Positions 1-64,000 of a stretch of DNA of 64,000 nucleotides are shown here, one piece after another. The position numbers were made by a program, and so were the translations under genes. Under the pieces are notes generated by a model. The model saw only the letters and a list, made by a program, of their open reading frames with translations. It made no database searches and had not been told where the DNA came from. The stretch comes from Candidatus Saccharimonadota bacterium (GTDB taxonomy: Bacteria; Patescibacteriota; Saccharimonadia; Saccharimonadales; Saccharimonadaceae). The stretch's first letter is position 1. Each line of letters begins with the position of its first letter. The DNA lies in the NCBI GenBank assembly GCA_017514975.1, contig JAFWIF010000014.1, positions 52,070 to 116,069 on the forward strand, read 5' to 3'.

Positions 1-1613
1 ATCTTGCCAATGCGATCGAGGATAGGCTTCGCTTCACTAATGCCGAGCAACAAACAGCAGACGAGATATGCGATAGCGGTAACGATAACGATAATAAAGA
101 ATTTTGGAAAAGTATTGAGGAATGAGTTGTCGACGGCACGCAGAGGGAGTAGCTTTGTCATTAGGTAAGAAACGATACCGGCAATCACAGACGCGAGCAG
201 GATTTTGAGCATAGACTGCCAAAAAATCGGCTTGAAGAGAGTGTTGTGGCTGCGGCGATTGAGGATGACGAGCAAAATACACACTTCTACCAGTGCGGAA
301 ATCGAGGTGGCATAGGCGAGGCCTTCTGGCCCTAGGCCGGTGACACTAAAGAATACCGTAAAAATTACCTGTACGACAAAAGCAGCAACTGAAACGATCA
401 AGGGTGTCCGAGCGTCCTGGCGAGCATAAAAGCCGCGCGCAACAATGTGGTAAACTGATTGAAAAAAGATTGCAACGATAAACGAGGCGAGCACACTGGA
501 TATTTTCGGGTCGCCGCCGTTTTTAATGAAGTTAACGACATAGCCACGCAAAAAGAACGCAATCACGGCAACGGGTAGCGATATCCAAACGATCGAACTA
601 AGAGCGGTGCGCAAAGTCTCGTCAAACTTATCGTGTTCGCCACGACCAGCTTCTTCGCTTAGTTTTGGAAAATAGGCCGTCGAAATAGCAACGCCAATTA
701 GGTTTACTGGCATAGAATGAAGCGAAGAGGCTTGCTGATAAGCGCGAATCGACTGTTCGCCCATGCGCGACGCAAAATTTGTATTGATAATGCTCATCAC
801 GTAATCAATTCCCTGATCAACGGAACGACCTGGCAATAGGCGGAGAACCGTACGAAAACCTTGGTTTTTCCAGTGAATCTTGAAGTCGTAGTCGAAACCG
901 AGACCAATCAAGCCGATAATACTCGTAGTGAGCTGGAAAATCGCACCAAGGACAACTCCGAGCGCAACGCCCATGATGCCACCTTCAAAAATTTGAATGC
1001 CGAAGATGTTGATACCATTTGTAAAAACAAGAATGCCGATTATTATGCCAATGTTGTAAAGCGCGGGAGCGATTGCGTAAAAGAAAAAACGTCCGACGGC
1101 TTGCTGCATACTTGATAAGACTGTGGAAATGGAAAAGAGAAACGGATTAATCGCGATAACGCGCATCATATTGATCGCAAGCGACATTGCAGATTCGTTT
1201 AGTCCTGGCGCAACAACATAGCGGACGAGCGGGTCGGCGAAAATCATAATCACCACAGAAGCAACAAGGCTAATCAGGGCAAGAAAATTGAGCGTGCTAG
1301 CACTCAGCTCCCAGGCGGATTTTTTATTGTTGTTGACTAGGCGCTGATTAAAAATTGGCACAAAAGTGACGGCGAGCGCGCCGGACGTGATAATAAAAAA
1401 GAGAAAATCAGGCACCGTAAAGGCGGCCGTATAAGCATCGAGGCCAGCCGGGTAAGTGTCGTAATACATTGAGTTTAGCCAGCGATCGCGAAAAATACCA
1501 AGCAAGGCAGAAATCAGCGTAGAGCTAGAAATAACCAAGGCGGCCGCCTTAATAGAAAGCTTTGAATTTGCAAGCGAAACAACCGAACGAAAGTGATTTT
1601 TTTTACGCGCCAT
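1..1613 (-). CDS. murJ: Lipid II flippase MurJ/MviN family; the C-terminus lies beyond the window start and the gene is absent from the supplied ORF track
   Basis: My own minus-strand translation from the ATG at 1613..1611 gives MARKKNHFRSVVSLANSKLSIKAAALVISSSTLISALLGIFRDRWL...TVPDFLFFIITSGALAVTFVPIF. The frame stays open to position 1, is polytopic, and has a MurJ-like N-terminal pattern. Confidence 0.75.
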   Translation of the reverse strand, partial: MARKKNHFRSVVSLANSKLSIKAAALVISSSTLISALLGIFRDRWLNSMYYDTYPAGLDAYTAAFTVPDFLFFIITSGALAVTFVPIFNQRLVNNNKKSAWELSASTLNFLALISLVASVVIMIFADPLVRYVVAPGLNESAMSLAINMMRVIAINPFLFSISTVLSSMQQAVGRFFFYAIAPALYNIGIIIGILVFTNGINIFGIQIFEGGIMGVALGVVLGAIFQLTTSIIGLIGLGFDYDFKIHWKNQGFRTVLRLLPGRSVDQGIDYVMSIINTNFASRMGEQSIRAYQQASSLHSMPVNLIGVAISTAYFPKLSEEAGRGEHDKFDETLRTALSSIVWISLPVAVIAFFLRGYVVNFIKNGGDPKISSVLASFIVAIFFQSVYHIVARGFYARQDARTPLIVSVAAFVVQVIFTVFFSVTGLGPEGLAYATSISALVEVCILLVILNRRSHNTLFKPIFWQSMLKILLASVIAGIVSYLMTKLLPLRAVDNSFLNTFPKFFIIVIVTAIAYLVCCLLLGISEAKPILDRIGK

Positions 1614-1692
1614 ATCTGTTGTCATTATAGCATGCCTTGAATAGTTTCCGTAAAAAGATATAATTAGTAGCAAGACACTAAGTGCAATAACT

Positions 1693-2454
1693 ATGGCTAT
1701 ACCGAAAAAAATTCATTATGTGTGGGTTGGGAATGCGGAGATATCTGAACGAGATAAAAAGTTCATTGCAGACTGGCAGATTTTAAATCCCGACTACGAA
1801 ATTAGGCGTTGGAGCGAGCGCGATATAGATTTGAAAGAATATCCATTAGTTGCGCAGGCGATTCAAGAAAAGCGCTGGGCCTTAGCTTCGGATATCATTC
1901 GCATGTATGCGGTTTTTTGTGAGGGCGGATTTTATCTTGATACTGATGTCGAGTTGTTGCGGCCGTTAAATGATTTAGAGCAATACAATGCAGTGGCGGG
2001 TTGGGAATCGTCGACATGGTTTACGACGGCAGTGTTTGGAGCGCGCAAGCATTCGCCTTGGATTCAAAAGGTGCTGCAGCGCTATCATAAGGCAACAATT
2101 CATGGGAAGATTAAAACAGAAACATTTCTAAAAACTGTGCACAGTCTGTCTATTTATGCTCAAGATTTTATACCATTGCGATCCGACGGCAAAACGAGAA
2201 TCTACGATGGGCAGTTTGCGGTGTTCGCGAGAGAGGTGTTTTGTCCAAAACATTATGCTACTGGCGAATTAAAAATTACAGAAAACACGCGCGCAATTCA
2301 CCATTATGAATCGACCTGGCATAATAAAGCCGAGCGCCTCCAATCGACCTTGGGAAAAGGTGCGTTTAAGCTTGCGGGCGAGAGAGGCGTGCGTCCGTTT
2401 GAAAAAATATATCATAAAAATCTCGAGCGCAAGATACGCAAAGAGCTGAATTAA
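1693..2454 (+). CDS. GT32-like glycosyltransferase (DXD sugar transferase)
   Basis: IHYVWVGN start motif; WALASDIIRMYAVFCEGGFYLDTDVEL contains the DXD block typical of GT32/OCH1-like transferases. Confidence 0.65.
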   Translation: MAIPKKIHYVWVGNAEISERDKKFIADWQILNPDYEIRRWSERDIDLKEYPLVAQAIQEKRWALASDIIRMYAVFCEGGFYLDTDVELLRPLNDLEQYNAVAGWESSTWFTTAVFGARKHSPWIQKVLQRYHKATIHGKIKTETFLKTVHSLSIYAQDFIPLRSDGKTRIYDGQFAVFAREVFCPKHYATGELKITENTRAIHHYESTWHNKAERLQSTLGKGAFKLAGERGVRPFEKIYHKNLERKIRKELN

Positions 2455-3629
2455 TCGTCTTGGTTGGGGGGATTTTTGATATCGAAAGGCGTGGCGGCGT
2501 GCGCAAGTGCATATTGATAAAAACCGTAACCGCTGGCAATCGTACCGAGCAGAAACAGCACTCGCGTTGTGATAACGACGGCCGTAGCAAGACCAACTTC
2601 GACGCCAAGTAAGCTCATAACGAAAATCATAGCTCCTTCATAACCACCAACGCCTCCTGGAGTGGGCAAGATGCCACCTATCACAGAGGCGAGAGCTTCG
2701 CCAACCATGATCTGTGGCAAAATTTTTGCGTTGCCCATGCTAATACTAACGACCCAAAAGATTGCAACTTCGAAAAAGCTGTAGAGACATCCCCAGAGAA
2801 TCGGACGGAGCAAGGAGCGGCGATGGCGCTTTGCTACAATCAAATCGTCGTGCCAATCGTCGAAAAATTTATGGACCGACTCGAACGCAAGGACGTTTTG
2901 GTGTTTGCCAAATGTAACTTTTCGCACAATCGCATTGACCGCGCGTGAGAAAAATCGCGCGAAACGCTCGATGCGAGCTCTGCTGGTTGCGATATAAATA
3001 ATAGTGAAAATCGCAGCAAGCGTTCCTGCCGACAATAGGAAGGTGAGAACCACGATCCATTCAGAGCCATCGTGAATGTTTCCGGACAGCGCCAAAAATA
3101 TAACAGCAACAATCGTCTGGAGCTGATTGGCACAAAGCATAATTACAAAACGTAACGCATAAACAAAACTGGCCTGTCCGGCAGTAACACCAAACGGGCG
3201 CAGTCGCCAAATCATATAGCCTAGACCCGAAAAGCCGCTACTTGGGATCGCATGATTGATAAAGTTAAGCTCGAGAGACATCCGCAATAACTCCCAATTT
3301 GAGGCATGCTTGAATTGACGACGGTTGCGCATGTACGAGAAAACAATTTGGCCGGCGCAAAAATACATAAATAGCTGCTCAGGAATCAGAAGGAGAATCC
3401 ACCAAATGTTGGCCGATTTAAGATAATCGAAAGCCTGAACAATCTCGCCACGCGCATTCCAAACGATAATCGCCACAAAGACCAAAGTGATAATGCTAAA
3501 AATAATGCGAAAAGGTGATTTTTTAGGGGGCGAGGCGGGGGCGTTCTTCGGCGCAGAAAGCTCAGACGACGTCGCAGTTGCGCGTTTCTTGTTGTCTGGC
3601 TTCGACGTTTTTTTGGTCTGTTTTGACAT
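2451..3629 (-). CDS. Flippase-like / LPG-synthase-TM (UPF0104) family membrane protein
   Basis: Polytopic protein with a basic N-terminus and the C-terminal motif GILPTPGGVGGYEG characteristic of this family. Confidence 0.6.
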   Translation of the reverse strand: MSKQTKKTSKPDNKKRATATSSELSAPKNAPASPPKKSPFRIIFSIITLVFVAIIVWNARGEIVQAFDYLKSANIWWILLLIPEQLFMYFCAGQIVFSYMRNRRQFKHASNWELLRMSLELNFINHAIPSSGFSGLGYMIWRLRPFGVTAGQASFVYALRFVIMLCANQLQTIVAVIFLALSGNIHDGSEWIVVLTFLLSAGTLAAIFTIIYIATSRARIERFARFFSRAVNAIVRKVTFGKHQNVLAFESVHKFFDDWHDDLIVAKRHRRSLLRPILWGCLYSFFEVAIFWVVSISMGNAKILPQIMVGEALASVIGGILPTPGGVGGYEGAMIFVMSLLGVEVGLATAVVITTRVLFLLGTIASGYGFYQYALAHAATPFDIKNPPNQDD

Positions 3630-3675
3630 TAATACGATTATAGCATGCGGCTCGACAATTCGCTAAGCGCATCAA

Positions 3676-3906
3676 TTACAATAAGAGAATAATGCCAAGC
3701 GCAATCAGCGCAAGGACAACCAAAGCAATCCAAAACCAGCTAGAGCGGCTAGTGCGTTTGGTATTGCGTAGGTATTCAGAATCTTCAACGAGATCCGGCA
3801 TCGCTGCATCGTCACGCGACGTGCCGGTAGTACGTTCGCGAAGGTCGGCAGAAATACGCTCGGTGAGACGAGTGCGTTCGTTATTATTTTCGACTAGTAT
3901 CCCCAC
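3676..3906 (-). CDS. Small tail-anchored membrane protein, unknown function
   Basis: GTG start lies directly downstream of AAGGAGG. The N-terminal part is charged and there is a single C-terminal TM (WFWIALVVLALIALGIILLL). Confidence 0.45.
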   Translation of the reverse strand: MGILVENNNERTRLTERISADLRERTTGTSRDDAAMPDLVEDSEYLRNTKRTSRSSWFWIALVVLALIALGIILLL

Positions 3907-4023
3907 GTAACCTCCTTATTGCTTAACTTTAGTTATTATAACACTCTTGAAGTTTTTTGGAAAATTATGGCTATCAGAGATAATGTGGTATTATATAGAT
4001 ATTATTTTCTAAAAGGAGGAGAA

Positions 4024-5037
4024 ATGGCAACAACGAAAGCCAAGACGGCCAAGAAGTCAGTCGCGAAAAAGCCAAAAGCTCGTGCGACGGAGAAGTCGAA
4101 AACTTCAGCAAAAACTGTCGAAGCCAAAACAGTCAAAAAAGAAAAGGTGGAAGCAAAGGTAACCGAAACAAAGACGAAAGTCGTTTCAGCAAAGGCGACT
4201 AAAGTAAGTCCGGTAAAAAAATTCTTTGCACGAAAGGGCGATCCGAACGAAAATATTATCACGATTTTTAAAGACACAAAAATCATCGGCGCTTTGATTG
4301 CAGAAATCATTGGTACCGCGGTGATTGCAATGATTGCGTTGACACTGGGTCTCTTTAACCCGCTGTATATTATTTTTGCGTATCTCGGTATTACGCTAGC
4401 AACTTTTGCATTATCGGGCGCACATCTTAATCCAATTATCAGCGCGGGGATGGCGGCGAGCCGACGCATTTCTCTAATTCGAGCGATTTTATACATTATT
4501 GCTCAGGTTGTCGGATCGTTTCTTGGATTCTTGCTTATCAATGCGTTCTTTAAAGCTGGCACTGGCGCAACGGCGGCCGAAGACGGCAGCTCAGCAAGCT
4601 TACCAACTCTCACTGCTCTATTTACAGCCGGCGAAGGCGATGATGCAGGGCTAAATAAATTGTTCTGGCCGATTGTCATGATTGAATTTATCGGAGCAAT
4701 CATACTCGGCTTCTTCTATGCGCGCGCGCTAAACTTTAAACGCAGTGCGTTCACTTTTGCAGCAACCGTAGCAACCGGTGTGTTTGTCGCGATGTTGTTT
4801 GCAGTAGTAATCACAAATACCTATCTAGGATTACAAGACAATACTTTTGTATTGAACCCAGCAGTCAGTACTGTTTACGGACTCTTCCCGTCAAGCGCAG
4901 AAGGTTTTGATGGACTAATGAGCGCGCTTTGGCCAATGCTCGTTGCGTATGTGATTTTCCCGATTATCGGCGGAATCTTGGGCTTCTACCTTTCGGATTT
5001 TGCAGCGCAACTATCCGAACAGGAGACAACCGAATAA
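4024..5037 (+). CDS. MIP/aquaporin-family channel with a Lys/Ala/Thr-rich N-terminal tail
   Basis: ATG at 4024 is preceded by AAAGGAGGAG; the track start at 3919 has no RBS. SGAHLNPIISAG and LNPAVS half-helix motifs are present, with six TM segments. Confidence 0.75.
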   Translation: MATTKAKTAKKSVAKKPKARATEKSKTSAKTVEAKTVKKEKVEAKVTETKTKVVSAKATKVSPVKKFFARKGDPNENIITIFKDTKIIGALIAEIIGTAVIAMIALTLGLFNPLYIIFAYLGITLATFALSGAHLNPIISAGMAASRRISLIRAILYIIAQVVGSFLGFLLINAFFKAGTGATAAEDGSSASLPTLTALFTAGEGDDAGLNKLFWPIVMIEFIGAIILGFFYARALNFKRSAFTFAATVATGVFVAMLFAVVITNTYLGLQDNTFVLNPAVSTVYGLFPSSAEGFDGLMSALWPMLVAYVIFPIIGGILGFYLSDFAAQLSEQETTE

Positions 5038-5057
5038 ATCTATTATAGCAACAAGGA

Positions 5058-5087
5058 AAGCACCTAGCGATTTGCTAGGTGCTTTTT
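5058..5087. terminator. Stem-loop terminator between the convergent MIP gene and tsf
   Basis: AAAGCACCTAGC-gattt-GCTAGGTGCTTT is followed by a T-run on the plus strand and is A-flanked on the other side. Confidence 0.6.
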
Positions 5088-5111
5088 GAATGATTGCCTA
5101 AATTGGTAGAC

Positions 5112-5750
5112 TTATTCAGTCACGCCAAGTTCGATGCGCTTAAATTGCTTGATCGTAATGTTTTCGCCGGTTTTGGCGATAGCTTCTTTGATTAGATCGG
5201 AGACATTCTTGCTGTCGTCAAAGACATATGGCTGTGCCATAAGGACACGATCGGAGAATTTCTTAGCGATCTTTGACTTGACGATGTCGTCTTTTTTGTC
5301 GGCAGGCTCTTTACCCGTTAAGCTAGCTGCGGCTTCTTTTTCGGCTTCCGCGTAAATGTCATCAGGGATATCCTCGTATCGAAGCCATTGTGGGTTCATG
5401 CTGGCAACTTGGATGGCGACTTTATGCGCCAAATCCTTAAATTCATCAGTCTTAGCAACGAATGAGGTTTCGCAGTTTACTTCAACGATAGCGGCGATGC
5501 GACCATCATGGACGTAAGCATCAACAACACCTTCACGAGTTTCGCGATCGCCACGCTTTTCAGCTTTCGTTAAACCTTTCTTGCGCATCTCAGAAAGCGC
5601 CTTGTCGAAATCCCCTTTAGCTTCGACGAGAGCTTTTTTCGCATCGGTTAGGCCGACGCCTGAAAGTTCTTTAAGCTTTTTAATTAGTTCTACAGTAATT
5701 TCTTTCGCTTCATTAGCGACTTCTTTGGCAGTTTTTTCGGTTTTTGCCAT
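5112..5750 (-). CDS. tsf: Elongation factor Ts (short form)
   Basis: N-terminal UBA-like segment ELIKKLKELSGVGLTDAKKALVEAKGDFDKA, a core EVNCETSFVAKTDEF, and a position directly downstream of rpsB. Confidence 0.9.
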   Translation of the reverse strand: MAKTEKTAKEVANEAKEITVELIKKLKELSGVGLTDAKKALVEAKGDFDKALSEMRKKGLTKAEKRGDRETREGVVDAYVHDGRIAAIVEVNCETSFVAKTDEFKDLAHKVAIQVASMNPQWLRYEDIPDDIYAEAEKEAAASLTGKEPADKKDDIVKSKIAKKFSDRVLMAQPYVFDDSKNVSDLIKEAIAKTGENITIKQFKRIELGVTE

Positions 5751-5789
5751 TTTTGCCTCCTTTTATAAGTCTATTTTACTAAATTTTTA

Positions 5790-6500
5790 CTAATCTTGAG
5801 CTTTTTTGGCTTTTTGCGACTTGCCTGCTTTGATGGCCTCGGCAAAATAACCAAAAATTAATTCAACAGCCTTAATCGCGTCATCATTGGCGGGGATAGG
5901 ATAATCGACGGCGCTCGGGTCGCTATTCGTGTCGGTAATAGCAAAGACAGGAATATTGAGACTTTTAGCCTCTTTGATAGCGTTCTTGTCTTGAATCGTG
6001 TCAGCTACAATCAGAGCAGCCGGCTGTTCGGTCATATCTTTGATGCCACCATAACGCTCGTTGAGAAGATCGATTTCTTCTTGGTAGCGTTGCACTTCGA
6101 GCTTGTTGTAGCGTTTTTCGAGTTCCCCGCTAGCCATACGGCGTTCGAGGTCTTTGAGTTTGCGAATCTGTTTATTGATTGTTTCGACGTTAGTAAGCAT
6201 ACCGCCAATCCAGCGAACAGACACATAAGGCATCTCGACTGATTCAGCGGTCGCTTTGACGACAGGCTTGAGTTGTTTTTTGGTGCCAACGAAAAGAACC
6301 TTCTTGCCTTTTGCGGCTAAATCCGCAATAACCGGAAGTGCCGTATCGAGAGCGTCGACGGTTTTCTCGAGATTAATAATGTGAGCGCCTTCGCGCTTGC
6401 TGTGAATATACGGTGCCATTTTTGGATGCCAACGGCTAGTTTTGTGGCCAAAATGCGCACCAGACACCAAAAGGTCTTTGATGTTAATCTGTACAGGCAT
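5790..6500 (-). CDS. rpsB: 30S ribosomal protein S2
   Basis: LLVSGAHFGHKTSRWHPKMAPYI and WIGGMLTN signatures. Confidence 0.95.
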   Translation of the reverse strand: MPVQINIKDLLVSGAHFGHKTSRWHPKMAPYIHSKREGAHIINLEKTVDALDTALPVIADLAAKGKKVLFVGTKKQLKPVVKATAESVEMPYVSVRWIGGMLTNVETINKQIRKLKDLERRMASGELEKRYNKLEVQRYQEEIDLLNERYGGIKDMTEQPAALIVADTIQDKNAIKEAKSLNIPVFAITDTNSDPSAVDYPIPANDDAIKAVELIFGYFAEAIKAGKSQKAKKAQD

Positions 6501-6621
6501 AGTTACCTTTCTCCTTTAGTTCATCGAATATATTGTTATTTCCGACAAACTTGCTTCGTTAAATTAATAATACATTTATTATTATATCATATTTTTCAGA
6601 AATGTGGAAAAATGTAAACAG

Positions 6622-9096
6622 CTACTCGCGCGGCATATCGGTGGCGCGAATCATCTCCGGAGTAATGTGGAGAGTGGTACCAGAGGATACGTAGCCGGAC
6701 AGTACGGCGCGGGCCACGATATTCTCCACGGTGCTCTGTACGACTCTGCGCATTGGTCTCGCACCGAGCTTCGGGTCGTAGCCACGCTCAACCAAAATCG
6801 CCCGCGCCTCATCGTCGAGAGCAACGGATATTCTCTGAGGTTCGAGGGTTTTGTTGACGCTGATTAAGATTAGATTGACGATCTGTAGCAGATCCTCTTT
6901 TGATAGAGGCTTAAAAATACAGATTTCGTCAAAACGGTTGATAAATTCAGGCTTAAATTCGTTGTTCTGAATCAATTCGTCTAGCAGTGATTCTTTGATT
7001 TCTGATAAATTTAAGCCTTGATCGATGTAATTGCGAATTTGGTTTGCACCAGCATTACTTGTCGCAATCACGATAGCATCACGAAAACTTACCTCGCGAT
7101 TTTTGACGTCGCGCAAGATACCTTCATCGAGTAGCTGTAAAAGCGTTGTTAGAACCTGAGGATGAGCCTTTTCGATCTCGTCTAGCAAAACAACGGAAAA
7201 CGGCTGCTTCATGACTTGGGCGGTAAGGCTGAGCGGATCGGTAGCGCCGTCCGCAATGAGACGATTTACGCTGCCCGCATCGACAAATTCGTTCAGATCG
7301 AGGCGAACAATCTGGCTTTCGCCATGAAAATAAACTTCACTTAACGCTTTTGCGAGCTCTGTTTTGCCGACGCCAGTTGGGCCGAGGAACAAGAATGTAC
7401 CAATCGGACGTTTTTCGTTTCGCACGCCCGCAGCCGCTCTTCGCAAAGCATCGCTCACCGCCGAGACGGCATACTCTTGATCGACCATGCGTTGATGGAT
7501 GAGCGTCTCAAGATTGAGGAGTCGATAGCGCTCTTCGTCGTCTTGCGAAGCGCGCATTTTTACGCCATAAGTCTTCTCTATGGCACGTTGTACAGATTCG
7601 GCAGTTATAAAACCGTGCTCTTCGGCAAAGCCGGCGGCCGACTCAAGCAAGTTAAGGGCGCGCCCTGGCATCTCCAAATCGTGGATGTATTTCTCGCTTA
7701 AACGATAAGATTCGGACAAAGCCCAGTAGGTATAGGTGACTTTGTGCTGGTATTCGAGATAGGGGACACGATCCTGCATAACACGCATCGTATCGTTGGC
7801 GTCGGCTGGACTAACAACAATCTTATTGAGAGTATTGGCAAGTGAACTGTTTTTTGTGGATATTTCGAGGAAACGCTGCTGATCCATTGTCATAATGACG
7901 CGGAGTCGTCCAGCTTCTAGGATAGGCAAAAGTATATTTGCAATATCAACAGAGCCAACTCCTTCCTCAAAGAACAACTGCGCCTCATCGAGCCAGATAA
8001 TTATATTTTTGGCGGCAAAAGCTTCTCCGAGAATATGCGACACGAGCCCCTCGAGTTCGCCGCGACGCCCCGCGGCAGCGATCAGGGCAGCAGCATCAAG
8101 CTTGAAGACTTGACGGAATTTGAGCCTTGACGATATTTTTCTATCGGCGTCGAGAATAGCGCTGGCAAAATGGTGGACGGCCGTCGAACGACCAGTACCA
8201 GCCGCGCCGACGAGGGCGACATTTTGGCGTCCGCCAGATGAAAAAATCTGAATCATTTGATCGACAATTTCTGCAGTCGACGAGAGACTGGGTTGCACAG
8301 AAGCCGCAACGCCGTCAGAGCGAGAAATATTTTGACCAAACTTTTGGAGTAGCGGCGTGTAGCCGAACATCAAATCGCGCCCAAAACCGCCCGTATGACG
8401 AGGTTTCTTGAGGCTTTTAACAATTCCGTGTAAATAGTTGTACCAAACAACCCCGCCGCGTAATTCTGACTGCTCAAGCTTAAGGCGGCGCAATAATTGC
8501 TCGCACGACGGATGAGTCTCGACAAGAGCAAGCGACAAAATGGCGCCCGTGATTTGTTCTGAGTCGGTGGCATGGCGAATTTCAAGTGCTTTCTCGAAAA
8601 TCGCCTCAAGGTTTTCGTCGGCGTCCGCGACAATGAAATCAAGAAACTGCGCCGTGATACCATAACGAGCAGCAAGAAAGATGCCGCTAGGTGTTTCAAA
8701 GACAATTTTTGCGAGTTTTTGAGGAGTGGGGTGGCGGTCGAGGCGCGATAGAACTTGGTGAGATAGTAAGTCGTTAATATTGTCGCTGTCAAGGTGGCGC
8801 ACAAACATATCTTTAAGATCTAGATGGTACCAAAAGAGTAGCATCATCACGCAAACAGCGACAGCGAGAAGAAGCCAAGCAAGCGGCTCGCGCAACCAGA
8901 ATAGAATCCCTGACAACACAAAAGCCGCTATCATACAAACAATCAACATAATACGGACGAGCTGAGGTCGCAACACGCTGGCAAAACGCGCCGTGCGAGC
9001 ACGCGTATGGTTGTAGTCGAACATAATCATGGTAAATGAACCCCCATAAAGAAGCAAACCAAGCAACAAACTGGCGCCAAAGGCAAAAATGGCCAT
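6622..9096 (-). CDS. Membrane-anchored Clp/Hsp100-type double AAA+ ATPase with a degenerate first Walker A (alternative start at 9030)
   Basis: N-terminal TM helices. D1 has GAAGTGRS plus IIIWLDEA. D2 has GPTGVGKTELAKAL plus VVLLDEIEKAHP, and there is a C-terminal D2-small segment GARPMRRVVQ. Confidence 0.7.
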   Translation of the reverse strand: MAIFAFGASLLLGLLLYGGSFTMIMFDYNHTRARTARFASVLRPQLVRIMLIVCMIAAFVLSGILFWLREPLAWLLLAVAVCVMMLLFWYHLDLKDMFVRHLDSDNINDLLSHQVLSRLDRHPTPQKLAKIVFETPSGIFLAARYGITAQFLDFIVADADENLEAIFEKALEIRHATDSEQITGAILSLALVETHPSCEQLLRRLKLEQSELRGGVVWYNYLHGIVKSLKKPRHTGGFGRDLMFGYTPLLQKFGQNISRSDGVAASVQPSLSSTAEIVDQMIQIFSSGGRQNVALVGAAGTGRSTAVHHFASAILDADRKISSRLKFRQVFKLDAAALIAAAGRRGELEGLVSHILGEAFAAKNIIIWLDEAQLFFEEGVGSVDIANILLPILEAGRLRVIMTMDQQRFLEISTKNSSLANTLNKIVVSPADANDTMRVMQDRVPYLEYQHKVTYTYWALSESYRLSEKYIHDLEMPGRALNLLESAAGFAEEHGFITAESVQRAIEKTYGVKMRASQDDEERYRLLNLETLIHQRMVDQEYAVSAVSDALRRAAAGVRNEKRPIGTFLFLGPTGVGKTELAKALSEVYFHGESQIVRLDLNEFVDAGSVNRLIADGATDPLSLTAQVMKQPFSVVLLDEIEKAHPQVLTTLLQLLDEGILRDVKNREVSFRDAIVIATSNAGANQIRNYIDQGLNLSEIKESLLDELIQNNEFKPEFINRFDEICIFKPLSKEDLLQIVNLILISVNKTLEPQRISVALDDEARAILVERGYDPKLGARPMRRVVQSTVENIVARAVLSGYVSSGTTLHITPEMIRATDMPRE

Positions 9097-9407
9097 AAAA
9101 TAGCTAGAACAAGACTGATAACGAGCTCGACGACAAACAGAATCGATCCCGTTATCAAGATGGCGAGACGCACGATAGCGCCGATAATGCGCGACAATAA
9201 GCGATCGAGAAAATCTCGGAAGCGCATATCGAGCGAGCCTTCGCTATATTGATTTGCGGAAATTTGGCGAAAAGGGGAAAAAAGCGTGCGAATCAAGAGA
9301 CCAAAAGAGAAAAAATCAGCGGCGCTACGTAACTTTCCAATCAAACCTAGTACAAATTGTTTCCAACCTTGCGAATACCACCACTGAAAAAAATCAATAA
9401 AAAGCAT
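9027..9407 (-). CDS. Small polytopic membrane protein, apparently translationally coupled to the AAA+ gene
   Basis: Its TGA stop (9029..9027) overlaps an in-frame ATG (9030..9028) of the downstream AAA+ ORF as ATGA. The C-terminal half is hydrophobic. Confidence 0.45.
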   Translation of the reverse strand: MLFIDFFQWWYSQGWKQFVLGLIGKLRSAADFFSFGLLIRTLFSPFRQISANQYSEGSLDMRFRDFLDRLLSRIIGAIVRLAILITGSILFVVELVISLVLAILWPFLPLAPVCCLVCFFMGVHLP

Positions 9408-9463
9408 ATACGGTTATTGTATCATAGATTCAAAGTGAGAATTTGTGGTAAAATTAGGAGCAA

Positions 9464-9540
9464 GCACCCGTAGCTCAGCGGATTAGAGCACTAGTCTTCG
9501 GAACTAGGTGTCACAGGTTCGAATCCTGTCGGGTGTACCA
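9464..9540 (+). tRNA. tRNA-Arg (anticodon TCG), CCA encoded
   Basis: Hand-folded cloverleaf: GCACCCG/CGGGTGT acceptor, CTAGT-CTTCGGA-ACTAG anticodon arm, ACAGG-TTCGAAT-CCTGT T arm. Confidence 0.9.
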
Positions 9541-9549
9541 TTTTTATTT

Positions 9550-10062
9550 ATGAACTTGATATTGATAATTGTTTTTATATGCGTGCTGATTTTTGGATTA
9601 GCGGCGTTTACAGGTGCGCCTTATGTGCCGTCACATAAAAAAGAGCTGCAAATTGCCTTCAAAAAATTATACCGCCTATCGCCGCAAGATTATATCGTCG
9701 ATTTGGGGGCGGGCGACGGCATGGTTTTGAAGGTCGCGAGTGAATTTGGGGCAAAAGGGTTGGGGATAGAAATTAATCCACTGTTAGTAATGATAGCAAA
9801 GTGGCGTCTGCGTAAAGATCCCAATATGGAGGTTAAATTTGGAAATTTGTTTGCAACCGAATTGCCAAGTGAAACAAGTTTGATATACGTTTTTGGTGAA
9901 TCGCGGGATATTACAAAAATGGTCGACGTAGCACTCAGACATACGCGTAGATATCATAAAACGGTTTATTTAATGTCTTATGGTTTTACGGTGCCTGGCC
10001 TAAAAGTTTTCAAGAAAAATCGTGCCCTCTATCTCTATCAGATTAAAGACGAGAGCATTTAG
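9550..10062 (+). CDS. Class I SAM-dependent methyltransferase with an N-terminal TM helix
   Basis: Motif I is VDLGAGDGMVL. I trimmed the start to the ATG at 9550 because the track start at 9508 lies inside the tRNA. Confidence 0.6.
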   Translation: MNLILIIVFICVLIFGLAAFTGAPYVPSHKKELQIAFKKLYRLSPQDYIVDLGAGDGMVLKVASEFGAKGLGIEINPLLVMIAKWRLRKDPNMEVKFGNLFATELPSETSLIYVFGESRDITKMVDVALRHTRRYHKTVYLMSYGFTVPGLKVFKKNRALYLYQIKDESI

Positions 10063-10075
10063 TGTAGCAATTTTT

Positions 10076-10630
10076 TTATTTTGCCTGCGAGAAAGCGAAT
10101 GAGCCAGTTAGCTCTAAGTCGATAGGAGTCTCAGAGACATCAGCTTCGGAAAGATATTCGACACGAACTACAGCGTCGTGACCCCGGCTCTTCGATGTGC
10201 TGAGCGGCAAAGAGAGGTCGTTGGCGGTCTCAGTATAATCGTCGCCGTCATAGCTAATCGTGTAGCGTACTTTACCGACGTATTCGTCTGGTATATCAGA
10301 TAGGGCAATCGAATCGAGCACGGCATCATAGTCGCCATCATTGACAAGCGAGACCTTAAACGAGCAAAAATCGCCTGGTTGATTCAGCTGTACGCCAAGC
10401 ACGTAATTTGTATCCGTAAACTCAAGTTTTTTGGGAGACACGCTGTTCTCGGCGAGTTCGTAAGTTGTGTCGTCAAAGCGGACACTCCAACGAGCAACGC
10501 TTGAATCCGGGAGTTGTCGCTCAATCACCGAAAAAGACTGCGCAAGAAAAACTGACCCAATTATGATAAAAATAACAACAAAGCCCAACAGCGAAATCAT
10601 AACCAGATGAAAATTTTTTAGTTTTTGCAT
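10076..10630 (-). CDS. Signal-anchored secreted protein, unknown function
   Basis: N-terminal TM (LVMISLLGFVVIFIIIGSVFL) followed by a beta-rich acidic domain. I recognised no motif. Confidence 0.45.
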   Translation of the reverse strand: MQKLKNFHLVMISLLGFVVIFIIIGSVFLAQSFSVIERQLPDSSVARWSVRFDDTTYELAENSVSPKKLEFTDTNYVLGVQLNQPGDFCSFKVSLVNDGDYDAVLDSIALSDIPDEYVGKVRYTISYDGDDYTETANDLSLPLSTSKSRGHDAVVRVEYLSEADVSETPIDLELTGSFAFSQAK

Positions 10631-10692
10631 AATAATTAATGCCCTTCCCTTCTTTTTTTAAATTTTAGCATAATCGTTTTGATGATGCAATT

Positions 10693-12486
10693 TTATGGCG
10701 TAAGATTGACGCGGCGCTTAGCGCTCCCCCAGTCGCGTACGTCAGTAAAACGATCAAGCGCATCAGCCATCTGGAGATTTTCAGAGTAGATGTCGATATT
10801 TTGCGCAAAATAATAATCAAGGCTGGAGCGATAAATGCCAATCGCCGGCACATCGTTGAGCCAATATTTTAGAAAAGTTTCATACTTGTTTTTGCGAAGG
10901 TTTGCTCGTGAGGTCGAGCGCGCGGACAGCAGGGCGTCGTCGACGAGACTATTGCTATACTCACTAAAGTTCCATCCTTTTTCGCCAGTTTGCGTAGAGC
11001 TATAGTATACGAAGGGATCGACATTAATGCCTAAGTCAACTTCATAGAACAGAATATCGTAGTCTCTCGGCTTAATGACCGCCGAGAAGAAATCGACGGA
11101 CGCCGAGGAAGATTCATCAAACTTGTTCATCGCAACATCAAAACCGAGAGTACGTAGCTCGCGCGCAAACCGCTCAGCGGAGTCGCGAATAACCGGCCGA
11201 TCCTGAACAGCAAGCTTGAGAGTGACGCGATCACCATTTTTGTCGACGAGCTCGTCATTGTCAAAGCTATACCCCGATGCTTCGAGTAGTTTTTTTGCCT
11301 CAGCGATGTCGTAGCCGGGTATCTCTGGAAAACTTAAATCCTCGAATTGATTAGGCAGGATAGGATAATCAAGCTTTAATTGCGCATCGAGACCGTCGCG
11401 AACTGTCGCCATATTAACGCCGCGCTGGATAGCGCGACGAACGCCCGCCTTGCCCATGACACCACTTTCGCTTCTGAGATTGAGAAAAGCAAAAACACCA
11501 CCGTTTAAAGCACTCGTACGGCGCTTAATGGTGTCTGGCAAACTGGCGGCAGTCTCGCGGTTCAGAGCGGCGGTTGCCGTAATCTTGGAATCTCTAAGGT
11601 CCGAGACGATACCGTCAACATCATCGTAAGCGCGCAAGGTGAATGAGCTTAGTTTGGCTGGGCGAAGAAAATAATGTTCATTACGAGTCAGGTAGATTGT
11701 TTGCTTCTCGGAATTGGTAGAATTAGTAGTCTGCAGGACATTGAGGACAAACGGCCCCGAAGTAACTGGCTCGGTTGAGAATTTGCTTTCATAGATTAGG
11801 TTAGGCTTCGTGTCGCCCAAAACGTGCTTGGGAACGAGCGGAAACTCTAAGCTCTCCATAAAATCTGCATACGCAGATGGCAAGACGAACCTAACAGTGC
11901 GCGCATCGAGTCGTTCAATTTTAACATTGGAGAAATTTTTAGAAACCATAGTCTTTGCCGAGCTGTCATTGATAAGATCAAAGGTAAATATTATATCGTC
12001 GGCAGTGATTGGCTCACCGTCAGACCATTTGAGACGCTCCTTCAAGACAACCGTCCAGCTTTTACTACTTTCGTCCGTGGTGACAGACTCGGCCAACTCT
12101 GGCTTGAGGTGACCACTTCGGTCTAGAGAGACGAGATTTGCGAAAAGGAGTTTTGACAGCGTTTTTTCGGCGTCTGTTGTTGCATAAAGCGGATTCATCG
12201 AGTTAATCTCGCCAATAACCCCCTCGCTGATATCGCCGCCGCTCACATAGGCTTCAGTCTCAAAAGAGTCGCGATACCAAAAAATCTGGACAACAGCCAA
12301 TAAAAAAACTACCAAAACGAGAAGCGCCCATTCGATGACCCAAAGACGCACTTCGCGCACATTGCTGAGTCGCTGAATAAAATTTGAGACAAAATGACGC
12401 TCAGACCGGTCGCGCAGCTCATAATAGCGAGCCGCAACGCGCTTTCGCCGTTCTTGCTGCCCACGCTTTTTTGATGATTTTTCCAT
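10693..12486 (-). CDS. ABC-transporter substrate-binding protein, family 5 (peptide/nickel type), membrane anchored
   Basis: Basic N-terminus plus a TM, then an SBP_bac_5-like body (LKWSDGEPITADDIIFTF, GPFVL). Confidence 0.7.
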   Translation of the reverse strand: MEKSSKKRGQQERRKRVAARYYELRDRSERHFVSNFIQRLSNVREVRLWVIEWALLVLVVFLLAVVQIFWYRDSFETEAYVSGGDISEGVIGEINSMNPLYATTDAEKTLSKLLFANLVSLDRSGHLKPELAESVTTDESSKSWTVVLKERLKWSDGEPITADDIIFTFDLINDSSAKTMVSKNFSNVKIERLDARTVRFVLPSAYADFMESLEFPLVPKHVLGDTKPNLIYESKFSTEPVTSGPFVLNVLQTTNSTNSEKQTIYLTRNEHYFLRPAKLSSFTLRAYDDVDGIVSDLRDSKITATAALNRETAASLPDTIKRRTSALNGGVFAFLNLRSESGVMGKAGVRRAIQRGVNMATVRDGLDAQLKLDYPILPNQFEDLSFPEIPGYDIAEAKKLLEASGYSFDNDELVDKNGDRVTLKLAVQDRPVIRDSAERFARELRTLGFDVAMNKFDESSSASVDFFSAVIKPRDYDILFYEVDLGINVDPFVYYSSTQTGEKGWNFSEYSNSLVDDALLSARSTSRANLRKNKYETFLKYWLNDVPAIGIYRSSLDYYFAQNIDIYSENLQMADALDRFTDVRDWGSAKRRVNLTP

Positions 12487-12711
12487 TTAACCTGTAATTA
12501 AAATTGCTAAGATAGAAACAATAAAGACGACGGCCACGACGACAGTTACATTAAACATTGACTTCTCGAGGCCACGCCGCTCGGTATATAATTCGCCAGA
12601 ACCACTCAGTCCTGCGCCAAGAGAGGCGCCGCGCTGCTGAAGCAATACGAGAATAATTAACAAAATCGCAGAAACAAAAGTTATAGTCGTCAAAATCGCA
12701 GTGATGTCCAT
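12487..12711 (-). CDS. secG: Preprotein translocase subunit SecG
   Basis: 74 aa with two TMs and the central LLQQRGASLGAGLSGSG motif. Confidence 0.7.
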   Translation of the reverse strand: MDITAILTTITFVSAILLIILVLLQQRGASLGAGLSGSGELYTERRGLEKSMFNVTVVVAVVFIVSILAILITG

Positions 12712-12802
12712 AAGATTATTTTACACGAGATGAATACAGTTTGACAAGTACTTTACTTTAATGAGTCTATCCTGAGACTGAGTCCGTATCGTAATAACGA
12801 GG

Positions 12803-15800
12803 CTACTGAGCGACGCAGCGGACGGAGAGGCCGTCAGCCCTGTGACCGTAGAAGTTTCGGGGGCCGACGTTGCTACTGCCGAAGTACAGGCTGGGGGCGT
12901 AGCTCGTACCATTTGCGGTAGAAGACCAGAAGAAGCCTTGGCTGCCCTGATAGTACTGCGAGCCAGTGTAGTAGTAGTAGCCTGAGAAGGGGAAGCTAAA
13001 CGGAACGTTTTGCATTGTCGTGCTGCCAGTACTTCCGTTTAAGGCGTAGGTCGTCGTCAGTAGATTGTAGTAGCTCTTCGTTCCTGTATTACTTGGTAGT
13101 TGCCAGCCCTTCGGACATATCGACTGGTCAGCCTCCTCGCCGCTTCCCATTGTCGCTAGCCCTGTTCCTGCCGTTGCCGTATACCAGTTGTAAAGGTTGC
13201 CATAGGTCGTAGCTCTATCCGCGTAAGTTGCATGTTGCGAGAAATCATACATATGCTTGATGTTGGTCGTGTTGCTAGAACCACCTTCATTCCACGCAGC
13301 TCCTGCTTTAGTTTGCGCTGCTGGCATCGTAAAGTTTTGGCTGACGTTTGAATCTTGTGGGGTGAGAACGAGCGGATTCGCTTCGGTAGAATTGTCTCCA
13401 AGGTCGAGGTTTTGCGTCATCCAGCAGTTTCCATCGGCAAGTTTGGAGACAGTGTAGCTTTTGTTGTCGCGGGGGTCGAGAAGAGTGGCGGTGGGAACAA
13501 GGGAAGCGTCCGTAGAGTGCGTGGTTGTAGTGGTACGAGCGGAGACCGAGGGGGTGGTTTCGGCAGCACAGATGGCCGAAGTCATCTCTTGCATGGTCGT
13601 AATGCCGCCAAAAGTCGGGCCGCGTGGAGTCCATGATTCACCTTGCATGGTTTTTTCGACGGTGAGTTTTTCCCAGGTCGGATAGAGCGTAACGTCCGCA
13701 GAAGGCATAATGAAGGAGTCGTTGTTAATGGTGAGATCGGTCGGCGATACGACATGCCAGCCAGCGAAGACATAGTCGGCGCCGACGCAGGTCGGAGTTT
13801 TTTCGATAGTAACAGTCGTGCCGACGACGTAATGGTTGCCACTTGGCATGTTGGCAATACTAGTACAGGCGTCTGAAGAGGAAATGGTGCCAAAGACTAC
13901 ACCTTTTAGAGAGAAGGAGGGAGGGAGAGCGTTACTTGGAGTGACGAGCTTCGTGGCGGCAAAACCAAAACCAGCGAGAAAAGAGAGCGCGAGAAGGCGA
14001 AAAATAAATTTGCGAGTTTTGTTTGCGGCGAAAGAGGTTTTCTTCGAGCAAGACGCAATAGAGATGGGATTTACTATTCGCTTCGGAGCGAAACGGGAGC
14101 GACGCAAGCTTTTCAAGTGACTCATCGCGAGCTTGGTCCACGAAAACTTCTTGGCGAAAAGGAAGAAAGAAAGGACAGCGCCAGCAAGGAGGCCGGAAGC
14201 GATGAAGGGGAAAATGTTAGTAAAAGCAGCGGTTGGTGGGGTGCTGTTTTTTGACCAAGTGGCGACGATTTGGTTATTTTCCTTATAGGCGGACGCTTGG
14301 GCGTCGGTAGCAGAGCTGCCATAATCGAGGACAGCGGTGCGCTGATCGGTAACAGCAGAAGTGTAATCTTGGGGCACGACGACAGTAAAGAGATTGGCGA
14401 CTCTACCACTACCGTCAACAGGAGAAACAGCGTAACTTGCATCAGATGCGGACATATTAATCGTGTATTTTGTATCAGTGGAGATATTGGAGAGAGTGAG
14501 TTGTTGGTTGTGCTTTAGGTAGACCATACAGATGCGCCCGTAAGTACAGGTGGTGGGGTTTACGAAAGAAATGTTCCCGTTCCCGTAGCGAATACTGCCC
14601 TGGTCAAGACCAGAAAGCGCATAGGTTTCACCTTCGATGCCGTCACTAAAGTCGAAGATATAACGAAAATATTCGGAGGTGTTAGCGAGGTCGCCTTGGA
14701 CGAGGCTTTTTAAGGTCAGAGTGGTCTTTGGCGGATCGGAGAATTTGATTTTTACGACAACATTGCCGCTCGGCATAACGAAAGAACCATTGCTGGTGGC
14801 GGAGTTGCCCTCAACGGTGGCACCTTGGACGGTGTAGCTGAGGAGTCGGTAGCCGTCGAACGTTGATTGAGGGAGAGGCGAAATGAGATTAACGATGGAT
14901 CCTGGAGCGTAGTTGGTTTCAGAAGGGAGCGCAAAGCTACTCGGCGCGCGACCGTCGAAGACATAGGAAACTTTGTAGATATCGGCTTTAGACCAGGTTC
15001 CTTCAAGAGTAAGGTTTTTTGTAGGCATAACGAGAGTGTTGTTGGAAATGGTGGCGTCAGTAGTAGTCCAGCCGTTAAAGACGTAGCCGTCGACAGGAGC
15101 GGGCGTGGGGAGCTGAACAGAGAGACCAGATTGAATGGTCTGGCTAGCGGGGAGCTTGGCGGAGACAGGGGCGTCGCCGGTATAGGAGTAATTAAGCGTA
15201 TAGTTATCCGATGAACTTTCATCGCCGATATAAGCGTGGACGGTTTCGGAGAAGAAAGTGCCGTTTTGGTTTGCGATGGTGGCGGTATTAAAGAAATCTT
15301 GGCGGCTGACGGTGGTGGGTAGAGTTGGAGTCTTGGTCTTGATTTCATATTTTACAGTACAAGTTTCGCTGAGACCGGTAAGCTTAATGGTAGCGACACG
15401 AGTCGAGGCGTCGTAGGTCTTGCTGAGGGTGCTTTGGTTAGAGCAGCCTAGAGCCTGCTCGGTACCAAAAGCGAGAAAGGTGAGACCGTCGGGGATTTTA
15501 TCAGTAACAACAACGAGTCCACTTGCGTCATTTGGATTCGAGAAAGTACCATAATCGACAGTAAGGTAGTAGTCGAGAGCAGAATTCTCCTCGAGTCGAG
15601 TACCGCTCGTAACGTCGCCGTAGGCGAAAGATTGGTTGTCTCTGGTATCTTTAAACAGAAATGCTAGAAACGAGCAGGCAAGAAGCACGAGCGAAGCAAA
15701 GACGACGCAGAAGAATTGTTTCTGCTTTTTTGTTCTTCTAAATACCCCCCCCCTAAACGGGGATTTGCTCAAGGAATTTTGCCGACGAGCTCGGCAAAAT

Positions 15801-15817
15801 AGCGAAGATAAGGACAT
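12803..15817 (-). CDS. Composite surface protein: signal anchor, InlB-B/Listeria-Bacteroides repeats, a pilin-like Ig domain, an internal TM-basic loop-TM, and a C-terminal Fibrobacter-type (FISUMP) domain
   Basis: YVFNGWTT and YVFAGWHV repeat motifs; GDLANTSEYFRYIF; C-terminal DPRDNKSYTV...YGNLYNWYTA...CPKGWQLPS...FWSST...GLSVRCV. The RBS is AAGGAG with the ATG at 15817. Confidence 0.7.
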   Translation of the reverse strand: MSLSSLFCRARRQNSLSKSPFRGGVFRRTKKQKQFFCVVFASLVLLACSFLAFLFKDTRDNQSFAYGDVTSGTRLEENSALDYYLTVDYGTFSNPNDASGLVVVTDKIPDGLTFLAFGTEQALGCSNQSTLSKTYDASTRVATIKLTGLSETCTVKYEIKTKTPTLPTTVSRQDFFNTATIANQNGTFFSETVHAYIGDESSSDNYTLNYSYTGDAPVSAKLPASQTIQSGLSVQLPTPAPVDGYVFNGWTTTDATISNNTLVMPTKNLTLEGTWSKADIYKVSYVFDGRAPSSFALPSETNYAPGSIVNLISPLPQSTFDGYRLLSYTVQGATVEGNSATSNGSFVMPSGNVVVKIKFSDPPKTTLTLKSLVQGDLANTSEYFRYIFDFSDGIEGETYALSGLDQGSIRYGNGNISFVNPTTCTYGRICMVYLKHNQQLTLSNISTDTKYTINMSASDASYAVSPVDGSGRVANLFTVVVPQDYTSAVTDQRTAVLDYGSSATDAQASAYKENNQIVATWSKNSTPPTAAFTNIFPFIASGLLAGAVLSFFLFAKKFSWTKLAMSHLKSLRRSRFAPKRIVNPISIASCSKKTSFAANKTRKFIFRLLALSFLAGFGFAATKLVTPSNALPPSFSLKGVVFGTISSSDACTSIANMPSGNHYVVGTTVTIEKTPTCVGADYVFAGWHVVSPTDLTINNDSFIMPSADVTLYPTWEKLTVEKTMQGESWTPRGPTFGGITTMQEMTSAICAAETTPSVSARTTTTTHSTDASLVPTATLLDPRDNKSYTVSKLADGNCWMTQNLDLGDNSTEANPLVLTPQDSNVSQNFTMPAAQTKAGAAWNEGGSSNTTNIKHMYDFSQHATYADRATTYGNLYNWYTATAGTGLATMGSGEEADQSICPKGWQLPSNTGTKSYYNLLTTTYALNGSTGSTTMQNVPFSFPFSGYYYYTGSQYYQGSQGFFWSSTANGTSYAPSLYFGSSNVGPRNFYGHRADGLSVRCVAQ
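15745..15753 (-). repeat. G9 homopolymer (coding strand) inside the signal-peptide n-region; the frame is currently ON
   Basis: Counted directly as nine C on the plus strand. It encodes R-G-G in PFRGGVFRRTKK. Confidence 0.9.
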
Positions 15818-15867
15818 GGTGGAGACTCCTTGTTTTCGTATGTTTATTTTGACCTAATTGTATGCTT

Positions 15868-15928
15868 ATAGTAGCAAAATTCGTAGATTCCGTCAATGCT
15901 TGACTTTTTTGAATTTTTGTGCTATAAT
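15868..15928. promoter_or_regulatory. Back-to-back divergent promoters (cassette copy 1)
   Basis: Minus strand: TTGACG (15896..15891), 17 nt, TACTAT (15873..15868), then leader AGGTCAAAATAAACA (15855..15841). Plus strand: TTGACT (15900..15905), 17 nt, TATAAT (15923..15928). Confidence 0.5.
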
Positions 15929-15934
15929 GAGGAG

Positions 15935-15971
15935 ATAGTAGTGTCTTTAGATTCCTGAAGGCGCGGTTTTT
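15935..15971 (+). ncRNA. Candidate short hairpin-terminated transcript (copy 1)
   Basis: A 10-bp stem GTGTCTTTAG-ATTC-CTGAAGGCGC is followed by GGTTTTTGG, starting about 7 nt after the plus-strand TATAAT. Confidence 0.25.
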
Positions 15972-15974
15972 GGA

Positions 15975-17327
15975 TTAGGAGAGGGCGTCTTTGCGCTTTA
16001 AGAGAGTGTGGTATTGGACGGCAAAGCGATGACTTTCATCATCGATACGGGAAAGAAGTTTGGCAAGGTGGCTATCGGAGGGAAATTCGAGAAGGTGAAA
16101 TTGGTCGGGAGCGGCGAGTCGAGAGATTGGGGCTGAAATAGTTGTGGGATAGTAGATTTTGACGGGGGCGTTCTTGCCGTGGTCGCCACTTTTGTCGCGG
16201 GCAATAACGGGGATGTTTTCGGGAACGAGAAGGGGGAGGACGGCGGCAAGCTGGGCTTTGGAGCCGTCGAGGAGAATGAGATCGGGGCGACCCCAGTCGC
16301 TCAGATGACGGAGACGACGAGAAAGAACTTCGCGGAGCGATTCTGGATCGTTGTTTTGCTGTTTTTTTAGCTTGAAGCGACGATATTTAGTGCGATCGGC
16401 AACGCCATTGATAAAACATACCATTGAGCCAGTAACATTGGTGCCGGATTGGTGACTAATATCGTAACCCTCAATGCGAACGGGGGGCTGGTCGAGATTT
16501 AAGAGAGATTGAAGATCTTTTAGAGCTTGGTCGTTGGAAATGTCTAAAAATTCTTTGTCAGAAAAGACAATTTTAGTGCCGATACCTTTGATGCCAAACA
16601 GCTGATTGCGATATTTTGCTGCAAGTTCATAATCTTGATTTAGAGCCGCCTCGCGCATTAGTTTTTCTAGGTCGCGTAGTAATTTTTTGCGACTTCCCTT
16701 TAGATAAGAGACCAAACGGCGCAAGCTGCGACGATACTCGAGTGGAGTTGTTTTGCCGATTTCGATGCCTGGAGTCAAACCAAGATCAGTATCAAGAGTT
16801 TTGCGTCCGCTATAAGGGCGATCATAATACGGGAATACTTTGCGAAGAATGCGGAGAGCGCGCGTAATTGCGGTCTTGCCATAATACGGACCATAATAGT
16901 CGGCGCCGTCATCTTCTGGGTTGCGAGTAATTGTAAGATCAGGAACATCGGCTTTCATATTGATGCGAACATAGCTGACGCTTTTGTCATCACGGAGAAG
17001 AATGTTCCATTTTGGCTTGTAGCGCTTGATCATTTCGCTCTCTAAGAAAAGCGCATCCATCTCGGTATCGACTACGAGCCAATCGATGTCGGCAATTTCG
17101 GCGACGAGAGCACGCGTTTTGGGGTCTTTGCGTTCTGGGCTTTGAAAATATTGGCGAACGCGATTTCTAAGGATAGCGGCCTTGCCGACATAAATGACCT
17201 GACCAGTCGCATCTTTATGAAAGTAAACACCTGGCTCCTTAGGCAAAGCACGCAAGGTGTCGCGCAAGTGCTGAGACAAGCCACTGCGGCGGCGCCGAGG
17301 CTCGTGCGAAGTAGCGTCCGAGGACAT
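15975..17327 (-). CDS. uvrC: Excinuclease ABC subunit C, short form without the C-terminal HhH region
   Basis: GIY-YIG block (GVYFHKDATGQVIYVGKAAILRNRVRQYF), a UVR segment (YELAAKYRNQL), and an RNase H-like endonuclease region. The protein ends at 450 aa. Confidence 0.8.
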   Translation of the reverse strand: MSSDATSHEPRRRRSGLSQHLRDTLRALPKEPGVYFHKDATGQVIYVGKAAILRNRVRQYFQSPERKDPKTRALVAEIADIDWLVVDTEMDALFLESEMIKRYKPKWNILLRDDKSVSYVRINMKADVPDLTITRNPEDDGADYYGPYYGKTAITRALRILRKVFPYYDRPYSGRKTLDTDLGLTPGIEIGKTTPLEYRRSLRRLVSYLKGSRKKLLRDLEKLMREAALNQDYELAAKYRNQLFGIKGIGTKIVFSDKEFLDISNDQALKDLQSLLNLDQPPVRIEGYDISHQSGTNVTGSMVCFINGVADRTKYRRFKLKKQQNNDPESLREVLSRRLRHLSDWGRPDLILLDGSKAQLAAVLPLLVPENIPVIARDKSGDHGKNAPVKIYYPTTISAPISRLAAPDQFHLLEFPSDSHLAKLLSRIDDESHRFAVQYHTLLKRKDALS

Positions 17328-17330
17328 CTC

Positions 17331-19148
17331 TTATACCTTTTTGGCGGCGCGCTTACGTAGTACGGGGTCAAGTTCACGCTTTCTCAGGCGAAGGTTTTTC
17401 GGTGTAACCTCTAGCAATTCGTCGTCCATCAAGAAGTCTAAACATTGTTCGAGCGAAAGCTGCGTATGAGGAGTGAGCTGGATGGCGCCGTCGGAAGCGT
17501 GCGTGCGCATATTGGTGAGTTGCTTTTCGCGGCAGACATTTATATCGAGTTCGTCCTTTTTCGAAAGGCCAACAATCATGCCGCGGTAGACTTCGACTTG
17601 CGGCGGAATGTAGAGAATACCGCGCGCCTGAGCGGAGTCAAGAGCATAGGCGGTCGAAACGCCATTTTCGGAAGCAACCAAGGCGCCGTTTCGCTCTTGC
17701 TGGAAAGGCGCAGTAACAACTCGATAACCGCTCGGCAGACTATTCATAATAACCGTACCGCGAGTCTCGGTAAGGAGAGTATTGCGGAGACCGATAAGAG
17801 CAGCCGTAGTAATACGATATTCAAAACGAGTGCTGCCAGTTGGTAGGATTTCTTGAGACTTTAGGTCGGCACGACGACGGCCGAGTTCTTGAGAGACGGC
17901 GCCAACAAATTCGGTCGAAACCTCGATAGTTAAATCTTCGACCGGCTCCTCTTGATGACCATCAACGGTCTTGTAGACAACTTCGGGACGACCAACTTCG
18001 AGCTCGTAGCCTTCGCGACGAAGAGTCTCAATCAGGACAGAAAGATGAAGTTCGCCACGGCCAGAAACTTTGAAGCCAAGACCTTGAGGAGTAAGTTTGA
18101 GAGCAATGTTGGTTTCAAGCTCTTTTTTGAGACGATCGCCGATTTGGCGGGAAGTGGTAAAATCGCCTTCCCTGCCCTTTAGAGGTGAAGTGTTTGGGCC
18201 AATATAGATGCTCATCGTGGGAGCTTCAAGCTCGATTGTAGGGAGAGCTTCGGGATTATCGCCAGAAGCGATAGTGTCGCCAATACTGGCATCGGCAAGA
18301 CCAGCGAGCGCCACGATATCGCCGGCGATGGCTTCGGTTTGTTCCTCGCGAGTCAGACCACGATAAGTAAAAACGCGTTCGATTTTGCCCTTTTGAACAG
18401 TTTGGTCAGGCTTGATAATACTAACAACTTCACCGCGCTTTAATTTGCCGCGAAAAATTTTACCAATAGCATAGCGACCAAGATAACTGTCGGAAGCGAG
18501 AGCAGCGACGAGAAGTTGGGCGCCCTTCGAAGCATTGTCGTCGATGCGCGGGGCAGGAATTTCGTTGACGATTGCCTCGAAGATGACTTTGAGATCCTGA
18601 TCTAAATCGGTAGTTTTACCAGCGCGCCCGTCGCGCGCGATTGCGTAATAGACTGGATACTTGAGTTGGTCTTCGCTGGTTGCAAGCTCAAGGAAAAGAT
18701 CAGCAATCTCGTCTTCGACTGCGGCGATGCGAGCGGCAGGTTTATCGATTTTATTGATGACGACGATAGGCTTAAGCGATAGCTCGAGGGCTTTTTTGAG
18801 GACAAATTTGGTTTGAGGCATCGGGCCCTCTTGGGCGTCAACGATTAGGAGAACGCCGTCAGCCATATTAAGCGTACGCTCGACCTCGCCAGAAAAATCA
18901 GCGTGGCCTGGAGTATCGATGATATTAATCTTGTAGCCGTCGTAAAAAACTGCGGTTTGTTTCGCGGTAATAGTGATACCTCGCTCGTGTTCCTGGTCGC
19001 CAGAGTCCATGATGAGAGTTTGATTCATCTCGGCTTGGTTTTCACGGAAGGTGTTACTCTGTTTCAAGAGGGCGTCAACGAGCGTGGTTTTACCATGATC
19101 GACATGGGCGATAATAGCGACGTTACGAATGTTGAGAGAGTTTTGCAT
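17331..19148 (-). CDS. typA: Translational GTPase TypA/BipA
   Basis: [41 protein letters not shown], and a full-length BipA-like C-terminus. Confidence 0.9.
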
Positions 19149-19307
19149 CTAATTAGGCTTTCTTGTTTGTAGTTTTAGAAATCTTGGGCTGCGACTAAAA
19201 GAGTTTTCGGAGCGGGATTTTGCACTCGTTGACCTCGCCTGAATAGCAGAAACTTCCGGCACTTTTGATATTAATAACTTTTAGAATGAGCCTAAAATTT
19301 CTATTAC

Positions 19308-19384
19308 TGGTGGGTCGTGCAGGAGTCGAACCTGCGACCTTATCTACGTCAAAGATACGCTCTAGCCAACTGAGCTAACGACCC
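19308..19384 (-). tRNA. tRNA-Val (anticodon GAC), CCA encoded
   Basis: The reverse complement folds as GGGTCGT/ACGACCC acceptor, TATCT-TTGACGT-AGATA anticodon arm, GCAGG-TTCGACT-CCTGC T arm. Confidence 0.9.
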
Positions 19385-19470
19385 GAACAAGTGAATTATA
19401 TCACGATTGCGAGGAGAGCGCAATCGAATGTCGCCGCCGTGGCGTTGTTTGCCTTGGCTCGCAAGAATGA

Positions 19471-22224
19471 TTATTTTGATTGGCGCAATCTTTGCGCGAT
19501 CAGTACGACGCCGCCGAGACTCGTGACGGCTACAGCAATCGCGCCGAGAGCGGGCCAGGCCTTGGTTGAGACAGTGAGACCAGTTGGAGGCGGGGCGGCC
19601 TTGGTGTTCGTGAAAGCGATGGAAATATCCGAGCCTAGAGAATTTATCGTGTAGCGTCGGCCGTTGGTACTAGTTTGTCCGACTTTGTAGCTTGTTTCGT
19701 AGCCGTCAGGGGCATAATCTACTTCTTCGATTTCAATCTTTGAGCCAGCCGGGAGAGTAGTGAGCTGTTTAATATTGCGATGCTTGAGCGTGAAGGTATA
19801 ACTGCCATCGTTGTTAGAAGTAAAGCCTTCGAAATTTGAGAGGTCGACAAGGTCACCGCTTCCGCCGTCTTTGGTAACCTTTATTTTATAGGTGAAATCT
19901 TTTGAGGTGTTGGCGAGGTCGCCTTTGACGAAGTTAGAGATTTCGAGGCCGTATGAAGACTTTGAGTTGACAAAAGTGGAAGTAATGTCGCTGTCGCCGA
20001 TAACGCCATGATCGTTGGTTTTCGAGGTCAGAGTCCAGCCTGTTTTGTTTTCTTCGATAATTTCATATTCATAGCCTTGCGGAAGCTGCAAGGTCTTGGT
20101 ACCGTTTTGCGGCAAGGAGAATGAATAGTAGCCGTTCTCATCGGGCTGACCAAAGAAAGAAGAGAGGTCGTATGGTTTTCTGTAGAGTAAACTAGATACT
20201 CCCTCGTTTCCTTCCGCGCCGCACACGAGGCTTGGACTTCTCCAACCATTTGGGTTCTCATACCAATAGCCGTCATCAGAATACCACTCACCGTATCCGC
20301 CAGCGCTATACCATTTATACTCGTTGATGTTTTTGCCATTGATATTTAGATCTATGGTACGCTGTAGTCCATTGAGGTAATTCCACATATCTAAAGCTTT
20401 CTCGAAGTCATCAGAATCACGAGTCTTGCTCTCACCCCAAACCGAGCGTCTATGCCCGCTCGCGGCGTCTATTAGTCTACCGTTAATCTTGGTGGTAGCA
20501 TCCGTAAGTCTTACCGTTATATTATGAGTAGAGCCATCATCCCCTTGGGAGTAAATATATTCCTCAAAATACACACAACCATAATCAAATGCTCTAACTT
20601 TATAATTAAATTGATCGCTCGTATTTATGTCGGTTTCTTTCTTAATAGTAAGATTTTGTTTGGGTATCTCTTCGAATACAACATTAATAATATAGTCCTT
20701 TTGTATATTGCTTAGACTATATAGACGATTCGTCTCGACAGACACATCGATGCCGACTCCGTCGACGGTTAAGCTTTTTATTCTGTATCCTTCGTTGGGC
20801 CGATAATATATATTCTTTGAGGCTCCGTAGGCAACGGTCGTAGATTCGGTAATTGTGCCATTAACGGCACTCGTAGTTATGTTGTACTTTGGAACGATTA
20901 TATACGGGTCAGCCGCTGTGCCGGTGCCACCGTCGTAGGTTGTACCGGGCCTTAGAGAGATGACTGGACGTACGCCGAGCAGAGAATAGTAGCCTGCAAG
21001 GTGGGTCGCCCAATCGTTCGTCATGGCGCCGCCTGGATTAAGACTAGCAACTGATACATACCTAACGTTAGGCACAGTATAGTGGCTTGGCGACATCGAC
21101 CAATAGGGCTCGCCCGTGTCACGGGCAGTGTTATTATTTATCATACTCATCTCGCTGGCGGTCGCTAATCCTATGGGGTAAGTTAGTTTTGCTTTTGTGT
21201 TTTCGACAGAAAATTGATCGGTCAAGTTCGTACAGCTATAATCGTTTGTAATGCCCGTAAACGTAAAATATGACCAAGTTCCGTTAGGATTCCAACCGCC
21301 AGAGTTGGTATTTTTTGGAGAACGATCATTGCAATAAACAGCGTCCTCTAAAAAGGCTGTGTATCCGGTTAAGTTGTTTCTGTACCAGTTATCGACTACC
21401 GTCTTGATAGCGCTATTGTTCGTATTAACATTATCTGCATAGAGCATATCGTGAATAGCTTGCTCAATGGTCTTACCGCCACTAAGTTCGATATACCAAT
21501 CGCTTCGGTGATAGTATCTTACGGTCTCACAAGTACCAGTACCGTTATTGCAGCTATAGTGATGAGTATTGTCTATGTATACGTCAGTATCAATCAAGGT
21601 ATATACGCCATTAGAATATGCGACTCCATTGCCAGCTAAAGTTCCGCTGGCGGGCGCGCCATACTTGTCTGGATATTGAACATTATACATATAACCAGCA
21701 TTAGCCAACGATGGAGTGCTAGCATTAGATATCCAAGTTTTGTTAATAATGCCTCCATAGGGCATACTGCACGTGGCTGAAGACGTGGAGTTGCCATTAT
21801 AAAGAAGTTTTATGCCGCCAGTATCGGTCGTTCTTATCATCTGCCAACACTTGCCGGCAAACACAACATTCCATTTATCCAAAAGCTGCTTGCCCTGCGT
21901 TGTGTCGTTTTCGATTGGGGTCGTAAAGTAATAGATGTCTTTTGGGCCTGCGCCAGCTAAAGTATCGTTGTGTGCGCCAGTATATTTGGCGGCGAGACCA
22001 CCTGTTTCGGCTTCGTTTTTAATAACGTTATAGAGGAGATTTTCGGGTTCGCTTGTATTGCTTGATTCGGCATGAGAATGACGAGTTGCGAGGAGAATTG
22101 CGCCAGTGGCGACGACGAGAAGGACGGAGAAAAGCGAAAAGAAAAGAAGTTTGCGTTTTTTGGTAAAGTTGCTGCTTCTTCTATGTGATATTAACCCCCC
22201 CCCATTACGCAAAAAGATTCCCAT
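19471..22224 (-). CDS. Large surface protein: Cys-rich N-terminal domain, pilin-like Ig domains, PPTG-type C-terminal sorting signal
   Basis: Start moved to the ATG at 22224 because the track start (TTG at 22296) is the promoter -35 box. Signal anchor KKRKLLFFSLFSVLLVV; GDLANTSKDFTYKIKV; C-terminus PPPTGL plus TM plus RLRQSK. Confidence 0.7.
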   Translation of the reverse strand: MGIFLRNGGGLISHRRSSNFTKKRKLLFFSLFSVLLVVATGAILLATRHSHAESSNTSEPENLLYNVIKNEAETGGLAAKYTGAHNDTLAGAGPKDIYYFTTPIENDTTQGKQLLDKWNVVFAGKCWQMIRTTDTGGIKLLYNGNSTSSATCSMPYGGIINKTWISNASTPSLANAGYMYNVQYPDKYGAPASGTLAGNGVAYSNGVYTLIDTDVYIDNTHHYSCNNGTGTCETVRYYHRSDWYIELSGGKTIEQAIHDMLYADNVNTNNSAIKTVVDNWYRNNLTGYTAFLEDAVYCNDRSPKNTNSGGWNPNGTWSYFTFTGITNDYSCTNLTDQFSVENTKAKLTYPIGLATASEMSMINNNTARDTGEPYWSMSPSHYTVPNVRYVSVASLNPGGAMTNDWATHLAGYYSLLGVRPVISLRPGTTYDGGTGTAADPYIIVPKYNITTSAVNGTITESTTVAYGASKNIYYRPNEGYRIKSLTVDGVGIDVSVETNRLYSLSNIQKDYIINVVFEEIPKQNLTIKKETDINTSDQFNYKVRAFDYGCVYFEEYIYSQGDDGSTHNITVRLTDATTKINGRLIDAASGHRRSVWGESKTRDSDDFEKALDMWNYLNGLQRTIDLNINGKNINEYKWYSAGGYGEWYSDDGYWYENPNGWRSPSLVCGAEGNEGVSSLLYRKPYDLSSFFGQPDENGYYSFSLPQNGTKTLQLPQGYEYEIIEENKTGWTLTSKTNDHGVIGDSDITSTFVNSKSSYGLEISNFVKGDLANTSKDFTYKIKVTKDGGSGDLVDLSNFEGFTSNNDGSYTFTLKHRNIKQLTTLPAGSKIEIEEVDYAPDGYETSYKVGQTSTNGRRYTINSLGSDISIAFTNTKAAPPPTGLTVSTKAWPALGAIAVAVTSLGGVVLIAQRLRQSK
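22195..22203 (-). repeat. G9 homopolymer in the signal-peptide n-region; the frame is currently ON
   Basis: Nine C on the plus strand. It encodes GGG in MGIFLRNGGGLISH. Confidence 0.9.
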
Positions 22225-22267
22225 CTGTTTTTTCTTTCTTTGTTTATTTTGACCTAAGCTTGGTTTT

Positions 22268-22328
22268 AGGATAGCATAGAGTTTTGATTCCGTCAATGCT
22301 TGACATTTTTTAGTTTTTGTGATAGGAT
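22268..22328. promoter_or_regulatory. Back-to-back divergent promoters (cassette copy 2)
   Basis: Minus strand: TTGACG (22296..22291), 17 nt, TATCCT (22273..22268), leader AGGTCAAAATAAACA (22255..22241). Plus strand: TTGACA (22300..22305), 17 nt, TAGGAT (22323..22328). Confidence 0.5.
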
Positions 22329-22334
22329 AGAAAG

Positions 22335-22371
22335 ATGAATGCCTCGAGGCGACGAGAGGTGAGGGTTTTTT
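22335..22371 (+). ncRNA. Candidate short hairpin-terminated transcript (copy 2)
   Basis: AGAAAGATGAAT, then a GCCTC-10 nt-GAGGT stem, then GAGGGTTTTTT. Confidence 0.25.
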
Positions 22372-22421
22372 GATAGTTTGGTTGAGTTATATGCTTGGTG
22401 CGAAGAGCGTTTTTGCGGACT

Positions 22422-24940
22422 TTAAGCTTTGCGCCTAATGAGAAAGATGGCGGCGAGGAGGCCAGCAAGGCTTGAGCCGAGAATAATGAAGGGGAGCTTG
22501 AGGGCAGATTTTGAGTGATCGGAAGTTTTTGGGTTAGAGTCTAGGGATTTCGGAGTAGTAGCCTGACTGTGCTCTATAGTCGTGGTGTTTTTTGAATCTT
22601 CGGTGATTTCAGTGTTTTGTGTAGGATTGTCTACAGGTTTTTCTGCGGGGGATTGATCTTTTTGCCAGTTAGCAGTGAAAGTTTTGTCGCCAGTAGTGCC
22701 TTTGGGGATTTGAAGCTGCTTTTGAGGAGGAGAGTTTGGGTCATCAGCGTCAGTCCAGCCGAGAAAAGTGTAACCTGGGCGGGCAGGAGTAGCGAGAGTG
22801 ATAGTGTCGGATTCGATAGTGTAGACAGAAGGATTGTCGGGGGAGTTGGTGGCGGGGCTGGTTGGGCCGTCTGGGCTAGAGGAATCGTCAGGATTAGCGG
22901 GGGCGTCATTGAGATTGTAGGTGATTTGATAGTTGATGGTCTCCCAAGTTGGCGCAATGGTGAGGTTTGAGGTGACACTATCGTAGGACTTGTTCCAAGC
23001 TTTGAAGGTATAGCCGGTTTTGGTGGGGCTGACGGGAGGGGTGGCGGAGGAGCCATAGGGAATGGTTTCGGTTTTTAAGGCAGTGCTTTCGTCATCAGTG
23101 AAAGTAACGGTGAAGATACGTTTATTGGCGAGGAAAAGCTTGACCCCCTCGGTGTCGGAATTTGAGATGGTGAATTCGGGACTGATGAGAGCCTCTTGAT
23201 CCTGGTCGTAACATTGAGTAGCAGAGTTCGGGCAGGAGTCGGCGCTAGCGGAGAGAGAGTAGACGGAACTAGCGGGGGCGGTCTGGACAAGGCGATAGGT
23301 GCCAGTGCCGAGGTTTTGGAAATCTACCTGACCGTCGGAATTGGTTTGGCGAGAGAGAGGATTGCTGTCGTTTGGAGTATAATCCTGCCAAGTGATATCG
23401 TTGCCAGTTCCCTGTTTGAGCTGAAGCTTTAAGGTTGCGTTTTCGAGAAGACGCTTGGTGTCGCTATCCGAAACGAAGGCGGAGACGGAGAAAGTTGGAG
23501 GAGTAACGATAGCGCTAGGATCGATACTTTCGATAGTGACGGTACGAGTGCTTGGCTTTGATGACACGCCGTTACGGGTAATGACGGCGGTCGACTGGAA
23601 GGTGCGGTCCTCTAGAGCGGTACCATAATCGCAAGCAACGTACGCGGTGCTGTATGGGTTTTGCCCCAATGCGCTATTTTCGCCAAATGCAGAGAGGTAA
23701 GCTTGGACGAGGCGGCCGTAATCCTCGGCGTCGGCGTAGCCGTTATTGATGTGGTACTTTGCGGCCTTGTCTGCCCATGCTTCGGCGCTTTGTTGCGGAG
23801 TGTCGATCCCGACACGACCATGATAGATAATAAAAGTCATAGAATCGCCGTTATTATAGTAGCCGTATTGGCGCGGAGTCGCGGTAACTCGAGATTTAAA
23901 ATCGCTATACGATTCGTTAGATGTGGGCTTTATTTCTGTGTATTCGCCGGTGATGGTGGCATAGTTGTAGTTAGAGCTTGATAAAGTGAGGTCGTCTAGG
24001 TCGTAAACTATACGAGCAGACGCAATAATTGAGTGGATATTCATAGCGATTGCATCTTGGCAAGTAATCTCGATGTAAGTATCGGACGGCTCTGGAGAAT
24101 AGCTGTCCCCTTCAGACTCGAAAAGACTTTTTTCGATAGCGTGCGCAGTGCCATCGACGTAATAGTAGACCGCTCTGTTATTGGATTTGGTAGAGAGGTT
24201 ATAGCCGTTGTGTATAGAGAGAGGATTAAGCGTGCGTGGATTAACGAAAAAGTTGATTGAGGTTTCGGGCTGATTGTTGAGACGAATTTGAGTATAACGA
24301 AAATCGTTGTTGCCGATTGGATGGAGAGTGCTACCTGTGTTGATGTGGATATTCTGCGCGCCAGAGCGCCCAGCCATGTTTTCATTAAAGACAAAGCGGA
24401 TAAGTGGTTCGCCGTCCGGAAAGACAGTATAAGAACCGACAGTCGTGCCGGATTCGCCAATAACAGGAACGGCGCCCGAAGCGACTCGCGAGACACTGCC
24501 CTTAGTAGACTTCAGGGCGATATCTACAGTATCGTTGCCAGTGAAGGTGGCGCCGTGCTTTAGGGACAAGTCTAATACTAGGCTCAGCGCGGTAGCTTCG
24601 GAAGTATTAGACTTGACCGGATAGTCGTCGGGATTCGTGGAAGCGTTTTCGCCAAGGATAGTGCTGATTTCGCCATTGGTAGCGCCAGTTAAGGTGTAAC
24701 TTTTAAGGGTTACTTCTGCTTCGAGAGACTGAGCAGAAGTAGCCGGGGCTATTAAAGCTACGAAGGAGAAAGATAAGGTCAAAATTGAGATAATGAAGAA
24801 TGGTTGAAGTTTGCGGAGTTTGAGAAGAATGTGGGGAGTTTGGATTTTTGGCTTTCTCGAGAAGCCAGATACTATGGTGTTTAGTAGACTTTTATACCCC
24901 CCCCCATGGAGATTAATGCGGTGCGAAATAGAGAGAACAT
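22422..24940 (-). CDS. MSCRAMM-like adhesin, phase-variable and currently frameshifted (OFF) at a G9 tract
   Basis: AAGGAG plus the ATG at 24940 opens MFSLFRTALISMGGG and stops 5 codons after the tract. The large ORF 22422..24782 is in the +1 frame relative to that ATG. It contains a Cna-B/SpaA-like domain, two Listeria-Bacteroides repeats, and NPKT plus TM plus RRKA. Confidence 0.65.
24897..24905 (-). repeat. G9 homopolymer that puts the adhesin gene out of frame
   Basis: Nine C on the plus strand. There are 158 nt between the upstream ATG and the first codon of the long ORF, which is 2 mod 3, so G10 or G7 would restore the frame. Confidence 0.9.
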
Positions 24941-24992
24941 GGCGTGGAGACTCCTTTGTTTTTATTGTTTATTTTGACCTTGTTATTGTTTT

Positions 24993-25092
24993 AGAGTAGC
25001 AGAGTTCTTTGATTACGTCAATGCTTGATAATTTGTTAGATTATTTTATTATAATGGTTTTGCTTGACATTTTTGGGGTTTTGTGATACAAT
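24993..25092. promoter_or_regulatory. Divergent promoters (cassette copy 3, with a duplicated plus-strand -35 region)
   Basis: Minus strand: TTGACG (25021..25016), 17 nt, TACTCT (24998..24993), leader AGGTCAAAATAAACA (24980..24966). Plus strand: TTGACA (25064..25069), 17 nt, TACAAT (25087..25092). Confidence 0.5.
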
Positions 25093-25098
25093 AGAAGG

Positions 25099-25147
25099 AT
25101 GTAGCGCCTCGAGGGAGCGAGAGGCGTGGGGTTTTGGTGGTTTTCGG
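25099..25147 (+). ncRNA. Candidate short hairpin-terminated transcript (copy 3)
   Basis: AGAAGGATGTAG, then a CGCCTC-10 nt-GAGGCG stem, then TGGGGTTTTGGTGGTTTT. Confidence 0.3.
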
Positions 25148-25156
25148 AGGCAAAGT

Positions 25157-27451
25157 TTAGCGACGGCGTTTGATGAGTTTATAGCCGAGAATGATACAGG
25201 GAGAAGAGAACAGAGCGGTAAAGATGGGGCCGAAAGGTGAGGCGGCGATGGTTTTGGGATTATCGACGGTAGCTTCTGGGTTTTGCTGAGCAGGTGCGGG
25301 GTTTTGAGTTTCCGGAGAGTCGGTCGAGCTAGAGCTTGAGGTCAAGTCTTGGTCGGCGGGATCAGCAGGAGTATTAGGGTCGGCGTCGTCAGGATTAGTA
25401 ATTTCGCCTGGATTGACTGGATTATTGGGATTAGTTGTGTCGTCGACGGGAGCGACATCTGGGAGCGAAAGTACTGGCCATGATTTGGTTTGATTTTCGT
25501 CGATATTTTCCCACGAATCGTTGATGACCGCCTCTGATTGATCTTGGTTGGTTAGCTGAAGGTATAGGCTGATCTGGTCATTATCGAAACTGGCTCGGGG
25601 GACTGACAACTCTGTAATGACAACACCATCACTGTTCTGGTTAATGGATTTTGTGAGCGACAAGGTATTGCTCGTGATAGAATTTTTAGTCGATGTGATC
25701 GTATGGGTCTTATTGGCATCTTGTAGTTCAATGCGAACCTGATCGCCGTTTGTAAAATCTTGGTCGTAGTGCTCGATGAGAAAATAAACTTTTTCGTGAT
25801 CGACGCAAGTTTTTAGATGGGCCTGAGCCTGGCTTTTTGAGCCCACAAATAAGGATTGTTGGACGTTTGACCAGTCGGATGGGGAGCCGTCTACTACGGG
25901 AGCGCAAACGTCGACAGTGTATGAATGGTTGAGGTGGACTTTACGATAATTGATGGAGCGAGGGGAGCTGGAATTAGTGCTAGAACTGGAATCGGGATAG
26001 ACCGCAAGGAGATCGTCGGCGTCATCTAGCTCGATAGAACCCCACGAGCCACCTTCTAGGACGAGCTGGTGGCTTGACTGAGGGTCGCCAATAATGCCGG
26101 CATAGAACTTTCCTTGCGTATTATAGCTAACGACGACTTCGCCTGATGGAAATTGCTGAACGTAAGGCGCGGCACCTGGAGCGGAAAACTGACTGAAAGC
26201 TTGGGAGTCGCCGGAGTAATTGGCGCGATTGCGAGGATCGTTTATTGCAGGATTTTCGCGTAAGCTATTTTCGCGCAAATCGGCAAGACTAATCCCAGAA
26301 GCGTTCTTGAAATCATAATTTTGACTATAAGTCGAGGTCGAGATACTATAGCCGCTCGGAAGCTGATAATTATCAGTCAGAGACCACATTTCGAAAGCAT
26401 AGAGAATGCGGCCGTCGATAAGCTTGGTTGCAACTGGCATCTGGGCAGTATAATAATTGACGTCTGAATTGGCAGTTTCGCTAAAAAGCGTACCGGTATA
26501 ATGGTAGGCTAAAGCGGAGCCCTGAGTCCAAGTTTTGCCGTTGTCGCTCGAGACGATAACGCCAACAGCGCCAGTGTTGTGTTTTACTAACTCATTGCCG
26601 TTCGCGTCCTTGACGCTAGCGCGATTATTGTTAATACCATTAGAAAACGCCATGACGATTTCGTCGCCATTTAAGATAGCGTGAGGCTCCCAAGGAGTAG
26701 TATTGTCGTGATAGATAGTTTGACCAATATCGAAACTGTGGCCTGTGGGGGTGCCATCAGGATTGATTGAAGGTATTATTTCCCCGCTGTCAAAAATTAG
26801 TTTTCCGGTTGATTCGTTGAGCCGAGCGCGTTTCGCAACGAGGCCATTTAGTTCGACGTGTGTACTTAAATGATGGAATGAACGATAAGCTGCATATACA
26901 AGCAGCGAGCCATCTTTCAAAGGAAGAGCGTCGCAGTTTTGGAAGACGCGAAAATCACGGCCAACGGCATTTTCTTGTACAAGGCTTGGCGCATGGTAGG
27001 CAAAGGATTCCCAAATAATTTCTGGGGTTGTCCAGGTTTTTAGATCCTTACTGGTAGAGTATTGAATCACAGTACCGTTTGAGTTTGGGTAAATACCGGT
27101 CACGCTAGGTGATGATGGATAGTTCCCGGCGTGCCAAAATAAAATATAGGTATCGCCTAGTTTTTTTAGGCGAGGATATTGTTTGATCAGGCGTTCATTT
27201 TCGGGGGTATTATCGTATAGAGACGAGAACGGGAGATGCCCTAAAGAGCGAAAATCTGGCTCTAGATTGGCGTTAGTTGCAACCGTCGCCTTGGCTGAGG
27301 AGTCAAAATTTGAAGCAAACAAAAAACCAAGACTGCCGATAAATACAAAGACTAGAACCGCAAATATGGTTTTTGGGATTTTAGACTGGAGGGGCGTTCT
27401 TTTAGCAGACTTCCTCTTTAAAAAATCGAATTCGCCATGCAAGCATCGCAT
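25157..27451 (-). CDS. Surface-anchored BNR/Asp-box beta-propeller glycosidase (sialidase-like) with a CBM9-like module
   Basis: Asp-boxes STSKDLKTW and SSDNGKTW; C-terminal DGSPSDWSNV...HEKVYFLIEH; a P/D/T-rich linker; NPKT plus TM plus KRRR. Confidence 0.6.
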   Translation of the reverse strand: MRCLHGEFDFLKRKSAKRTPLQSKIPKTIFAVLVFVFIGSLGFLFASNFDSSAKATVATNANLEPDFRSLGHLPFSSLYDNTPENERLIKQYPRLKKLGDTYILFWHAGNYPSSPSVTGIYPNSNGTVIQYSTSKDLKTWTTPEIIWESFAYHAPSLVQENAVGRDFRVFQNCDALPLKDGSLLVYAAYRSFHHLSTHVELNGLVAKRARLNESTGKLIFDSGEIIPSINPDGTPTGHSFDIGQTIYHDNTTPWEPHAILNGDEIVMAFSNGINNNRASVKDANGNELVKHNTGAVGVIVSSDNGKTWTQGSALAYHYTGTLFSETANSDVNYYTAQMPVATKLIDGRILYAFEMWSLTDNYQLPSGYSISTSTYSQNYDFKNASGISLADLRENSLRENPAINDPRNRANYSGDSQAFSQFSAPGAAPYVQQFPSGEVVVSYNTQGKFYAGIIGDPQSSHQLVLEGGSWGSIELDDADDLLAVYPDSSSSTNSSSPRSINYRKVHLNHSYTVDVCAPVVDGSPSDWSNVQQSLFVGSKSQAQAHLKTCVDHEKVYFLIEHYDQDFTNGDQVRIELQDANKTHTITSTKNSITSNTLSLTKSINQNSDGVVITELSVPRASFDNDQISLYLQLTNQDQSEAVINDSWENIDENQTKSWPVLSLPDVAPVDDTTNPNNPVNPGEITNPDDADPNTPADPADQDLTSSSSSTDSPETQNPAPAQQNPEATVDNPKTIAASPFGPIFTALFSSPCIILGYKLIKRRR

Positions 27452-27504
27452 CGTTCTGTCCTTTTTTGATTCTTTGATGTTTATTTTGACCTTGTTATTG
27501 TTTT

Positions 27505-27533
27505 AGAGTAGCAGATTTTGAGGATTTCGTCAA
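27505..27533 (-). promoter_or_regulatory. Cassette copy 4 promoter (unidirectional)
   Basis: TTGACG (27533..27528), 17 nt, TACTCT (27510..27505), leader AGGTCAAAATAAACA (27492..27478). The TGA stop of the upstream 1622-aa gene lies inside the -35 box. Confidence 0.5.
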
Positions 27534-30500
27534 TGCTTATTTTTAGCAAATACTTTACTGGAAACATAGATTGCGCATAGAGTAAATGCGCCGAACGCAG
27601 CAAGCAAGATGAGCGGTTTTTGATCTAAGGATACGCCAGTTATAACGGTCTCACCTTTATTGTTTATATATGTAACGCTTTGGTCTTCTTCTAATGGCTG
27701 TTTGGTGATAGTATTTCCCGTCGTAGTATCCCTAATAACACCGCCAGCCGTCTTGGCGATCTGATAACTCTCAGTGTATTCGGTGTCCGTTTCTACGATT
27801 GTGTATTTATAACCTCTGACGATATTTTTTATAGTCGCCGCTTCGTTGTGTTTGAGCTTGATAGTTGAGCCGTTATCGATTTCGGAAGACGAGCCATTTT
27901 TTTCTACGGTAAGCTTTCCTTCTAAAGGAGTATCATCGTCGTAAACAGTAATGCGATATTCAAATTCCCTATTAACGTCTGCCAAGCTACCGGTCACTTT
28001 CTTTTTGATAGTTAAATTATGTTTTATTTTTTCGTTTTGAATGTTTAAGGCGACTTCTTTTGTGGTGTTATTTCTCGCAATCACTACGGTTTTGTCCTCT
28101 ATCGATTGGTAATTTGCGGGAACTGCTTCGTGGAGAATATAGCTTCCTGCGGGAAGGTGCTCAAATTTAGCTTGCCCTAAGGTATCGGTATTTTTAGTGA
28201 CATTAAGCTCTTCGCCTAAATCGGAAGTTCCAGACAAAGTAAAGCTTACTCCAGACATCGCCTCACTGGTGTCTTTGTCCGTTTTATTAATCGTTAAATC
28301 ACCGTACGCTTTTGTGTTTGTTCTGGCCTCTTCTATGATGGGCATATAGTCGACTGATATAGAGTGGTTTTTGTGGACATCGTCAAAGACTACTCTGACC
28401 TTCTTAGGATTAACGCTGTCTTTGGTAAAGGTATATGTCTTGCCGCCAAAGACATAAGTAGCTACGCCGTCGCTAAACGATAGATTTTTAAACATTACGG
28501 TAATTCCATCAATTGTGATTTTTTCGATCTCCCAACCGTCGTCCGGTACCATAGCTAAGGTGTTTGAGTCGCCTATACCCATAGACACATCGCGCCGAAT
28601 TGGGCTCATTGAGCAATTGTCGAGATAATCATAGGCTTCGATATATAAATCGCCGCCAGTACCATGCGCCTGTTGAAGCCGAACGTAAACCGACGAATCG
28701 AACAAAGTTGTGCCGACGTTTCTAAGGTCATTTACCGTTGAACTACCAGTCCACCTTAGCGTAGAGCCTTTGGAGTCTAGAAGAACGGCAAACCCAGTAT
28801 CAAACGTACCGTTGTCAGCTCTTTTGGTGGTATATCTTTTTCCGCTTCGAGCAGCATAAGCGGTAGCATCTTGAATGGTTGAAAAACCGTTTGAGTTGTT
28901 ATTGGTTCCACCTATTTTTTTGCCAGCTTCGTCTCTCGTGCTGTGGTATGTAAAAGCGCTAAAGCGTATGCCGTCAGCATTTGATCCGTTAAACCTTCTC
29001 TCTGCATCGATCGCCATATCGCGCCCAAATACATAACCCTCGTAAATACTGCCAGTCATGCTTGCGTGGTCATACTTTGGAATTACGGCGAAACTTTTAG
29101 AACCAGATACAATCTCCATGCCCTCTGCATATTCGATGCCACCAGATCTCCTTCCCCAAACATTTTCGGCGCTTGCCAAATCTAAATCTTTAGCGGAATA
29201 CGAGATAATACCATCGACGGGATTATTGTTTTTATCTACCACCTGGATAGTAAATGTCTTAGAATTTCCTATGGCGTTGCGCATCTTGAACGTACCGTTC
29301 GCGGAATCAGTGTTTTTGTTGCTAGCGCTTGGGCTAAAAACGTACTGAGGCCATCTCATGGTTTCTCTACCGCCATTGTTAAACTCTATCTGAATGCTGC
29401 TGTTGAGGCTATTCGCATTTTCTTGGACGACATAGGGGACATTTTCGAGTTTATCAGTCGCCGATTCCATGGTCATTTCGTTAACCGTAAACACTACATC
29501 TCCGATTGACCCATCCGGCAATACGGCAGCATCATAATAAACAATCTGATAAATATATCCGTCTACGTCGTTGGTGATAACATTTTGTCCAGCATGTTCG
29601 CCAGTCTTATAATATGAGACTTTGGTGTTTCCATATTCTACTACGCTATCGTCGTTGTGCTCGGCGTCCGTAGTCGCGGTATCACCGTTGTTGATTAGCG
29701 CCGCATAGCCCTCGTCTGTTAACTGGCCAAATTCAGGAGTACCATATGCTCCTGGAGCGCCCACGCCTTTTATGTACGATTTTAATGACCCTAAATACGC
29801 AATCATACCATTATCGTCTGCGCGGCCCGTATATATATCGTCAGAAATCTTAGCTCCATCGACCCCGATTTCGCTATCGCCTTTTTTAACTAAATGGAAG
29901 GGGCTATTTTCTGGAAAAATGAGCGAGGCATTATTGAATTTGATTTTATTGCTGTTAATAAATACGTTTCCATACGGAAGAATTTTGGCAAAATCGTTAG
30001 GGTCAGAATCTAGATCTGTATGCGGTGGGCTGTTTTCTTGGATGGACGATTTTGCGTTCCCTCCAATATATAAGCCGCCATCAAGCTTTTTCTCATAATA
30101 GCTCTTGATAGTAGAATATGTCCCACTGTCGCTATCGTAATCATAGTATACATAATTTTCGTTGTTGTTATAGACTGCGCAAGCATCTTGGTTAGTTACG
30201 GTAGAGGAGCCCTCGTCTAGCGAAGAGCCGGTTGCATTAAAATTGACATCGTAGACCACGTCATCGAGTTCGTACCCAGACGGAGCTTCAATTTCTTGGT
30301 AATGATAGGCGCCAAGAGGTAAATCTTTAATCGTGTACTCACCGTTACCGTCAGTAGTAAACTCTGACTCTACCGACTGTCCGTCTAGCGTTTCTCCCCA
30401 GAAACGATATTTGGCGTTAGGGAGGAGAGTGTTATCGGTCGCGTCGCGTTTAGTTAATTTTAAGCTTCCTTTGGCCAAGTTATCTTCCATAACAACGGCA

Positions 30501-32398
30501 TCAAATGTTTCGCTTTGCTCTGTGTAGTTTTGTTTTGCTTCTTCACCGAGCGTCTCGTATGCTTTTTTGCTAATGACATCTCCTGTCTCGTTGTGCTTAT
30601 AGGTTGTGCGCGTTATGGTTTGGCCGCCCGACGTTATCTCGCCGTTGGACACCGTAAAGCTAACAGGGTTGGCCAATTTATATCCTGTCGGAGCAATCTT
30701 TTCGGCAAATTGGTATGTACCATTTTCTAGGAATAATTCGTAATACCCATCCACCGAACGAAATGACGCTACCGGCATTCCGCCTTGATTGATAATCATC
30801 CATGCATCTTCCAAGAAGTCTCCAGACTCTTTATCTACTTTGGCGAATTTGTATCTTGGCTTTATTTTATTTTTCATAATTACGGTCTTGTCGTCAACCT
30901 CTCCTTCGCCAATATATAATTTGCCATCACGCACAGAAAACTCTATGTCCTGCGCACCGCGATAACCGTTTGGTGCAGAAATCTCGTGAAGCGTATAGGT
31001 ACCGTCGGAAAGAGGCAGTACGTGTCCGCTACCATCCGTTTTCCATTGCGATTCTAATGAATTCCCTTCTAGCACCCTCATCACAGCATTAGACAGCGGC
31101 TCGCCATTTTCGTCGGTTAATTTGATAGTAATATCTACGGGATCTTGCGCGTTGACAAAGACGTGGGTTTTATCGGCGCTAAGCGTTCCGCTAGCCACAG
31201 ATAATCCTTTATCGCCATCGATACTATAAACATGCCACCCTGATGATTGAACCTCCTTAATCTCATATTCAAAGCCACTTGGGATATCGATTGTTTGATG
31301 GTTTTCCGAATTAGACTCTAGTGTAAACGTATATTCATTGTTGCCGCTAGGCGTTAAACCTTGGCGAGATAGGTCGACATAAGTCGTTGTTTCTGCTTGT
31401 GTTTTCCAGGCTTTTACTTTAAAAGTAAAATCTTGATCATGAAAGCCGCCCTTAGTCTTTTTTTCTACGGTTATTTTTTTACCAACATATTCGTTAGTGA
31501 AAGTCTTGGGGATGTTAGCCTGAACCGATTCGACTCGTAAACCGTTCAGCTCTATATCGCCAGCCCCGCTTAATCCCACCTGATAAGAAGAATTAGTTTC
31601 CGTTCCATTAAAAGTATAAGTATAACTATAAGGCACCCATCCGTCAGATTTATTTATAGTAATTGTTTTTGAAAAGATAGCCTTGCTCTGGCCGCTATCC
31701 CAAATTCTGATAAGGGCTTTTGCGGAATTATACGTCGAATCGACTGGGATTCTGACGTAGCCACTCAACATATATTCATTGCCATTTTTGTATGGTAGCT
31801 GGTTTTGCCCCCAATCTTTATTTCCGGTTGTATTGTTTAAGACTCTAAATACCGTTTCTTCATCAGTCGGCGTATCATTTAAAGAAACGATGCTTCCCGT
31901 ACCATTTCCGCCAGACCTAAGCGACCATCCACCAATAGGCCAAGTGTATCCGCCTAGGTGGTCGGCGTTTGGATTATTTGTATTCTTTAGAATGTTTTCG
32001 GTTGCGACAATGTTACCGTTGGCATCTCTGCTTACTTTGACGCTTATGTCGTAGCTATTAGGTGTGGCCCGGTATAACGGGTTGTCGTCTTCGGTTATCT
32101 TATAATAGTATATCTTTCCGACATCGGCATTTTTAAAAACAATCTTGTCGAAAGGAATGTTTTCGCCAATATTGCTCGTAGTGGTATTGGCCGGCAGGGG
32201 CCCGCCATTTGTACTACTAATGGTAAAATCGAACATGCCGTCTTCTAGGGTCTGACCGGTTAAGGCCTTGTTTAATGTTGGAGCCCACTCGACAGAAGTA
32301 GTACTAGCTCTAGCTTCAGAAGCGCCAAAAATGAAGCTGTTACACAACGCCAACAGCATGATAGCCAGACAGGCAAACCATGCTTTTTTATTCGCCAT
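27530..32398 (-). CDS. Giant (about 1622 aa) adhesin/pilin-like protein with isopeptide-type Ig domains, a CBM-like module and a large uncharacterised core
   Basis: AGGAGG lies 9 nt before the ATG at 32398. Signal peptide ...FGASEARA. FctA/Spy0128-like segment (GMFDFTISS...GKIYYYKITE), several SpaA/Cna-B-like repeats (GTYTLHEISAPNGY, GAYHYQEIEAPSGY, GSYILHEAVPANY). C-terminus VITGV plus TM plus KNKH. Confidence 0.7.
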   Translation of the reverse strand: MANKKAWFACLAIMLLALCNSFIFGASEARASTTSVEWAPTLNKALTGQTLEDGMFDFTISSTNGGPLPANTTTSNIGENIPFDKIVFKNADVGKIYYYKITEDDNPLYRATPNSYDISVKVSRDANGNIVATENILKNTNNPNADHLGGYTWPIGGWSLRSGGNGTGSIVSLNDTPTDEETVFRVLNNTTGNKDWGQNQLPYKNGNEYMLSGYVRIPVDSTYNSAKALIRIWDSGQSKAIFSKTITINKSDGWVPYSYTYTFNGTETNSSYQVGLSGAGDIELNGLRVESVQANIPKTFTNEYVGKKITVEKKTKGGFHDQDFTFKVKAWKTQAETTTYVDLSRQGLTPSGNNEYTFTLESNSENHQTIDIPSGFEYEIKEVQSSGWHVYSIDGDKGLSVASGTLSADKTHVFVNAQDPVDITIKLTDENGEPLSNAVMRVLEGNSLESQWKTDGSGHVLPLSDGTYTLHEISAPNGYRGAQDIEFSVRDGKLYIGEGEVDDKTVIMKNKIKPRYKFAKVDKESGDFLEDAWMIINQGGMPVASFRSVDGYYELFLENGTYQFAEKIAPTGYKLANPVSFTVSNGEITSGGQTITRTTYKHNETGDVISKKAYETLGEEAKQNYTEQSETFDAVVMEDNLAKGSLKLTKRDATDNTLLPNAKYRFWGETLDGQSVESEFTTDGNGEYTIKDLPLGAYHYQEIEAPSGYELDDVVYDVNFNATGSSLDEGSSTVTNQDACAVYNNNENYVYYDYDSDSGTYSTIKSYYEKKLDGGLYIGGNAKSSIQENSPPHTDLDSDPNDFAKILPYGNVFINSNKIKFNNASLIFPENSPFHLVKKGDSEIGVDGAKISDDIYTGRADDNGMIAYLGSLKSYIKGVGAPGAYGTPEFGQLTDEGYAALINNGDTATTDAEHNDDSVVEYGNTKVSYYKTGEHAGQNVITNDVDGYIYQIVYYDAAVLPDGSIGDVVFTVNEMTMESATDKLENVPYVVQENANSLNSSIQIEFNNGGRETMRWPQYVFSPSASNKNTDSANGTFKMRNAIGNSKTFTIQVVDKNNNPVDGIISYSAKDLDLASAENVWGRRSGGIEYAEGMEIVSGSKSFAVIPKYDHASMTGSIYEGYVFGRDMAIDAERRFNGSNADGIRFSAFTYHSTRDEAGKKIGGTNNNSNGFSTIQDATAYAARSGKRYTTKRADNGTFDTGFAVLLDSKGSTLRWTGSSTVNDLRNVGTTLFDSSVYVRLQQAHGTGGDLYIEAYDYLDNCSMSPIRRDVSMGIGDSNTLAMVPDDGWEIEKITIDGITVMFKNLSFSDGVATYVFGGKTYTFTKDSVNPKKVRVVFDDVHKNHSISVDYMPIIEEARTNTKAYGDLTINKTDKDTSEAMSGVSFTLSGTSDLGEELNVTKNTDTLGQAKFEHLPAGSYILHEAVPANYQSIEDKTVVIARNNTTKEVALNIQNEKIKHNLTIKKKVTGSLADVNREFEYRITVYDDDTPLEGKLTVEKNGSSSEIDNGSTIKLKHNEAATIKNIVRGYKYTIVETDTEYTESYQIAKTAGGVIRDTTTGNTITKQPLEEDQSVTYINNKGETVITGVSLDQKPLILLAAFGAFTLCAIYVSSKVFAKNKH

Positions 32399-32584
32399 AT
32401 ACAACTACCTCCTATTCCCTATGGTACTCTAAAAGTAACCATATCCTTTTAGATATTTTAGCACAGCAAGCGAATAGCACGCAAGTTGAAGTTGCGAAGA
32501 ACGGGCATATGAGCAGCTATGCGCATACTCTGGGCGCAAGAATTTTGCATTTTTTGAAGTTTTGCGGTATATTAGGTTATGATT

Positions 32585-32661
32585 GGGTCCGTAGCTCAGC
32601 TGGTTAGAGCACCTGCCTTTTAAGCAGGGTGTCGTGAGTTCAAGCCTCACCGGACTCACCA
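32585..32661 (+). tRNA. tRNA-Lys (anticodon TTT), CCA encoded
   Basis: GGGTCCG/CGGACTC acceptor, CCTGC-CTTTTAA-GCAGG anticodon arm, GTGAG-TTCAAGC-CTCAC T arm. Confidence 0.9.
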
Positions 32662-32682
32662 AGATTTAGTTATTAATACCGA

Positions 32683-32716
32683 AACAATCCCGCGCAATCG
32701 TGCGGGATTGTTTTTT
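32683..32716. terminator. Strong stem-loop terminator after tRNA-Lys, also facing the convergent small gene
   Basis: AACAATCCCGCGC-aatc-GTGCGGGATTGTT followed by TTTTTG. Confidence 0.65.
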
Positions 32717-32737
32717 GTTCTTTTACGACTAAGCTGT

Positions 32738-32995
32738 TTAACGTTTGCGTTTTTCGCTGCGATGATTAAGAATGGCGAGATTTACAAATGCGAATACGCT
32801 GATAGGAGATAGGATAACGATAGTTGAAAATGGTGAAAAATCTAAAGCTTTGGCGCCTTGAATTGAGGTATTGCGCGACACAGACAGCGCGTCGGCGTCC
32901 TGATGCTGTTTTGCAAAAAAGTCATAAAGTATACCGCTGGCAATCACCGAGGCTGCAAAGAATAGAAATAAGACGAGTGTTTTTTTACGCTTCAT
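32738..32995 (-). CDS. Small two-TM membrane protein, unknown function, carrying a degenerate copy of the surface-gene promoter cassette
   Basis: MKRKKTLVLFLFFAASVIA signal/TM and a C-terminal TM plus KRKR. The RBS is AAAGGAG. Confidence 0.5.
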   Translation of the reverse strand: MKRKKTLVLFLFFAASVIASGILYDFFAKQHQDADALSVSRNTSIQGAKALDFSPFSTIVILSPISVFAFVNLAILNHRSEKRKR

Positions 32996-33046
32996 AAGTT
33001 TGACTCCTTTTGTGTTTGTTTTGATCGCAGTTCTTGGGTTAGTTTT

Positions 33047-33075
33047 AGGTTACCAGACTATCGCTATTCCGTCAA
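33047..33075 (-). promoter_or_regulatory. Cassette copy 5 promoter (degenerate leader)
   Basis: TTGACG (33075..33070), 17 nt, TAACCT (33052..33047). The leader is the related CGATCAAAACAAACA. Confidence 0.4.
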
Positions 33076-33109
33076 CGCTTTTAGCGTCGAATCTTGGACC
33101 GGCAAAAGA

Positions 33110-34237
33110 CTAGTCGCTCGTGTCGACGTCTAGGGTAATGTTGACGGTGTATTTGCTGAAATGCCGTTGGACTGCATGGCAAATATCACGATAGATTGCG
33201 TCGCGGTTTTTGGCGCGAAAGTCGATAATAATATCAAAACTAAGCGTCTTGCGGCGCTCGTCTATGTAAAATCCGTGCATTTGCAAAACTTCGGGGTGCG
33301 AAAAGACGATTTGCTCGACGGTAGCTTTTGCCTTGGCGACACGCTGGTTGTTTGGATCGACCGAGTAGACACCGATTGTATGAAGCATGACGCCAAATTT
33401 GTCAGCGATGTTGCGGGTGATATTGCGCGATGTGTGGTCAATTTCTGCTGCCGTCATCGTGTCTGGTACTTCAATGTGAATCGAGCCGAGATATTTGTCT
33501 GGACCGTAGTCATTAAGCATTAAGTCAAAAGCGCCATGAACCTGTTTTTCTTTCAGTACCTCTCGTTTGATTGCGAGTGCTAATGAGCCATCGACTCTAG
33601 CGCCGAGGACTTTGGTGATAGATTCCCTGATTAAATCCAGACCGGTTTTGATAATAAGGATTGAGATTAGGATGCCGACGTAGGCTGCGAGGTTGACGTG
33701 AAACAGTAAATAAATAATAGTCGACGCGAGCACGGAGCTGGAAATGATTGCGTCATTGAGCGCATCGGCGCCACTGGCAATTAGAGAATCCGATTTGACG
33801 CGTTGGCCAGTTTTTTTGACATATAGTCCGAGAGTAAGTTTTACGATAATGCCGACTGTTAAGATAATAAGCGTAGTCGCATTATAATTTACTGCGTCTA
33901 GTGAAAAAATCTTTTTTATTGATTCAATTAAGGTAGTTACTCCAGCGTATAGCACAATTGTCGAAACCGCTAAAGCTGTTACGTACTCGATTCGCCCGTA
34001 GCCAAAAGGGTGTTTGCGATCTGGGGCTTTGCTGGCCAATTTTGCGCCAACAATCGTAATAATACCAGACAGAGCGTCGCTAAGATTATTGATAGCGTCA
34101 GATACGATTGCGATCGAATGAGCAAGGACGCCAACGGTAATTTTAAACCCAACTAAGACTATGTTAGTGACGATACTAATGAGGCTTGCCTTGACGACAA
34201 TCGTTTCACGAGAAGTAGCCATAGCGTCATTATACAC
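33110..34237 (-). CDS. Cation diffusion facilitator (CDF) family metal efflux transporter
   Basis: HSIAIVSDAINNLSDALS and DALNDAIISS TM motifs, plus a C-terminal cytoplasmic domain. Confidence 0.75.
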   Translation of the reverse strand: MYNDAMATSRETIVVKASLISIVTNIVLVGFKITVGVLAHSIAIVSDAINNLSDALSGIITIVGAKLASKAPDRKHPFGYGRIEYVTALAVSTIVLYAGVTTLIESIKKIFSLDAVNYNATTLIILTVGIIVKLTLGLYVKKTGQRVKSDSLIASGADALNDAIISSSVLASTIIYLLFHVNLAAYVGILISILIIKTGLDLIRESITKVLGARVDGSLALAIKREVLKEKQVHGAFDLMLNDYGPDKYLGSIHIEVPDTMTAAEIDHTSRNITRNIADKFGVMLHTIGVYSVDPNNQRVAKAKATVEQIVFSHPEVLQMHGFYIDERRKTLSFDIIIDFRAKNRDAIYRDICHAVQRHFSKYTVNITLDVDTSD

Positions 34238-34262
34238 TGGTTGACTATGCTAAAATAGCAAT

Positions 34263-35069
34263 ATGAAAAAAGTTCTATTCCCTGAAGCAAACAACGATTA
34301 TATTCGGGCTGCCGCAAAACAGCTAGAAGATGCGGTAGTCTGCGCACCGATTCTTGAAGCGCAATCGTTAAAGGATGCGTGCTTTGCTCTCAAAAACAAT
34401 CGCGCGGATGCGTTGGTGGCAGGAGTGGATTTTTCTTCGCGAGAGGTGATTTTGGCGTGTCGTGATGATCTTGGTTTGGCAAAAGAAGCGTATCGCGATG
34501 GAGAAGAGAAGCCTCTTTTTTCAAGTTTATTTGTGTGCGACTTTGCGTCTGGCTCAGCAGAGAAAAATCGTTATATTCTTGCCGACGGGGCCACTTGCAA
34601 AAATCCTACTGCGGCGCAGCTCGCACATATCGTTCAGCTAGTTCATGCGGCATCACTAAAACTACTCGACGATAAGCCGCGCATCGCGATTCTTTCGTTT
34701 TCGACCTTCGGTTCAGGCGGACGCGATCCGTCGATTGACAAAACAAAGGAGGCATTAGCGATTCTCCGTACAGAGTCTCCCGAAATAATCGTTGATGGCG
34801 AAATGCAGCTTGACGCCGCCGTAAATCCGCGCATAGCTGCGAAAAAAGGCCCAGATTCGCCAGTTGCTGGACGCGCTAATGTCCTGATTACGCCAGATTT
34901 GAATTCTGGAAATATTCTTTATAAGTCATTTGAGCAGTTCGCAGGTGCACGGGTTGCTGGTCCGATTTTGCTTGGCTTTGCGCAACCGGTGTCCGACTTA
35001 TCGCGTGGATCGACGGTAGAAGATATTGTCTTTACGACTGAATGTCTTTTGCGTCTTGCGAAGAACTAA
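34263..35069 (+). CDS. Phosphate acetyl/butyryl-transferase family protein (PTA_PTB), short form
   Basis: The C-terminal part reads ANVLITPDLNSGNILYKSFEQFAGARVAGPILLGFAQPVSDLSRG, typical of Pta. Confidence 0.65.
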   Translation: MKKVLFPEANNDYIRAAAKQLEDAVVCAPILEAQSLKDACFALKNNRADALVAGVDFSSREVILACRDDLGLAKEAYRDGEEKPLFSSLFVCDFASGSAEKNRYILADGATCKNPTAAQLAHIVQLVHAASLKLLDDKPRIAILSFSTFGSGGRDPSIDKTKEALAILRTESPEIIVDGEMQLDAAVNPRIAAKKGPDSPVAGRANVLITPDLNSGNILYKSFEQFAGARVAGPILLGFAQPVSDLSRGSTVEDIVFTTECLLRLAKN

Positions 35070-36834
35070 GTGCTTTGGCGATGTGAATCTGGTATTTTTT
35101 TGCGGTGCCGTGCTTGTCGGGATGGTAAAACTCGCCAATCTGCTCGCCGCCCAAGGCCTCGATTGTCTTCCAAGATGCGATATTGCTTTTCATAACATCT
35201 AAAACGACTTTTTTGAAGCCAAATTCCTGACATTTTTGTAAGCCTAGGTATAAATTGATTTTGTTGTAGCCTTTTCCGCGCTCGGTCGGTCGAATACTGT
35301 ATGATATGTTGCCGCCATATTTTTTGAGACGCTCGTTTAAATTTAGGCGAATATTGATCGCGCCAATAAGTCTATCATCGCTTTTTCTAACTAAGAAAAA
35401 CGTTTCTGCGGTAATATCTTCTGTGTCGTTCTGGCGCTTCTTATCGATACGTTGCTCCAGCCAAGCTTCGTAATCGCCATCAAATTCGTCGAGGCCCGCA
35501 AAGCCAATACTGGGCGACTCATACTCGCGAAATTCCTCAATCATCGCTAAGGCTTCAGGCTTCCTTTTTAGGCTAGGCGTTTCTAAATAGAATTGCTCGT
35601 GTGCGAGATTGTGCGATATTGCCTTTTGGTGCGCCTCTAGCTCGTCAATACGCCCGCGCATATCGCGCAATGTATTCATATAGTACAGAAAGGCATCGAA
35701 CGGCGAATCGTAGGGAGAGAAATAAGCGTGTACGTCACCATCACTAAAGTATTTCGTGCACATATAGTAAGGGTGATCACTGGTTTGCAGGCGACGCCAA
35801 TCTTCGGTGAGGCGGGGATTGTTAAGTTTTAGGACTGATTCTTTTAGGTCATAAATGCCCTTGAGTGCTTCGTGTTGCATCGAGTTGCCGAGCCAAGCCG
35901 TCAAGTCGCGTTCGGTGTCTGCCCATGTAACTGTCCACGGCATAGAAATTTCCGCCTTTGGTTCAGCGCTATCGCAAGCTTCCGAAACAGTTAGGAAATT
36001 GTTGTCACTATCTCGATCCCAACGATAGACGAGGTGCTCAAAAAACTCAAAAATACCCGTATCTTCCCAGATATTTTCACCAAAGGTCTCGAAGTCCATA
36101 AACAAATTGATCAGCGGCCCGCGCAAAGTTGCGGTTTCGAGCCATTGAATGTACTTATCTACCGTGAGCGGCCATTCTTTCCAGTTGCGATCCGAAAAAC
36201 GGAAAGCAATATCATCCGAAAGGCGGTAATTTTTGAGTAAAAGCTTAATATTTTTACAGCCTTCCGGTCGATAGACGAAGTTTGGACTGCGCCACTCTAA
36301 AACCTTGTCCCAGCCTTCTGCAAGAATGCCCTTCATGCCAAAATCATCAGCCCACCTCGCTAATTCATTGTTGTAAGACAACTCAGTATTGCGCAAAACG
36401 CGCGTTTCGACACCAAACAAATCGCGAATTTTGGCTTGGTGCTGGCGAATCTGCGCCTCGAACTCGGCGCGATCATAAAAGAAAGCCAAAGAATGATAGT
36501 AAGTCTCGGCGATAATTTCAACACGTCCGCTCGCAGTAAGGCGCTTGAGGGTTTCAATAATATCTGGCCCCCATGCCTCAGCTTGCTCAAGAAAAGTTCC
36601 GGTAATGGAAAGCGAGAATTTAAAACCTTCGTAAAGTTGGATGCACTTCTCTAATCGAGCCAACATCGGCCGATAAGACTTCTCGGCGACTTTCTTAAAA
36701 ATGCGCTCGTTGTTGGTGCCGGCATGCCAATCTTTGTCGTTCCAATAATCGTGGTCGTGTCCGACTTCAAAAATATTATAGTGTTTGACGCGATAAGGCT
36801 GATGCATGTGCATATAGAGAACAATAGAACGCAT
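35032..36834 (-). CDS. GH57 alpha-glucan-active enzyme fused to a C-terminal GNAT acetyltransferase module
   Basis: N-terminal LYMHMHQPYR and MDFETFGE GH57-type blocks. From residue about 415 (nt 35592 downward) a complete GNAT module resembles the stand-alone ORF at 55273..55875 (YSIRPTERGKGY versus YGIRPTERRKGY). Confidence 0.7.
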   Translation of the reverse strand: MRSIVLYMHMHQPYRVKHYNIFEVGHDHDYWNDKDWHAGTNNERIFKKVAEKSYRPMLARLEKCIQLYEGFKFSLSITGTFLEQAEAWGPDIIETLKRLTASGRVEIIAETYYHSLAFFYDRAEFEAQIRQHQAKIRDLFGVETRVLRNTELSYNNELARWADDFGMKGILAEGWDKVLEWRSPNFVYRPEGCKNIKLLLKNYRLSDDIAFRFSDRNWKEWPLTVDKYIQWLETATLRGPLINLFMDFETFGENIWEDTGIFEFFEHLVYRWDRDSDNNFLTVSEACDSAEPKAEISMPWTVTWADTERDLTAWLGNSMQHEALKGIYDLKESVLKLNNPRLTEDWRRLQTSDHPYYMCTKYFSDGDVHAYFSPYDSPFDAFLYYMNTLRDMRGRIDELEAHQKAISHNLAHEQFYLETPSLKRKPEALAMIEEFREYESPSIGFAGLDEFDGDYEAWLEQRIDKKRQNDTEDITAETFFLVRKSDDRLIGAINIRLNLNERLKKYGGNISYSIRPTERGKGYNKINLYLGLQKCQEFGFKKVVLDVMKSNIASWKTIEALGGEQIGEFYHPDKHGTAKKYQIHIAKALSSSQDAKDIQS

Positions 36835-38060
36835 CAGAAACGATTCCTTTTGTGACGTCTAACTTCGTCGTAAATTTGAATACACTTGCGCGCGACATCA
36901 TCCCACGAGATACGTGTGTACTCGCGGCGAATACCATCGCGCAAAGTATAGCCAAGCGCAGGACTCTCGGCGATATTGACTAAAGCGCTAGCTAGCTTGT
37001 CTTCGTCCCAAAAATCGTATTTCACGATAGAATGCAAGATCTCGCCAACGCCAGACTGTTTAGTAATAACGAGAGCATTGCCGTGATGAGCCGCTTCGAG
37101 AGCAGTAAGACCAAAGGGTTCCGAGACCGACGACATGACGAAGATATCGGAGATACTATAAATATCGCGTAGCTGTTTGCCGCGTATAAAACCAGTGAAA
37201 ATTACATTTTGGGAGATGCCGAGCTCGGCGGACATTTTAACTAACTGTTCACGTTGTTCGCCGTCACCCGCAAACATAAAGATCATCTTTGGGTGAATCA
37301 TGATAGCGCGAGCGGCGGCACGCATAAGGTGGTAAAGGCCCTTTTGTAGCGTAAAGCGCCCGACGGTTGAGACGATCGTGTAGCCTTGCTTTTTGAGGTT
37401 TTCGAGATATTGGTAACTCGAACCGTCATAGCGATAGTCGACCTCGTCGTCTGGCATCTCGAAAGCATTATGTGCGACATCGATTTTGTCGGCTGGTAAC
37501 TTGTAGCGCTCAATGAGAATATTTTTCGTAGCTTGACTCACGGCGATAATCTTATCCGCCCAAACTAGACCTTCGTATTCGATCTGGTGAATCAGAGGAT
37601 TGCCGCCATTTGCGCCGCCGCGATCGAACTCGGTCGCATGAACATGGGCGATGAGCGGAATACCGTAAAGCTTTTTGGCGAGAATACCGGCTTCGTAAGT
37701 AAGCCAATCGTGCGCATGGATAACGTCCGGCTTGTAATCCATCAGATATTGTTTGACGAACTGACAATAATCCCTCTGGAGATCGCGAATCGAATAAAGG
37801 CGATCCTCGCGGGCGACCCTGAAGCGCTTCTCTTCTAGGCCTTTATTGTCGTAAGCCGATCCTCCGTAACGAAACAGCGGATCGATACGCGTTGCGGACA
37901 AGACGCGCATATAGTCGAAATGATGCTCAGCTTCGTAAGGTACCACGAAATCGATATCCGCACCCAATTTCGCTAAAGACTTTGACAAATTGAGACAAGC
38001 GACACCAAGCCCACCACTATTGTGGGGCGGTAATTCCCATCCTAGCATCAAAATCTTCAT
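36834..38060 (-). CDS. GT4/GT5-type glycosyltransferase (glycogen/alpha-glucan synthase-like)
   Basis: MKILMLGWELPPHNSGGLGVA start and the C-terminal block EPFGLTALEAAHHGNALV. Its TGA overlaps the GH57 ATG as TGATG. Confidence 0.7.
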   Translation of the reverse strand: MKILMLGWELPPHNSGGLGVACLNLSKSLAKLGADIDFVVPYEAEHHFDYMRVLSATRIDPLFRYGGSAYDNKGLEEKRFRVAREDRLYSIRDLQRDYCQFVKQYLMDYKPDVIHAHDWLTYEAGILAKKLYGIPLIAHVHATEFDRGGANGGNPLIHQIEYEGLVWADKIIAVSQATKNILIERYKLPADKIDVAHNAFEMPDDEVDYRYDGSSYQYLENLKKQGYTIVSTVGRFTLQKGLYHLMRAAARAIMIHPKMIFMFAGDGEQREQLVKMSAELGISQNVIFTGFIRGKQLRDIYSISDIFVMSSVSEPFGLTALEAAHHGNALVITKQSGVGEILHSIVKYDFWDEDKLASALVNIAESPALGYTLRDGIRREYTRISWDDVARKCIQIYDEVRRHKRNRF

Positions 38061-38435
38061 CTACACCAAGTATAGCACTTTACAAGATAAACGCAAGCGT
38101 CATCATCGATAAGGCCATCTGGGCCGTTAAAACCGCATTTTACCTCTGTAATGCGCGATAGTTTTCCACATTTGTGTTGTAAAAAATACAGAATCGTTTT
38201 GCGAGCAAGGTCGTATGTTGTAAAAAATAATAATACAGATATAGAAGTAATCGGCGTAGCGCCGGAAGCGTGCTGTTTGCATTTTTGATAAAGCTTTGCT
38301 ATAATAGATGTAACTTATTCAATTACTTGTTACGCAACTAAACAAACTCTACGCTGTAGATTCAGGTTTTTTACGTCAAAAGTGTGGGAATTTGTAATGT
38401 AACTTGAATATTTTATTTTAAAAAAGGAAGGATAT

Positions 38436-40565
38436 ATGGATAAACAATCTGAAGCGAACCGTCGCGCAAAGCTACTAAAAATGCGCGCAGACCGTTTGCC
38501 CGACATCAAGAAACAGTTTGAAGAAAACCAAAAACGCAACTTTAACTCTAACTTTGCGCCTGGCGGAAAAGATGCCGCGACGCCTACCAGAGACGCTGCG
38601 CGCGGACGCAACGCTATAAAGACGCCTCATAGCCGCACGCGTAGCCAAAAAAATACAAAAAGCTCGACGGATAGCAAAAAAGACATAAAGTTGATGGTGT
38701 CAACGCGAAAAGGAGAAATGGTCCACCATCAGAGGATGTTGAGCCAAGACGTCAATGCGCAAGCAACGCAACATATTATTGGCATGCCGGTCAATAAGTC
38801 TCGCTATAATGGAAATAACGGAAACCAGTTGACGATGAGTCAGGTGCGCGCAGCTCGACCGCACAAGGATGCCGTACGAATTATCCCGATTGGTGGCCTG
38901 GGTGAATTCGGCATCGGCAAGAACATGACTGCAATCGAATATCAGGGGGAGATTATCTTAGTAGATATGGGTACATTGTTTGCGGACTCGGATTACCCTG
39001 GAGTCAATTACATGATTCCCGACTCGAAGTGGCTGACCGATAACCGCGAAAAGGTAAAGGCGATTCTCTTTACGCACGCCCACCTCGACCATATCGGGGC
39101 GTGTCGACATCTACTGCCCTTTTTTGGTAATCTAGTGCCAATTTATGCAACAGAATTTACATTAGGCATGATCAAAAAACAGATGTCTGAGCTTTCTGAT
39201 GTGCCAGATCTCAATTACCATGCTGTCGACCCGTTAAAACACGAGCAGATAAAGGTGTCGGATCATCTCTCTGTAGAGTTTGTCCATATGCTACATTCGA
39301 TTCCGGGCAATACGTCAATCGTAGTACGTACACCAAACGGCACAGTTCTCCTATCTGGAGACTGGCGCTTTGAGGAAAACCCAATGGACACACCCGCTGA
39401 TTACGCGCGCCTACGGGAGATTGCCGACTCAGAGGGCTTTGCGCTCATCTTAAACGAATCGACAAATATCGACGTTCCGGGGACACATCCGCACAGCGAG
39501 TACGATGTTGGCGACAATATTGGTCGCGTGATGGACAACTATGCGACAGGGCGAATTATCGTTTCGTGTTTCTCGTCTCAAGTAAAACGTATCGAATTAA
39601 TACTAAACGAAGCAGCAAAGCGTGGTCGCAAAGTTGCGTTTGCGGGCTTCTCGATGATTAATAACGTCGAGGTAGCACTACGCGCAAAAACTATTAAAAT
39701 TCCTAAAGATACAATCTTTAAAATGGAAGATATCGTGAAGCTGCCAGATGAAAAAATTACAATCGTTTGTACTGGCTCGCAAGGAGAGATGAACGCAGTG
39801 CTATCTCGCATGGTGACTGGAGCGCATCGTTTTATTAAGATTAAGGCAAGCGATACGATTATCTTCAGCTCGAGTCCAATACCTGGAAACGAACCGCGCG
39901 TGATGAATACGGTAGACGGATTGTTGCGCGAGGGAGCACAGGTTATCCAGCACAATAAGACACATCTCACCAATATTGGCCCATTACATCTCTCTGGACA
40001 CGCATACTACGAAGACCATGTGAAGTTTGTCACCGATCTACATCCAAAAAACTATATGCCTTATCACGGCGAGTTTTACATGCTCGAACATAATGCGGAG
40101 ATGGCAGAAAACGTAGTCGGTATCCCACGCGATCATATTATTGTGGCGGACGACGGCGATATCGTGGAGCTAATGCCAGACCAAACAATTCACAAGAATG
40201 GACGCATCCACGTCGGGAACAAGCTATATGACGACGCCGATCAACAAGTCAATGAGGCTGTCGTTAAAGACCGCATCCACATTTCGCGCGAGGGGATTTT
40301 TGTCGTCGTTCTAACGATTAGTAAAAAAACCGGTTGCCTCGTAAAAACCCCAGACATCATTTCACGCGCTTTTATCTATCTCGACAACTCGGAGGAATTG
40401 ATAGGCAAAATCCGTCACTATCTTCGTGCAAAAACGAGCCGCAGTAATACTGGGCCAGTCGATGTGAAGAAGCTCAAAGATGAGTTAAAGGAAGACGTGA
40501 CGCATCTCTTGTTTGACGTAACTGGACATACGCCGATTGTTATTCCCGTTATTAATAAAGTTTAA
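38436..40565 (+). CDS. rnj: Ribonuclease J with a roughly 150-aa basic N-terminal extension
   Basis: RBS AAGGAAGGA. Metallo-beta-lactamase motif THAHLDHIG, beta-CASP region, and C-terminal domain. Confidence 0.85.
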   Translation: MDKQSEANRRAKLLKMRADRLPDIKKQFEENQKRNFNSNFAPGGKDAATPTRDAARGRNAIKTPHSRTRSQKNTKSSTDSKKDIKLMVSTRKGEMVHHQRMLSQDVNAQATQHIIGMPVNKSRYNGNNGNQLTMSQVRAARPHKDAVRIIPIGGLGEFGIGKNMTAIEYQGEIILVDMGTLFADSDYPGVNYMIPDSKWLTDNREKVKAILFTHAHLDHIGACRHLLPFFGNLVPIYATEFTLGMIKKQMSELSDVPDLNYHAVDPLKHEQIKVSDHLSVEFVHMLHSIPGNTSIVVRTPNGTVLLSGDWRFEENPMDTPADYARLREIADSEGFALILNESTNIDVPGTHPHSEYDVGDNIGRVMDNYATGRIIVSCFSSQVKRIELILNEAAKRGRKVAFAGFSMINNVEVALRAKTIKIPKDTIFKMEDIVKLPDEKITIVCTGSQGEMNAVLSRMVTGAHRFIKIKASDTIIFSSSPIPGNEPRVMNTVDGLLREGAQVIQHNKTHLTNIGPLHLSGHAYYEDHVKFVTDLHPKNYMPYHGEFYMLEHNAEMAENVVGIPRDHIIVADDGDIVELMPDQTIHKNGRIHVGNKLYDDADQQVNEAVVKDRIHISREGIFVVVLTISKKTGCLVKTPDIISRAFIYLDNSEELIGKIRHYLRAKTSRSNTGPVDVKKLKDELKEDVTHLLFDVTGHTPIVIPVINKV

Positions 40566-40643
40566 TTGCGTGTGCTTTTAATTGCGCGACTTGCGTGTGC
40601 TTAGCAAAGTGCTATAATAAGCATAAGCTAAAAGGGAGAAATC

Positions 40644-41369
40644 ATGTCAAAAACTGACGATTCGGCATCAAAAACAGCTGCCGACAAAGCAAAGCAAAGC
40701 ACCGTACGCAGCTCCGCGCATCGCACCACGAGCACAGACGATAGTCAGCCAGAGCACTGCTCAGGATGCAATTGTCACAATCGCGAAAAGAGTGCGCCCT
40801 ACTATCACTGTGGTGGCAACGTTGTGGTAGTTTGTATCTTTACTGCTATGCTGACGGCTATCTTAGTAGTTTTGATTTTCGCATTCTGTCTTTCGACGTT
40901 TGCAAAATCATACTCTGCCAATCATGCACCAATAAACAACTATCAAAGTGGGCGCTATGAAGATGCGGTCGCACGAGAAACTGGCGCTGATTCTGGCGAC
41001 GAAGTCGATCTCGGCAATGTTGCTGGTCGAAAGATCAATCTTGATGCGGTCGCGATGCTTGATTACCTCTCGCGTGATGAAAGCGCATTTATTATGCTAT
41101 CAACGAAAGATTGCGCCGAATGTAACGCGCTTTCGGAAAATGTCGAGAAGCTTCTTATCTCCCACCCTACCGCTACTGTTTACGAGACTATTGTCGACAA
41201 CCATACTTCGCTGACTGACGACGAGTCTAGGGTCGTCGAGGCTCTCTCTACCGATGATCGCTACCCGGCGTTTCTTTACCTCAAAGATGGCTGCGTCTAT
41301 GATCGCCTCGACAATCTTAATGACGAGGACGCCCTGAAAACTTTCATCGAAAAATACAGCCAGTCCTAA
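40644..41369 (+). CDS. Membrane-anchored thioredoxin-fold protein (CxxC) with a Cys/His-rich cytoplasmic N-terminus
   Basis: RBS GGGAG. There is a TM at about residues 60-85. The external domain has STKDCAECN, and the N-terminus has HCSGCNCH...HCGG. Confidence 0.4.
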   Translation: MSKTDDSASKTAADKAKQSTVRSSAHRTTSTDDSQPEHCSGCNCHNREKSAPYYHCGGNVVVVCIFTAMLTAILVVLIFAFCLSTFAKSYSANHAPINNYQSGRYEDAVARETGADSGDEVDLGNVAGRKINLDAVAMLDYLSRDESAFIMLSTKDCAECNALSENVEKLLISHPTATVYETIVDNHTSLTDDESRVVEALSTDDRYPAFLYLKDGCVYDRLDNLNDEDALKTFIEKYSQS

Positions 41370-41450
41370 ATTCTTAACGTAGACCGCCCAGACAAAGCGC
41401 CCTTTGCGAGAAAACGTCTAGTAGAGGTCAATATCTGCTAGAATAGCACT

Positions 41451-42131
41451 ATGGATCAACTAATCTTCGTAGATAAGCCTGCTGGTATGTCTAGCTTCGG
41501 TGCGGTTGCTCGCGTTCGGCGCATTTTATCCGAAAAGGCCGGCAAAAAGGTCAAAGTCGGCCATACCGGCACGCTTGACCCCTTTGCGACTGGTCTCCTT
41601 ATCCTTCTTGCTGGTAAGGCGACGAAGCGTGCTCCCGAATTTCTAAAACTCGACAAAGTCTACGAGGCCACAATCTATCTCGGTAAGAGCTCTACTACTG
41701 GCGACCCTGAAGGCGAAATTACTTCAACCGCCCCCAACGCCGAGGCCGGTAGCGATTCTGCTTTAGTCTCAAATATCTCAAAGCAGCATATTCTCGACAC
41801 GCTCCAATCTTTTACTGGCAAAATCACTCAAACTCCCCCCATTTTTTCCGCTATCAAAATTAACGGCGAGCGCGCCTATCGCCTTGCCAGAAAAGGCGAG
41901 AAAGTCGCAATACCTACTCGTGAGGTTGAAGTTTACTCGATTGAACTTCTTGACTTTTCTCTGCCGTTAATCAAAATCCGTACCCATGTCGGCTCTGGTA
42001 CTTATATTCGTTCTCTCGCTGTTGATATCGGAAAAGCCCTCGGCTGCGGAGCTTATCTGACCGCGCTCCGTCGTACCAAAATTGCTGATTACGACCTCGC
42101 CGACCTCCCCCTCTTTCCGCTCCCCGAATAA
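41451..42131 (+). CDS. truB: tRNA pseudouridine(55) synthase TruB (short form)
   Basis: KPAGMSSF and VGHTGTLDPFATGLL catalytic motif. Confidence 0.85.
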   Translation: MDQLIFVDKPAGMSSFGAVARVRRILSEKAGKKVKVGHTGTLDPFATGLLILLAGKATKRAPEFLKLDKVYEATIYLGKSSTTGDPEGEITSTAPNAEAGSDSALVSNISKQHILDTLQSFTGKITQTPPIFSAIKINGERAYRLARKGEKVAIPTREVEVYSIELLDFSLPLIKIRTHVGSGTYIRSLAVDIGKALGCGAYLTALRRTKIADYDLADLPLFPLPE

Positions 42132-42139
42132 TCTATAAG

Positions 42140-42181
42140 CCAACCAAAACTCTGCGTCTTCAGAGTCTGAAGGCGCTACAT
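42140..42181 (-). ncRNA. Candidate short hairpin-terminated transcript (copy 4)
   Basis: The minus strand reads AGAAGTATGTAG-GCGCCTTCAG-ACT-CTGAAGACGC-AGAGTTTTGGTTGG and starts about 7 nt after the minus-strand TATAAT. Confidence 0.3.
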
Positions 42182-42187
42182 ACTTCT

Positions 42188-42248
42188 ATTATAGCACAAA
42201 ATCTAAAAAATATCAAGCATTGACGGTATCCTCAAAAACTGCTTAAAT
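42188..42248. promoter_or_regulatory. Back-to-back divergent promoters (cassette copy 6, plus-strand gene)
   Basis: Plus strand: TTGACG (42220..42225), 17 nt, TTAAAT (42243..42248), leader AGGTCAAAATAAA (42260..42272). Minus strand: TTGATA (42216..42211), 17 nt, TATAAT (42193..42188). Confidence 0.5.
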
Positions 42249-42298
42249 AAAATTACAATAGGTCAAAATAAAAAATACAAAAATACAAGGAAACATCT

Positions 42299-45200
42299 AT
42301 GCTTTTTCGAGGTGCCCCTAAAAAGGCGAAACTTACGAAACTACGTTTATCTATCCTAATTTTCGCCTTCGCTGTTATCGGCATCGCAATAACCAGTGTC
42401 GCGCTTGAGTCGAAGGCTCGCCTCTCTGCCTTTGCTGACACCTATCAAACTATTGCTGCGCCTAGCGTTAACAATGGCGCATCCTTTGACAACTATACAT
42501 TGACTCCCGACAACTCGAGTATTGCCGACCCCACAATCCTAAAAGACGGTAATTCGTATTACATCGCAAAGACTACGAGCTGGCGCGGCGTGTATATTCA
42601 TAAATCTGACGATTTTAAAGACTGGAAAACTGGCTTTTATGGACTCTCCTGTAATGCTAATTTCACCGGTAGCGGCGACGATACGCGCATTACGCAATTT
42701 TCCTGTCCTGGTCACGATTTTACTAGCGAGCTGTCTAGTGGCCAGACGGGGGTTGGCTTCTGGGCGCCAGAGATTTACAAGCACAATAATAAATTCTATC
42801 TTTTAGTGACTTATATGCCGACGTTCGGCAATGCTCCTCGCGACCGCTATGCTCAACTGTATCTTGCCGAAGCTGATACACTTTCTGCTGGTAGTTTTAC
42901 GAACTTTCGACATATCGATGTGGCTGCTCAGCACGTTATCGATGGTAATCTGTTCTTTGATGATGATGGACGCATCTATCTCTATTTCAAAGACGAAAGC
43001 GAAGCTAATAATTGGACAATTAAAGTCGTCGAACTCGATGCGAACTTCAACCGCAAGACCGCTCCAAAAATCGTCTTAAATAGCAAGGAGCTCGGTTGGG
43101 AAAGTAGCTTCAATGAGGGGAGTTGGATGATGAAAAAGAATGGCACTTACTATCTAATGTATTCGGCGAATTATTATAAATGTACTGACTACGAAATCGG
43201 TTACGCGACTGCGACCTCGCCAACCGCACTCTTTGAAAAACAAAACACTGCGTTCCCGCTCCTAAGCGGTTATGATGCGAATCTTAAATGTGCTCGCAAT
43301 AACGGCGAGATGGGTTCATGGGATAGCGACAATCATGTCTATGGCACTGGCCATCATTCTGTATTAAAAGTTTCCGAAGATGAATATTATATACTCTATC
43401 ACTCAATCAACTACAATGATGGCAGCCCGGCGACTTTAGACGAGAAATATAAGAATCGTCGCCTAAATGCCGACCGCCTCGGTTTTGATAGCAATGGTCG
43501 CATTTTCGTCAACGGTCCTACCACGCGTAAGCAGCCCCTACCCTCTGGCACAAACGGCTTCTATCAACTTTCTAATAACTACTATTCTCTAAACGCTAGC
43601 GGTAGCACTAATGCCGACGTCCTCCGCGATAAAATCAACTACAATTCGAAAAACACCGCTGAAGTCTTTAATGCCGCCCCGACCTCTACCGTCGGCTCGC
43701 TTACTACCGATACTTTAACTTATACGCTCAACAAACGCATGGATATTGCGGACATCTGGCTCTATGCTAACCCTGCCAAGTCCGAACTCTCGCGTATGCA
43801 GACCAGTACTGCCCAAGGCGCCGCACCAAACTTTTCGGGTGTTACCGCCGACGTCATAATAAACAACCAGTACATCATGCAGGACGTTAACCTCGGTAAT
43901 GATGCTGTTGCAAAAATTCAACTCCCCAATGCTAGTCAAATTCCTACGCATATTGGCACAATCAAAGTAAAACTCTCCAAAGCTACGCCTTTGACCGAGA
44001 CCATCCTCGTCTCAAACACTCTCAAGACTTACGAAGACCCCGTATCATTCTGCGCTATCACCTTCGACGCTAACGGTGGAAATACTGCCTCGACGCAGCT
44101 TGTCAGTTGCGGCGGCTCTCTGTCAAATCTCCCCTCGTCAAGTCGCGACGGCTATACTTTTGACGGCTGGTATACTGCTAAAACAGGCGGCAATAAGCTC
44201 ACGACCGCCACTGTCATCAATAACGACATCGTTTACTACGCTCACTGGACGCAGAACCCAACAATCAATGCGCAATGTAGCGATATCGACTACGGCGAAA
44301 TCGTATTTATCGGTGATTCATATGGTAATGCCTATAATGCCGAAAATTTGCGCACCAATGTAATTGAAAAGTCATGGCCAAACCAAACGGCCGCTCTTCT
44401 CGGCGCGCAAAATTTCGTCAATATGTCCTACGGCGGAGCGGGCTTTGCAAGAAGTGCAAATAGCGTCGCGGACACCTATTTTGACACAATGATTGGCCTC
44501 ACCGCAGATAAAGTCTCTGATAAAGCAAAGGTTCGTTGGATTGTAACTCAGGGCGGCTATAACGATCAAAGCAAAAGCTCGACCGACATCCTCGCTCATG
44601 CTGCCAACTTCTCGTCAGCTGCTACGAGTCTGTATCCAAATGCTCGACTTGCAATCGGTATGATTGGCTGGGATTTACGCGAAAATATCCAGAACCAAAT
44701 CACCAACAATTCTCTACCGATATACCGAACCATCGCTGAAGATTATGGCATGCAATATATCGACGGTTCCGATACGACTCTTCATAATCGCCCAGAATAT
44801 TTCTCAAACGACAATTTCCATCCGAACGTTACTGGCGAGCTTGCCATCGCCGAACATACCGCAAACTTTCTCTGTGAGAATACCCTCAATATTAATTATC
44901 ATGTCGGCAATGAACTGAGCAAAACTATCTATACGACAGGAAAAACCAATAAAGTCAAGAGCATTTCCTCGACCGCTAGCCGCAGCTTTAAAGGTTGGGC
45001 GACTAGTCCTGACGGCGCAGTGAAGTACGCGGGCAATACACTCATTAACGACGACTTCATTAAGGCCAATAAAGTCGTTGACCTCTATGCGGTCTTTGCA
45101 GACATTCATTCCGTTGCCTTCACCGACGGCCAAGGCAACACTCTCAAGACCGAAGCCGTCGAGCATGGCTCTTCTGCTACTCCGCCTGCTAATCCTAGCC

Positions 45201-45850
45201 GTCCCGGTTATACCTTTGCTGGCTGGAATAAATCCCATGATAATATTGCATCTGACACCGTGATTGAGGCCGCATGGACTCCTCACGTTCTCTATGTCCG
45301 CTACAACGCCAACGGGGGCATCATGGCCGAAGAACACGATAGCAACATCAGCCTTGATCAAGACGGCTGGGTCGTCAACACTAACGTTGGTTGGGCTAGC
45401 GACGAAGCCGGCAATTACCGCGGTCGCTTTGGTGCTTATGGTGGCAGTATACTCAATACCGGTCTTACCGATTACAATAACTCTAACTATCTTAACCTCA
45501 TTCGCGCAGGTCATCATATTGAGAAAGGTAAGGAATGGAACACTAAGCCAGATGGTACAGGCATCAGCTATAATCAAGCCACCGTTTATCAAGTGTCAGA
45601 CCTCGCCGACCTCGCTCATTCCGACCAAACCCTTATCCTATACGCCAATTGGCAACAAGACCCTGTGGAAAAACCTGTGGAAAACCCTACTGCTCAACCC
45701 TCTTCGCAAAATAATTCTCAGAAAGCTAAAGCCGCTATCAGCAACCCTAAAACTGCCAGTAGCGACAGCCTCCTCAAGCTTATCGTCGCCGCTCTTGTCG
45801 GCTCCAGCACGCTCGCTGCTCTCTACTTTATATTTCTCCGTCGCCGTTAA
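42299..45850 (+). CDS. Surface-anchored multi-enzyme: GH43-like propeller, Listeria-Bacteroides repeats, SGNH/GDSL esterase, NPKT sorting signal
   Basis: FWAPEIYKHNNKFYL and NEGSWMMKKNGTYYLMYS (GH43-like); DGYTFDGWYT and PGYTFAGWNK repeats; VFIGDSYGN...GGYND...DNFHPN (SGNH); C-terminus NPKTAS plus TM plus RRR. Confidence 0.7.
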   Translation: MLFRGAPKKAKLTKLRLSILIFAFAVIGIAITSVALESKARLSAFADTYQTIAAPSVNNGASFDNYTLTPDNSSIADPTILKDGNSYYIAKTTSWRGVYIHKSDDFKDWKTGFYGLSCNANFTGSGDDTRITQFSCPGHDFTSELSSGQTGVGFWAPEIYKHNNKFYLLVTYMPTFGNAPRDRYAQLYLAEADTLSAGSFTNFRHIDVAAQHVIDGNLFFDDDGRIYLYFKDESEANNWTIKVVELDANFNRKTAPKIVLNSKELGWESSFNEGSWMMKKNGTYYLMYSANYYKCTDYEIGYATATSPTALFEKQNTAFPLLSGYDANLKCARNNGEMGSWDSDNHVYGTGHHSVLKVSEDEYYILYHSINYNDGSPATLDEKYKNRRLNADRLGFDSNGRIFVNGPTTRKQPLPSGTNGFYQLSNNYYSLNASGSTNADVLRDKINYNSKNTAEVFNAAPTSTVGSLTTDTLTYTLNKRMDIADIWLYANPAKSELSRMQTSTAQGAAPNFSGVTADVIINNQYIMQDVNLGNDAVAKIQLPNASQIPTHIGTIKVKLSKATPLTETILVSNTLKTYEDPVSFCAITFDANGGNTASTQLVSCGGSLSNLPSSSRDGYTFDGWYTAKTGGNKLTTATVINNDIVYYAHWTQNPTINAQCSDIDYGEIVFIGDSYGNAYNAENLRTNVIEKSWPNQTAALLGAQNFVNMSYGGAGFARSANSVADTYFDTMIGLTADKVSDKAKVRWIVTQGGYNDQSKSSTDILAHAANFSSAATSLYPNARLAIGMIGWDLRENIQNQITNNSLPIYRTIAEDYGMQYIDGSDTTLHNRPEYFSNDNFHPNVTGELAIAEHTANFLCENTLNINYHVGNELSKTIYTTGKTNKVKSISSTASRSFKGWATSPDGAVKYAGNTLINDDFIKANKVVDLYAVFADIHSVAFTDGQGNTLKTEAVEHGSSATPPANPSRPGYTFAGWNKSHDNIASDTVIEAAWTPHVLYVRYNANGGIMAEEHDSNISLDQDGWVVNTNVGWASDEAGNYRGRFGAYGGSILNTGLTDYNNSNYLNLIRAGHHIEKGKEWNTKPDGTGISYNQATVYQVSDLADLAHSDQTLILYANWQQDPVEKPVENPTAQPSSQNNSQKAKAAISNPKTASSDSLLKLIVAALVGSSTLAALYFIFLRRR

Positions 45851-45852
45851 GC

Positions 45853-46833
45853 CTATTCTATAAATACGGTTCCATAGTAGCTTACGAAAAATGCCAACAT
45901 CATCACCCCTTCAATGCGACTAATTTTCCGTTTCTGGAACGCAAAGGCAAACAAAACGATTGCCGAGATTGCGAAGGTGAAAATATCAATTGCAGAGAAG
46001 CCAGTAACGTCAACTCCGCCAAACATCACGGCTGGGACTCCTAATACGACCGCAATGTTAAAAATATTGCTGCCGATGATGTTTCCGATAAGGAGTTCTT
46101 GTTCACCTTTTTTGGCTGCCATAACAGACGTTACTAGTTCTGGTAATGAAGTGCCGAAGGCAATCACCGTCAAAGAGATAATCCTTTCGCTGACACCGAA
46201 GGTATGCGCGATTTCCGTTGCAGACTCGACAACTAAGTGGCTTCCAAGAATAATGCCTGCAAGACCCAAGCCAACAAACAATAGTGATTTTGCTAATTTG
46301 TATTTTGGTCGCTCCTCCACATCTTCGGCGCGACCGCGAATCGCCGTCTTCACTAAATAGTAGACGAAAAATATAAAAAACATAATTGTCGTAATACCGT
46401 CCGCGCGCGAAAAATAGTCGTCCGATGCACCGTTGAGGGTGCTGTCTAGAATTAAGTTGACGAGCAAGCCCGTCAGAAGAATATAAAACGGAATCTCTTT
46501 GATAACAGTCTGCCTACGTACGACAACGGGGCGAATCACCGCAGCGAGGCCGAGAATCAAGAAGATGTTCAAAATATTACTACCGATAACGTTTCCCAGC
46601 ACCATATCAGAGCTGCCGCTTGCAAGGGCTTTGATACTGACGGCGAGTTCCGGGGCGCTAGTTCCGAACGCAACAATCGTCAAGCCAATCAAGATTTTTG
46701 GAACTTTAAAATTTTGAGCTGTGCTAGACGCGCCATCGACAAAAATATCTGCGCCCTTGATGAGCAAGGCGAAACCTACCACCAAAAGTATTATTTGCAA
46801 GACTAACATAATGACGTTATTATACCACGCCAC
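45853..46833 (-). CDS. Ca2+/Na+ antiporter, CaCA (YrbG-like) family
   Basis: Two alpha-repeats, FGTSAPELAVS...GNVIGSNILNI and FGTSLPELVTS...GNIIGSNIFNI. Confidence 0.8.
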   Translation of the reverse strand: MAWYNNVIMLVLQIILLVVGFALLIKGADIFVDGASSTAQNFKVPKILIGLTIVAFGTSAPELAVSIKALASGSSDMVLGNVIGSNILNIFLILGLAAVIRPVVVRRQTVIKEIPFYILLTGLLVNLILDSTLNGASDDYFSRADGITTIMFFIFFVYYLVKTAIRGRAEDVEERPKYKLAKSLLFVGLGLAGIILGSHLVVESATEIAHTFGVSERIISLTVIAFGTSLPELVTSVMAAKKGEQELLIGNIIGSNIFNIAVVLGVPAVMFGGVDVTGFSAIDIFTFAISAIVLFAFAFQKRKISRIEGVMMLAFFVSYYGTVFIE

Positions 46834-46875
46834 TTTGCGCCTAATGGTGCTAAAATACTATTAATCGTATCGATC

Positions 46876-46951
46876 GCGCGCGTAGCTCAGTGGATAGAGC
46901 ACCAGTTTCCGGAACTGGGTGTCGTAGGTTCGATTCCTATCGCGCGTACCA
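46876..46951 (+). tRNA. tRNA-Arg (anticodon CCG), CCA encoded
   Basis: GCGCGCG/CGCGCGT acceptor, CCAGT-TTCCGGA-ACTGG anticodon arm, GTAGG-TTCGATT-CCTAT T arm. Confidence 0.9.
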
Positions 46952-46964
46952 TTTGCATATGATT

Positions 46965-47552
46965 TTATGGCGAAAGCCGCTCGAGTCGCGCCATGCCAGA
47001 CGCAACGGTTAAGCGAAACAAGTCGCGATTGTTGCGGTAAAAATCCATAACTGCCCTGCTACTACCTGGCAATGCAGGGTTTTTATAATCGTGTACCATG
47101 ATAATGCCGCCATACACTATCTTTGGCGCAACCAATTGAAGACTTGAAGCAATTGAACTGTAAAAATCCCCGTCCAATAATGCAAAACAAATCGCTTCTG
47201 GTAAATCCTCGGCGCGCAGATCTTCGAACCAACCCTTGCGAATCGCTGGTTCTGGTAGTCGACGTTTTCTAAACTCTCTCAATACAGCATCCTTACTCGC
47301 TTTTAATGCACCGGCGCGAAATAAAGTGCCCGTTGCCGAAACATCTTCCTTTTGCTTCTGCGGTAGACCTTCAAAAGAATCGTATAGCCAAAGCCATTTA
47401 TCTGGTGTATTGCTTAGAGCTTCGGCAAGCAGCACCGAGGTCTCTCCCCTATAACAACCAAACTCAACAACGTCTCCTGGGAGGCCAACCACTCCTTCTA
47501 ACTCTTGGATAATTCGCTGCGTTTCTTCATCGCGCATCTGTTTGTTTGACAT
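46965..47552 (-). CDS. TylF/macrocin-O-methyltransferase-family SAM methyltransferase
   Basis: PGDVVEFGCYRGETS, LWLYDSFEGLP and LDGDFYSS blocks. Start taken at the ATG at 47552 (MSNKQMRDEE). Confidence 0.6.
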   Translation of the reverse strand: MSNKQMRDEETQRIIQELEGVVGLPGDVVEFGCYRGETSVLLAEALSNTPDKWLWLYDSFEGLPQKQKEDVSATGTLFRAGALKASKDAVLREFRKRRLPEPAIRKGWFEDLRAEDLPEAICFALLDGDFYSSIASSLQLVAPKIVYGGIIMVHDYKNPALPGSSRAVMDFYRNNRDLFRLTVASGMARLERLSP

Positions 47553-47627
47553 ATAGATATTATATTTATTTTCGACTTTAAAGTCGAAAAATTGTGCTAT
47601 CATGGAATGAGAAAAAGCGAGGTATAC

Positions 47628-48854
47628 ATGAAACATGTCAAACGAACTTTGATGCTACTTGCAATTTTTGCAGTGTTTGGGTTTGCGCGCAGTCTTGCGC
47701 CCGATTCTTCGCCCGCTTACACAGCCTTCGCAAGTCAACCTAATACCACCGACAACAACGCAGCAACTTCAGAAAAGGCGTCGTCAGACGATGCGGCAAA
47801 TACCGCCGATACAGCCGCTGTGCCTTTTTTGGTGAGTCTAAGCGAGGACGGCGAAAAAAATGATACTTGGTTGGATTTTGGCTTGGCCAATGAACTTGGA
47901 AAAACATATACTGATCGTTTTTTCGTCAAAAATCTTTCGAACGAAGAACTGTCATTAGATCTAGAAGCGGCCGACATAGGGGAGTCGAATTTAGATGATA
48001 AATATAAGGCTACCGACTGGCTAACAATTGTTGGTGGTTCTAGTCGTAAAATTCCGGCACACGAAATGATTGCAGTCAATCTTCGCCTAAAAGTTCCGTC
48101 CGAGTCCGTGGTTGACGGAAGTCATTATTTGCGTCTCGTAATTAAGGGTAATGGAGCCGAATCAAACTTAAAACTTAAGATTACCACTACTACGAAAGAT
48201 GCCTCGGCGACTGATTTTTTGCCACGCGCAACGCTCACTAAAAGAACGCTTCCGATTATTAATCTTGACCGAAAAGTTGCCTCATCAGTACGCATACGCA
48301 ACCAAGGTACGATAGGATTCTTTGCACAATGTAGCCTGCGTGCAAAAAAGGCGTTTGGAGAAGGCGAGCTATCCGAATGGCACCAACTGCATAACGCCAC
48401 ACCCGACACCGCGTTGGCCAATATTACGCTCGTAGAGGCGGAAGCAACCAAGACCAATTCTAATCCTGATAACAGCAACCAAGAACCAAGCGAGACAAGT
48501 ACGGAGCAGGCCGCGGACAACGATAAAACCACGACAGATGCAGATGCAGACATAGCAAACGGGACGCGCGTGGCGACGATTAGTGGTGGCGAGGAAGTTT
48601 TTCCTGAGCAAGAAACAACAATCCTTTGTGACGGAGAAATTGCAAACGGCATTTATCGCGCCGAGCAAACCGTAGCATATGTAAACGCAGAAAGCAAAGC
48701 GGTGGTTTCGTCGATAGAGCGCACAATCTTAATAATGCCAGCAATGATGTTTTGGTCGATTTTCGCTCTTCTGATAAGTGTAGCTGTAATCATAATTGTC
48801 GTTTTAGCGCGTCGCAAACGCCGAAAATCTAAGCCGGCATCACATAGCGCATAA
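47628..48854 (+). CDS. Secreted, C-terminally anchored surface protein, unknown function
   Basis: GAGG RBS plus the ATG at 47628. Signal peptide MKHVKRTLMLLAIFAVFGFARSLA, and a C-terminal TM plus RRKRRKSK. Confidence 0.5.
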   Translation: MKHVKRTLMLLAIFAVFGFARSLAPDSSPAYTAFASQPNTTDNNAATSEKASSDDAANTADTAAVPFLVSLSEDGEKNDTWLDFGLANELGKTYTDRFFVKNLSNEELSLDLEAADIGESNLDDKYKATDWLTIVGGSSRKIPAHEMIAVNLRLKVPSESVVDGSHYLRLVIKGNGAESNLKLKITTTTKDASATDFLPRATLTKRTLPIINLDRKVASSVRIRNQGTIGFFAQCSLRAKKAFGEGELSEWHQLHNATPDTALANITLVEAEATKTNSNPDNSNQEPSETSTEQAADNDKTTTDADADIANGTRVATISGGEEVFPEQETTILCDGEIANGIYRAEQTVAYVNAESKAVVSSIERTILIMPAMMFWSIFALLISVAVIIIVVLARRKRRKSKPASHSA

Positions 48855-49007
48855 GCAGAAAAATAAACATGGCAAAGATAAAGAATGAGATATCGCCATT
48901 TGGGGAAAATTTGACAGATAATGCCGTGTCTATTGTGGACAAGTTTTGCCGCATATCTCAATATCGGAATCGCGGTACTGAACTAAAACGAGCTGATAGG
49001 GCATAAA

Positions 49008-49496
49008 GTGAAAAAGCTAACTATATCTACTTCCGTTATAATTGCGATAATTATCTCCGTTGCCACTACAACAATCATGCTAAACAATAAAGAACCAGAT
49101 AAAGATCCGAGACTCTCGCCTACGACAAGCCGAACAATTAGCAATCAAGAAACGGTCGCAACTAAAATGTATGTCAATATAGACAATAAGAAACTTGAGG
49201 TAGATTTAGAAAATAACCCAACAGTTTCAGCCCTAGCAAACATGCTACCATTAACGCTTTCAATGAGCGACTTAAACGGTAACGAAAAATTTGCATATCT
49301 AAATGAATCTCTGCCAACAAACCCTTATACCCCAAAGCATATCGAGACCGGCGACGTCATGTTATTTAACGATAACTGCCTCGTTATCTTCTATAAGTCT
49401 TTTGATACGAATTACAGTTATTCAAAGATTGGGCACATTAATGATTTACCAGAATTGAACAACGAAGACATTTCGGTCATTCTAGATAGAGAATAA
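49008..49496 (+). CDS. Cyclophilin-like-fold protein with an N-terminal TM anchor
   Basis: LEVDLENNPTVSALANMLPLTLSMSDLNGNEKF...GDVMLFNDNCLVIFY matches my memory of the cyclophilin-like superfamily of small Firmicutes proteins. Confidence 0.45.
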   Translation: MKKLTISTSVIIAIIISVATTTIMLNNKEPDKDPRLSPTTSRTISNQETVATKMYVNIDNKKLEVDLENNPTVSALANMLPLTLSMSDLNGNEKFAYLNESLPTNPYTPKHIETGDVMLFNDNCLVIFYKSFDTNYSYSKIGHINDLPELNNEDISVILDRE

Positions 49497-49497
49497 T

Positions 49498-49872
49498 ATG
49501 CAAAAAAGTCGACAGATTGATACGATTATGGACTACATCCGAGCCGAATACGGCGCCGAACCAGAATTCCTGTGGCCAGAACGCTATCCTAGCTATGCGG
49601 TCTTCCGACATAGGGAAAATCGGAAATGGTTTGCGCTGGTCGCCACCATCTCCAGCAAGAGCTTGGGAATGAAAGACGATAAATTAATTGACGTCGTTAA
49701 TCTTAAGTTTGACAAGAGTCAGACTTATGACTTTGCGGAAACGAGCGACCATATTTTTCCGGCATATCACATGAATAAAAATAACTGGATCACCGTTTGG
49801 CTCGATGGCGCCCTATCAGACGAACTAATATTCGGACTGATTGAGAAAAGCTTTGCGCTCTCAGCTCAATAA
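49498..49872 (+). CDS. MmcQ/YjbR-family protein
   Basis: EPEFLWPERYPSYAVFRHRENRKWFALV...NLKFD...FPAYHMNKNNWITVWLDG. Confidence 0.55.
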   Translation: MQKSRQIDTIMDYIRAEYGAEPEFLWPERYPSYAVFRHRENRKWFALVATISSKSLGMKDDKLIDVVNLKFDKSQTYDFAETSDHIFPAYHMNKNNWITVWLDGALSDELIFGLIEKSFALSAQ

Positions 49873-49939
49873 AGCACTGCTCTTCTATGGACGCAATAAT
49901 TTATTCGTGTAACGGCAAATAAGTAGCCGGCTGCGTTGT

Positions 49940-51283
49940 TTATTTGAGCAAAGTACCATTTACATAGAGTTTATAGTTGTTTGTATGAATATTGCTATTG
50001 CTTGTATCGGCATTCGTAAGCGACTTAACGTAAGTATCGCCTGTTAAAGTTATCGAGCTAGAATCATCCAAAACAAGCTCGACCTCGCCGGCGTTATCGC
50101 CGTTAATGGCGCCGGTAAATGATGAGCCGTTAGTAAGATTCATAGTGAGCTTAGAAATCGAATCCACGACTATGTTGCCGGCAGCCTTTTGGTTAGCCAT
50201 ATTCAGTATAACGGTACCACCATTACTGCCAGACTTACCCCAAGAATCTGTTTGGATTCTGAGTAAATTGCCAGTATCGTCTCGATTTACGATCGTATTG
50301 TTATCAAGGTTAATCTCGGCAGTAGTATTTGTTACATAAAAGCTGTCACCCTTATTGGTGGTAATAGTGGAGCTTTTGGCGGTAAAGACAGCCTTACCAG
50401 AAGCCGCGTCGCCCGACATGGATTGATACAGAAAAATGTTCTTGTATGTAGTCGATTGACCATTGAGAGTATTGTTTGTATCGGTTAAGTCGACGTTTTC
50501 AAGCGTAACGCTGTTTTTTCCTTCAATAACGACACCCTCTGAAGCGGTTGCGGTAAGTGTGGCGTTTTTGACCGTAATATCTGCCGTAGAGTAAATTGCC
50601 GGGGAGCCTTTTCCGGTCGTCTTGTAGGTGCCCTTATCGACAGTAACGGTGCCGCCGCCGCGATCGGAGCGAATCGCCGCACTAGACGTACCAGCGGTGG
50701 TAATGGTAAGATTTTCAGCACTCATAGTTCCGCCGCCTGTGATCATAATTCCGCCAGAATTATTCTTGTTGGTCGTAATGGTAGAGTCAGAGATATTGAT
50801 CGTGGCGCCGTCAGACGTTGAGTTGTTAGTGGTCGCAGAACCGCCAAAGCTGAATACGCCATTTGCACCATTAGCGTCGGTAGTAATCTTAGCGTTCTTA
50901 ATGGTCAAGTTGGCTCTACTTTTTGCGACAATTGCAGAGTTGGTGCCGTAAAAGCTTGTATTGTCTCCATCATCCGAATCGCCAGTTTTTGCGACTGTAA
51001 TGTCCGATAAATTTGACCTTAAATTGCCAGAAACCAAAATTGCGTTCTGATTACTACTAGTCGACGAATAGCTGCCGCCCGTGATATCTTCGTCGGAGGT
51101 TATTTCTTTTGCCGATGAATAAGATACAGACGAAAGGTTATTGCCGGGACTCATTGAGCCGTTAACCCCAGGCGAACCTTTACTGTTGTTTACGGCGTGC
51201 ACAATAAAGAACCATAGGACGCCTAATATGACAGTGAGCACAATAATTATACCAATGGACAAGAGAGTCTTTTTATCTTTCAT
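49940..51283 (-). CDS. Signal-anchored parallel beta-helix protein (Cthe_2159-like carbohydrate-binding family)
   Basis: N-terminal TM, then repetitive T/S/G/N-rich beta-helix-like turns (ITTAGTSSAAIRSDRGGGTVTV, VKNATLTATASEGVVIEGKNSVTLENV). Confidence 0.5.
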   Translation of the reverse strand: MKDKKTLLSIGIIIVLTVILGVLWFFIVHAVNNSKGSPGVNGSMSPGNNLSSVSYSSAKEITSDEDITGGSYSSTSSNQNAILVSGNLRSNLSDITVAKTGDSDDGDNTSFYGTNSAIVAKSRANLTIKNAKITTDANGANGVFSFGGSATTNNSTSDGATINISDSTITTNKNNSGGIMITGGGTMSAENLTITTAGTSSAAIRSDRGGGTVTVDKGTYKTTGKGSPAIYSTADITVKNATLTATASEGVVIEGKNSVTLENVDLTDTNNTLNGQSTTYKNIFLYQSMSGDAASGKAVFTAKSSTITTNKGDSFYVTNTTAEINLDNNTIVNRDDTGNLLRIQTDSWGKSGSNGGTVILNMANQKAAGNIVVDSISKLTMNLTNGSSFTGAINGDNAGEVELVLDDSSSITLTGDTYVKSLTNADTSNSNIHTNNYKLYVNGTLLK

Positions 51284-51312
51284 GTAATTCTCCTTATTAG
51301 CTTTGCAATTCG

Positions 51313-51573
51313 CTAGCTGTTGTTTTCTGATGAAGAACCGTCGTCGCTTGGTTGTTCTGGTGGGGTACCGCCTTGGCTATTGTCGCCGCTTGGCATTTCT
51401 GGCGGAGTGCCACCGGGCGCTTGCATAGACGAATCGCTACACGAGCTAGTGTTCGCGCCAAGCGTCTTGATATATACGAGCAAACTTGCGGTTGAAATAA
51501 TTGCACCAATTAATACGCCAATAATGAATAAAATCACTTTTCCTTTGACGGTTTTTTCGGTAGTTTTTTCCAT
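51313..51573 (-). CDS. Small single-TM protein with a Pro/Gly/Ser-rich tail (paralog 1)
   Basis: KVILFIIGVLIGAIISTASLLVYI parallels the neighbouring ORF. The RBS is AGGAGGAAAA. Confidence 0.5.
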   Translation of the reverse strand: MEKTTEKTVKGKVILFIIGVLIGAIISTASLLVYIKTLGANTSSCSDSSMQAPGGTPPEMPSGDNSQGGTPPEQPSDDGSSSENNS

Positions 51574-51610
51574 AATATTTTCCTCCTAAAATACTTGATT
51601 GATGAATAGC

Positions 51611-51895
51611 TTATTGCTGTGACTTTTGGTCATTCTGCCCTTTTTGAGGAATCGCTCTTTGATTGTTTTGACCTCTTTGGTTGTCGGGTGGATTATTGGG
51701 CATGTTTGACGAAGAGCTGGGCTGAAATTGTGAAGGTTGATTGGCTGGTCGATTGCCAGCAACATTGATGCCGATTAGAAGTGACGAAGCGGATATGACT
51801 GCGCCGAGTAAAACTCCAATTACGAATAATATGATTTTGCTTTTGGCGGAATCTTCTGGGGCGTTATTTTCCTTATTTTTATTGTCTTCTACCAT
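51611..51895 (-). CDS. Small single-TM protein with a Pro/Gln/Asn-rich tail (paralog 2)
   Basis: KIILFVIGVLLGAVISASSLLIGI. The RBS is AAGGAG. Confidence 0.5.
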   Translation of the reverse strand: MVEDNKNKENNAPEDSAKSKIILFVIGVLLGAVISASSLLIGINVAGNRPANQPSQFQPSSSSNMPNNPPDNQRGQNNQRAIPQKGQNDQKSQQ

Positions 51896-51946
51896 GGCAA
51901 TAATCTCCTTATTAATTTAATTTCTAAGCAAATTATGACTGGCGTT

Positions 51947-51990
51947 ACTGAAAGAAAGCTGAAAAGGAGCTGATATTTATTTTCAGCTTT
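51947..51990. promoter_or_regulatory. Three CTGA-core direct repeats at 11-bp spacing plus an inverted copy, in the divergent intergenic region
   Basis: CTGA begins at 51948, 51959 and 51970. AAGCTGAAAA...TTTTCAGCTT is an inverted repeat (51955..51990). Confidence 0.35.
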
Positions 51991-52043
51991 ATTTTAGCTA
52001 TGGAAGGCACGATTATATTATAATTTAATGAAGGAGAAGCACT

Positions 52044-52703
52044 GTGAGAGTACTCTATGTAGAAGATGCAACTTTCCTAGCTGAGGCCGTAAAGCACAAT
52101 TTGGAAAAAGAAGGAATTACGGTCGATTTAGCTAGTGACGGCGAAGATGGTCTAGAAAAGGCGGTTGATGATATTTACGACTGTGTTGTTTTAGATATTA
52201 TGCTGCCAAAGCTATCGGGCACAGATATCCTGTTGCGCATGCGTGAAAAGAAAATTCAGACGCCAGTTATTATGCTCTCTGCGCTGTCGGAAGTTGAAAC
52301 GAAAGTCGAACATTTAGATCACGGCGCCGATGATTATTTAGCTAAGCCATTCAAGACCGCTGAGCTAGTAGCAAGAATTAAAGCTCTAATTCGTCGCCCG
52401 AAAAATATCGACAGTTCTACTCTTTCGTATGGAGATTTGGTGCTTGATAAAAACAGCGCCACGCTAAACGGCGAACAATTAACTGCCAAGGAAACCGAAA
52501 TTATCGAGGTGTTCATGAAGGCACCAGAAACGTTGGTCAACAAGGAGCACTTACTCGCAAAAGTCTGGGGCGAAGATGGTCTAGGCGAGGACAACTACAT
52601 TGAAACTTACGTTTCGAGACTACGCAAATTACTCAAGAAGGCACATAGCAAAACCAAAATCGTGACGATTCGCGGATTGGGTTACAAGATGACGGATAAA
52701 TAA
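52044..52703 (+). CDS. OmpR/PhoB-family response regulator
   Basis: GAAGGAG plus a GTG start. Receiver VVLDIMLPKLSG, and a winged-helix C-terminus IRGLGYKM. Confidence 0.85.
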   Translation: MRVLYVEDATFLAEAVKHNLEKEGITVDLASDGEDGLEKAVDDIYDCVVLDIMLPKLSGTDILLRMREKKIQTPVIMLSALSEVETKVEHLDHGADDYLAKPFKTAELVARIKALIRRPKNIDSSTLSYGDLVLDKNSATLNGEQLTAKETEIIEVFMKAPETLVNKEHLLAKVWGEDGLGEDNYIETYVSRLRKLLKKAHSKTKIVTIRGLGYKMTDK

Positions 52704-52705
52704 AA

Positions 52706-53662
52706 ATGTTTAGAAAACTTCGTAACCGAATCATTTTAACCACGATGGTCGTTGCGACAGTGGTGTTGCTCTTATCCGGCACGATTATTATGCTATCTGC
52801 GTCTACGATGCGCCCAGAGCCGAAGCCTCATCCTGAACTAAATAATAATTCAGCGATGGTGCGTCGAGACGACGAAGAATTAAGAAAGTTTATTGAGACG
52901 GATCGCAAGGAAGGGGACGCGCGATTACTCGCAACATTACTGTGCGTCGGCACCGTGATTGAGTTGGCGGTGTTTCTGATTGTATTTTACTTATCTCAAA
53001 AAATAGTTGAGCCAGTGAAAGATTCCTACGACAAACAAAGAGTATTTATTGCAAATGCATCGCACGAATTAAAAACACCGTTAGCCGTCATCCAGGCAAA
53101 CATTGAAGCGCTCGATGTCGATAAAGATAATGAAAAATGGAAGAATAATATCGAAACCGAGGTCAACCATGCTAATAAACTAGTGCTTGACTTGCTGCGG
53201 CTGGCGAGAATGGATGCTGGAAGTATAAAAAAGAGTCGGCCTGAAGAAGTCGATTTGGAAGCGGAAATCAAAAAGCGCATCGAGCTATTTCAGCCAAAGT
53301 TCAAAGGCGCCATTAAGTTTGCGTCGACAAATAATTACGTTGGAATGCTTCCGAAACAAGACGTGCTACAAGTCTTAGATATTCTACTCGACAACGCAAC
53401 AAAATACGGCAACAAAAAGATTTCAATTTCCATAAAAAATACAAGCATATCAATCTCCAATGATGGCGCCGAGATTACCGAAAAAGATTTAGAAAAAGTG
53501 TTCGATCGTTTTTATCAAACGGATAAAACAAACGAAGGCTCCGGGCTCGGGCTGGCGATTGCGAAAGCAATCTGTGAACAAAATGACTGGGCGATCAATT
53601 GCAAAAGTGAAAAAAACCGCACATGTTTTACCGTCATGTTTGCCGAAAAAAGATGTACCTAG
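52706..53662 (+). CDS. Sensor histidine kinase (two TMs, HisKA plus HATPase_c)
   Basis: H-box ANASHELKTPLAVIQ, N-box LDNATKYG, G-box GSGLGLAIAK. Confidence 0.85.
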   Translation: MFRKLRNRIILTTMVVATVVLLLSGTIIMLSASTMRPEPKPHPELNNNSAMVRRDDEELRKFIETDRKEGDARLLATLLCVGTVIELAVFLIVFYLSQKIVEPVKDSYDKQRVFIANASHELKTPLAVIQANIEALDVDKDNEKWKNNIETEVNHANKLVLDLLRLARMDAGSIKKSRPEEVDLEAEIKKRIELFQPKFKGAIKFASTNNYVGMLPKQDVLQVLDILLDNATKYGNKKISISIKNTSISISNDGAEITEKDLEKVFDRFYQTDKTNEGSGLGLAIAKAICEQNDWAINCKSEKNRTCFTVMFAEKRCT

Positions 53663-53861
53663 TTGGCCGGTCTTCGGGAAACAAAAAACTCTTTAGATTC
53701 ATTGTGTTTTCGGAATGGCAAGGGGCGGATAGAAGTTTAGCTACAATCTAAAGACTAAGAAAATGATATAATATTTTTACGGGTAAAAGAACACTTGCTT
53801 TCATCCTAGTCGCCGTTGACCTCCTCGCAATAACTGCAGGAGAAGATTGGACTAAAAGCCT

Positions 53862-53924
53862 ATGAGCCTTATCGTTAATATCTATTACACCGGCGAAAAC
53901 GGCTCTGCTAGACAAGCGCGTTGA
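53862..53924 (+). pseudogene. 20-codon remnant resembling the N-terminus of an ABM/quinol-monooxygenase-like protein
   Basis: MSLIVNIYYTGENGSARQAR then a stop. A shifted frame continues KFTKEIS. There is no full-length ORF. Confidence 0.3.
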
Positions 53925-54003
53925 CAAGTTTACGAAAGAGATTAGCTGAATACATCGTTAATTTATTGTACTGCAAAAAACTAGGTAATAAGACTTGAGC
54001 GAT

Positions 54004-55032
54004 TTACCAATTCTCGTATCTTTGGTTTTTATTGATGGCGGCGATATCGTTCATTTCTGTTGAGGTAAGTTCGAAGTCGAAAATGTCGAAATTTTCGGCG
54101 ATGTGATCGGGGTTGCTAGAGCCTGGAATAACAATATAGCCAGCCTGAATTTGCCAGCGTAAAATAATTTGGGCGGGAGTTTTGTGATATTTTTCGGTAA
54201 GAGCGACAATGGTCTCATTGGTGAAACTTTCCTCGGTGTGACCGCGACCACCAAACGGATACCAAGATTCGATCTTAATATTATCTTTTGCGGCGTACTC
54301 TAAAAGCTCAGTATTTTGGTAGAAAATGTGGTTTTCGTTTTGGACAAGCGCGGGAGTGATAGTGGCAAAACTTAGGACTTCGTTTAGCTCGTTCGGAGTG
54401 TAGTAATTTGAAATGCCAATTGAGCGGATTTTACCATCTTTTACGCCCTGTTCAAGAGCTTTGTAGGTGGCCCGATTATTAGTTCCTGGCTGGTGAATAA
54501 GGAGGAGATCGATATAGTCGGTCTGGAGTTTTGCGAGCGATTCGTCGATCGAGGCGTAAGCGCGGCTGTAATTTGAAGGCATGACTTTGGTAGTGATAAA
54601 AATATCTTTGCGAGCGATGAGACCTTCGTCGATGGCGCGCTTCATGGCTTTACCGACGCCAGCTTCATTACCGTAATATTGTGCCGCGTCGATAAGGCGA
54701 TAGCCAACTTTAATCGCGGTATAGACCGAGTTCTCGGCGGTTTCATTGTCGAGAGTCCAGGTGCCGAGCCCAAGCACGGGCATCTCGTAGCCGGAGTTAA
54801 GCTTGGTAGTGGGGGCTGGGGCTGTATTTGATGTGGTAGGGTTTGGCATGATGGGGCTCTCCTGTGGGAGCTGGTTAGTGTTGGTTGGAGTATGCGCGAG
54901 ATTGACGATAATAATTGTCACTATAACAACTGCAACGACTATACCGATAATGAGGCTTGTGATTGGAAAACTAATATGCGGACCAGTTGGTCTTGGAGCT
55001 AGCGAGTCGTTGCTGTTAATATTTTCCTCCAT
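54004..55032 (-). CDS. Aldo/keto reductase with an N-terminal TM anchor and a Pro/Thr-rich linker
   Basis: The AKR core begins at KLNSGYEMPVLGLGTW and continues with IDAAQYYGNE and LLIHQP. It is preceded by about 75 aa that include the TM ITSLIIGIVVAVVIVTIIIV. Confidence 0.75.
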   Translation of the reverse strand: MEENINSNDSLAPRPTGPHISFPITSLIIGIVVAVVIVTIIIVNLAHTPTNTNQLPQESPIMPNPTTSNTAPAPTTKLNSGYEMPVLGLGTWTLDNETAENSVYTAIKVGYRLIDAAQYYGNEAGVGKAMKRAIDEGLIARKDIFITTKVMPSNYSRAYASIDESLAKLQTDYIDLLLIHQPGTNNRATYKALEQGVKDGKIRSIGISNYYTPNELNEVLSFATITPALVQNENHIFYQNTELLEYAAKDNIKIESWYPFGGRGHTEESFTNETIVALTEKYHKTPAQIILRWQIQAGYIVIPGSSNPDHIAENFDIFDFELTSTEMNDIAAINKNQRYENW

Positions 55033-55046
55033 ATAATATATGGTAG

Positions 55047-55121
55047 CATTTTAGTTCCCCGCATGGTGAACCTTATCCATGCGGATCGAGCAAGAAATAT
55101 AAGCAGTGCCGCGGTAAATAA
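55047..55121 (+). pseudogene. Orphan 3-prime remnant encoding a SEC-C metal-binding motif
   Basis: In frame after a TAG: HFSSPHGEPYPCGSSKKYKQCRGK then a stop. There is no start codon or upstream ORF. Confidence 0.4.
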
Positions 55122-55272
55122 GCTCGCAAACCCACATAAAGCAAGGGGAAAACGCGAGTTTTTTCTTTGCTAAAAAATTGCGAAAAATCCTCAAAAATTC
55201 ACTTTAGATAACTTTTCACAGGTGTTTTCGAAAGACAGAAAATATGACATAATTAATATAGGATGTGAAAAA

Positions 55273-55875
55273 ATGGAAAAATTTTATTTAGAATTACCAA
55301 CGATCGGAAGAAAACAAGAAGCATTAGATTATTTACAAGAACATGTTGATAACGGCTCTGATTTAAATGGAACTGGCGGATTAAAAGATTGTTTAGAGGG
55401 AATAACTTATGAAGAATGGTTAGATGATGTTATTAAATTGCAAGAAAAAGAATATGCAGAATCTAAAAATAAAGTAACTGGTACAACTTTTTTCACAATT
55501 AGAGAAAGTGATAATAGAATTATTGGCATGGTAAATCTAAGACATTATTTAAATGATTATTTAAAAAACTTTGGTGGTCATATTGGTTATGGAATTAGAC
55601 CTACTGAAAGAAGAAAAGGATATGCAAAAATTCAATTATATCTAACACTAATCGAAGCACAAAAACTAGGAATTGATAAAGTAATGGTAGATTGTGTCAA
55701 TACAAATATTGGTTCTGAAAAAACGATTTTAGCATTAGGGGGAGAATTTGATAGACAGGTTCACGAAGATAATAGAGATGTGACATTAAATAATTATTGG
55801 ATAGATGTTAATGAATCTATAGAAAAATTCAAAGATGAATATGAGCAGTATGTAACAAAAGGAAAAGTTAAATAA
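55273..55875 (+). CDS. GNAT acetyltransferase (stand-alone paralog of the GH57-fused module), in an AT-rich islet
   Basis: FFTIRESDNRIIGMVNLRHYLNDYLKNFGGHIGYGIRPTERRKGYA. Start taken at the ATG at 55273. Confidence 0.75.
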   Translation: MEKFYLELPTIGRKQEALDYLQEHVDNGSDLNGTGGLKDCLEGITYEEWLDDVIKLQEKEYAESKNKVTGTTFFTIRESDNRIIGMVNLRHYLNDYLKNFGGHIGYGIRPTERRKGYAKIQLYLTLIEAQKLGIDKVMVDCVNTNIGSEKTILALGGEFDRQVHEDNRDVTLNNYWIDVNESIEKFKDEYEQYVTKGKVK

Positions 55876-56025
55876 TTATGGACGAAAAGGAATAATAAAT
55901 AATCATTATAATGATTATGAGGAGGGCAACAGATTTACTAAAGACAATTATCGTAGTTTATGAATATATAGTATCTAAAACTTATTTCGAAAAATATATA
56001 AAACCAGGAGATTCTAGGAGTTGAT

Positions 56026-56610
56026 ATGATGGGCTTTAAAAAAATGAGGGAATATACTCACGAAGAATTTGTAAATTTGATATTAAGCTTGGATGAACAA
56101 CAATTATTGGAGTTAAGCGCTAAATATGGTGGTTACCCTGTTCTACTTAGAATGGCTTTAGATGAGAGAATTAGTCACATACCATTTATTCAAACAGGAG
56201 CGGCTATCATTATAAGAAATGAAAATGGTCAAATTCTTTTACAAGAAAGAGCTGATAGAGATAAATGGGGGCTTCCAGGTGGATGCCAAGATTTAGGAGA
56301 AGATTTAAGAATCACTGCAGTAAGGGAAGCTTTTGAAGAAACAGGAATTAAACTTGATCCTAATGAAATTGAATTAATTGATACTTTATCTGGTGAATCT
56401 AGAAAGAATAGTTATCCGAATGGAGATATTGTCTATAATAATACATCATTATATTTAGCTGATGTGTCAATGGAAGATGCTTCTAATTTAAAAGGCGATT
56501 CTGAAACTAAGAGATTCAGATTCTTTAATCCTGAAGAAGTACCTGAAAATTTAATGGATGCAGATTTAATAAAATCATATGTTAGTTATATAAATAAAAG
56601 ACATAAATAA
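56026..56610 (+). CDS. NUDIX hydrolase
   Basis: AGGAG RBS. Nudix box GLPGGCQDLGEDLRITAVREAFEETGI. Confidence 0.8.
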   Translation: MMGFKKMREYTHEEFVNLILSLDEQQLLELSAKYGGYPVLLRMALDERISHIPFIQTGAAIIIRNENGQILLQERADRDKWGLPGGCQDLGEDLRITAVREAFEETGIKLDPNEIELIDTLSGESRKNSYPNGDIVYNNTSLYLADVSMEDASNLKGDSETKRFRFFNPEEVPENLMDADLIKSYVSYINKRHK

Positions 56611-56781
56611 GAACATCTCTCCACGCTTCCAAAACGCTTATGCTTAGTGTTTTCGAACTGATGTAATAACTTCAAGTTAATTGCAGTGCAGAGTTCTGCG
56701 CCTTTCTCCAGCGAGAGGGGGTAGCCCCTCATATTTTATGCGCAGATTCTACATAAAGGCTTATAGCTTTGCTGGAGCCGT

Positions 56782-56840
56782 AGAGGCTTAAAACAATGAC
56801 AATGAAGAAAATAAAAGAAATGCAATGTCAATGGTATAAT
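56782..56840 (+). repeat. 59-nt direct repeat, copy 1 (extended -10 promoter-like, or the start of a small ORF)
   Basis: AGAGGCTTAAAACAATGACAATGAAGAAAATAAAAGAAATGCAATGTCAATGGTATAAT differs from copy 2 at 3 positions. Confidence 0.8.
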
Positions 56841-56990
56841 TATAATGCGTGGCGACACGATGTTCTATAAGAAAGGCGTTACAGATCCGGATTACTGTGT
56901 ACTAAAATTCACCGCAACAAACGGCCGATATTTATTGTGACCTAAAAACCGAAGACTTCAAAGTGTAATCAAAAAAACGAAAGGGAATAA

Positions 56991-57458
56991 ATGTACAAAA
57001 AAGAATTCATGGAAATCGCAGTAGATGAAGCAAAGGACGGCATCCTCAATCATGATGGCGGACCCTTTGGCGCGGTAATAGTAAGAGATGGCGAAGTAAT
57101 TGCGTCGGGGCACAACCGAGTGCTTTCTTTCAACGATTCGACTTGCCATGGCGAAATTGACGCAATACGAAAAGCGGAGAGTAAACTTGGAACTTATGAC
57201 CTCTCGGGCTGCGAGCTTTATACTACAGGGGAGCCTTGCCCGATGTGCCTTGCAGCAATTTTATGGGCAAATGTCGAAAAGGTATATTATGGATGTAGGC
57301 TGAGCGATAATGAAGAAATTGGATTTCGCGATGCTAAGTTTGATAAGATGATGGGCGGAAGATCCAACTTGTCTGAAGGCTTTATGGAAGAAAAAGACCG
57401 AGACCTATGCCTCAGCATATTTGAAGAATACAAAAAAATGGAAGCAAAAAGGTACTAA
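56991..57458 (+). CDS. CMP/dCMP-type zinc deaminase (guanine deaminase/TadA-like nucleoside deaminase)
   Basis: CHGEIDAIRKA (HxE) and EPCPMCLAAI (PCxxC) zinc motifs. Confidence 0.8.
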   Translation: MYKKEFMEIAVDEAKDGILNHDGGPFGAVIVRDGEVIASGHNRVLSFNDSTCHGEIDAIRKAESKLGTYDLSGCELYTTGEPCPMCLAAILWANVEKVYYGCRLSDNEEIGFRDAKFDKMMGGRSNLSEGFMEEKDRDLCLSIFEEYKKMEAKRY

Positions 57459-57476
57459 TAAAAATAAGCGCCCCGC

Positions 57477-57535
57477 AGAGGCTTAAAACAATGGCAATGA
57501 AGAAAATAAAAGAAAAACAATGTCAATGGTATAAT
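57477..57535 (+). repeat. 59-nt direct repeat, copy 2
   Basis: AGAGGCTTAAAACAATGGCAATGAAGAAAATAAAAGAAAAACAATGTCAATGGTATAAT. Confidence 0.8.
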
Positions 57536-57579
57536 AGTAACTATAATATTGAGCAATTATATCTTTAAAGGAGACCTCT

Positions 57580-57840
57580 ATGGCATTACAGCTAACCGAC
57601 GAATGGGATAAAGTATTCGAAAAAAGCGACATAGTAAACCACAGAAAGGCTTCTTTCAAAAACCATTTCGGAATCGAAATAGCGGCAGATTTATACGAAC
57701 CAAAAGAAAGAAACGGTAAGTTGCCGGCAATTGCTATATCTGGACCATACGGCGCAGTTAAAGAACAGTCATCTGGCCTCTACGCTCAAACCTTAGCGGA
57801 ACGCGGTTTTTTGACTCTAGCTTTCGATCCTCGAAATTGA
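57580..57840 (+). pseudogene. N-terminal fragment (86 aa) of an alpha/beta hydrolase
   Basis: AAAGGAG RBS. The sequence ...LPAIAISGPYGAVKEQSSGLYAQTLAERGFLTLAFDPRN ends at a stop where this family normally continues for more than 200 aa. The convergent gene begins 68 nt later. Confidence 0.5.
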
Positions 57841-57907
57841 TGCACAAAAAAGGGTGATTTGATGGGCGAAATTTGCCTATCAAATCTATCCATGCTCAAA
57901 AACTAAC

Positions 57908-58885
57908 TTATTTGGTCTCTGTCCTAACTTCTTGATGCAACTTCGCAAATTTCTTTGATTTGTTGTCGAGTTCGTCAAACTCTTTTTCGGTGAGTTTTTC
58001 TTTCATCCCTGATTCGATGAAGTTGCGCAGTACCCCCACCAAGATGAATGGTCTTACGAAGGTGGAGTGGATGATGAGCCACATGATTACACCGCCGATT
58101 CCGGCTGCGATTAATTGTAAGTCGTTTGGATTGGTTAAGAATTCCATGCTCCCGTCTTCGGCCGCTAGCTCTGTGAACTCGTTTGCTAGTGCAGTAAATG
58201 CTTCTGGGAACGCTAGCGTGATGAGATAGAATAGGCCGAAGAATACCCCGCCAACCACTAATAGAGAAAGGGTTCCCAGACCAAAGATTCTTCCTAAATT
58301 CTTTGCCAAAGTTTTGCCATTTTTAAAGAATAACACCCCGCCCTCAAGTGTAGCTTTAGTTGACTTTTCATCTTTTCTATAGAACACCCAACCCAAACAA
58401 CAATCACAAAGATATCCTACTACGACATTGATAGCACTTGAGATTATGCTACCAATCGTGCTACCAGTGTCGCCACCAATGGCGTTGCCGACTGCCGTGA
58501 TTGCTTTGCCGATCTCGTTAAAGATTCCCTTGATGACGTTTGTGACTGCATAGTAGGCTGCTACCGTTAAGAATCGTTCCTTGACGATTTTTTTACCTTC
58601 ATTGTACACGTCGTCTGGTAGCTTCCCGTCCGCGATTGCGCGTGTCATCATGGCGATTTGCCCGGCTTTAAAGATGTATGAGAAGAAATGCGATACGATA
58701 GCGACAATTATTATGCCAATTATAATGCCTATAGCTAAGCCAATTAATCCGTTGTTGGCTGCTTTATCTGCCAAGAAGAAGCCTGCCGATGAGACTAATA
58801 TTATTATGATGAATGCAAAGACATTCCATAGGAAACGTCTTAGTGAGAAAGTTAGTGTTTTTTTATAGATTGCTTTATTATCCAT
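57908..58885 (-). CDS. Polytopic membrane protein, unknown function
   Basis: 325 aa with several TMs. There is a Gly/Ile-rich helix GLIGLAIGIIIGIIIVAIV and a CDCC motif. Confidence 0.5.
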   Translation of the reverse strand: MDNKAIYKKTLTFSLRRFLWNVFAFIIIILVSSAGFFLADKAANNGLIGLAIGIIIGIIIVAIVSHFFSYIFKAGQIAMMTRAIADGKLPDDVYNEGKKIVKERFLTVAAYYAVTNVIKGIFNEIGKAITAVGNAIGGDTGSTIGSIISSAINVVVGYLCDCCLGWVFYRKDEKSTKATLEGGVLFFKNGKTLAKNLGRIFGLGTLSLLVVGGVFFGLFYLITLAFPEAFTALANEFTELAAEDGSMEFLTNPNDLQLIAAGIGGVIMWLIIHSTFVRPFILVGVLRNFIESGMKEKLTEKEFDELDNKSKKFAKLHQEVRTETK

Positions 58886-59151
58886 AATACCTTACCCTAA
58901 ATTATGTATTATTATACCACATCATAATAATCAAAATAAATCGTTTATACTGGTAGTGAAGAAACTTGTCAAACCGTCACCACTCATAAACGAGTAGATA
59001 AGGCCATAATTAATATATACTAAACTAAGGACACTGAAGAGAATTCGAGGAAGGGGTCGTTTTTCGTATTTGCTAAGGAACTTTGCGGACAAAATGGATG
59101 AAAAATATTTTGCGAAAGTCAAAATCATCGTACTCGATTTATAGTAAAATT

Positions 59152-59186
59152 TAATAAATAAAAGAAGTCCCATTGGGACTTCTTTT
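59152..59186 (-). terminator. Rho-independent terminator of the 59221..59622 gene
   Basis: The minus strand reads GAAGTCCC-AAT-GGGACTTC followed by TTTTATTTATT. Confidence 0.65.
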
Positions 59187-59220
59187 ATTCCTATGGTGAG
59201 GGGGCAATAAGATGTACTAA

Positions 59221-59622
59221 CTATTTATTCTCTTTCCTCACTTGAGCAAGAAAATAAAGACCTATTGTATCAATAATGAAGTCGAGCGACAAGAGGCCCG
59301 TAACGCCAGTTTTTGTAGTAAAGAAAGTTACAATAGCGCTGACAATACCCAAAATCAACAAAACTCCATAAAGTGTACCGTCGCTTTTCTTAGCTGCAAC
59401 TCTTCCTGCAAGCCAGAAATACCACAAGTTGAGCAGAACAGTTACTCCGGCTGTAATACCAAGTTTTATCATTCCTTCATTACCACCTAGACTTTCTTCC
59501 AAACCGTTGCGAAGTTCTGGCATGGCGAAACAAATAATTGTACCGATAGTATAAAATGCAGCAACAATAATATAAATCCAACTAAATGATTTCATTGCTT
59601 CATACGATGATTTTTTTGACAT
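59221..59622 (-). CDS. Four-TM membrane protein, unknown function
   Basis: 133 aa, with AGGAG 7 nt before the ATG and a hydrophobic profile. Confidence 0.5.
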   Translation of the reverse strand: MSKKSSYEAMKSFSWIYIIVAAFYTIGTIICFAMPELRNGLEESLGGNEGMIKLGITAGVTVLLNLWYFWLAGRVAAKKSDGTLYGVLLILGIVSAIVTFFTTKTGVTGLLSLDFIIDTIGLYFLAQVRKENK

Positions 59623-60036
59623 ATATATTGCTCCTTAATTGAATATATTGTACTTTAAGTATATCACGATACCGTGAAATATCAAATACTTGTGCTTTAA
59701 TCTTGAATAAAAAATAAAAATCTAAAGGTCTTATTATAGTGGTGAGCGTTGCAGGGAGATTCTTGATGCAGCAGACGACAGAACGCGCCGTATCTGTGCG
59801 GTAGTTGATTGGATTTGGGAGCACCCGGAATACAACCCCAAGACGAAGGTTATCCCGAAGAAGGATTACCCTGTTTTAGTAGATGTTGCATTCTAATCAG
59901 GAATCACAAGGAGATGAACATTGAACCAATGTAAAGGAATAACTATTCCTGCAATGTCATTGAAAGCACCTCGTAGTTAAGCATAAGCTATTTGACTAAC
60001 ACGCGTAATTATTGCGTAATATGATATAATATAGTC

Positions 60037-63009
60037 ATGAAACTGAAAGAGCTTTTTAATAAACTTGCTCAAAGGACCCATTCGGACAATGAGGTCAATC
60101 TTCTTTCATTCTCTCCCCAAAAAACGCAAAAACCTAACCAATATATACTTAGACAAATAAAGGCCGCTACTAGCATAAAAAACCGACGAGATAATAATAT
60201 AGCACTTGATGGAGATTATGGCGTCGGAAAAAGTAGTATATTATACAGCCTAAAGACAGATTTCAGATGGCGTATTGTTAATCGCCCAAAAACCATTTCA
60301 TTCCTTTCGTTTTTGGCAGATAAAAATGATAACGAAAAGAATCAGGACGAAGAGCATAAATCAAAAAATGAAAATGCCAAAAGAGATAGGATAGATAGTA
60401 AATATTTACAAAGTGAAATAATAAGGCAACTATATTATGGAGAACGAGCTAATAAGCTTAAAGGGAGCGGCTATAAGAGGATTGGCAAACATTATCTTTT
60501 TGGGTCTCTTTTTATAAGTATGATTCTAGGGACATTCCTATTGCTCCAAATCTATAACATTAATGCTATTACCTTTATTAACGCGCTCATTGAGTGCGCC
60601 GAAAGAGGCATTAATCCTGGCATGCCCAACATTTATGCCTTAGTGTGGATCATAATAGTCATAATACTTACGTTGTTGATTAATGCAGTTTTCAAACTCA
60701 TAGCGAATGGAGATATCAAGAGCATATCCGCCAAAGATCTCTCGATAGAATTATCCGATTCAGAACCGGATTTCAACCAGCTTATTGACTTATTGATCTA
60801 CTATTTTCGCAAAACCAAGCGACGCGTTATTATATTTGAAGATCTTGATCGTCTCCAAAATCCAAAAATCTTCGAAGAATTACGCCAACTCAATTTTACG
60901 CTCAACAACAGAATTAAACCTTTTGGGACTATCAAGTTTATTTATGCCACTAGAAGCGATTTGTTCATCGCGAATGCAACACAAGATACTGGTATAGAAA
61001 AAATTAATACTAAGGTGTTCGACCTAATTATTCCGGTTATTCCATTTCTAACAAAAGTTAATTTCAGCAATGTCCTCCAAGACGAATGCAAAACAATTGG
61101 CCTAGATTGGAAAATAAATGGAATTGAAAACATACTAAGCCGCCATACTTCCGACATGAGAGTCGTAAAAGCGGTTCTTAACAATATACTCGTCTATAAA
61201 AATACCTTCAATTTGCAAACTGATGACGATTATAAGAATGCTGCGGCACTATCTGTCCTTCGCGTCTTTGCACCAAATGACTACATGAGATTATCGACTG
61301 GAGATAGCTTATTAGATTTTACGAGAGAACATTGTTTGATTAAAAAAGAAGCGAGTATTAAACAGGCACGAGAAAGACATACGCCGGAATATAAGATTAA
61401 GCAAAACTCCAAAACTATATGGACGGCAATCAGAAATATAGGTAATCAGTTACCACAGAATGCTAATCCTCAGCATATCGTAATAAACAATGAGCAAATT
61501 ACAGCAAATAACGACTCACTAATAAAGATATATAAAACTGAGCAAAATTCAAATATTCAAGTCTACTGGGGAAACTACGGGCAAAGAAATTACAACACGC
61601 AGCAAATCAGAGACATCATCGCGCCATATACAAAAGAAAACCCCTCAGGCACTCCAATTGAAAAAGAAATTAAAGAATTGGCAGAAAGAGATTGTTTTAC
61701 ATTTTATGACGATTCAATTGCTTTAGCAAACGAAGGATCTGATAAGAAAACGCAAGCGATCGTAAAAGAGCTATTGGAGAACGCTTTCGTAACGGAAGGC
61801 TACACTAGGTTTATAACACAAGCAACCAACATGGATAAGGATGTAGATCAGGCCTTACGGTATATTTTTGGATATATACGTAGCAATAAAAGAAATGACG
61901 AGTATGTGCTTAGCCCCGAAACAGCGACTGAAATAATGACCCGAATAGACAATACAGATTTACTATCGGCCGGAATGTACAACTATAACTTATTCGACTT
62001 TATAATCAGAAACATCGATCAATACTCAAACAAACTAGACCGTATATTGCAAAATGCAAAAGTCGAGCTTAGTTCATTTATGGACTTTTTTGACAATTAT
62101 TGCCACAAGTATAAGAGCGAACTGGAATCCGAAAGCTGCACTGGATTAAATGAACCCGTCATAATGGATCTTTCAAAAACAATTCCCCCAGTATTTTTAA
62201 CTATGAAACTGGCTAAGATGTACCCAGGGGAGCTGATGGCAAAAATATCGCAATCTACCCTAAAAGACACAAACGCAAAAGAAGTAATTTATAATATTGC
62301 CGTCATTAACCTTGACGATCCGTTAAGTTTAGTGTTAGAAGAACACGACCGTAGCTTCCTAACATATTATGCTGATACAATCATAAAAAATGAGAATGGA
62401 AAAGAAAATCTATTCAAATTATTTATAGCTAACGATATTCCAATCAACGATCTGAAAACCTTTAATGTATCAAGCGATGACGTCAAAAACTATTTAGATA
62501 AAATACTAATCGTAATTAACGAGCAAAACCTGGCTATACTTGAAGACGATGTCTTGATAAATTATATATCTACGCACCAGCTAACGGCAGACGGCTTTAA
62601 AGCAATAATGAATAGTGACAAGGCCAACGTAAAACATCATGTTGTAAAGAATATAGAAAAGGTTGTAGCGAACGATAGTCTGCCAGGACGCATACAAGAA
62701 GCCGCAGCATACATTTACGAAAAGAAAATATCACTTACTCAAGACGAGCTATTTCAATATGCTGGAAAAACTAATACGAAAAATCTAATTGGAATATCCA
62801 TAATTCCAGACCTAACAAGAGAAGAAATCGTAGCCGTTATGGCTAAATGCGACGATGGCAATCTTAGTAAAATTCAAATTAAAAACTCACTAATTAAACT
62901 TAGCTCAAATAAAAGTAACGAAATATTCGCCGAAAAGCTTGAATCATTAGGTCTAGTAAGGCGCCAAAATAGCCGCAATCATAAAATAATCAGACTCCAA
63001 GTATTATAA
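60037..63009 (+). CDS. KAP/YobI-type P-loop NTPase with two TM helices inserted between Walker A and Walker B
   Basis: Walker A is GDYGVGKS (res 59-66). TM helices lie at about res 152-172 and 199-221. Walker B is VIIFEDLDR (res 264-272). A roughly 700-aa alpha-helical C-terminal region follows. Confidence 0.7.
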   Translation: MKLKELFNKLAQRTHSDNEVNLLSFSPQKTQKPNQYILRQIKAATSIKNRRDNNIALDGDYGVGKSSILYSLKTDFRWRIVNRPKTISFLSFLADKNDNEKNQDEEHKSKNENAKRDRIDSKYLQSEIIRQLYYGERANKLKGSGYKRIGKHYLFGSLFISMILGTFLLLQIYNINAITFINALIECAERGINPGMPNIYALVWIIIVIILTLLINAVFKLIANGDIKSISAKDLSIELSDSEPDFNQLIDLLIYYFRKTKRRVIIFEDLDRLQNPKIFEELRQLNFTLNNRIKPFGTIKFIYATRSDLFIANATQDTGIEKINTKVFDLIIPVIPFLTKVNFSNVLQDECKTIGLDWKINGIENILSRHTSDMRVVKAVLNNILVYKNTFNLQTDDDYKNAAALSVLRVFAPNDYMRLSTGDSLLDFTREHCLIKKEASIKQARERHTPEYKIKQNSKTIWTAIRNIGNQLPQNANPQHIVINNEQITANNDSLIKIYKTEQNSNIQVYWGNYGQRNYNTQQIRDIIAPYTKENPSGTPIEKEIKELAERDCFTFYDDSIALANEGSDKKTQAIVKELLENAFVTEGYTRFITQATNMDKDVDQALRYIFGYIRSNKRNDEYVLSPETATEIMTRIDNTDLLSAGMYNYNLFDFIIRNIDQYSNKLDRILQNAKVELSSFMDFFDNYCHKYKSELESESCTGLNEPVIMDLSKTIPPVFLTMKLAKMYPGELMAKISQSTLKDTNAKEVIYNIAVINLDDPLSLVLEEHDRSFLTYYADTIIKNENGKENLFKLFIANDIPINDLKTFNVSSDDVKNYLDKILIVINEQNLAILEDDVLINYISTHQLTADGFKAIMNSDKANVKHHVVKNIEKVVANDSLPGRIQEAAAYIYEKKISLTQDELFQYAGKTNTKNLIGISIIPDLTREEIVAVMAKCDDGNLSKIQIKNSLIKLSSNKSNEIFAEKLESLGLVRRQNSRNHKIIRLQVL

Positions 63010-63060
63010 TTAATACAGAACACCGCTTAATGGCGCAACCTCTAAAGAAACGGGGTTATT

Positions 63061-63525
63061 ATGGCAAAACGCCACCCATTCAAGAAAGTAAAACCCGGCG
63101 AACCGATACCGGTTACCGCTCGTGAGCTCGAAAGTTTCATGCTCGAACATAACGGCAGATTCAATTCGCGCGATTACGACAAGTTCGAACGTATGGAGCT
63201 AATGGAGTCGCCCGTCCGCGACGCAATCCACGAATTAAAGACTTATTCCCTAGAAACACTAGCACAGCGCTTTGATATACGCCTTTTTGGGCGCGGTAAG
63301 CGCGTTTTTGCAAGGTTAGATGCCGAAGACGACAAATGGTACTACTTTTCCCTCGCATACATTCCACGCGCGCTAAACAACCGCGACGTGAATGACGCGA
63401 TGGTTCAGATGTTTTTCATAGGTAAGTGGCGCGTTTGCAAGCTTTCGCTCTGGGCCGAGCCGGAAGATATTAACCATTACGGCGACGATTCTAACAAAAC
63501 ATTCTATCATTTAGTCAATAGATAG
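63061..63525 (+). CDS. Hypothetical protein (154 aa) downstream of the KAP NTPase
   Basis: The ORF shows coding-like composition. I recognised no motif. Confidence 0.4.
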   Translation: MAKRHPFKKVKPGEPIPVTARELESFMLEHNGRFNSRDYDKFERMELMESPVRDAIHELKTYSLETLAQRFDIRLFGRGKRVFARLDAEDDKWYYFSLAYIPRALNNRDVNDAMVQMFFIGKWRVCKLSLWAEPEDINHYGDDSNKTFYHLVNR

Positions 63526-63707
63526 CATCCACTTGGACACAATTGGGTTTTGAAAGTTATTGTGCAGAAAAAGAGGTGGGATTTTTTCTTGACACGAAAC
63601 GGTGAAAATTATGAATTTTCGGAAAAACACTACAATATTATACAAAATTGTTGCGTTTTGCGATATTATGATATTAGAAAAAGCTTATGCTAAAAGGAAA
63701 AACAAAC

Positions 63708-64000
63708 ATGGCAAAATTTAAAACAGAAGACGAAGTTCGCGACATGGACAAAATAGCTCTCGGATTTAATACCCAGGAGCAACATGTTAAGCAAGGTACT
63801 GGTCAACTTACGACATTCAATCAATTAGGGTTTGTCGGCATTAACGATAAACCTGATGGTTGGTATATTCCTGAGAACAAAAACGCGGTTGCCATTTTGC
63901 TTGAGACGAAAAATAGCAATGAAGATATTGAATCGCAAAAATGCGTAAATGAGATCAAAAAGAACTGCACTGTCCTCATAAATAACGGCTATTCTAAAGT
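63708..64000 (+). CDS. 5-prime part of a PD-(D/E)XK nuclease-fold gene (restriction-enzyme-like N-terminus); it continues beyond the window end and is not in the ORF track
   Basis: My own translation gives MAKFKTEDEVRDMDKIALGFNTQEQHVKQGTGQLTTFNQLGFVGINDKPDGWYIPENKNAVAILLETKNSNEDIE..., with a PD...ExK arrangement (KPDGW...LLETK). The RBS is AAAGGAAA. Confidence 0.4.
   Translation, partial: MAKFKTEDEVRDMDKIALGFNTQEQHVKQGTGQLTTFNQLGFVGINDKPDGWYIPENKNAVAILLETKNSNEDIESQKCVNEIKKNCTVLINNGYSK

Follow-up and report, generated by a model that had tools for sequence, protein, structure and literature searches.

The question that this locus raises is whether the run of nine guanines (G9) near the 5′ end of a large surface-protein gene acts as an ON/OFF switch through changes in its own length. 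The gene (gene 1 hereafter) comes from an uncultured rumen Saccharibacterium and corresponds to NCBI MBR3163933.1, an "InlB B-repeat-containing protein" of Candidatus Saccharibacteria bacterium. Two further genes of the window, that is, of the whole 64-kb stretch of DNA that was analysed, carry a G9 tract as well (genes 2 and 3; table 1).

Table 1. Coordinates of the three G9 tracts and of the gene 1 features discussed in the text.
Feature	Position	Strand	Remarks
G9 tract, gene 1	15745-15753	-	C9 on + strand; codons 22-25; proposed slippage site
Gene 1 ORF	12803..15817	-	1004 aa; in frame at G9, i.e., currently ON
Hydrophobic core of the N-terminal signal/anchor sequence, gene 1	15653..15715	-	about aa 35-55; core at aa 33-57 by hydropathy
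Internal transmembrane anchor, gene 1	14150..14215	-	aa 535-556; PPTAA before, KKF after
Fib_succ_major (FISUMP) domain, second module of gene 1	12812..13432	-	aa 796-1002
RBS context AAGGAGTCTCCAC, gene 1	15819..15831	-	AGGAG 8 nt before ATG; identical in gene 3, 24944-24956
5′-leader motif AGGTCAAAATAAACA, gene 1	15841..15855	-	
Sigma-70-like promoter, gene 1	15868..15896	-	TTGACG, 17-nt spacer, TACTAT, extended-10 TG
G9 tract, gene 2	22195..22203	-	codons 8-10; ATG 22224, 917 aa; in frame
G9 tract, gene 3	24897..24905	-	codons 12-15; ATG 24940; out of frame

The tract of gene 1 and its reading frames

On the plus strand, the gene 1 tract consists of exactly nine C, and on the coding strand it begins at position 2 of codon 22, in the context TCC CCG TTT AGG GGG GGG GTA (S-P-F-R-G-G-V); both the run and its context are as the initial annotation had read them. 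Hydropathy likewise confirmed the placement proposed there, within the n-region of the signal peptide, the tract being followed by the basic stretch RRTKKQKQ and then by the hydrophobic core. When other tract lengths were simulated, the reading frame was kept with G6, G9, and G12 (1003, 1004, and 1005 aa, respectively), G10 or G7 led to an immediate stop (...GGGI*, 26 aa), as had been anticipated for G10, and G8 or G11 gave a product of 50 aa. The premature stop foreseen for G8 is therefore real, but it lies 26 codons past the tract and not the "about 30" first estimated. The first in-frame start after the tract is a GTG at codon 44, within the hydrophobic core, and since no usable start lies between the tract and this core, a loss of frame at the tract implies that the 1004-aa protein is not made.

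This protein is a complete sortase-substrate-like adhesin fused to a membrane-anchored module with a FISUMP domain: the homologues of the first module stop at the internal transmembrane anchor, which is where the in-frame fusion to the second module is found. As no stop codon separates the two modules, the tract would control both of them. The surface features of gene 1 comprise an N-terminal signal/anchor, Flg_new/InlB B-repeats, a DUF7601 domain, a C-terminal-type wall/membrane anchor, and the FISUMP domain.

Three tracts and a common 5′ module

The sole lesion of gene 3 is its frame at the tract, its 786-codon body being otherwise intact, and a tract of G10 or G7 would join its start to the intact ORF 22422-24782, giving a protein of 839 or 838 aa. 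Judging from the sequence, this is the look that would be expected of a switched-off contingency gene; its OFF state across all samples would suit a young pseudogene as well. The existing annotation makes gene 3 a 786-aa protein that begins at an internal TTG, and the NCBI start of gene 2 falls within gene 2's own promoter. All three genes stand alone, with C-terminal signals of the types NPKT[A/S/I], PPTG, and PPTAA, not LPXTG, and the neighbouring ORFs that were scanned include no sortase. This gene island contains SpaA and FctA as well as DUF7601 domains.

What genes 1-3 have in common is a 5′ module made of an insulating terminator hairpin, a palindromic -35 (in gene 1, within the palindrome GTCAAGCATTGAC), a -10, and the AGGTCAAAATAAACA leader. 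Genes 1 and 3 additionally share the RBS and the first codons, which across the three 5′ regions read SLF(C)R / IFLR. The RBS context that the initial annotation had given as common to genes 1 and 3 stands as an exact 13-mer (AAGGAGTCTCCAC) but not as a 14-mer, the preceding base being C in gene 1 and A in gene 3. Its description of a paralog family did not hold at the protein level: BLASTP returned scattered matches only, located in shared repeat domains such as Flg_new and DUF7601, on which ground we rejected genes 1-3 as protein paralogues, the common part being the 5′ module only. The AGGTCAAAATAAACA motif is present in four exact copies on the minus strand and in a fifth copy, with one mismatch, before 42299(+), and the cassette also heads two surface or secreted genes that lack a tract. 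A scan of the cassette pattern across 185,579 GTDB species representatives yielded one match (Pseudoteredinibacter), which we take as chance, and the same scan of metagenome contigs yielded one locus of another organism (L005), before a secreted-protein gene and without a tract. No further tracts or cassettes were found in the ~12 kb of contig beyond the window, and a search against Rfam gave four tRNAs only, with nothing at the leader.

A chance origin of the G9 runs is excluded. In the window, G/C runs have lengths of 1-6 (three of them of 6, including those at 2466-2471 and 16482-16487), none of 7-8, and three of exactly 9, for an expectation of 0.02 runs of at least 9 under a first-order Markov model; models of order 3 and 5, which are themselves inflated by the tracts, give 0.23-0.62. 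In each of the three cases the G's are on the coding strand, at most 25 codons from the start of a surface-protein gene; the run lies 21-64 nt past the best start codon, ahead of the hydrophobic core. No other simple repeats were found in the window. The view of the initial annotation that the gene 1 tract is not a matter of chance is borne out by these outlier run lengths and by the upstream sequence that ties the three tracts together. A single ancestral 5′ module is the probable source of all three tracts, which therefore do not count as three independent origins.

The composition of the tracts argues for selection on the DNA run itself and not on a glycine motif, since the first G of the run falls at codon position 2, 1, and 3 in genes 1, 2, and 3, respectively (giving R-G-G-V, N-G-G-G-L, and M-G-G-G-I), since GGG is the rarest glycine codon (9% of Gly codons), and since the coding strand is locally poor in G. 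A conserved Gly-Gly-Gly peptide was rejected on account of this gene-to-gene difference in codon position. Moreover, the three runs are intact at equal length, although numerous substitutions and a 29-nt indel separate their flanks. A role as G-quadruplex was also discarded, by the reasoning that one G-run cannot make an intramolecular quadruplex.

A putative slippage switch and its alternatives

We propose, with a probability of roughly 0.65, that the G9 run of gene 1 is a simple-sequence contingency locus, that is, a site of translational phase variation. This reading draws on the outlier run lengths, the 5′ position, the DNA-level constraint, the intact body of gene 3, and the early stops, as well as on the length variation of an equivalent tract in another organism (see below) and on the same architecture in the pilus genes of Bifidobacterium breve and in gonococcal pilC. 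Slipped-strand mispairing over nine identical bases during replication would occasionally produce G8 or G10 daughters, in which, as deduced by translation, the protein would stop after 50 residues (-1 base) or 26 residues (+1 base), and a second slip would restore the reading frame. Nine bases exceed the about 7 G/C from which a run is taken to be able to slip, and in loci of this type a raised slippage rate often goes with missing or weak mismatch repair. The same device appears in two neighbouring, unrelated surface-protein genes, of which one would be ON and the other OFF, so that the three tracts, in genes driven by copies of one promoter/leader cassette, could generate up to eight combinations of large wall-anchored proteins; such combinations may be useful to an epibiont for attaching to host cells and for avoiding phages or host defences. 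Possible but rather doubtful is the broader idea of a portable expression-and-switch module that stands before unrelated surface bodies and gives rise to a combinatorial, slippage-driven "phasome" in a Saccharibacterium. The parts of such a module would be the insulating terminator hairpin, a palindromic bidirectional -35, the leader, the signal-peptide n-region, and the G9 tract.

In the assemblies of this species that we compared (an ENA scaffold, and the Logan contigs L002 [tract 1] and L007 [tracts 3 and 2], run SRR31077494), every tract covered is a G9, and the NCBI MAG proteins are the G9-state products; contig L002 is reported from 4 samples. The predicted G6, G7, G10, and G12 products, as well as the 961-aa OFF-state ORF, were absent from a collection of 15 billion proteins queried by exact look-up. 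No variation in tract length was seen in this species among these consensus assemblies, from few samples that are not all independent. Variants present in a minority do not show in a consensus, and the sampling is thin and partly non-independent; the invariant G9 therefore constitutes an absence of support for slippage and not a refutation of it.

Searches for homologues extend the comparison to other organisms. The first 600 aa of gene 1 retrieved no homologue beyond 35% identity, and the best ones (35% or less) have no tract; the first 610 aa of the repaired gene 3 matched gene 3 alone. At the syntenic site of relatives, located via UvrC (72-76% identical), gene 1 is absent and a 124-aa protein of the Phage_holin_4_2 family is found instead, and no G/C run of 7 or more occurs in about 78 kb of the loci of these relatives. 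The gene of P0141, a surface protein of a 30%-GC human-gut bacterium, shares a domain with gene 2: the matched stretches of P0141 and gene 2 show 45% identity (the best being aa 63-446), and the P0141 gene harbors a poly-G in the same signal-peptide n-region position, with G11, G10, and G9 in three strains whose flanks of the tract are about 94% identical. Within the 90% cluster of P0141, the start is called just past the tract in 7 of the 15 members. By analogy, this strain-variable tract would lend indirect support to a slippage switch in genes 1-3, and the G9/G10/G11 example suggests that InlB-B-repeat surface proteins may often carry the poly-G device.

Against this background, we consider it unlikely that the tract is an inherited relic devoid of any switching role, in which the G9, received from a duplicated ancestral 5′ module, would be stable in practice and gene 3 would be a recent frameshift pseudogene. 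Such a relic, for which a signal-peptide n-region under loose constraint would leave room, would be in keeping with the shared ancestry of the three 5′ regions (cassette and first codons), with the G9/G9/G9 state and the OFF state of gene 3 in all assemblies found, and with the two tractless cassette genes, which imply that the tract is dispensable for the module. However, an unselected G9 should break or shorten like its flanks, whereas none of the three copies is interrupted or differs in length, the rare codons and the different phase in each gene argue for a constraint at the DNA level, and the equivalent tract of the P0141 gene varies in length. In addition, G9 falls within the range of lengths that is unstable in known systems, which counts against a relic that stays put.

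The constancy of tract length across assemblies, with one gene out of frame and yet intact, could also be accounted for at the RNA level, if RNA polymerase slipped, or ribosomes changed frame, on the G9 and gave a fixed mixture of in-frame and out-of-frame products from unchanged DNA; some expression of gene 3 and some truncation of genes 1 and 2 would follow. Documented cases of productive transcriptional slippage mostly concern A/T runs of 9 or more, which speaks against this scenario, as does the fact that the P0141 tract varies in the DNA itself. Transcriptional slippage of a productive kind does occur, and a Bifidobacterium study cites it, but the authors of this study, which deals with the closest characterised system, credit replication slippage for the changes in G-tract and in pilus expression (PMC9187656), and we regard an RNA-level mechanism as quite improbable here. 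As for a sequencing or assembly artefact, homopolymers are error-prone on some platforms (PMC9600527) and Illumina has problems at G-tracts (PMC9187656), but assemblies made separately, with runs and pipelines that differ, agree on the length at three loci (ENA scaffold, Logan contigs), the MAG proteins agree with it, and an artefact would not target the 5′ ends of three surface genes, which makes this explanation barely credible.

Epibiont surfaces and known phase-variable systems

Saccharibacteria are obligate epibionts, and how they attach to host bacteria is understood in part only. Slippage switches of the kind proposed for gene 1 are well known in other bacteria; in the searchable literature, we found no report of a heritable, reversible surface-protein switch in Saccharibacteria, and the portable switch module, if true, would, as far as we found, have no described precedent among Saccharibacteria or other CPR/Patescibacteria. 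Slippage of the three tracts, if it occurs, would let a clonal population bet-hedge over as many as eight surface states, which would matter for its host range, for its escape from phages, and for how it persists in the rumen; if the module reading is true, it could set which host cells are attachable or which phages are able to attach. Should a similar n-region poly-G be present in other gut InlB-B-repeat proteins, it would amount to a widespread, unrecognised class of switches in gut bacteria of the monoderm type. On the practical side, annotation pipelines mis-call such genes (here, genes 2 and 3), and metagenome consensus hides their variation.

Among known systems, the "phasome" of Campylobacter jejuni and Helicobacter pylori consists of multiple poly-G/C runs of about 8-11, with bimodal run lengths in an AT-rich or neutral background, concentrated in the surface-structure genes of these small-genome, host-associated bacteria, and the outlier G/C runs in surface genes that we describe are alike in this respect. 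The Campylobacter and Helicobacter tracts are however dispersed genome-wide among glycosylation, LOS, and flagellar genes, with an instability tied to missing MutS/MutL mismatch repair, whereas the present three lie in neighbouring genes. The vlp, vsp, and vsa families of Mycoplasma combine a conserved 5′ module (promoter, leader, and signal peptide) with divergent bodies and a homopolymer switch, which is the arrangement proposed here for divergent surface-protein bodies; they differ in that they encode lipoproteins with repetitive bodies and in that the vlp tract is a poly-A in the promoter spacer, which switches transcription, when the tract of gene 1 is in the coding region. In Neisseria gonorrhoeae, pilC1/pilC2 undergo RecA-independent ON/OFF frameshifts at a homo-G tract (Jonsson et al. 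1991, as cited in PMC5354566) that lies, as here, where a surface adhesin gene encodes its signal peptide, with two paralogous copies switched independently. This system belongs to a diderm proteobacterium and to an unrelated protein, the type IV pilus tip adhesin, and no shared promoter cassette has been described for it, unlike what is found here.

In the sortase-dependent pilus clusters bbr_0113 and bbr_1889 of B. breve UCC2003, an intragenic G-tract underlies a replication-slippage switch (PMC9187656). There as here, a poly-G (G10-12 in B. breve, G9 in the present genes) lies inside the gene of a wall-anchored protein, in B. breve the first gene of the surface-protein locus, where the run separates the Sec-signal part from the remainder, and its length decides if translation continues; both cases involve a gut commensal and Gram-positive-type pilin/adhesin domains, comparable with the SpaA, FctA, and DUF7601 domains of this island. 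The B. breve tract, however, comes after the signal peptide, whereas ours is within the n-region, before the hydrophobic core; it belongs to pilus operons with a dedicated class C sortase and LPXTG pilins and not to single large adhesin-like proteins; and its length heterogeneity has been measured, whereas the G9 of the present tracts is the length given by consensus assemblies. Unlike B. breve, the locus studied here combines three putative switches with one promoter cassette, in the Saccharibacteria (CPR) lineage. Since no sortase occurs in the scanned ORFs, the genes stand alone, and their C-terminal signals are other than LPXTG, the candidate switch of gene 1 is not a member of the Bifidobacterium-type sortase-dependent pilus switches, although it would work like them.

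Reading frame of the tract in gene 1

Two claims of the initial annotation, namely that nine G residues lie in the signal-peptide n-region of the 1004-aa gene (gene 1) and that the frame breaks with G10 at once and with G8 somewhat later, are borne out by the sequence. The tract lies downstream of a good ribosome-binding site (AGGAG, 8 nt 5' of the ATG) and upstream of a basic stretch, RRTKKQKQ, itself followed by a hydrophobic core (aa 33-57). When gene 1 was rebuilt in silico with tract lengths of 6 to 12, it was in frame at G6, G9, and G12, met a stop after 26 residues with G10 and 25 with G7, and did so after 50 residues with G8 and 51 with G11. Past the tract, the next start codon in frame, a GTG, falls midway through the hydrophobic core, so that an out-of-frame tract amounts to a true OFF state.

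Coordinates of the three poly-G tracts and of gene 1
Feature	Position	Strand	Basis
G9 tract of gene 1, codons 22-25	15745-15753	minus (nine C on +)	sequence
Gene 1, 1004-aa ORF, NCBI MBR3163933.1 'InlB B-repeat-containing protein'	12803..15817	minus	
Tract of gene 2 (surface gene; ATG 22224, 917 aa), in frame	22195-22203		
Tract of gene 3 (ATG 24940), out of frame	24897-24905		

The tract begins at codon position 2 in gene 1, 1 in gene 2, and 3 in gene 3, and it encodes RGGV, NGGGL, and MGGGI, respectively. Since both codon positions and peptides differ among the three genes, it is the DNA run that is conserved, and a glycine motif is ruled out as the conserved feature.

Run lengths and the shared 5' module

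Within the 64-kb window, G/C runs of lengths 1 to 6 number 18399, 3976, 509, 122, 34, and 3, none has a length of 7-8, and three are of exactly 9, when a first-order Markov model predicts 0.02 runs of at least 9 (still fewer than one with higher-order models, themselves contaminated by the tracts). In all three G9 runs the G residues are on the coding strand, which is G-poor in this region, and GGG is the rarest glycine codon (9%). Apart from these runs, Tandem Repeats Finder returned no simple repeat of note across the window, and a further ~12 kb of this genome, outside the window, contained no additional tract. The G9 tracts are beyond chance.

Upstream of genes 1-3 lies a common promoter/leader module, or cassette, which contains TCAAGCATTGACGnAATC; its -35 TTGACG sits within the palindrome GTCAAGCATTGAC and is followed by a 17-nt spacer, TGnTACTAT, and the leader motif AGGTCAAAATAAACA. 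The ribosome-binding context that gene 1 had been said to share with the OFF gene, gene 3, is indeed common to both, as an identical 13-mer (AAGGAGTCTCCAC). Two genes that have no tract are preceded by the cassette as well: one encodes a 764-aa surface protein (ATG 27451), the other, on the + strand at 42299, a secreted GH43/Flg_new/GDSL enzyme. The first codons of the cassette genes (SLFCR, SLFR, IFLR, LFRG) suggest that the 5' module is of common descent throughout, which would in turn make it probable that the tracts were inherited from a single ancestor; they are uninterrupted and equal in length, and their flanks have diverged, with an indel of 29 nt separating gene 1 from gene 3. From the run lengths and the shared 5' module, the earlier view of the tract as non-random and maintained holds, but not the paralogue family to which it had been attributed: BLASTP matches among genes 1-3 are short and confined to shared repeat domains, which rules them out as paralogues.

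The cassette reaches ~90 nt upstream of the -35 (window 15886-15985, also 22286-22385, 25060-25160, and 42131-42230). As the palindrome is perfect and holds the -35, the opposite strand also reads TTGAC, which is followed by a near-consensus -10 (for gene 1, + strand 15900-15928, TTGACT-17-TATAAT with TG, 11/12 matches) and, ~12 nt beyond, by a conserved GC hairpin (15941-15964) and a T-run (GGTTTTTGG). Across the four cassette copies, one base pair of the hairpin varies between UA and CG, a compensatory change. This looks like a candidate bidirectional promoter with an antisense arm terminated after ~45 nt, or like a tiny divergent sRNA. The cassette (AAGCATTGACG ... AGGTCAAAATAAA) is also found once in a JGI metagenome contig of another organism (L005 790-925), where it precedes a small secreted protein with no tract; this makes the cassette more mobile than the tracts, or older. 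As for the start of gene 2, which has no obvious Shine-Dalgarno sequence, NCBI places it at a TTG inside the -35 region of the cassette (941 aa, MBR3163936.1), and the ENA and Logan gene calls at ATG 22224, which fits the promoter layout better.

Tract length and the switching hypothesis

In this species, an uncultured Candidatus Saccharibacteria bacterium, no length variation was seen: G9 is present at every tract covered by a matching ENA ruminant-gut scaffold (XIEF21-1_SAMN15830024 scaffold_118) and by two Logan contigs of run SRR31077494 (L002 for the tract of gene 1, reported from 4 samples; L007 for those of genes 3 and 2), and the NCBI MAG proteins agree with the G9 state. Genes 1 and 3 are each the sole member of their 90% protein cluster; the cluster of gene 2 has two members, differing only in called start (917 and 941 aa). 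Exact look-ups in the protein collection found neither the predicted G6, G7, G10, and G12 products nor the OFF-state ORF, and two collection-wide scans with the cassette pattern yielded no further strains. Because consensus assemblies conceal minority variants and the samples are few, we take the invariant G9 as a lack of support rather than as a refutation.

A full HMMER search matched gene 2 to P0141, a 1814-aa Flg_new/Gly_rich_2 surface protein (45% identity over the matched stretches, best at aa 63-446) whose N-terminus (MRTNVRSGGGVLLNKK) is similar to those of the window genes and whose DNA belongs to a 30%-GC bacterium, one of its three contigs coming from a human Hadza/Nepal gut sample. 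Its signal-peptide n-region holds a G11 (L019 6021-6031), the only G/C run of at least 6 in 17 kb. Its 90% cluster comprises 15 proteins, whose N-termini diverge exactly at the tract (..SGGGV, ..FGGGV, ..TRGGV, MYARGGV), and seven of them are called from a TTG directly after it. The aligned loci of three strains (L019-L021) carry G11, G10, and G9, with flanks ~94% identical, and n-region poly-G of such surface proteins therefore varies in nature. The G-run lies 5-7 nt upstream of the called TTG, for which it could act as a Shine-Dalgarno-like element.

We favor, with a probability of about 0.65, a slipped-strand mechanism at the gene 1 tract that switches translation ON and OFF, and we infer its reversible step. 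That the tract is instead a stable relic beside a pseudogenised neighbor is unlikely; this reading is to be weighed with the invariant G9 on one side and, on the other, with gene 3, in which G10 or G7 would join 12 N-terminal codons to an intact 786-codon ORF (22422-24782). Slippage at the RNA level appears improbable, set beside the three DNA lengths among the P0141 loci, and an artefact is scarcely credible, the same G9 recurring in the scaffold, contigs, and MAG proteins compared.

Architecture of gene 1 and known systems

Pfam recognizes in gene 1 Flg_new/InlB B-repeats, DUF7601, and a C-terminal Fib_succ_major (FISUMP) domain. Two modules are fused in frame in this ORF (junction ~14080-14215), with no stop codon between them and no RBS before the internal ATG. 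The first (residues 1-560) is of a complete wall-anchored, adhesin-like type ending in PPTAA, a TM helix (535-556), and KKF; its homologues are 610-700 aa long, and several terminate at such an anchor. Beyond it come a basic loop, a further hydrophobic stretch, read as a third, signal-like membrane helix, and the FISUMP module. With such a topology, the two large domains would both be extracellular and under one switch.

In related Saccharibacteria (L010-L014; UvrC 72-76% identical), uvrC is followed by a 124-aa Phage_holin_4_2-family membrane protein, secG, and an SBP gene. Gene 1 sits between uvrC and secG in place of this 124-aa gene (window 15975-12487) and is therefore a lineage-specific insertion, as is the surface-gene island, given this replacement and a BipA also rearranged relative to the same loci. 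The island surface proteins (19471-32404, 42299-45850) end in a non-canonical sorting-signal-like motif, a TM helix, and a basic tail, the motif being NPKT[A/S/I] in the genes at 24782, 27451, and 42299, PPTG in gene 2, and VITG in a 1624-aa SpaA/FctA protein. Among the window ORFs that were scanned, none was recognized as a sortase gene; in relatives, a sortase lies near uvrC. The low-GC window end (60037-63525, 37-40% GC) carries a YobI-ATPase-like 990-aa gene, followed in another sample (L018) by the type I restriction-modification genes N6_Mtase and Methylase_S, and is probably a defence island.

In architecture, the tracts match classical contingency loci. The bimodal run-length distribution is reminiscent of Campylobacter and Helicobacter, and the shared 5' module of the Mycoplasma vlp/vsp families. 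In the literature, we found no report of phase variation driven by repeats for Saccharibacteria or for other CPR bacteria; the nearest case is a Gracilibacterium gene with a hypervariable 9-mer repeat. As far as we found, the tract is new for the Saccharibacteria lineage, though the kind of system is already known. The window genes do not belong to the Bifidobacterium pilus type: in the ORFs scanned, they form no operon that includes its own sortase, and they lack LPXTG (C-termini NPKT[A/S/I], PPTG, and PPTAA). The closest known system to the window tracts is the G-tract switch of the B. breve sortase pilus, in which G10-12 separates the signal peptide from the LPXTG body and for which slippage during replication has been measured (PMC9187656). 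Gonococcal pilC comes next, its homo-G tract lying in the part that encodes the signal peptide (PMC5354566).

Follow-up and report, generated by a model that had tools for sequence, protein, structure and literature searches.

Neisseria Opa (PII) reportedly carries CTCTT repeats in its signal-peptide coding region, an observation said to go back to Murphy et al. 1989, and Cutibacterium acnes is said to have C/G homopolymers at the 5' ends of genes for putative adhesins. For Cutibacterium (Propionibacterium) acnes, homopolymeric tracts have been tied to surface genes and phase variation has been proposed (PMC4746626). In Campylobacter jejuni, G/C tracts of at least seven nucleotides are an accepted phase-variable class, with 29 loci in NCTC11168 (PMC4965091).

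Frame switching by a single G is a textbook bacterial trick; here the mechanism is known and the lineage is new. Saccharibacteria are tiny and, like other bacteria of the Candidate Phyla Radiation (CPR), depend on attachment to host bacteria; the cultivated Saccharibacteria are epibionts. In the cultured models, adhesins are required for epibiotic growth (PMC10633639). A literature search covering Saccharibacteria, Patescibacteria and the CPR found no report of a contingency locus or of phase variation.

We analysed a 64-kb stretch of DNA (the window) from an uncultured bacterium that NCBI lists as a Candidatus Saccharibacteria MAG. It contains three G/C homopolymers of at least 7 nt, each a C9 on the + strand (15745-15753, 22195-22203 and 24897-24905); the longest other G/C runs are 6 nt (among them 2466-2471, 16482-16487 and 41835-41840). 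Under an order-1 Markov model of the window, which is the portion of the genome covered, 0.046 runs of at least 9 nt are expected in 64 kb versus the three observed [Poisson P(>=3) ~1.5e-5]. The only other simple-sequence repeats that TRF found in the window were trivial two-copy repeats. All three tracts lie on the sense strand of a gene, 22-65 nt past the ATG and upstream of the signal peptide, and the genes that bear them (A, B and C) are three of the five that have a common promoter/5'UTR module:

12803..15817, minus strand: gene A, a predicted 1004-aa surface protein with Flg_new/Flg_new_2 and a C-terminal Fib_succ_major domain
15745..15753, minus strand: G9 tract A, from nt 65 of gene A, AGG GGG GGG GTA, in frame (ON)
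15841..15903, minus strand: module of A, TTGACG-17-TACTAT
19471..22224, minus strand: gene B, 917 aa
22195..22203, minus strand: G9 tract B, codons 8-10 of gene B, in frame (ON)
22241..22303, minus strand: module of B, TTGACG-17-TATCCT (extended-10 TG present), followed by the conserved AGGTCAAAATAAACA
22422..24940, minus strand: gene C, ATG at 24940, long ORF intact past the tract
24897..24905, minus strand: G9 tract C, from nt 36 of gene C, out of frame (OFF)
24966..25028, minus strand: module of C, the same promoter/5'UTR module as in A and B
25157..27540, minus strand: gene D, 764 aa, NPKTI anchor, common module, without a G tract
27478-27540, minus strand: module of D
42213..45850, plus strand: gene E, 1183 aa, GH43, Flg_new and GDSL domains, NPKTA anchor, common module, without a G tract
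42213-42274, plus strand: module of E

The first-pass annotation had described an ON tract at 22195-22203, early termination of gene B after the gain or loss of one G, tracts of one and the same length at matching positions in three surface-protein genes, and the absence of other tracts of such length from the window. The exact coordinates and the 917-aa ORF agree with the first point and the 6-nt limit of the remaining G/C runs with the last; tracts A, B and C are all G9 and all fall between start codon and signal peptide. The C9 of the + strand at this position is a G9 on the coding (minus) strand, where gene B begins ATG GGA ATC TTT TTG CGT AAT GGG GGG GGG TTA (MGIFLRNGGGL). In silico, G6, G9 and G12 yield the full-length protein, whereas translation stops after 10 aa at G8 and after 14 aa at G10 (...GTT AAT ATC ACA TAG), which confirms the predicted termination. 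A second ATG falls partly within the tract (A-ATG-GGGGGGGG). At G10 it would share the frame of the long ORF and give a 911-aa product (MGGGLISHRR...); no Shine-Dalgarno sequence precedes it, and given this ATG the G10 state may be an incompletely tight OFF. The Shine-Dalgarno sequence of gene B itself is weak (GAAAGAAAAAACAGATG), those of A, C, D and E being AAGGAG or AAGGA, and the expression level of gene B is therefore uncertain even in the ON state. Gene callers misplace the start of gene B at a TTG within the -35 box.

Over the range G6-G12, the ON lengths of genes A-C encode proteins of 838-1005 aa and the OFF lengths peptides of 10-51 aa. The current state is A ON, B ON and C OFF, the last of which the first-pass annotation had not given. 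At G9, gene C encodes MFSLFRTALISMGGGIKVY followed by a stop (a 19-aa product), and G10 or G7 in silico turns it ON, with a protein of 839 or 838 aa. The 824-codon ORF behind the OFF tract has no other lesion. Gene callers misplace this gene as well, as 786 aa from an internal TTG at 24782. A word-indexed protein search found no homologue of the 90-aa leader of gene C at E<=1, which shows the leader to be lineage-specific as far as such a sequence comparison goes. In an exhaustive search of representatives with C, the Flg_new repeat modules of giant proteins dominated and no informative orthologue was found.

Past its tract, gene B encodes a basic n-region (KKRK) and a hydrophobic signal/anchor segment, then an un-annotated domain common to gut Firmicute proteins (residues 57-444). 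Flg_new_2 and DUF7601 domains are also present, with a C-terminal PPPTG motif, a transmembrane (TM) segment and a basic tail. Protein C combines Flg_new and SpaA domains, and at its C-terminus an NPKTS motif precedes a TM segment and RRKA. A sortase-like C-terminal signal, comprising a hydrophobic segment and a basic tail, is present in B-E and absent from A; the sorting motifs [NPKTS (C), NPKTI (D), NPKTA (E) and PPPTG (B)] are non-canonical for the LPXTG type. The products of the tract genes are predicted surface proteins, as judged from their signal peptides, domains of adhesin type (Flg_new, SpaA, DUF7601) and sortase-like signals at the C-terminus. A Fibrobacter origin, considered on account of the Fib_succ_major domain in A, was ruled out by NCBI protein names (Candidatus Saccharibacteria bacterium), BipA relatives and synteny.

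The sequence flanking the tracts differs among A, B and C, so each tract is maintained independently. Among the glycine codons GGG is used least (8.7%), and the tracts are read differently, as R-G-G-V in A, as G-G-G in B and out of frame in C; both facts place their upkeep at the level of DNA, not protein.

The module is ~80 nt long, has the form AAGCATTGACG...AGGTCAAAATAAA and is common to A, B and C as well as D and E. A search of species-representative genomes gave 12 single chance matches in unrelated phyla and nothing genuine, and a search of JGI metagenomes gave one genuine match (L031), without a G tract. Downstream (3') of the Shine-Dalgarno sequence, where we sought remnants of decayed tracts, D and E align poorly with the tract genes. 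On sequence grounds, gene D is a putative constitutive paralogue.

The closest homologues of gene B lie on ~29% GC gut Firmicute contigs and are 44% identical to it over residues 57-444 (the ~390-aa domain). All five of these loci (L032-L036) have a poly-G tract on the sense strand that follows the start codon and precedes the signal peptide, and it is the sole G/C run of at least 7 nt in each locus (16-24 kb). We compared tract lengths between near-identical loci from different samples. L032 (G9) and L033 (G10) represent one locus at 91-98% identity, and L034 (G10) and L035 (G8) another at 95-96% identity; the tract of L036 is G8. Such a difference in DNA length between samples is the signature of replication slippage. 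Because this family has two upstream ATGs that lie in different frames, G8 and G9 are both productive. The N-terminal leaders of gene B and the Firmicute homologues do not align; the Firmicute tract is analogous to that of gene B, not demonstrably homologous, and the common poly-G design may be convergent.

Within the organism itself the tracts were constant. Tracts B and C are G9 both in the ENA/NCBI assembly and in a Logan contig from SRR12529289 (listed for 2 samples), and tract A is G9 both in the ENA/NCBI assembly and in a Logan contig from SRR31077494 (listed for 4 samples); the Logan contigs are 100% identical to the window over 5.5-5.7 kb. No length polymorphism of the G9 tracts was present among these available consensus assemblies (ENA/NCBI and two Logan contigs), and among the proteins clustered with A, B and C at 90% identity there were no alternative-frame variants. 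The nearest BipA in the collections is 84% identical, and no strain of the same species was found there. The neighbourhoods of BipA relatives (217 kb of related Saccharibacteria DNA) contain no G/C runs of at least 7 nt and no large surface genes, and they serve as a background control that supplies no orthologous tracts. The sample probably originates from a ruminant gut metagenome, and the libraries of the probable source study are PCR-free Illumina.

We consider it likely that the G9 runs are sites of classical slipped-strand (contingency-locus) phase variation. This reading is favoured by the occurrence of three runs, with 0.046 expected, at one functional position in three paralogues, by the mixed ON/ON/OFF states with an intact ORF behind the OFF tract of C, by the genuine G8/G9/G10 variation of the Firmicute analogue and by the surface location predicted for the products. 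Slipped-strand mispairing on a G9 run during replication would add or remove one G, and such a change between start codon and signal peptide would shift the frame and leave a 10-14-aa peptide (OFF), while a change of three G would add or remove one glycine in a dispensable leader and leave the gene ON. A, B and C, each with its own copy of the module and its own G9 run, would switch independently and generate a population in which up to eight surface states are mixed, the consensus being A ON, B ON and C OFF. The benefit would likely be either bet-hedging over what the cells attach to (host bacteria or plant fibre) or evasion of phage or of host defence. We infer that length changes at a useful rate here and that switching actually takes place, hence the 2^3 repertoire, just as we infer what the A, B and C proteins bind. 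The combinatorial (2^3) surface variation that the first-pass annotation had proposed is partly supported. Nucleotide-level upkeep, mixed states, the common promoter module and the Firmicute polymorphism strengthen it, and the constant tract length in the organism's assemblies speaks against it. The reading is weakened by that constancy, by the lack of alternative-frame variants in the clusters, by the weak Shine-Dalgarno sequence of gene B, by a Firmicute tract that is analogous and not demonstrably homologous, and by the equal length of all three tracts, since the tracts of established phasomes usually spread in length.

Three of these observations (identical lengths in every assembly of the organism, 90% clusters without alternative-frame proteins, three tracts of equal length) would suit tracts that are real but static leftovers, with A and B simply expressed and C a recent frameshift pseudogene. 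We regard this as unlikely, given that chance predicts 0.046 runs whereas three paralogues each carry one at the same functional position, that the rare GGG codon points to retention at the DNA level, that gene C is intact apart from its tract and that the Firmicute analogue is demonstrably length-polymorphic; consensus assemblies, moreover, mask minority lengths. A distinctly less probable alternative is that heterogeneity arises without any change in DNA, through RNA polymerase slippage or ribosomal frameshifting on G9, with C partly expressed and A and B partly silenced. In several bacteria, homopolymers of ~9 nt or longer promote slippage during transcription, and all three window genes and all five Firmicute loci carry the run on the sense strand. 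Most of the well-documented slippage sites are, however, runs of A/T, folding predicts no stimulatory RNA structure around the tracts (z-scores -0.75, -0.94 and +1.53), and in the Firmicutes it is the length of the DNA itself that varies between samples. Slippage on DNA and slippage in transcription or translation are not mutually exclusive.

The window derives from a short-read metagenome assembly, and NovaSeq calls 'no signal' as G, so that the runs or their exact length could in principle be an error of Illumina two-colour chemistry or of the assembler. We judge such an artefact very improbable: the G9 runs are reproduced by independent Logan assemblies, one from a different run accession, the libraries are PCR-free (in the probable source study), the flanks are unique and well assembled within long ORFs, and false poly-G falls at read ends and not as gene-internal 9-mers. 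Scarcely any probability attaches, in our estimate, to a non-switching role of the run, for example as a Gly-Gly-Gly leader motif, as a structural element of the RNA or as a site on the mRNA where a protein binds. The constant sense-strand orientation and the proximity of the conserved 5'UTR element AGGTCAAAATAAACA would fit such a role, but the tracts are read in different frames, one of them out of frame, they consist of the rarest glycine codon, the predicted folds are not significant and Rfam has no match at the tracts, and the paralogues D and E and the homologous module of L031 work without a tract. The RNA element in particular was ruled out, as Rfam finds tRNAs alone and the folds around the tracts are no better than those of shuffled sequence.

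If the slipped-strand reading is correct, simple-sequence contingency loci would reach a non-pathogen lineage with a very reduced genome. The three switches would mark adhesin-like proteins under fluctuating selection, and thus good candidates for host or substrate recognition. Much more tentatively, and with considerable doubt on our part, an obligate epibiont lineage (Saccharibacteria/CPR) may use a small poly-G 'phasome' to vary sortase-type adhesins combinatorially, hedging between bacterial hosts or substrates or evading phage and the defences of host bacteria. On this reading, the recurrence of a poly-G tract before the signal peptide on a homologous adhesin domain in gut Firmicutes would point to cross-phylum exchange or to convergent evolution of a switchable adhesin, and the system would have no described predecessor among contingency loci in the CPR, as far as our literature search shows.

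Compared with known systems, the arrangement predicted here resembles that reported for Neisseria Opa, with paralogous adhesins, each with its own repeat in the leader-coding region, independent frame switching and combinatorial display. The Opa repeat is a pentanucleotide, whereas the repeat here is a homopolymer, and the Opa proteins are Gram-negative outer-membrane beta-barrels, whereas those here are of monoderm type, with a signal peptide and a sortase-like anchor. The Campylobacter jejuni phasome is alike in its intragenic G/C tracts of at least 7 nt, translational ON/OFF control, independent surface-related genes and combinatorial 'phasotypes' (PMC4965091). Switching there is measured, whereas here it is deduced from sequence. 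The Campylobacter targets are mostly enzymes of surface-glycan modification, whereas here they are the surface proteins themselves; its tracts vary in position and length, whereas those here always lie in the leader before the signal peptide and are all G9. Cutibacterium acnes is a Gram-positive-type organism with homopolymeric tracts at surface genes (PMC4746626), reportedly those of adhesins, but belongs to another phylum, and its proteins are unrelated to A-C. The Firmicute loci L032-L036, unlike those here, have an observed G8/G9/G10 polymorphism, and their leader and signal sequences are not homologous to those of gene B; they are alike in the ~390-aa domain, at 44% identity to gene B, and in a poly-G tract placed before the signal peptide.

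A homopolymer census of the window recovered only three G/C runs of at least 7 nt. Each is exactly 9 nt long and lies as C on the plus strand, which places a G9 tract on the coding strand of three minus-strand surface-protein genes (A, B and C):

12803..15817, minus strand: gene A, 1004 aa
15745-15753, minus strand (C9 on plus): G9 tract of gene A, in frame (AGG GGG GGG GTA)
19471..22224, minus strand, ATG at 22224: gene B, 917 aa
22195-22203, minus strand (C9 on plus): G9 tract of gene B, codons 8-10, in frame
24940 (ATG) with a long ORF down to 22422, minus strand: gene C, tract near the start
24897-24905, minus strand (C9 on plus): G9 tract of gene C, out of frame

The longest remaining G/C runs are 6 nt, so the first-pass annotation was right that no other tract of such length occurs in the window, and TRF detected no further simple-sequence arrays there. 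An order-1 Markov model predicts 0.046 G/C runs of at least 9 nt in the window, against three observed (Poisson probability of at least three, ~1.5e-5). The tracts begin 22-65 nt past the start codon, ahead of the basic and hydrophobic signal-peptide segment; equal length and equivalent position, both noted earlier, hold for all three. In length, placement, over-representation and surface target they resemble SSR contingency loci.

Gene B starts ATG GGA ATC TTT TTG CGT AAT GGG GGG GGG TTA (MGIFLRNGGGL), and sequence and ORF agree with the earlier reading of an in-frame (ON) tract. In silico editing to G6, G9 or G12 gave the full-length protein, and G8 and G10 gave 10 aa and 14 aa, respectively; either single-G slip therefore ends translation within a few codons, as had been proposed. 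Gene C at G9 reaches a stop after 19 codons (MFSLFRTALISMGGGIKVY*). Editing to G10 or G7 yields an 839/838-aa protein, and the reading frame beyond the tract is otherwise intact. With A and B in frame and C out of frame at G9, the consensus 'phasotype' is ON/ON/OFF.

Pfam searches identified Flg_new/Flg_new_2 (Listeria-Bacteroides repeat), SpaA and DUF7601 in A, B and C, with Fib_succ_major at the C-terminus of the gene A protein. The paralogue E carries GH43, Flg_new and GDSL, and the neighbouring gene F (1624 aa) carries SpaA, FctA and DUF7601. The C-termini of B (PPPTG), C, D and E are laid out like those of sortase substrates, with a short motif, then a hydrophobic stretch and a basic tail (RRR/RRK in C, D and E):

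22422-22530, minus strand: C-terminus of C, NPKTS
25157-25260: C-terminus of D, NPKTI
45745-45850: C-terminus of E, NPKTA

The non-canonical NPKT[S/I/A] may be a lineage-specific sortase recognition motif. Together, the adhesin-type modules and the sorting layout, the latter present in B and C among the tract genes, identify the predicted products as cell-surface proteins, in agreement with the first-pass annotation.

A, B and C are preceded by a common ~80-nt module, in which AAGCATTGACG (-35 TTGACG) is followed by a spacer of 17 nt with TGC at its end, then by a -10-like hexamer and a 5'UTR element with invariant AGGTCAAAATAAA(C/A)A. Five copies occur in the window, two ahead of surface-protein genes that have no tract (D and E), and a sixth precedes an ordinary secreted protein, also without a tract, on an unrelated JGI metagenome contig:

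15841-15903, minus strand: module of A
22241-22303, minus strand: module of B
24966-25028, minus strand: module of C
27478-27540, minus strand: module of D
25157..27451: gene D
42213-42274, plus strand: module of E
42299..45850: gene E
858-913 of L031 (the JGI contig), minus strand: sixth copy

The six sequences cease to align 3' of the Shine-Dalgarno sequence, so the tracts sit in unrelated leaders and do not stem from duplication of a single segment. The invariant 5'UTR element had no match in Rfam and may serve a secretome regulon as a shared regulator or ribosome-loading site.

The window is identical over the 21.8 kb compared to ENA scaffold XIEF21-1_SAMN15830024 scaffold_118 (L013). Judging by its 'XIEF21' label, the sample probably stems from the Xie et al. 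2021 catalogue of the ruminant gastrointestinal tract, built from PCR-free libraries, NovaSeq 150-bp reads and MEGAHIT. The closest relatives of bipA (17331..19148), at 80-84% identity, are in other Saccharibacteria MAGs, and no same-species strain was found in the collections searched. Those MAGs (L018, L027, L028) share the uvrC-secG-SBP order with the window (uvrC-(holin)-secG-SBP in the MAGs), have bipA on the opposite side of that block, and contain no large surface genes at these loci. Gene A, which separates uvrC from secG, and the block of four genes F-D-C-B (within 19471-32404), upstream of bipA, look like lineage-specific insertions in this comparison. The right end of the window (60037-63009, plus strand) encodes a 990-aa YobI-like P-loop NTPase protein (E = 4e-64), unrelated to the tracts.

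Proteins of the window are deposited at NCBI as MBR3163933, MBR3163936, MBR3163937, MBR3163938 and MBR3163948, on a 159-kb contig of a MAG named 'Candidatus Saccharibacteria bacterium'. Owing to the switch architecture, the public gene calls for B and C look wrong. The B protein at NCBI (941 aa) starts at TTG 22296, whose three bases are the 5' half of the -35 box TTGACG, and gene C is called as 786 aa from an internal TTG (24782) because the genuine ATG is out of frame at G9. The Shine-Dalgarno sequence of B is weak relative to those of A, C, D and E. A further ATG overlaps the tract in both B (22204-22206 plus tract; A-ATG-G8) and C (CC-ATG-G8). In B it is in frame with the long ORF at G10 (MGGGLISHRR..., 911 aa), so B at G10 might be leaky instead of fully OFF.

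Counted over 15 long ORFs in the window, GGG is the least used Gly codon (8.7%; GGC, 50%), and the tracts are framed differently (AGG GGG GGG GTA in A, GGG GGG GGG in B, out of frame in C); a protein-level Gly3 motif is thereby ruled out as the cause of the three runs. On this evidence from codon usage and framing, the tract is maintained at the DNA level. A run serving some function other than switching is the least probable account: the 5' regions of the three tract genes fold no better than shuffled sequence (z = -0.75, -0.94 and +1.53), and an Rfam scan matched tRNAs only. Transcriptional or ribosomal slippage on unchanged DNA is also considered improbable.

Assemblies of the organism covering each tract do not differ in tract length, and clustering at 90% identity groups no alternative-frame versions with the A, B and C proteins. 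Such uniformity would suit static tracts, with gene C a fresh pseudogene, which we regard as unlikely, though less so than the other alternatives; the over-representation of the tracts and the intact frame of C sit poorly with it, and consensus assemblies give the majority length, making minority lengths compatible with uniform G9. A sequencing or assembly artefact is very improbable: two independent Logan contigs agree perfectly with the window and reproduce the tracts, SRR12529289 (listed for 2 samples) over 19336..24995, where B and C both read G9, and SRR31077494 (listed for 4 samples) over 13439..18918, where A reads G9.

An un-annotated ~390-aa domain of B (residues 57-444; 20893-22056) is 44% identical to its closest database homologues and occurs three times in one of them, the Firmicute protein P0002. 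Among the named homologues, 'Bacilli bacterium' MAG proteins form the majority, suggesting an adhesin domain shared across phyla, between gut Firmicutes and a Saccharibacteria. Their N-termini resembled one leader called from different starts because of a poly-G tract in the DNA. The gene begins ATGAGGTTTGTAAAGAAAAATACGAACAAATGTATGACCT-G(n)-T(G/A)CTTTTAAATAGGAAGGG in five gut-metagenome contigs (human and other), which are assigned to Firmicutes from 28-30% GC and SpoIID and CotZ neighbours:

L032, 10041-10049: G9, Hadza sample
L033, 9992-10001: G10, Hadza sample
L034, 9953-9962: G10
L035, 4253-4260: G8
L036, 6092-6099: G8

The encoded products are very large surface proteins of ~29% GC gut Firmicutes. 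Each locus, 16-24 kb in extent, has the poly-G as its sole G/C run of at least 7 nt. L032 and L033 represent one locus sampled in different Hadza metagenomes (91-98% identity; G9 versus G10), and L034 and L035 likewise represent a single locus (95-96% identity; G10 versus G8), so a poly-G ahead of the signal peptide of a related adhesin demonstrably varies in length in nature. Because two ATGs in different frames lie ahead of the tract, both G9 and G8 are productive and G10 is null; two of three frames thus yield full-length protein. The ATG overlapping tract B may likewise be an alternative start altering the productive tract lengths. The Firmicute leaders are not homologous to that of B and so provide an analogy, not proof, for the Saccharibacteria tract; the common design may have arisen by convergence or by transfer.

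Classical slipped-strand phase variation at a contingency locus is the best-supported explanation and probably the correct one. Replication slippage would change the G count; a gain or loss of one G would cut the protein short before export, and of three would change one glycine in a dispensable leader. With separate promoters, A, B and C would switch independently. The combinatorial surface-variation system proposed in the first-pass annotation is reasonable and gains strength from the analysis, but is not proven.

In the Neisseria opa family, several adhesin paralogues each carry a repeat within the coding region of the leader peptide, a layout similar to that of the tract-bearing paralogues here. 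The PMC (7.7 M papers) and bioRxiv literature searched yielded no description of contingency loci in Saccharibacteria, Patescibacteria or CPR, the nearest case being a Gracilibacterium gene with a hypervariable 9-mer repeat (PMC6851277). The mechanism is textbook; what is new is the lineage (uncultured rumen Saccharibacteria) and the genes targeted. In mode of action the tracts of the window would resemble the poly-G phasome of Campylobacter jejuni, with 29 G/C tracts of at least 7 nt in NCTC11168 (PMC4965091).

What the first reader, a model, noticed from the sequence alone, without database searches (positions are those of the whole stretch)
24783..24940. An adhesin gene is switched OFF at a G9 tract, and one extra G restores a complete signal peptide
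A good RBS (AAGGAG) and the ATG at 24940 open MFSLFRTALISMGGG. The frame then runs through a nine-G homopolymer (plus-strand C at 24897..24905) and stops 5 codons later (GGT ATA AAA GTC TAC TAA). The 786-codon ORF that follows (22422..24782) has only a TTG start and begins in the middle of a hydrophobic segment (TLSFSFVALIAPATSAQ), so it lacks an n-region. I counted 158 nt between the ATG and that ORF, which is 2 mod 3. With G10 (or G7) the reading becomes MFSLFRTALISMGGGYKSLLNTIVSGFSRKPKIQTPHILLKLRKLQPFFIISILTLSFSFVALIAPATSAQ..., a full basic n-region, h-region and AxA-type cleavage site. This is the classic signature of slipped-strand phase variation, known from Neisseria, Campylobacter and Mycoplasma. 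I am not aware of it being described for CPR/Saccharibacteria surface proteins.
Basis: partly seen in the sequence, partly recalled or inferred. Interest (0 to 1): 0.88.

Follow-up and report, generated by a model that had tools for sequence, protein, structure and literature searches.

The report
Poly-G switches on Saccharibacteria surface-protein genes
A rumen Saccharibacteria genome carries three identical nine-G runs just after the start codons of three neighbouring surface-protein genes (two in frame, one out of frame), which is the sequence signature of random on/off "phase variation", not reported for this phylum in the literature I could search; actual switching has not been observed.

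Summary
On the minus strand there is an AAGGAG ribosome-binding site, an ATG at 24940, a G9 run at 24905..24897 and a TAA five codons later. The 786-codon ORF (22422..24782) is in the +1 frame, and G10 or G7 fuses the two.

The 64-kb window has no other G/C run of 7 or more (about 0.03-0.05 runs of 9+ expected). All three lie on the same strand, 21-64 nt after the ATG of anchored surface-protein genes that share one promoter/leader cassette. Genes a and b are in frame; gene c is out of frame.

GGG is the rarest Gly codon here. The sequence between ATG and run is unrelated in the three genes, so the run itself appears conserved.

Independent assemblies (ENA, Logan, NCBI) all show G9, so an assembler artefact is unlikely, but no length polymorphism was seen either.

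Homologues of gene b in a 29%-GC gut Firmicute have a poly-G run in the same signal-peptide position. There, orthologous loci differ between samples (G8, G9, G10).

Saccharibacteria reportedly lack MutS/MutL.

Verdict: probable slipped-strand contingency loci, a new member of a known kind. Switching is inferred, not shown.

The parts
24897..24905 (-). G9 homopolymer in gene c. It lies 35 nt after the ATG at 24940 and puts the long ORF out of frame (OFF). G7, G10 or G13 would be ON.
24881..24940 (-). Truncated reading frame from the true start codon: MFSLFRTALISMGGGIKVY, then TAA.
24951..24956 (-). Shine-Dalgarno AAGGAG, 10 nt before the ATG. Gene a has the same AAGGAGTCTCCAC context.
22422..24896 (-). 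Body of gene c, open from directly after the tract to the stop. The listed 786-aa ORF starts at TTG 24782. It contains InlB B-repeats, a SpaA-like domain, and a C-terminal NPKTS motif followed by a hydrophobic segment and RRKA tail.
24993..25021 (-). Predicted promoter of gene c: -35 TTGACG (25021..25016), a 17-nt spacer, -10 TACTCT (24998..24993). It is part of the cassette shared by five genes. This is a prediction only.
24966..24980 (-). Conserved leader motif AGGTCAAAATAAACA, with five copies in the window (four exact, one with one mismatch), each before a surface-protein gene.
15745..15753 (-). G9 tract of gene a, 64 nt after the ATG at 15817. It is in frame (ON) and read as AGG GGG GGG GTA.
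12803..15817 (-). Gene a, a 1004-aa surface protein with InlB B-repeats, DUF7601 and a Fib_succ_major domain.
22195..22203 (-). G9 tract of gene b, 21 nt after the ATG at 22224. It is in frame (ON) and read as GGG GGG GGG. A second ATG overlaps the tract and would be in frame at G10.
19471..22224 (-). Gene b, a 917-aa surface protein. Its N-domain is shared with gut Firmicute proteins. It also has DUF7601 and a C-terminal PPTG motif followed by a hydrophobic segment and basic tail.
25157..27451 (-). Gene d. It has the same promoter/leader cassette, a signal peptide and an NPKT anchor, but no G tract. It serves as a family member for comparison.
42299..45850 (+). Gene e (GH43 + GDSL + InlB repeats). 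It has the same promoter/leader cassette and an NPKT anchor, but no G tract.

Best explanation
The G9 run is a hypermutable simple-sequence repeat, that is, a contingency locus. During replication, slipped-strand mispairing adds or removes a G. This moves the long ORF of gene c into or out of frame with its only credible start (SD AAGGAG plus the ATG at 24940).

At G9, the state in every available assembly, translation stops after 19 codons. The anchored surface protein then lacks its n-region and half of its hydrophobic core, so it is not made or not exported (OFF). At G10 or G7, an 839/838-aa precursor with a full signal peptide is made (ON).

Gene c is one of three such switches. Genes a and b are ON at G9. 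Together they would let a clonal population of this Saccharibacteria display up to eight combinations of surface proteins, presumably to vary attachment to host bacteria or exposure to phages and the animal host.

Shown here: the tracts, their frames, their non-random number and placement, the paralogous promoter and signal-peptide architecture, and the reproducibility of G9. Inferred: mutability, reversibility, the selective purpose and adhesin function.
For: 1. Only three G/C runs of 7 or more occur in 64 kb. All are exactly 9 bases and on the same strand, against about 0.03-0.05 expected. None occur in 12 kb of further flank. None occur in about 100 kb fetched from the closest relatives, which is roughly 40 kb of non-redundant sequence.
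2. Each run lies 21-64 nt after the ATG of a surface-protein gene that carries the same promoter/leader cassette.
3. The runs are in different codon phases within non-homologous flanks. GGG is the rarest Gly codon (9.2%), and the only GGG-GGG pairs among 86 Gly-Gly dipeptides lie inside the tracts. The DNA run, not a peptide, is therefore what is conserved.
4. The G10 product of gene c matches the paralogues' N-terminal plan. The SD/ATG context is homologous to that of gene a.
5. The body of gene c is an intact open frame of 786 codons plus 38 upstream codons, so it shows no sign of decay.
6. G9 is reproduced in the ENA and Logan assemblies examined, from several runs. The NCBI record encodes the same 786-aa (c) and 1004-aa (a) proteins and a 941-aa call of gene b that differs only in its TTG start. 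The probable source study used PCR-free Illumina libraries (PMC8199421). The link from this sample to that study is inferred from the record name.
7. Homologues of gene b's N-domain in a 29%-GC gut Firmicute have a poly-G run in the signal-peptide n-region. Orthologous loci differ in length: G9 vs G10, and G10 vs G8. The flanks of the G9/G10 pair are otherwise identical apart from one SNP in 232 nt.
8. Saccharibacteria are reported to lack MutS and MutL (PMC8406219). In Campylobacter and Helicobacter, the same deficiency accompanies unstable poly-G tracts (established knowledge).
Against: - No tract-length variation was seen in this organism. All contigs from at least three sequencing runs carry G9 at all three loci, although these are consensus sequences only.
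- The ON (G10) protein is not in the 15-billion-protein collection.
- Gene c has no orthologue, and its relatives lack the whole island. Conservation or polymorphism of this particular tract therefore cannot be tested.
- That all three tracts are exactly 9 is compatible with selection for a mutable length. It is also what one would see if the tracts were rather stable.
- The absence of MMR was not checked in this genome.
Confidence: 0.65

Rival explanations
1. Gene c is a recently and permanently inactivated pseudogene. A one-off indel at a fragile run killed a gene that is no longer needed, and no switching is selected for.
For: - Every assembly has the OFF length.
- No ON allele is known.
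- Gene c is an orphan in a lineage-specific island of fast-evolving genes.
Against: - The 2.4-kb body and the 38 codons between the tract and the TTG are free of further stops or frameshifts.
- The promoter, leader, SD and ATG are intact and match expressed-looking paralogues.
- Two sister genes keep the same uninterrupted G9 in frame, which a lineage avoiding frameshifts would be expected to interrupt with synonymous GGC/GGT codons.
Confidence: 0.15
2. Protein c is expressed from the G9 template without any DNA change. Either -1 ribosomal frameshifting on G GGG GGG or RNA-polymerase slippage on the run yields some full-length protein.
For: The run is in the correct register for tandem -1 slippage (AT-G GGG GGG-GGT). 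The resulting product would be identical to the G10 product (derived). Homopolymer runs of 9 or more are known sites of transcriptional slippage, mainly A/T runs (established knowledge).
Against: - The downstream RNA has only weak structure (-8 kcal/mol, z = -2.0). It is a 5-bp hairpin that begins 11 nt after the run, so it is not a convincing stimulator.
- The same run in genes a and b is in frame. Efficient slippage there would be harmful.
- In the Firmicute homologues the length itself varies at the DNA level.
Confidence: 0.08
3. This is a sequencing or assembly error. The real tract is G10 and the gene is simply intact.
For: Homopolymers are the commonest site of indel error. All assemblies may derive from the same or sister Illumina libraries, so a systematic error would be shared.
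Against: - Two different assemblers (ENA, Logan) and at least three runs give G9 in the DNA examined, and the NCBI record encodes the same 786-aa gene c product.
- The two sister G9 tracts are read in frame by the same data. A systematic one-base undercall would have broken them.
- The probable source study used PCR-free libraries on NovaSeq (the link is inferred).
Confidence: 0.05
4. The protein really starts at TTG 24782 (or at a rare ATT/ATA codon upstream of it). The ATG-G9 mini-ORF is a separate leader peptide.
For: NCBI and the other gene callers annotate the 786-aa TTG form.
Against: - There is no SD before the TTG.
- The TTG product would begin inside the hydrophobic core, with no basic n-region.
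- The 38 codons upstream are open and look like the paralogues' n-regions.
- The SD and ATG are homologous to the start of gene a.
Confidence: 0.05

Closest known systems
Neisseria pilC (poly-G) and opa (CTCTT) phase variation in the signal-peptide-coding region (own knowledge; opa: Murphy et al. 1989, listed as ref. 51 in PMC11032452)
   Same: A repeat tract lies within the signal-peptide-coding part of a surface or adhesion protein gene. Its length sets the reading frame (translational ON/OFF). Several paralogous genes switch independently.
   Different: The organism is a different phylum with a Gram-positive-like envelope and C-terminally anchored proteins. No switching has been measured here, and the proteins are unrelated.
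Campylobacter jejuni and Helicobacter poly-G/C contingency loci (own knowledge; see also PMC2823697)
   Same: G8-G11 runs are strongly over-represented relative to base composition. They are concentrated in surface-structure genes, in organisms that lack MutS/MutL-type mismatch repair. G9 is a typical length.
   Different: Those genomes have about 20-30 tracts, mostly in glycosylation and modification enzymes. Here three tracts are seen in 64 kb, all in structural surface proteins with a common promoter cassette. The genome-wide count is unknown.
Poly-G-bearing surface-protein family in a 29%-GC gut Firmicute
   Same: The N-terminal domain is homologous to that of gene b (40-47% identity). The poly-G run lies in the signal-peptide n-region. 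Paralogues share a conserved promoter and 5' end.
   Different: It is a different phylum, and the sequence around the tract is not homologous to the window's. Real length polymorphism (G8/G9/G10) is documented there but not in the window organism. A second ATG in another frame makes two of the three lengths potentially productive.
Homopolymer-tract phase variation in Mycobacterium tuberculosis (PMC10334774) and Bordetella pertussis (PMC1891110)
   Same: Reversible frameshifts occur at G/C homopolymers inside coding sequences. They were detected by comparing many genomes.
   Different: Those cases rest on thousands of genomes or on experiments. Their tracts are mostly 7-10 bases in high-GC genomes, where such runs are much less improbable.
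Diversity-generating retroelements and hypervariable repeat genes in CPR bacteria (DGRs: own knowledge; Gracilibacteria PTD-repeat gene: PMC6851277)
   Same: These are mechanisms that diversify surface proteins in CPR episymbionts.
   Different: They change the protein sequence or the repeat number. They do not switch expression ON/OFF through a homopolymer frameshift.

Membership tests
SSR (slipped-strand) phase-variable contingency locus | An uninterrupted simple repeat at or above the length at which slippage becomes frequent (about 7-8 or more for G/C runs) | tested here: met
   G9 at 24897..24905, plus G9 at 22195..22203 and 15745..15753.
SSR (slipped-strand) phase-variable contingency locus | The repeat is placed so that a length change alters the frame or the promoter of a gene | tested here: met
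   The run lies 35 nt after the ATG. G9 gives a stop after 19 codons. G10 or G7 gives an 839/838-aa protein with a full signal peptide.
SSR (slipped-strand) phase-variable contingency locus | The repeat is over-represented relative to composition and coding needs | tested here: met
   Three runs of 9 or more were observed against about 0.03-0.05 expected, with none of length 7 or 8. GGG accounts for 9.2% of Gly codons, and GGG-GGG pairs occur only in the tracts.
SSR (slipped-strand) phase-variable contingency locus | Tract-length polymorphism between strains or within a population at the same locus | tested here: inconclusive
   All contigs of this organism (ENA, NCBI and Logan, from at least three runs) are consistent with G9, and no G10 protein is on record. 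The feature is met in the homologous Firmicute family.
SSR (slipped-strand) phase-variable contingency locus | High-frequency, reversible ON/OFF switching of the phenotype | not testable with these tools
   This needs cultures, deep amplicon or HiFi reads, or proteomics.
SSR (slipped-strand) phase-variable contingency locus | The gene class is typical of contingency loci (surface-exposed, host or phage interaction) | tested here: met
   The genes encode InlB B-repeats, SpaA, DUF7601 and Fib_succ_major domains, with an N-terminal signal peptide and a C-terminal hydrophobic anchor with a basic tail.
SSR (slipped-strand) phase-variable contingency locus | Weak or absent mismatch repair (a supportive feature, not an obligatory one) | not tested
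   Literature only: no MutS/MutL was found in Saccharibacteria (PMC8406219). No mutS or mutL is seen among the window's ORFs, but 64 kb cannot show absence.
-1 programmed ribosomal frameshift site | A slippery heptamer X XXY YYZ in the zero-frame register | tested here: met
   AT-G GGG GGG-GGT. A -1 slip gives MGGGYKS..., identical to the G10 product.
-1 programmed ribosomal frameshift site | A stable stimulatory hairpin or pseudoknot 5-9 nt downstream | tested here: not met
   The minimum free energy is -8 kcal/mol over 107 nt (z = -2.0). A 5-bp stem starts 11 nt after the run.
Sortase-anchored (LPXTG-type) Gram-positive surface protein | An N-terminal Sec signal peptide | tested here: met
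   This is present only in the G10/G7 frame: a basic n-region, a hydrophobic core at residues 45-70 and APATSAQ. The assessment is by hydropathy and inspection, since no SignalP was available.
Sortase-anchored (LPXTG-type) Gram-positive surface protein | A C-terminal sorting motif (LPXTG or a variant), a hydrophobic segment and a positively charged tail, plus a cognate sortase | tested here: inconclusive
   The hydrophobic segment and the RRKA tail are present. The motif is NPKT[S/I/A] in genes c, d and e, and PPTG in gene b; it is not LPXTG. No sortase gene is present in the window.

The most novel reading that the evidence does not exclude
Saccharibacteria are tiny episymbionts without MutS/MutL repair. 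They may run a multi-locus poly-G 'phasotype' system on a lineage-specific island of anchored surface proteins, so that a clonal population continually samples combinations of host-attachment proteins. The same design, a poly-G run in the signal-peptide n-region behind a conserved promoter cassette, recurs in gut Firmicutes that carry a homologous adhesion domain. This points to convergent evolution, or horizontal spread, of a common gut-commensal strategy that has gone unnoticed because metagenome pipelines annotate the OFF alleles as shorter intact genes.
Probability: 0.45. Interest if true: 0.75.

Novelty: new member of a known kind. Interest (0 to 1): 0.6.

Why it matters
How CPR/Saccharibacteria episymbionts choose, keep and change their bacterial hosts is an open question. 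Their attachment proteins are largely unknown. A set of stochastic ON/OFF switches on surface proteins would give candidates for those attachment factors. It would also offer a mechanism for host-range bet-hedging and for evasion of phages or the immune system in a phylum where none has been described.

The hypothesis is directly testable with existing reads. There is a practical point as well. Gene callers and NCBI annotate the OFF allele as a normal 786-aa protein with a TTG start (and gene b with a spurious 941-aa TTG start). Such switches are therefore invisible in MAG catalogues. The polymorphic Firmicute loci found here show that the phenomenon can be mined from public metagenomes.

Tried and rejected
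- **Orthologue comparison of gene c.** The repaired 839-aa protein finds only itself among 5.8 billion clusters, so tract lengths at orthologous loci cannot be compared.
- **Promoter/leader pattern scans.** The genome-contig scan gave only a chance hit in a Sangeribacter contig. The metagenome-contig scan gave one genuine relative, L013, with no G tract.
- **Synteny anchor via BipA.** The closest relatives are only 83-84% identical. They lack genes a, b, c, d and f and have no G/C run of 7 or more.
- **Walking beyond the window ends.** This added about 12 kb and found no further tracts.
- **Exact look-up of the G10 protein.** It is absent. The second member of gene b's cluster is merely NCBI's 941-aa TTG call, not a length variant.
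- **Rfam.** Only four tRNAs were found; the leader motif matches no known RNA family.
- **PDB sequence search of gene c.** No match.
- **Downstream RNA structure for frameshifting.** It is weak.
- **Markov simulation.** A first simulation timed out and was replaced by an analytic estimate.
- **Literature.** No paper linking Saccharibacteria, CPR, Patescibacteria or TM7 with SSR phase variation was found. The hits concerned nanopore homopolymer errors, host phase variation, or a Gracilibacteria repeat gene.
- **Structure prediction of gene c.** Not attempted. With no homologues the model would be unreliable, and it would not bear on the switch.
Full report
**1.

On the minus strand an AAGGAG lies at 24956..24951, 10 nt before the ATG at 24940. 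The frame reads MFSLFRTALISM, enters a run of exactly nine G (24905..24897), and ends at a TAA (24883..24881) five codons later. The 786-codon ORF (22422..24782) is in the +1 frame. In that frame there is no ATG, GTG or TTG between the upstream stop and the TTG at 24782. That TTG has no Shine-Dalgarno sequence and lies inside a hydrophobic segment. The ATG-to-TTG distance is 158 nt. Adding one G or removing two gives an 839/838-aa protein with a long basic n-region, a hydrophobic core (residues 45-70) and APATSAQ.

**2.

The window (44.7% G+C) contains only three G/C runs of 7 or more. All three are exactly 9 bases and all are G on the minus strand: 15745..15753, 22195..22203 and 24897..24905. 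The run-length spectrum falls geometrically (18399, 3976, 509, 122, 34, 3 for lengths 1-6), is empty at 7 and 8, and then has three runs at 9. A first-order model or extrapolation of the spectrum predicts about 0.03-0.05 runs of 9 or more.

Each run lies just after the start codon of a large minus-strand gene:
- Gene a (12803..15817): run 64 nt after the ATG, in frame.
- Gene b (19471..22224): run 21 nt after the ATG, in frame.
- Gene c: run 35 nt after the ATG, out of frame.

The three runs occupy different codon phases (A-GG GGG GGG G-TA in gene a, GGG GGG GGG in gene b, and ATG-GGG GGG GG-T in gene c). The sequence between ATG and run is not alignable among the three genes. GGG is the rarest glycine codon (108 of 1172, 9.2%), and the only GGG-GGG pairs among 86 Gly-Gly dipeptides are those inside the tracts. 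What is conserved is therefore a DNA homopolymer, not a peptide.

**3. The genes form a family of surface proteins with one promoter cassette**

Five genes (starts at 15817-, 22224-, 24940-, 27451- and 42299+) share three elements: AAGCATTGACG (a -35 box), a 17-nt spacer to a TAnnnT -10 box, and the leader motif AGGTCAAAATAAACA. Chance expectation for the two motifs is 0.35 and 0.22 matches. Three of the five genes carry G9.

Their domains are those of Gram-positive surface proteins: InlB B-repeats, SpaA-like, DUF7601 and Fib_succ_major, plus GH43 and GDSL in gene e. All have an N-terminal hydrophobic segment after a long basic n-region. All but gene a also end in a hydrophobic anchor with a basic tail; gene a has such an anchor internally (residues 530-556) and none at its C-terminus. 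The N-termini follow one plan (M..LF.R, then K/R-rich, then hydrophobic), and gene c fits it only in the G10/G7 frame. Gene c's SD-ATG context (AAGGAGTCTCCAC..ATG) is homologous to that of gene a. 'Adhesin' remains an inference.

**4. Not an assembler artefact, but no polymorphism either**

The protein is NCBI MBR3163937.1, 'InlB B-repeat-containing protein [Candidatus Saccharibacteria bacterium]'. Independent contigs all show G9 at every tract they cover. They include:
- ENA ERZ28655869 scaffold_118.
- Logan SRR12529289.
- Logan SRR31077494, which covers gene a.

A further Logan contig of the same organism (SRR12529294) covers only the window's left flank, not the tracts.

The record name points to the ruminant gut study PMC8199421, which used PCR-free libraries on NovaSeq. 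The link from this sample to that study is inferred. The G10 protein is absent from the 15-billion-protein collection. The consensus state is thus robustly a-ON, b-ON, c-OFF. Population heterogeneity could not be examined.

**5. Relatives**

Gene c has no homologue other than itself. The nearest BipA sequences are 83-84% identical. Their loci, from bovine and ruminant metagenomes, have UvrC-(small gene)-SecG-SBP5 adjacent to one another. They carry none of genes a, b, c, d or f, and they have no G/C run of 7 or more in about 100 kb fetched (roughly 40 kb non-redundant). The tract-bearing genes are therefore lineage-specific insertions. The b-c-d-f block (19471..32404) lies between two tRNA genes.

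**6. Comparative evidence from a homologous family**

The N-domain of gene b has 40-50% identical homologues in many gut and rumen proteins, some named 'Bacilli bacterium' by NCBI. The N-termini of the best hits differ exactly around a 'GG'. Their DNA is 29% G+C and comes from human-gut metagenomes, three Hadza samples plus one further ENA sample (L016). It shows a poly-G run in the signal-peptide n-region behind a conserved promoter and 5' end.
- Locus A is G9 in L014 (full-length call) and G10 in L015 (truncated call). The two differ otherwise by one SNP in 232 nt.
- Locus B is G10 in L016 and G8 in L017, where the gene is called from a second ATG in another frame.

This is genuine tract-length polymorphism at orthologous loci, in the same protein family and at the same functional position, although in another phylum.

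**7. Context for mutability**

A comparative study found no MutS or MutL in Saccharibacteria (PMC8406219). By analogy with Campylobacter and Helicobacter (established knowledge), a G9 run should then be highly unstable. This was not verified for this genome.

**8. Mechanism proposed**

Slipped-strand mispairing at the run changes its length. Gene c is productive at G7, G10 or G13. Genes a and b are productive at G6, G9 or G12. Gene b may also be productive at G10, through an ATG that overlaps the tract. The consensus phasotype is ON/ON/OFF. My confidence is about 0.65 that the tracts are functional, selected, hypermutable switches.

**9. Rivals**

- Fixed pseudogene (0.15). This is countered by the intact 2.4-kb body, the intact expression signals, and the retention of uninterrupted G9 in the sister genes.
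- Expression by -1 frameshifting or transcriptional slippage (0.08). The heptamer G GGG GGG is in register and would give the G10 product, but the downstream structure is weak, and the same run is in frame in genes a and b.
- Sequencing error (0.05). This is countered by several assemblies and runs, and by the two sister tracts being read in frame.
- A true TTG start (0.05). There is no SD, and the resulting signal peptide would be truncated.

**10. Comparison with what is known**

Functionally this resembles Neisseria pilC and opa (a repeat inside the signal-peptide-coding region) and the poly-G contingency loci of Campylobacter and Helicobacter. The sequence-level membership criteria are met: tract length, position, over-representation and gene class. 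Polymorphism is inconclusive for this organism, and reversibility is untestable here.

Searches of 8 million papers found nothing that links Saccharibacteria, CPR, Patescibacteria or TM7 with SSR-mediated phase variation. The known CPR diversification devices are DGRs and a hypervariable repeat gene (PMC6851277).

**11. Verdict**

The finding is a real, non-random feature and a new member of a known kind. It is of moderate to high interest because it nominates switchable surface proteins in an episymbiont phylum, and because it can be tested at once on existing reads.

Noticed in passing
window 15841-15904(-), 22241-22304(-), 24966-25029(-), 27478-27492(-), 42212-42274(+); also L013:858-913: A conserved promoter/leader cassette precedes five surface-protein genes: AAGCATTGACG, 17 nt, TAnnnT, then AGGTCAAAATAAACA near the predicted 5' end of the mRNA. 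Genes c and d share 38 identical nt here, which is where the Logan contigs break. One related copy in a JGI metagenome contig also precedes a secreted protein. The role of the leader motif is unknown, and it has no Rfam match.
   Followed up: partly
L014:4041-4049, L015:3992-4001, L016:3953-3962, L017:4012-4019: A 29%-GC gut Firmicute (three Hadza metagenomes plus one further ENA sample, L016) has two paralogous giant surface-protein genes, homologous to the N-domain of gene b. A poly-G run lies in the signal-peptide region and differs between samples: G9/G10 at one locus and G10/G8 at the other. Two ATGs in different frames lie upstream of the run. This looks like an undescribed phase-variable family.
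   Followed up: partly
window 12803-15817(-), internal ATG at 14125: Gene a reads as an in-frame fusion of two surface-protein modules. A PPTA motif, hydrophobic anchor and KK tail (aa 530-556) are followed, with no stop codon, by a second signal peptide (MSHLKSLRRSRF...FAATKLVTPSNA) and a Fib_succ_major domain. Either a stop codon was lost or internal initiation occurs.
   Followed up: partly
window 22422-22560(-), 25157-25290(-), 45720-45850(+): The C-termini of genes c, d and e share NPKT[S/I/A], then about 10 aa, a hydrophobic segment and an R/K tail. Gene b has PPTG instead. This may be a lineage-specific sortase sorting signal. No sortase gene is in the window.
   Followed up: no
window 19311-19384(-) and 32585-32658(+), flanking 19471-32404: The b-c-d-f surface-protein block lies between two tRNA genes and is absent from the closest relatives (BipA 83-84% identical). 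In those relatives a small holin-like gene occupies the UvrC-SecG gap that gene a fills here. This looks like a lineage-specific genomic island.
   Followed up: partly
window 25064-25092(+) and 22300-22328(+): The -35 box of the cassette sits in a palindrome (GTCAAGCATTGAC). This creates strong promoter-like sites on the opposite strand (TTGACA-17-TACAAT, 11/12 matches with an upstream TG) that point antisense into the upstream gene. Upstream of gene c the element appears split by a roughly 38-nt insertion flanked by TCAAGCA.
   Followed up: no
window 19471-22296(-): NCBI annotates gene b as 941 aa from a TTG that lies inside the -35 box of its own predicted promoter (MBR3163936.1). ATG 22224 (917 aa, as called by ENA and Logan) is the credible start. 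Gene c is annotated as an intact 786-aa protein and is not flagged as frameshifted.
   Followed up: yes
window 60037-63525(+); L020: A YobI-like P-loop NTPase and a 154-aa ORF are followed in L020 by type I R-M genes (N6_Mtase, Methylase_S). L020 is a 37.8%-GC contig recovered separately from another animal's sample. This is probably a mobile defence island.
   Followed up: no
window 19471-22224(-), aa 50-440: The N-terminal domain of gene b is 40-50% identical to domains repeated in hundreds of rumen and gut 'Bacilli bacterium' proteins. It has no Pfam family. This suggests a shared or horizontally exchanged adhesion module between Saccharibacteria and Firmicutes.
   Followed up: partly

Follow-up and report, generated by a model that had tools for sequence, protein, structure and literature searches.

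The 64-kb stretch of DNA analysed here (the window) raises the question of why several large surface-protein genes, otherwise unrelated in their coding sequences, are preceded by one and the same promoter and leader, and of what a short invariant box in that leader would do. The window has a GC content of 44.7% and belongs to the genome of an uncultured rumen Candidatus Saccharibacteria (TM7). Its TruB protein is 100% identical to an NCBI Candidatus Saccharibacteria protein and is found on ENA scaffold XIEF21-1_SAMN15830024; TruB proteins of the next relatives are only ~70% identical to it. The same strain (100% identity) is present in further sequencing runs, including SRR31077494 and SRR12529289.

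Two motifs, the 10-mer AGCATTGACG and the leader box AGGTCAAAATAAA(C/A)A, each have five exact occurrences in the window and are always paired, and each pair lies upstream of a gene for a large secreted or anchored protein. The exact matches to AGCATTGACG are at 15891, 22291, 25016 and 27528 on the minus strand and at 42216 on the plus strand, with a one-mismatch copy at 33070 (minus strand), and those to AGGTCAAAATAAAMA are at 15841, 22241, 24966 and 27478 (minus) and 42260 (plus). With up to two mismatches allowed, AGGTCAAAATAAAMA had eight matches against 0.54 expected, a number reached in none of 100 shuffles. Both motifs were found where the earlier note had described a cassette common to five large surface-protein genes, with a degenerate copy at the gene for a small membrane protein. 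The copies, named below after the start of the gene that follows, consist of the following features.

15868..15896, minus strand: promoter facing the 1004-aa gene (15817), TTGACG-17-TACTAT with TGC extension
15841..15855, minus strand: leader box of the 15817 copy, from the motif match
22268..22296, minus strand: promoter facing the 917-aa gene (ATG 22224), TTGACG-17-TATCCT with TGC
22241..22255, minus strand: leader box of the 22224 copy, from the motif match
24993..25021, minus strand: gene-facing promoter of the 24940 copy, TTGACG, 17-nt spacer with final TGC, TACTCT
24966..24980, minus strand: leader box AGGTCAAAATAAACA of the 24940 copy, at about +7 to +21 from the predicted start A
27505..27533, minus strand: promoter facing the 764-aa gene (27451), TTGACG-17-TACTCT, without the upstream module described below
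27478..27492, minus strand: leader box of the 27451 copy, from the motif match
42220..42248, plus strand: promoter facing the 1183-aa GH43/GDSL gene (42299), TTGACG-17-TTAAAT with TGC
42260..42274, plus strand: leader box variant AGGTCAAAATAAAAA of the 42299 copy, 12 nt past the −10
33013..33079, minus strand: degenerate copy before the 85-aa membrane-protein gene (ATG 32995), AGCGTTGACG, TGG-TAACCT, 20-nt gap, GATCAAAACAAACA

Dissection of the six copies with regular expressions gave a common order of 10-mer, 14 nt, TGn, hexamer, gap, box, 16-26 nt and ATG. In all six a −35 element TTGACG is followed by a spacer of exactly 17 nt, as had been claimed, with TGn at its end (extended −10). The −10 hexamers are TACTAT, TATCCT, TACTCT, TACTCT, TTAAAT and TAACCT in the 15817, 22224, 24940, 27451, 42299 and degenerate copies, respectively, so that the form TAnnnT previously given for all of them fits five and is not that of TTAAAT. 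The gap between hexamer and box, put earlier at about 15-20 nt, is in fact 13 nt in four copies, 12 nt in the 42299 copy and 20 nt in the degenerate copy, and the distance from box to ATG is variable (16 to 26 nt). An A occupies the 7th position past the hexamer in 6/6 copies. Transcription most likely starts at this A, which would place the box at about +7 to +21.

The cassette is restricted to these genes. A search of the window with a profile of the five full copies recovered the five themselves (E 4e-14 to 4e-18), the degenerate copy (E 2e-4) and nothing else, and no further copy was present in the 13.3 kb of the same genome beyond the window ends, giving a searched scope of 77 kb. The pattern TTGAY-N14-16-TGnTAnnnT occurs 12 times in the whole window, and ten of these occurrences are cassette promoters; the eleventh (27474, plus strand) merely coincides in part with a box read on its complementary strand, and the twelfth is at an unrelated place.

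As judged by their sequence, the gene-facing promoters are of the sigma-70 extended −10 (TGn) kind. The copies have a −35 element near TTGACA (TTGACG), a spacer within 16-18 bp (17 bp), TG at −15/−14, a −10 with A2 and T6 (TAnnnT, one hexamer being TTAAAT) and an A at the expected start. In a generic sigma-70 scan two of them pass at 9/12 with TG, and the TACTCT copies fall under the 4-of-6 rule of the scan. Unlike the TGTGnTAnAAT of other genes in this genome, their −10 hexamers hold C at positions 3-5 (TACTCT, TATCCT). This departure from the usual form suggests that the gene-facing promoter may be weaker or factor-dependent.

In an alignment of the five full copies from −35 to ATG (92 columns), 41 columns are invariant, with one run of 13 (the box) and one of 11 (AAGCATTGACG), all remaining runs being no longer than 4. 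A run of at least 13 was reached in 0.04% of column shuffles, in keeping with the earlier remark that the box is conserved better than the surrounding UTR, and both runs jointly were reached in 0 of 100,000. The −10 hexamer and the 13 nt up to the box vary freely (mean pairwise identity 0.55-0.68). Within this interval, four of the five copies have substitutions but no indels, which indicates a constraint on spacing. The degenerate copy has kept the same blocks while its remainder has diverged, and it retains 12/14 box positions despite 7 nt gained in the leader.

Best local matches between the upstream regions show 72-93% identity (74-90% over 49-151 nt among the five full copies), whereas the first 600 nt of the six coding sequences share only matches of up to 19 nt with E of at least 0.004, hence no significant nucleotide similarity. 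Similar upstream regions before dissimilar coding sequences point to reuse of a promoter and leader and not to duplication of whole genes; on this sequence comparison, the five genes and the decayed sixth copy are a case of promoter reuse. The earlier view of a promoter-leader cassette that is common to surface-protein genes and not due to simple duplication is upheld, and the reading of its box as a protein or sRNA binding site drew no support from RNA structure, Rfam matches or cross-species conservation. All copies are paralogous, come from one genome of one strain and lie at most 27 kb from each other, and the block-wise conservation could thus partly reflect patchy gene conversion. The 27451 and 24940 copies are identical over 38 nt, from TCTGCTAC through the end of the box, which indicates some gene conversion or recent copying.

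Logan short-read contigs of this organism (L028, L030 and L032) break off inside cassettes, in the 38-nt stretch common to the 24940 and 27451 copies. The cassette repeat fragments assemblies, and cassette genes may consequently be split or under-represented in MAGs. A 68-nt repeat unrelated to the cassette is also present in the window, in two copies 91% identical to each other (56778-56845 and 57473-57540, plus strand, with 3' end TGGTATAAT), one upstream and one just downstream of a gene (56991..57458) for a cytidine-deaminase-like protein, and may represent a second case of a reused promoter. At the end of the window, 60037-63525 together with positions 4150-7259 of contig L023 encode a YobI-like P-loop NTPase (990 aa) and, after it, a 154-aa protein and the methylase and specificity subunit of a type I restriction-modification system, a possible defence island.

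Four copies (15817, 22224, 24940 and 42299) include a further module, absent from the earlier note, upstream of the gene-facing promoter. It is conserved among them (E 6e-21 to 8e-24), is absent from the 27451 and degenerate copies, and comprises a predicted promoter facing away from the gene and a hairpin.

15900..15928, plus strand: opposite-facing promoter of the 15817 copy, TTGACT-17-TATAAT, 11/12 plus TG
15941..15973, plus strand: hairpin of the 15817 copy, 10 pairs plus TTTTT, −12.6 kcal/mol against −1.4 on the gene strand
22300..22328, plus strand: opposite-facing promoter of the 22224 copy, TTGACA-17-TAGGAT, TGTGA extension
22330..22371, plus strand: hairpin and U-run of the 22224 copy, from folding
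25064..25092, plus strand: opposite-facing promoter of the 24940 copy, TTGACA-17-TACAAT, TGTGA extension
25096..25135, plus strand: hairpin and U-run of the 24940 copy, with the promoters on one side and the 764-aa gene's stop (25157) on the other
42188..42216, minus strand: opposite-facing promoter of the 42299 copy, TTGATA-17-TATAAT, 11/12 plus TG
42154..42176, both strands: hairpin after truB in the 42299 copy, −15.2 and −15.9 kcal/mol, with a U-run only on the minus strand

The opposite-facing sites, all of which carry the TG extension, are the top sigma-70 matches of their regions (11/12 for three of them and 10/12 for one), and are more canonical, and by sequence stronger, than the gene-facing promoters. 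Three of the four contain an exact TGTGnTAnAAT, which is also found upstream of a tRNA, of the adhesin gene and of one other gene in the window, and the fourth reads TGTGATAGGAT. All four resemble the TTGACA-N14-TGTGATATAAT sites of a related Saccharibacteria contig, where two such sites closely precede called genes. In the related contig (L014, 12617-12645, minus strand), a perfect TTGACA-17-TATAAT with TGTGA extension also points into the 3' end of a gene for an ABC ATPase, in antisense orientation, and canonical promoters without a gene of their own may be frequent in this lineage.

The −35 hexamers of the two promoters stand back to back, 3 bp apart, and form a palindrome GTCAA-GCA-TTGAC, as in the 15817 copy. 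Only in the 24940 copy are they separated, by a 39-bp A/T-rich insertion (25022-25063) with TCAAGCA direct repeats at its flanks, and the full TCAAGCA is retained at both promoters. A further antisense promoter, starting from TTGACC on the reverse strand of the box, was considered and rejected, the corresponding −10 (TAGCAA/TAGCAG) being without the final T in 4/5 copies and only the 22224 copy scoring 9/12.

The hairpin begins ~10 nt past the predicted start of the opposite-facing promoter. Three of the four hairpins fold better on the opposite strand than on the gene strand (−12.6 against −1.4, −11.6 against −4.8 and −16.6 against −9.6 kcal/mol); for the fourth the values are −15.9 and −15.2 kcal/mol, and in all four the U-run is on the opposite strand only. 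Most of the tandem genes are thus parted by terminator-like hairpins that look weak in the gene direction. The earlier impression that there are no terminators between the tandem genes applies only to the junction of the giant adhesin gene with the 27451 copy, since hairpins are present upstream of the 15817, 22224, 24940 and 42299 copies. The product of the opposite-facing promoter would be an RNA of ~40 nt. Such predicted RNAs belong to no known family, and their complementarity to the leaders is no better than that of shuffled sequences.

The genes downstream of the full cassettes are 2.3-3.5 kb long, and the degenerate copy precedes the gene for the 85-aa membrane protein. Pfam domains in the cassette proteins, of adhesin or hydrolase type, are InlB B-repeat/Flg_new, SpaA, DUF7601, Fib_succ_major, GH43 and GDSL. 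The proteins have hydrophobic N-terminal segments, and several have a C-terminal NPKT, a membrane helix and a basic tail. The C-termini encoded by 22422-24782, 25157-27451 and 42299-45850 consist of (S/D)NPKT, then a hydrophobic helix and last an RRR/RRKA tail, and are closer to a sortase-B-type sorting signal than to LPXTG; no sortase gene was found in the window. The 1004-aa ORF (12803-15817, minus strand) has a membrane helix and a basic stretch in mid-protein, followed by a second signal-peptide-like segment (MSHLKSLRRSRF...), and may represent two former genes fused in frame or a processed protein.

The neighbouring giant adhesin gene (27530..32398, 1622/1624 aa), with SpaA, DUF7601 and FctA domains, lacks the cassette, as had been noted. 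It has a different promoter of its own (TTGCGT-18-TAAAAT with TGTGC extension) and no box. Its TGA stop (27530-27532) does lie inside the TTGACG of the promoter of the 27451 copy.

Three cassette genes share a second feature that the earlier note does not mention. Runs of at least eight G occur in the 64-kb window only as three G9 tracts (six overlapping matches against 0.18 expected), and each tract is found no more than 75 nt into a cassette gene.

15745..15753, minus strand: G9 tract of the 1004-aa gene, codons 22-25, in frame
22195..22203, minus strand: G9 tract of the 917-aa gene, codons 8-10, in frame
24897..24905, minus strand: G9 tract of the 24940 gene, 35 nt into the frame from ATG 24940

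For the gene previously taken to start at 24940, the cassette is in place, but G9 puts this ATG out of frame with the 786-aa ORF (22422..24782). The frame from ATG 24940 reaches a stop after 19 codons, and a tract of G10 or G7 would join it to the ORF. The tracts look like sites of slipped-strand phase variation that would switch the genes individually. Slipped-strand mispairing at homopolymers underlies the contingency loci of Neisseria, Haemophilus, Campylobacter and Helicobacter, and the tracts resemble these in being G9 runs early in the coding sequences of surface-protein genes, with both in-frame and out-of-frame states. Length polymorphism, which defines contingency loci, is absent here in three assemblies: G9 was found at both readable tracts in the window, SRR31077494 and SRR12529289, all of them consensus assemblies of one strain. 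No N-terminal length variants are on record in the protein clusters, in which fragment P0126 spans the C-terminus only. In the literature on phase variation in Saccharibacteria, no report of homopolymer switching in this phylum was found, and the G9 tracts, if confirmed by read-level data, would be the first hint of contingency-type switching in it.

Beyond this genome, the cassette was not found. The pattern GCATTGACG-N35-60-GGTCAAAATAAA gave 12 single matches in unrelated phyla among 185,579 species-representative genomes, near a rough chance estimate of ~7, and a looser cassette pattern gave eight single matches and no related cassette in JGI metagenomes. Of these only L016 gave a score, a weak one, and its site lies upstream of a radical-SAM-methyltransferase-like protein on a non-Saccharibacteria contig. 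In a relative with a 72% identical TruB, truB is followed by prfB, with neither a surface gene nor a cassette there, and the 764-aa protein has its nearest homologue (35% identity) on a Firmicutes/Mollicutes-like contig of 25% GC, again without a cassette. A search with the anchor module gave six distant matches, the best of them on a contig with an arginine-biosynthesis operon. The motif search suggested in the earlier note for defining a regulon in this genome and its relatives has yielded only the cassette copies within 77 kb, and no copy in other genomes. No report of such a module was found in the literature on Saccharibacteria promoters and transcription start sites.

The account that we favour, and in which we place about as much belief as doubt, is that of a reused sigma-70 extended −10 promoter-leader module with a promoter-anchored cis element, probably an operator. 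A short leader, rich in A and without structure, and an extended −10 promoter (AAGCATTGACG, 14 nt, TGn, TAnnnT) have come to stand before five otherwise unrelated genes. The box AGGTCAAAATAAA, at about +7 to +21, would fall within the DNA covered by RNA polymerase at the promoter. Given the fixed distance from −10 to box and the variable distance from box to ATG, the box appears to be read in register with the promoter, and an element acting at the DNA level or anchored to the transcription start is favoured over a translation element. For the box taken by itself, an operator within the polymerase footprint is tentatively preferred, at somewhat less than even confidence. As an operator for one shared regulator, it would allow the whole set of surface proteins to be turned up or down together. 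The opposite-facing promoter would probably compete with or tune the gene-facing one, the hairpin would shield the upstream gene from antisense transcription, and slippage at G9 would switch three genes individually. Unlike many operators, the box is neither palindromic nor repeated, and nothing connects it with the one regulatory system encoded nearby, an OmpR-type two-component pair at 52044-53662 whose regulator is at 52044-52703.

In a more elaborate and rather improbable form of the operator reading, the box and the palindromic −35 block would both be sites of a dedicated regulator, and the opposite-facing promoter and terminator would be part of the switch, either as a competitor for RNA polymerase or as a generator of tiny RNAs.

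A less likely alternative, to which we would give perhaps half the weight of a simple operator, is that the box acts in the mRNA, where, as a linear motif without structure at 7-21 nt from the 5' end, it would bind a protein or small RNA, protect that end from 5'-to-3' decay or enhance ribosome loading. The box does belong to the part of the leader predicted to be transcribed, the lack of structure in the A-rich leaders would keep the motif accessible, a fixed distance from the transcription start would equally suit a process that depends on the 5' end, and a homologue of RNase J is encoded in the window (38436-40565). However, the box stands at varying distances (16-26 nt) from the Shine-Dalgarno sequence and start codon, which argues against an element of translation initiation, and pairing of the leaders with locally encoded short RNAs is no better than that of shuffled sequences. 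Nor is there a conserved fold. Five of the six leaders have folding z-scores of +0.45 to +1.44, and the 15817 copy has −1.70 (13/200 shuffles fold at least as well). At gathering score, Rfam models matched only four tRNAs in the window, and nothing at E≤1 was found in 22150-27700, which holds three cassettes.

It is also conceivable, if improbable, that the box serves no independent function, the cassette being young or homogenised and its invariant runs being conversion tracts. This would account for the 38 nt, box included, that are identical in the 24940 and 27451 copies, and is in line with the confinement of all copies to 27 kb of one genome and with the want of an orthologous copy in another species. 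Against it, two blocks are invariant in 5/5 copies, with differences at about half of the positions that separate them. The degenerate copy, which is the oldest, has held on to most of the box though its leader was lengthened, and indels between −10 and box are missing from all but one of the five full copies.

Still less probable is a role as a promoter-proximal pause or loading site, at which the box would recruit a processivity factor for transcription of very long genes to their ends, by analogy with ops/RfaH or lambda Q. The zone from +7 to +21 is that of sigma-dependent pausing, the box contains a −10-like CAAAAT, and in their length and surface-protein products the genes resemble known targets of such factors. 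Yet the box is not similar in sequence to ops, the window showed no NusG paralogue, and the longest gene (the 1622-aa adhesin) has no box whereas a copy precedes a gene of 85 aa.

The vsp, vpma and vsa recombination loci of Mycoplasma are typified by a short invariant sequence that all family members carry in the 5' UTR. The conserved 5' sequence might likewise be a site-specific recombination site that shuffles promoters, or the opposite-facing promoter might lie on an invertible segment, as one copy is inverted relative to the others and a strong promoter faces away from the genes. This very improbable reading is largely refuted: no recombinase or integrase gene or domain was found in the scanned ORFs of the window or flanks, each gene is served by a separate promoter, recombination would delete the four copies that are in direct orientation, the only symmetry is the mirror symmetry of the two promoters and not that of consistent flanking inverted repeats, and the arrangement is identical in three independent assemblies. 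An invertible promoter switch was likewise rejected, no consistent inverted repeats flanking the promoter in the four copies, and so was a promoter-bearing MITE of the Correia type, no terminal inverted repeats being present at the ends of the repeated unit.

Scarcely credible, finally, is a CtsR-type operator, as in the tandem heptads RGTCAAA-NAN-RGTCAAA of Firmicutes: the first 7 nt of the box (GGTCAAA) correspond to a CtsR heptad and the ATA that follows fits the NAN spacer, but the second heptad is absent, no cassette box is within three mismatches of the tandem consensus, no such site lies upstream of the ClpC-like gene, and no CtsR-family protein is encoded among the window ORFs.

The closest described kind of element is the putative mobile promoter, a form of promoter reuse in which highly similar upstream sequences occur in one genome before dissimilar coding sequences and without a known mobile element, the threshold being at least 80% identity over at least 50 nt within −150..−50 of the start codon (PMC3575422). 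Conservation of mobile promoters may reflect regulatory content beyond the core promoter (PMC3575422; Matus-Garcia, Nijveen and van Passel 2012). The coding sequences behind the cassette are, likewise, non-paralogous at the nucleotide level, and no known mobile element accompanies the cassette. Within −150..−50 the best pairs of copies show 87% identity over 47 nt and 78% over 79 nt, and within a relaxed window of −200..−1, the only one in which the threshold is reached, they show 90% over 61 nt (24940/27451) and 80% over 75 nt (22224/24940). Unlike putative mobile promoters, the cassette is similar block by block, serves genes of one functional class, is bidirectional and has an invariant box past the start site.

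In the vlp, vsp and vpma families of Mycoplasma and the opa family of Neisseria, a near-identical promoter and 5' UTR are shared by a variable surface-protein family with switchable simple-sequence tracts, and the signal peptide and often the protein body are homologous too. The cassette similarly provides surface-protein genes with a common 5' region, and simple-sequence tracts accompany it. It differs in that the coding regions are unrelated at the nucleotide level, no signal peptides are shared and no recombinase is present, and in that the tract is a poly-G inside the coding sequence at which no variation was observed. The feature is real and non-random, and most of its earlier description holds. 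As the evidence stands, the cassette is an instance of promoter reuse in one strain, marked by two further details, namely the invariant box just past the predicted start and a canonical promoter that would fire into a terminator.

Saccharibacteria live attached to host bacteria, and surface proteins are obvious candidates for roles in this attachment and in feeding. To our knowledge, almost nothing is known about gene regulation in these genome-reduced bacteria. As a mark of a set of adhesin and glycoside-hydrolase genes, the module delimits a candidate regulon. Its 15-nt box could serve as bait in finding the regulator, and its native promoter and leader could be used in genetic tools. If the reading with a dedicated regulator were true, this control and poly-G slippage would make up two layers, one collective and one for each gene, in an epibiotic, genome-reduced CPR bacterium.
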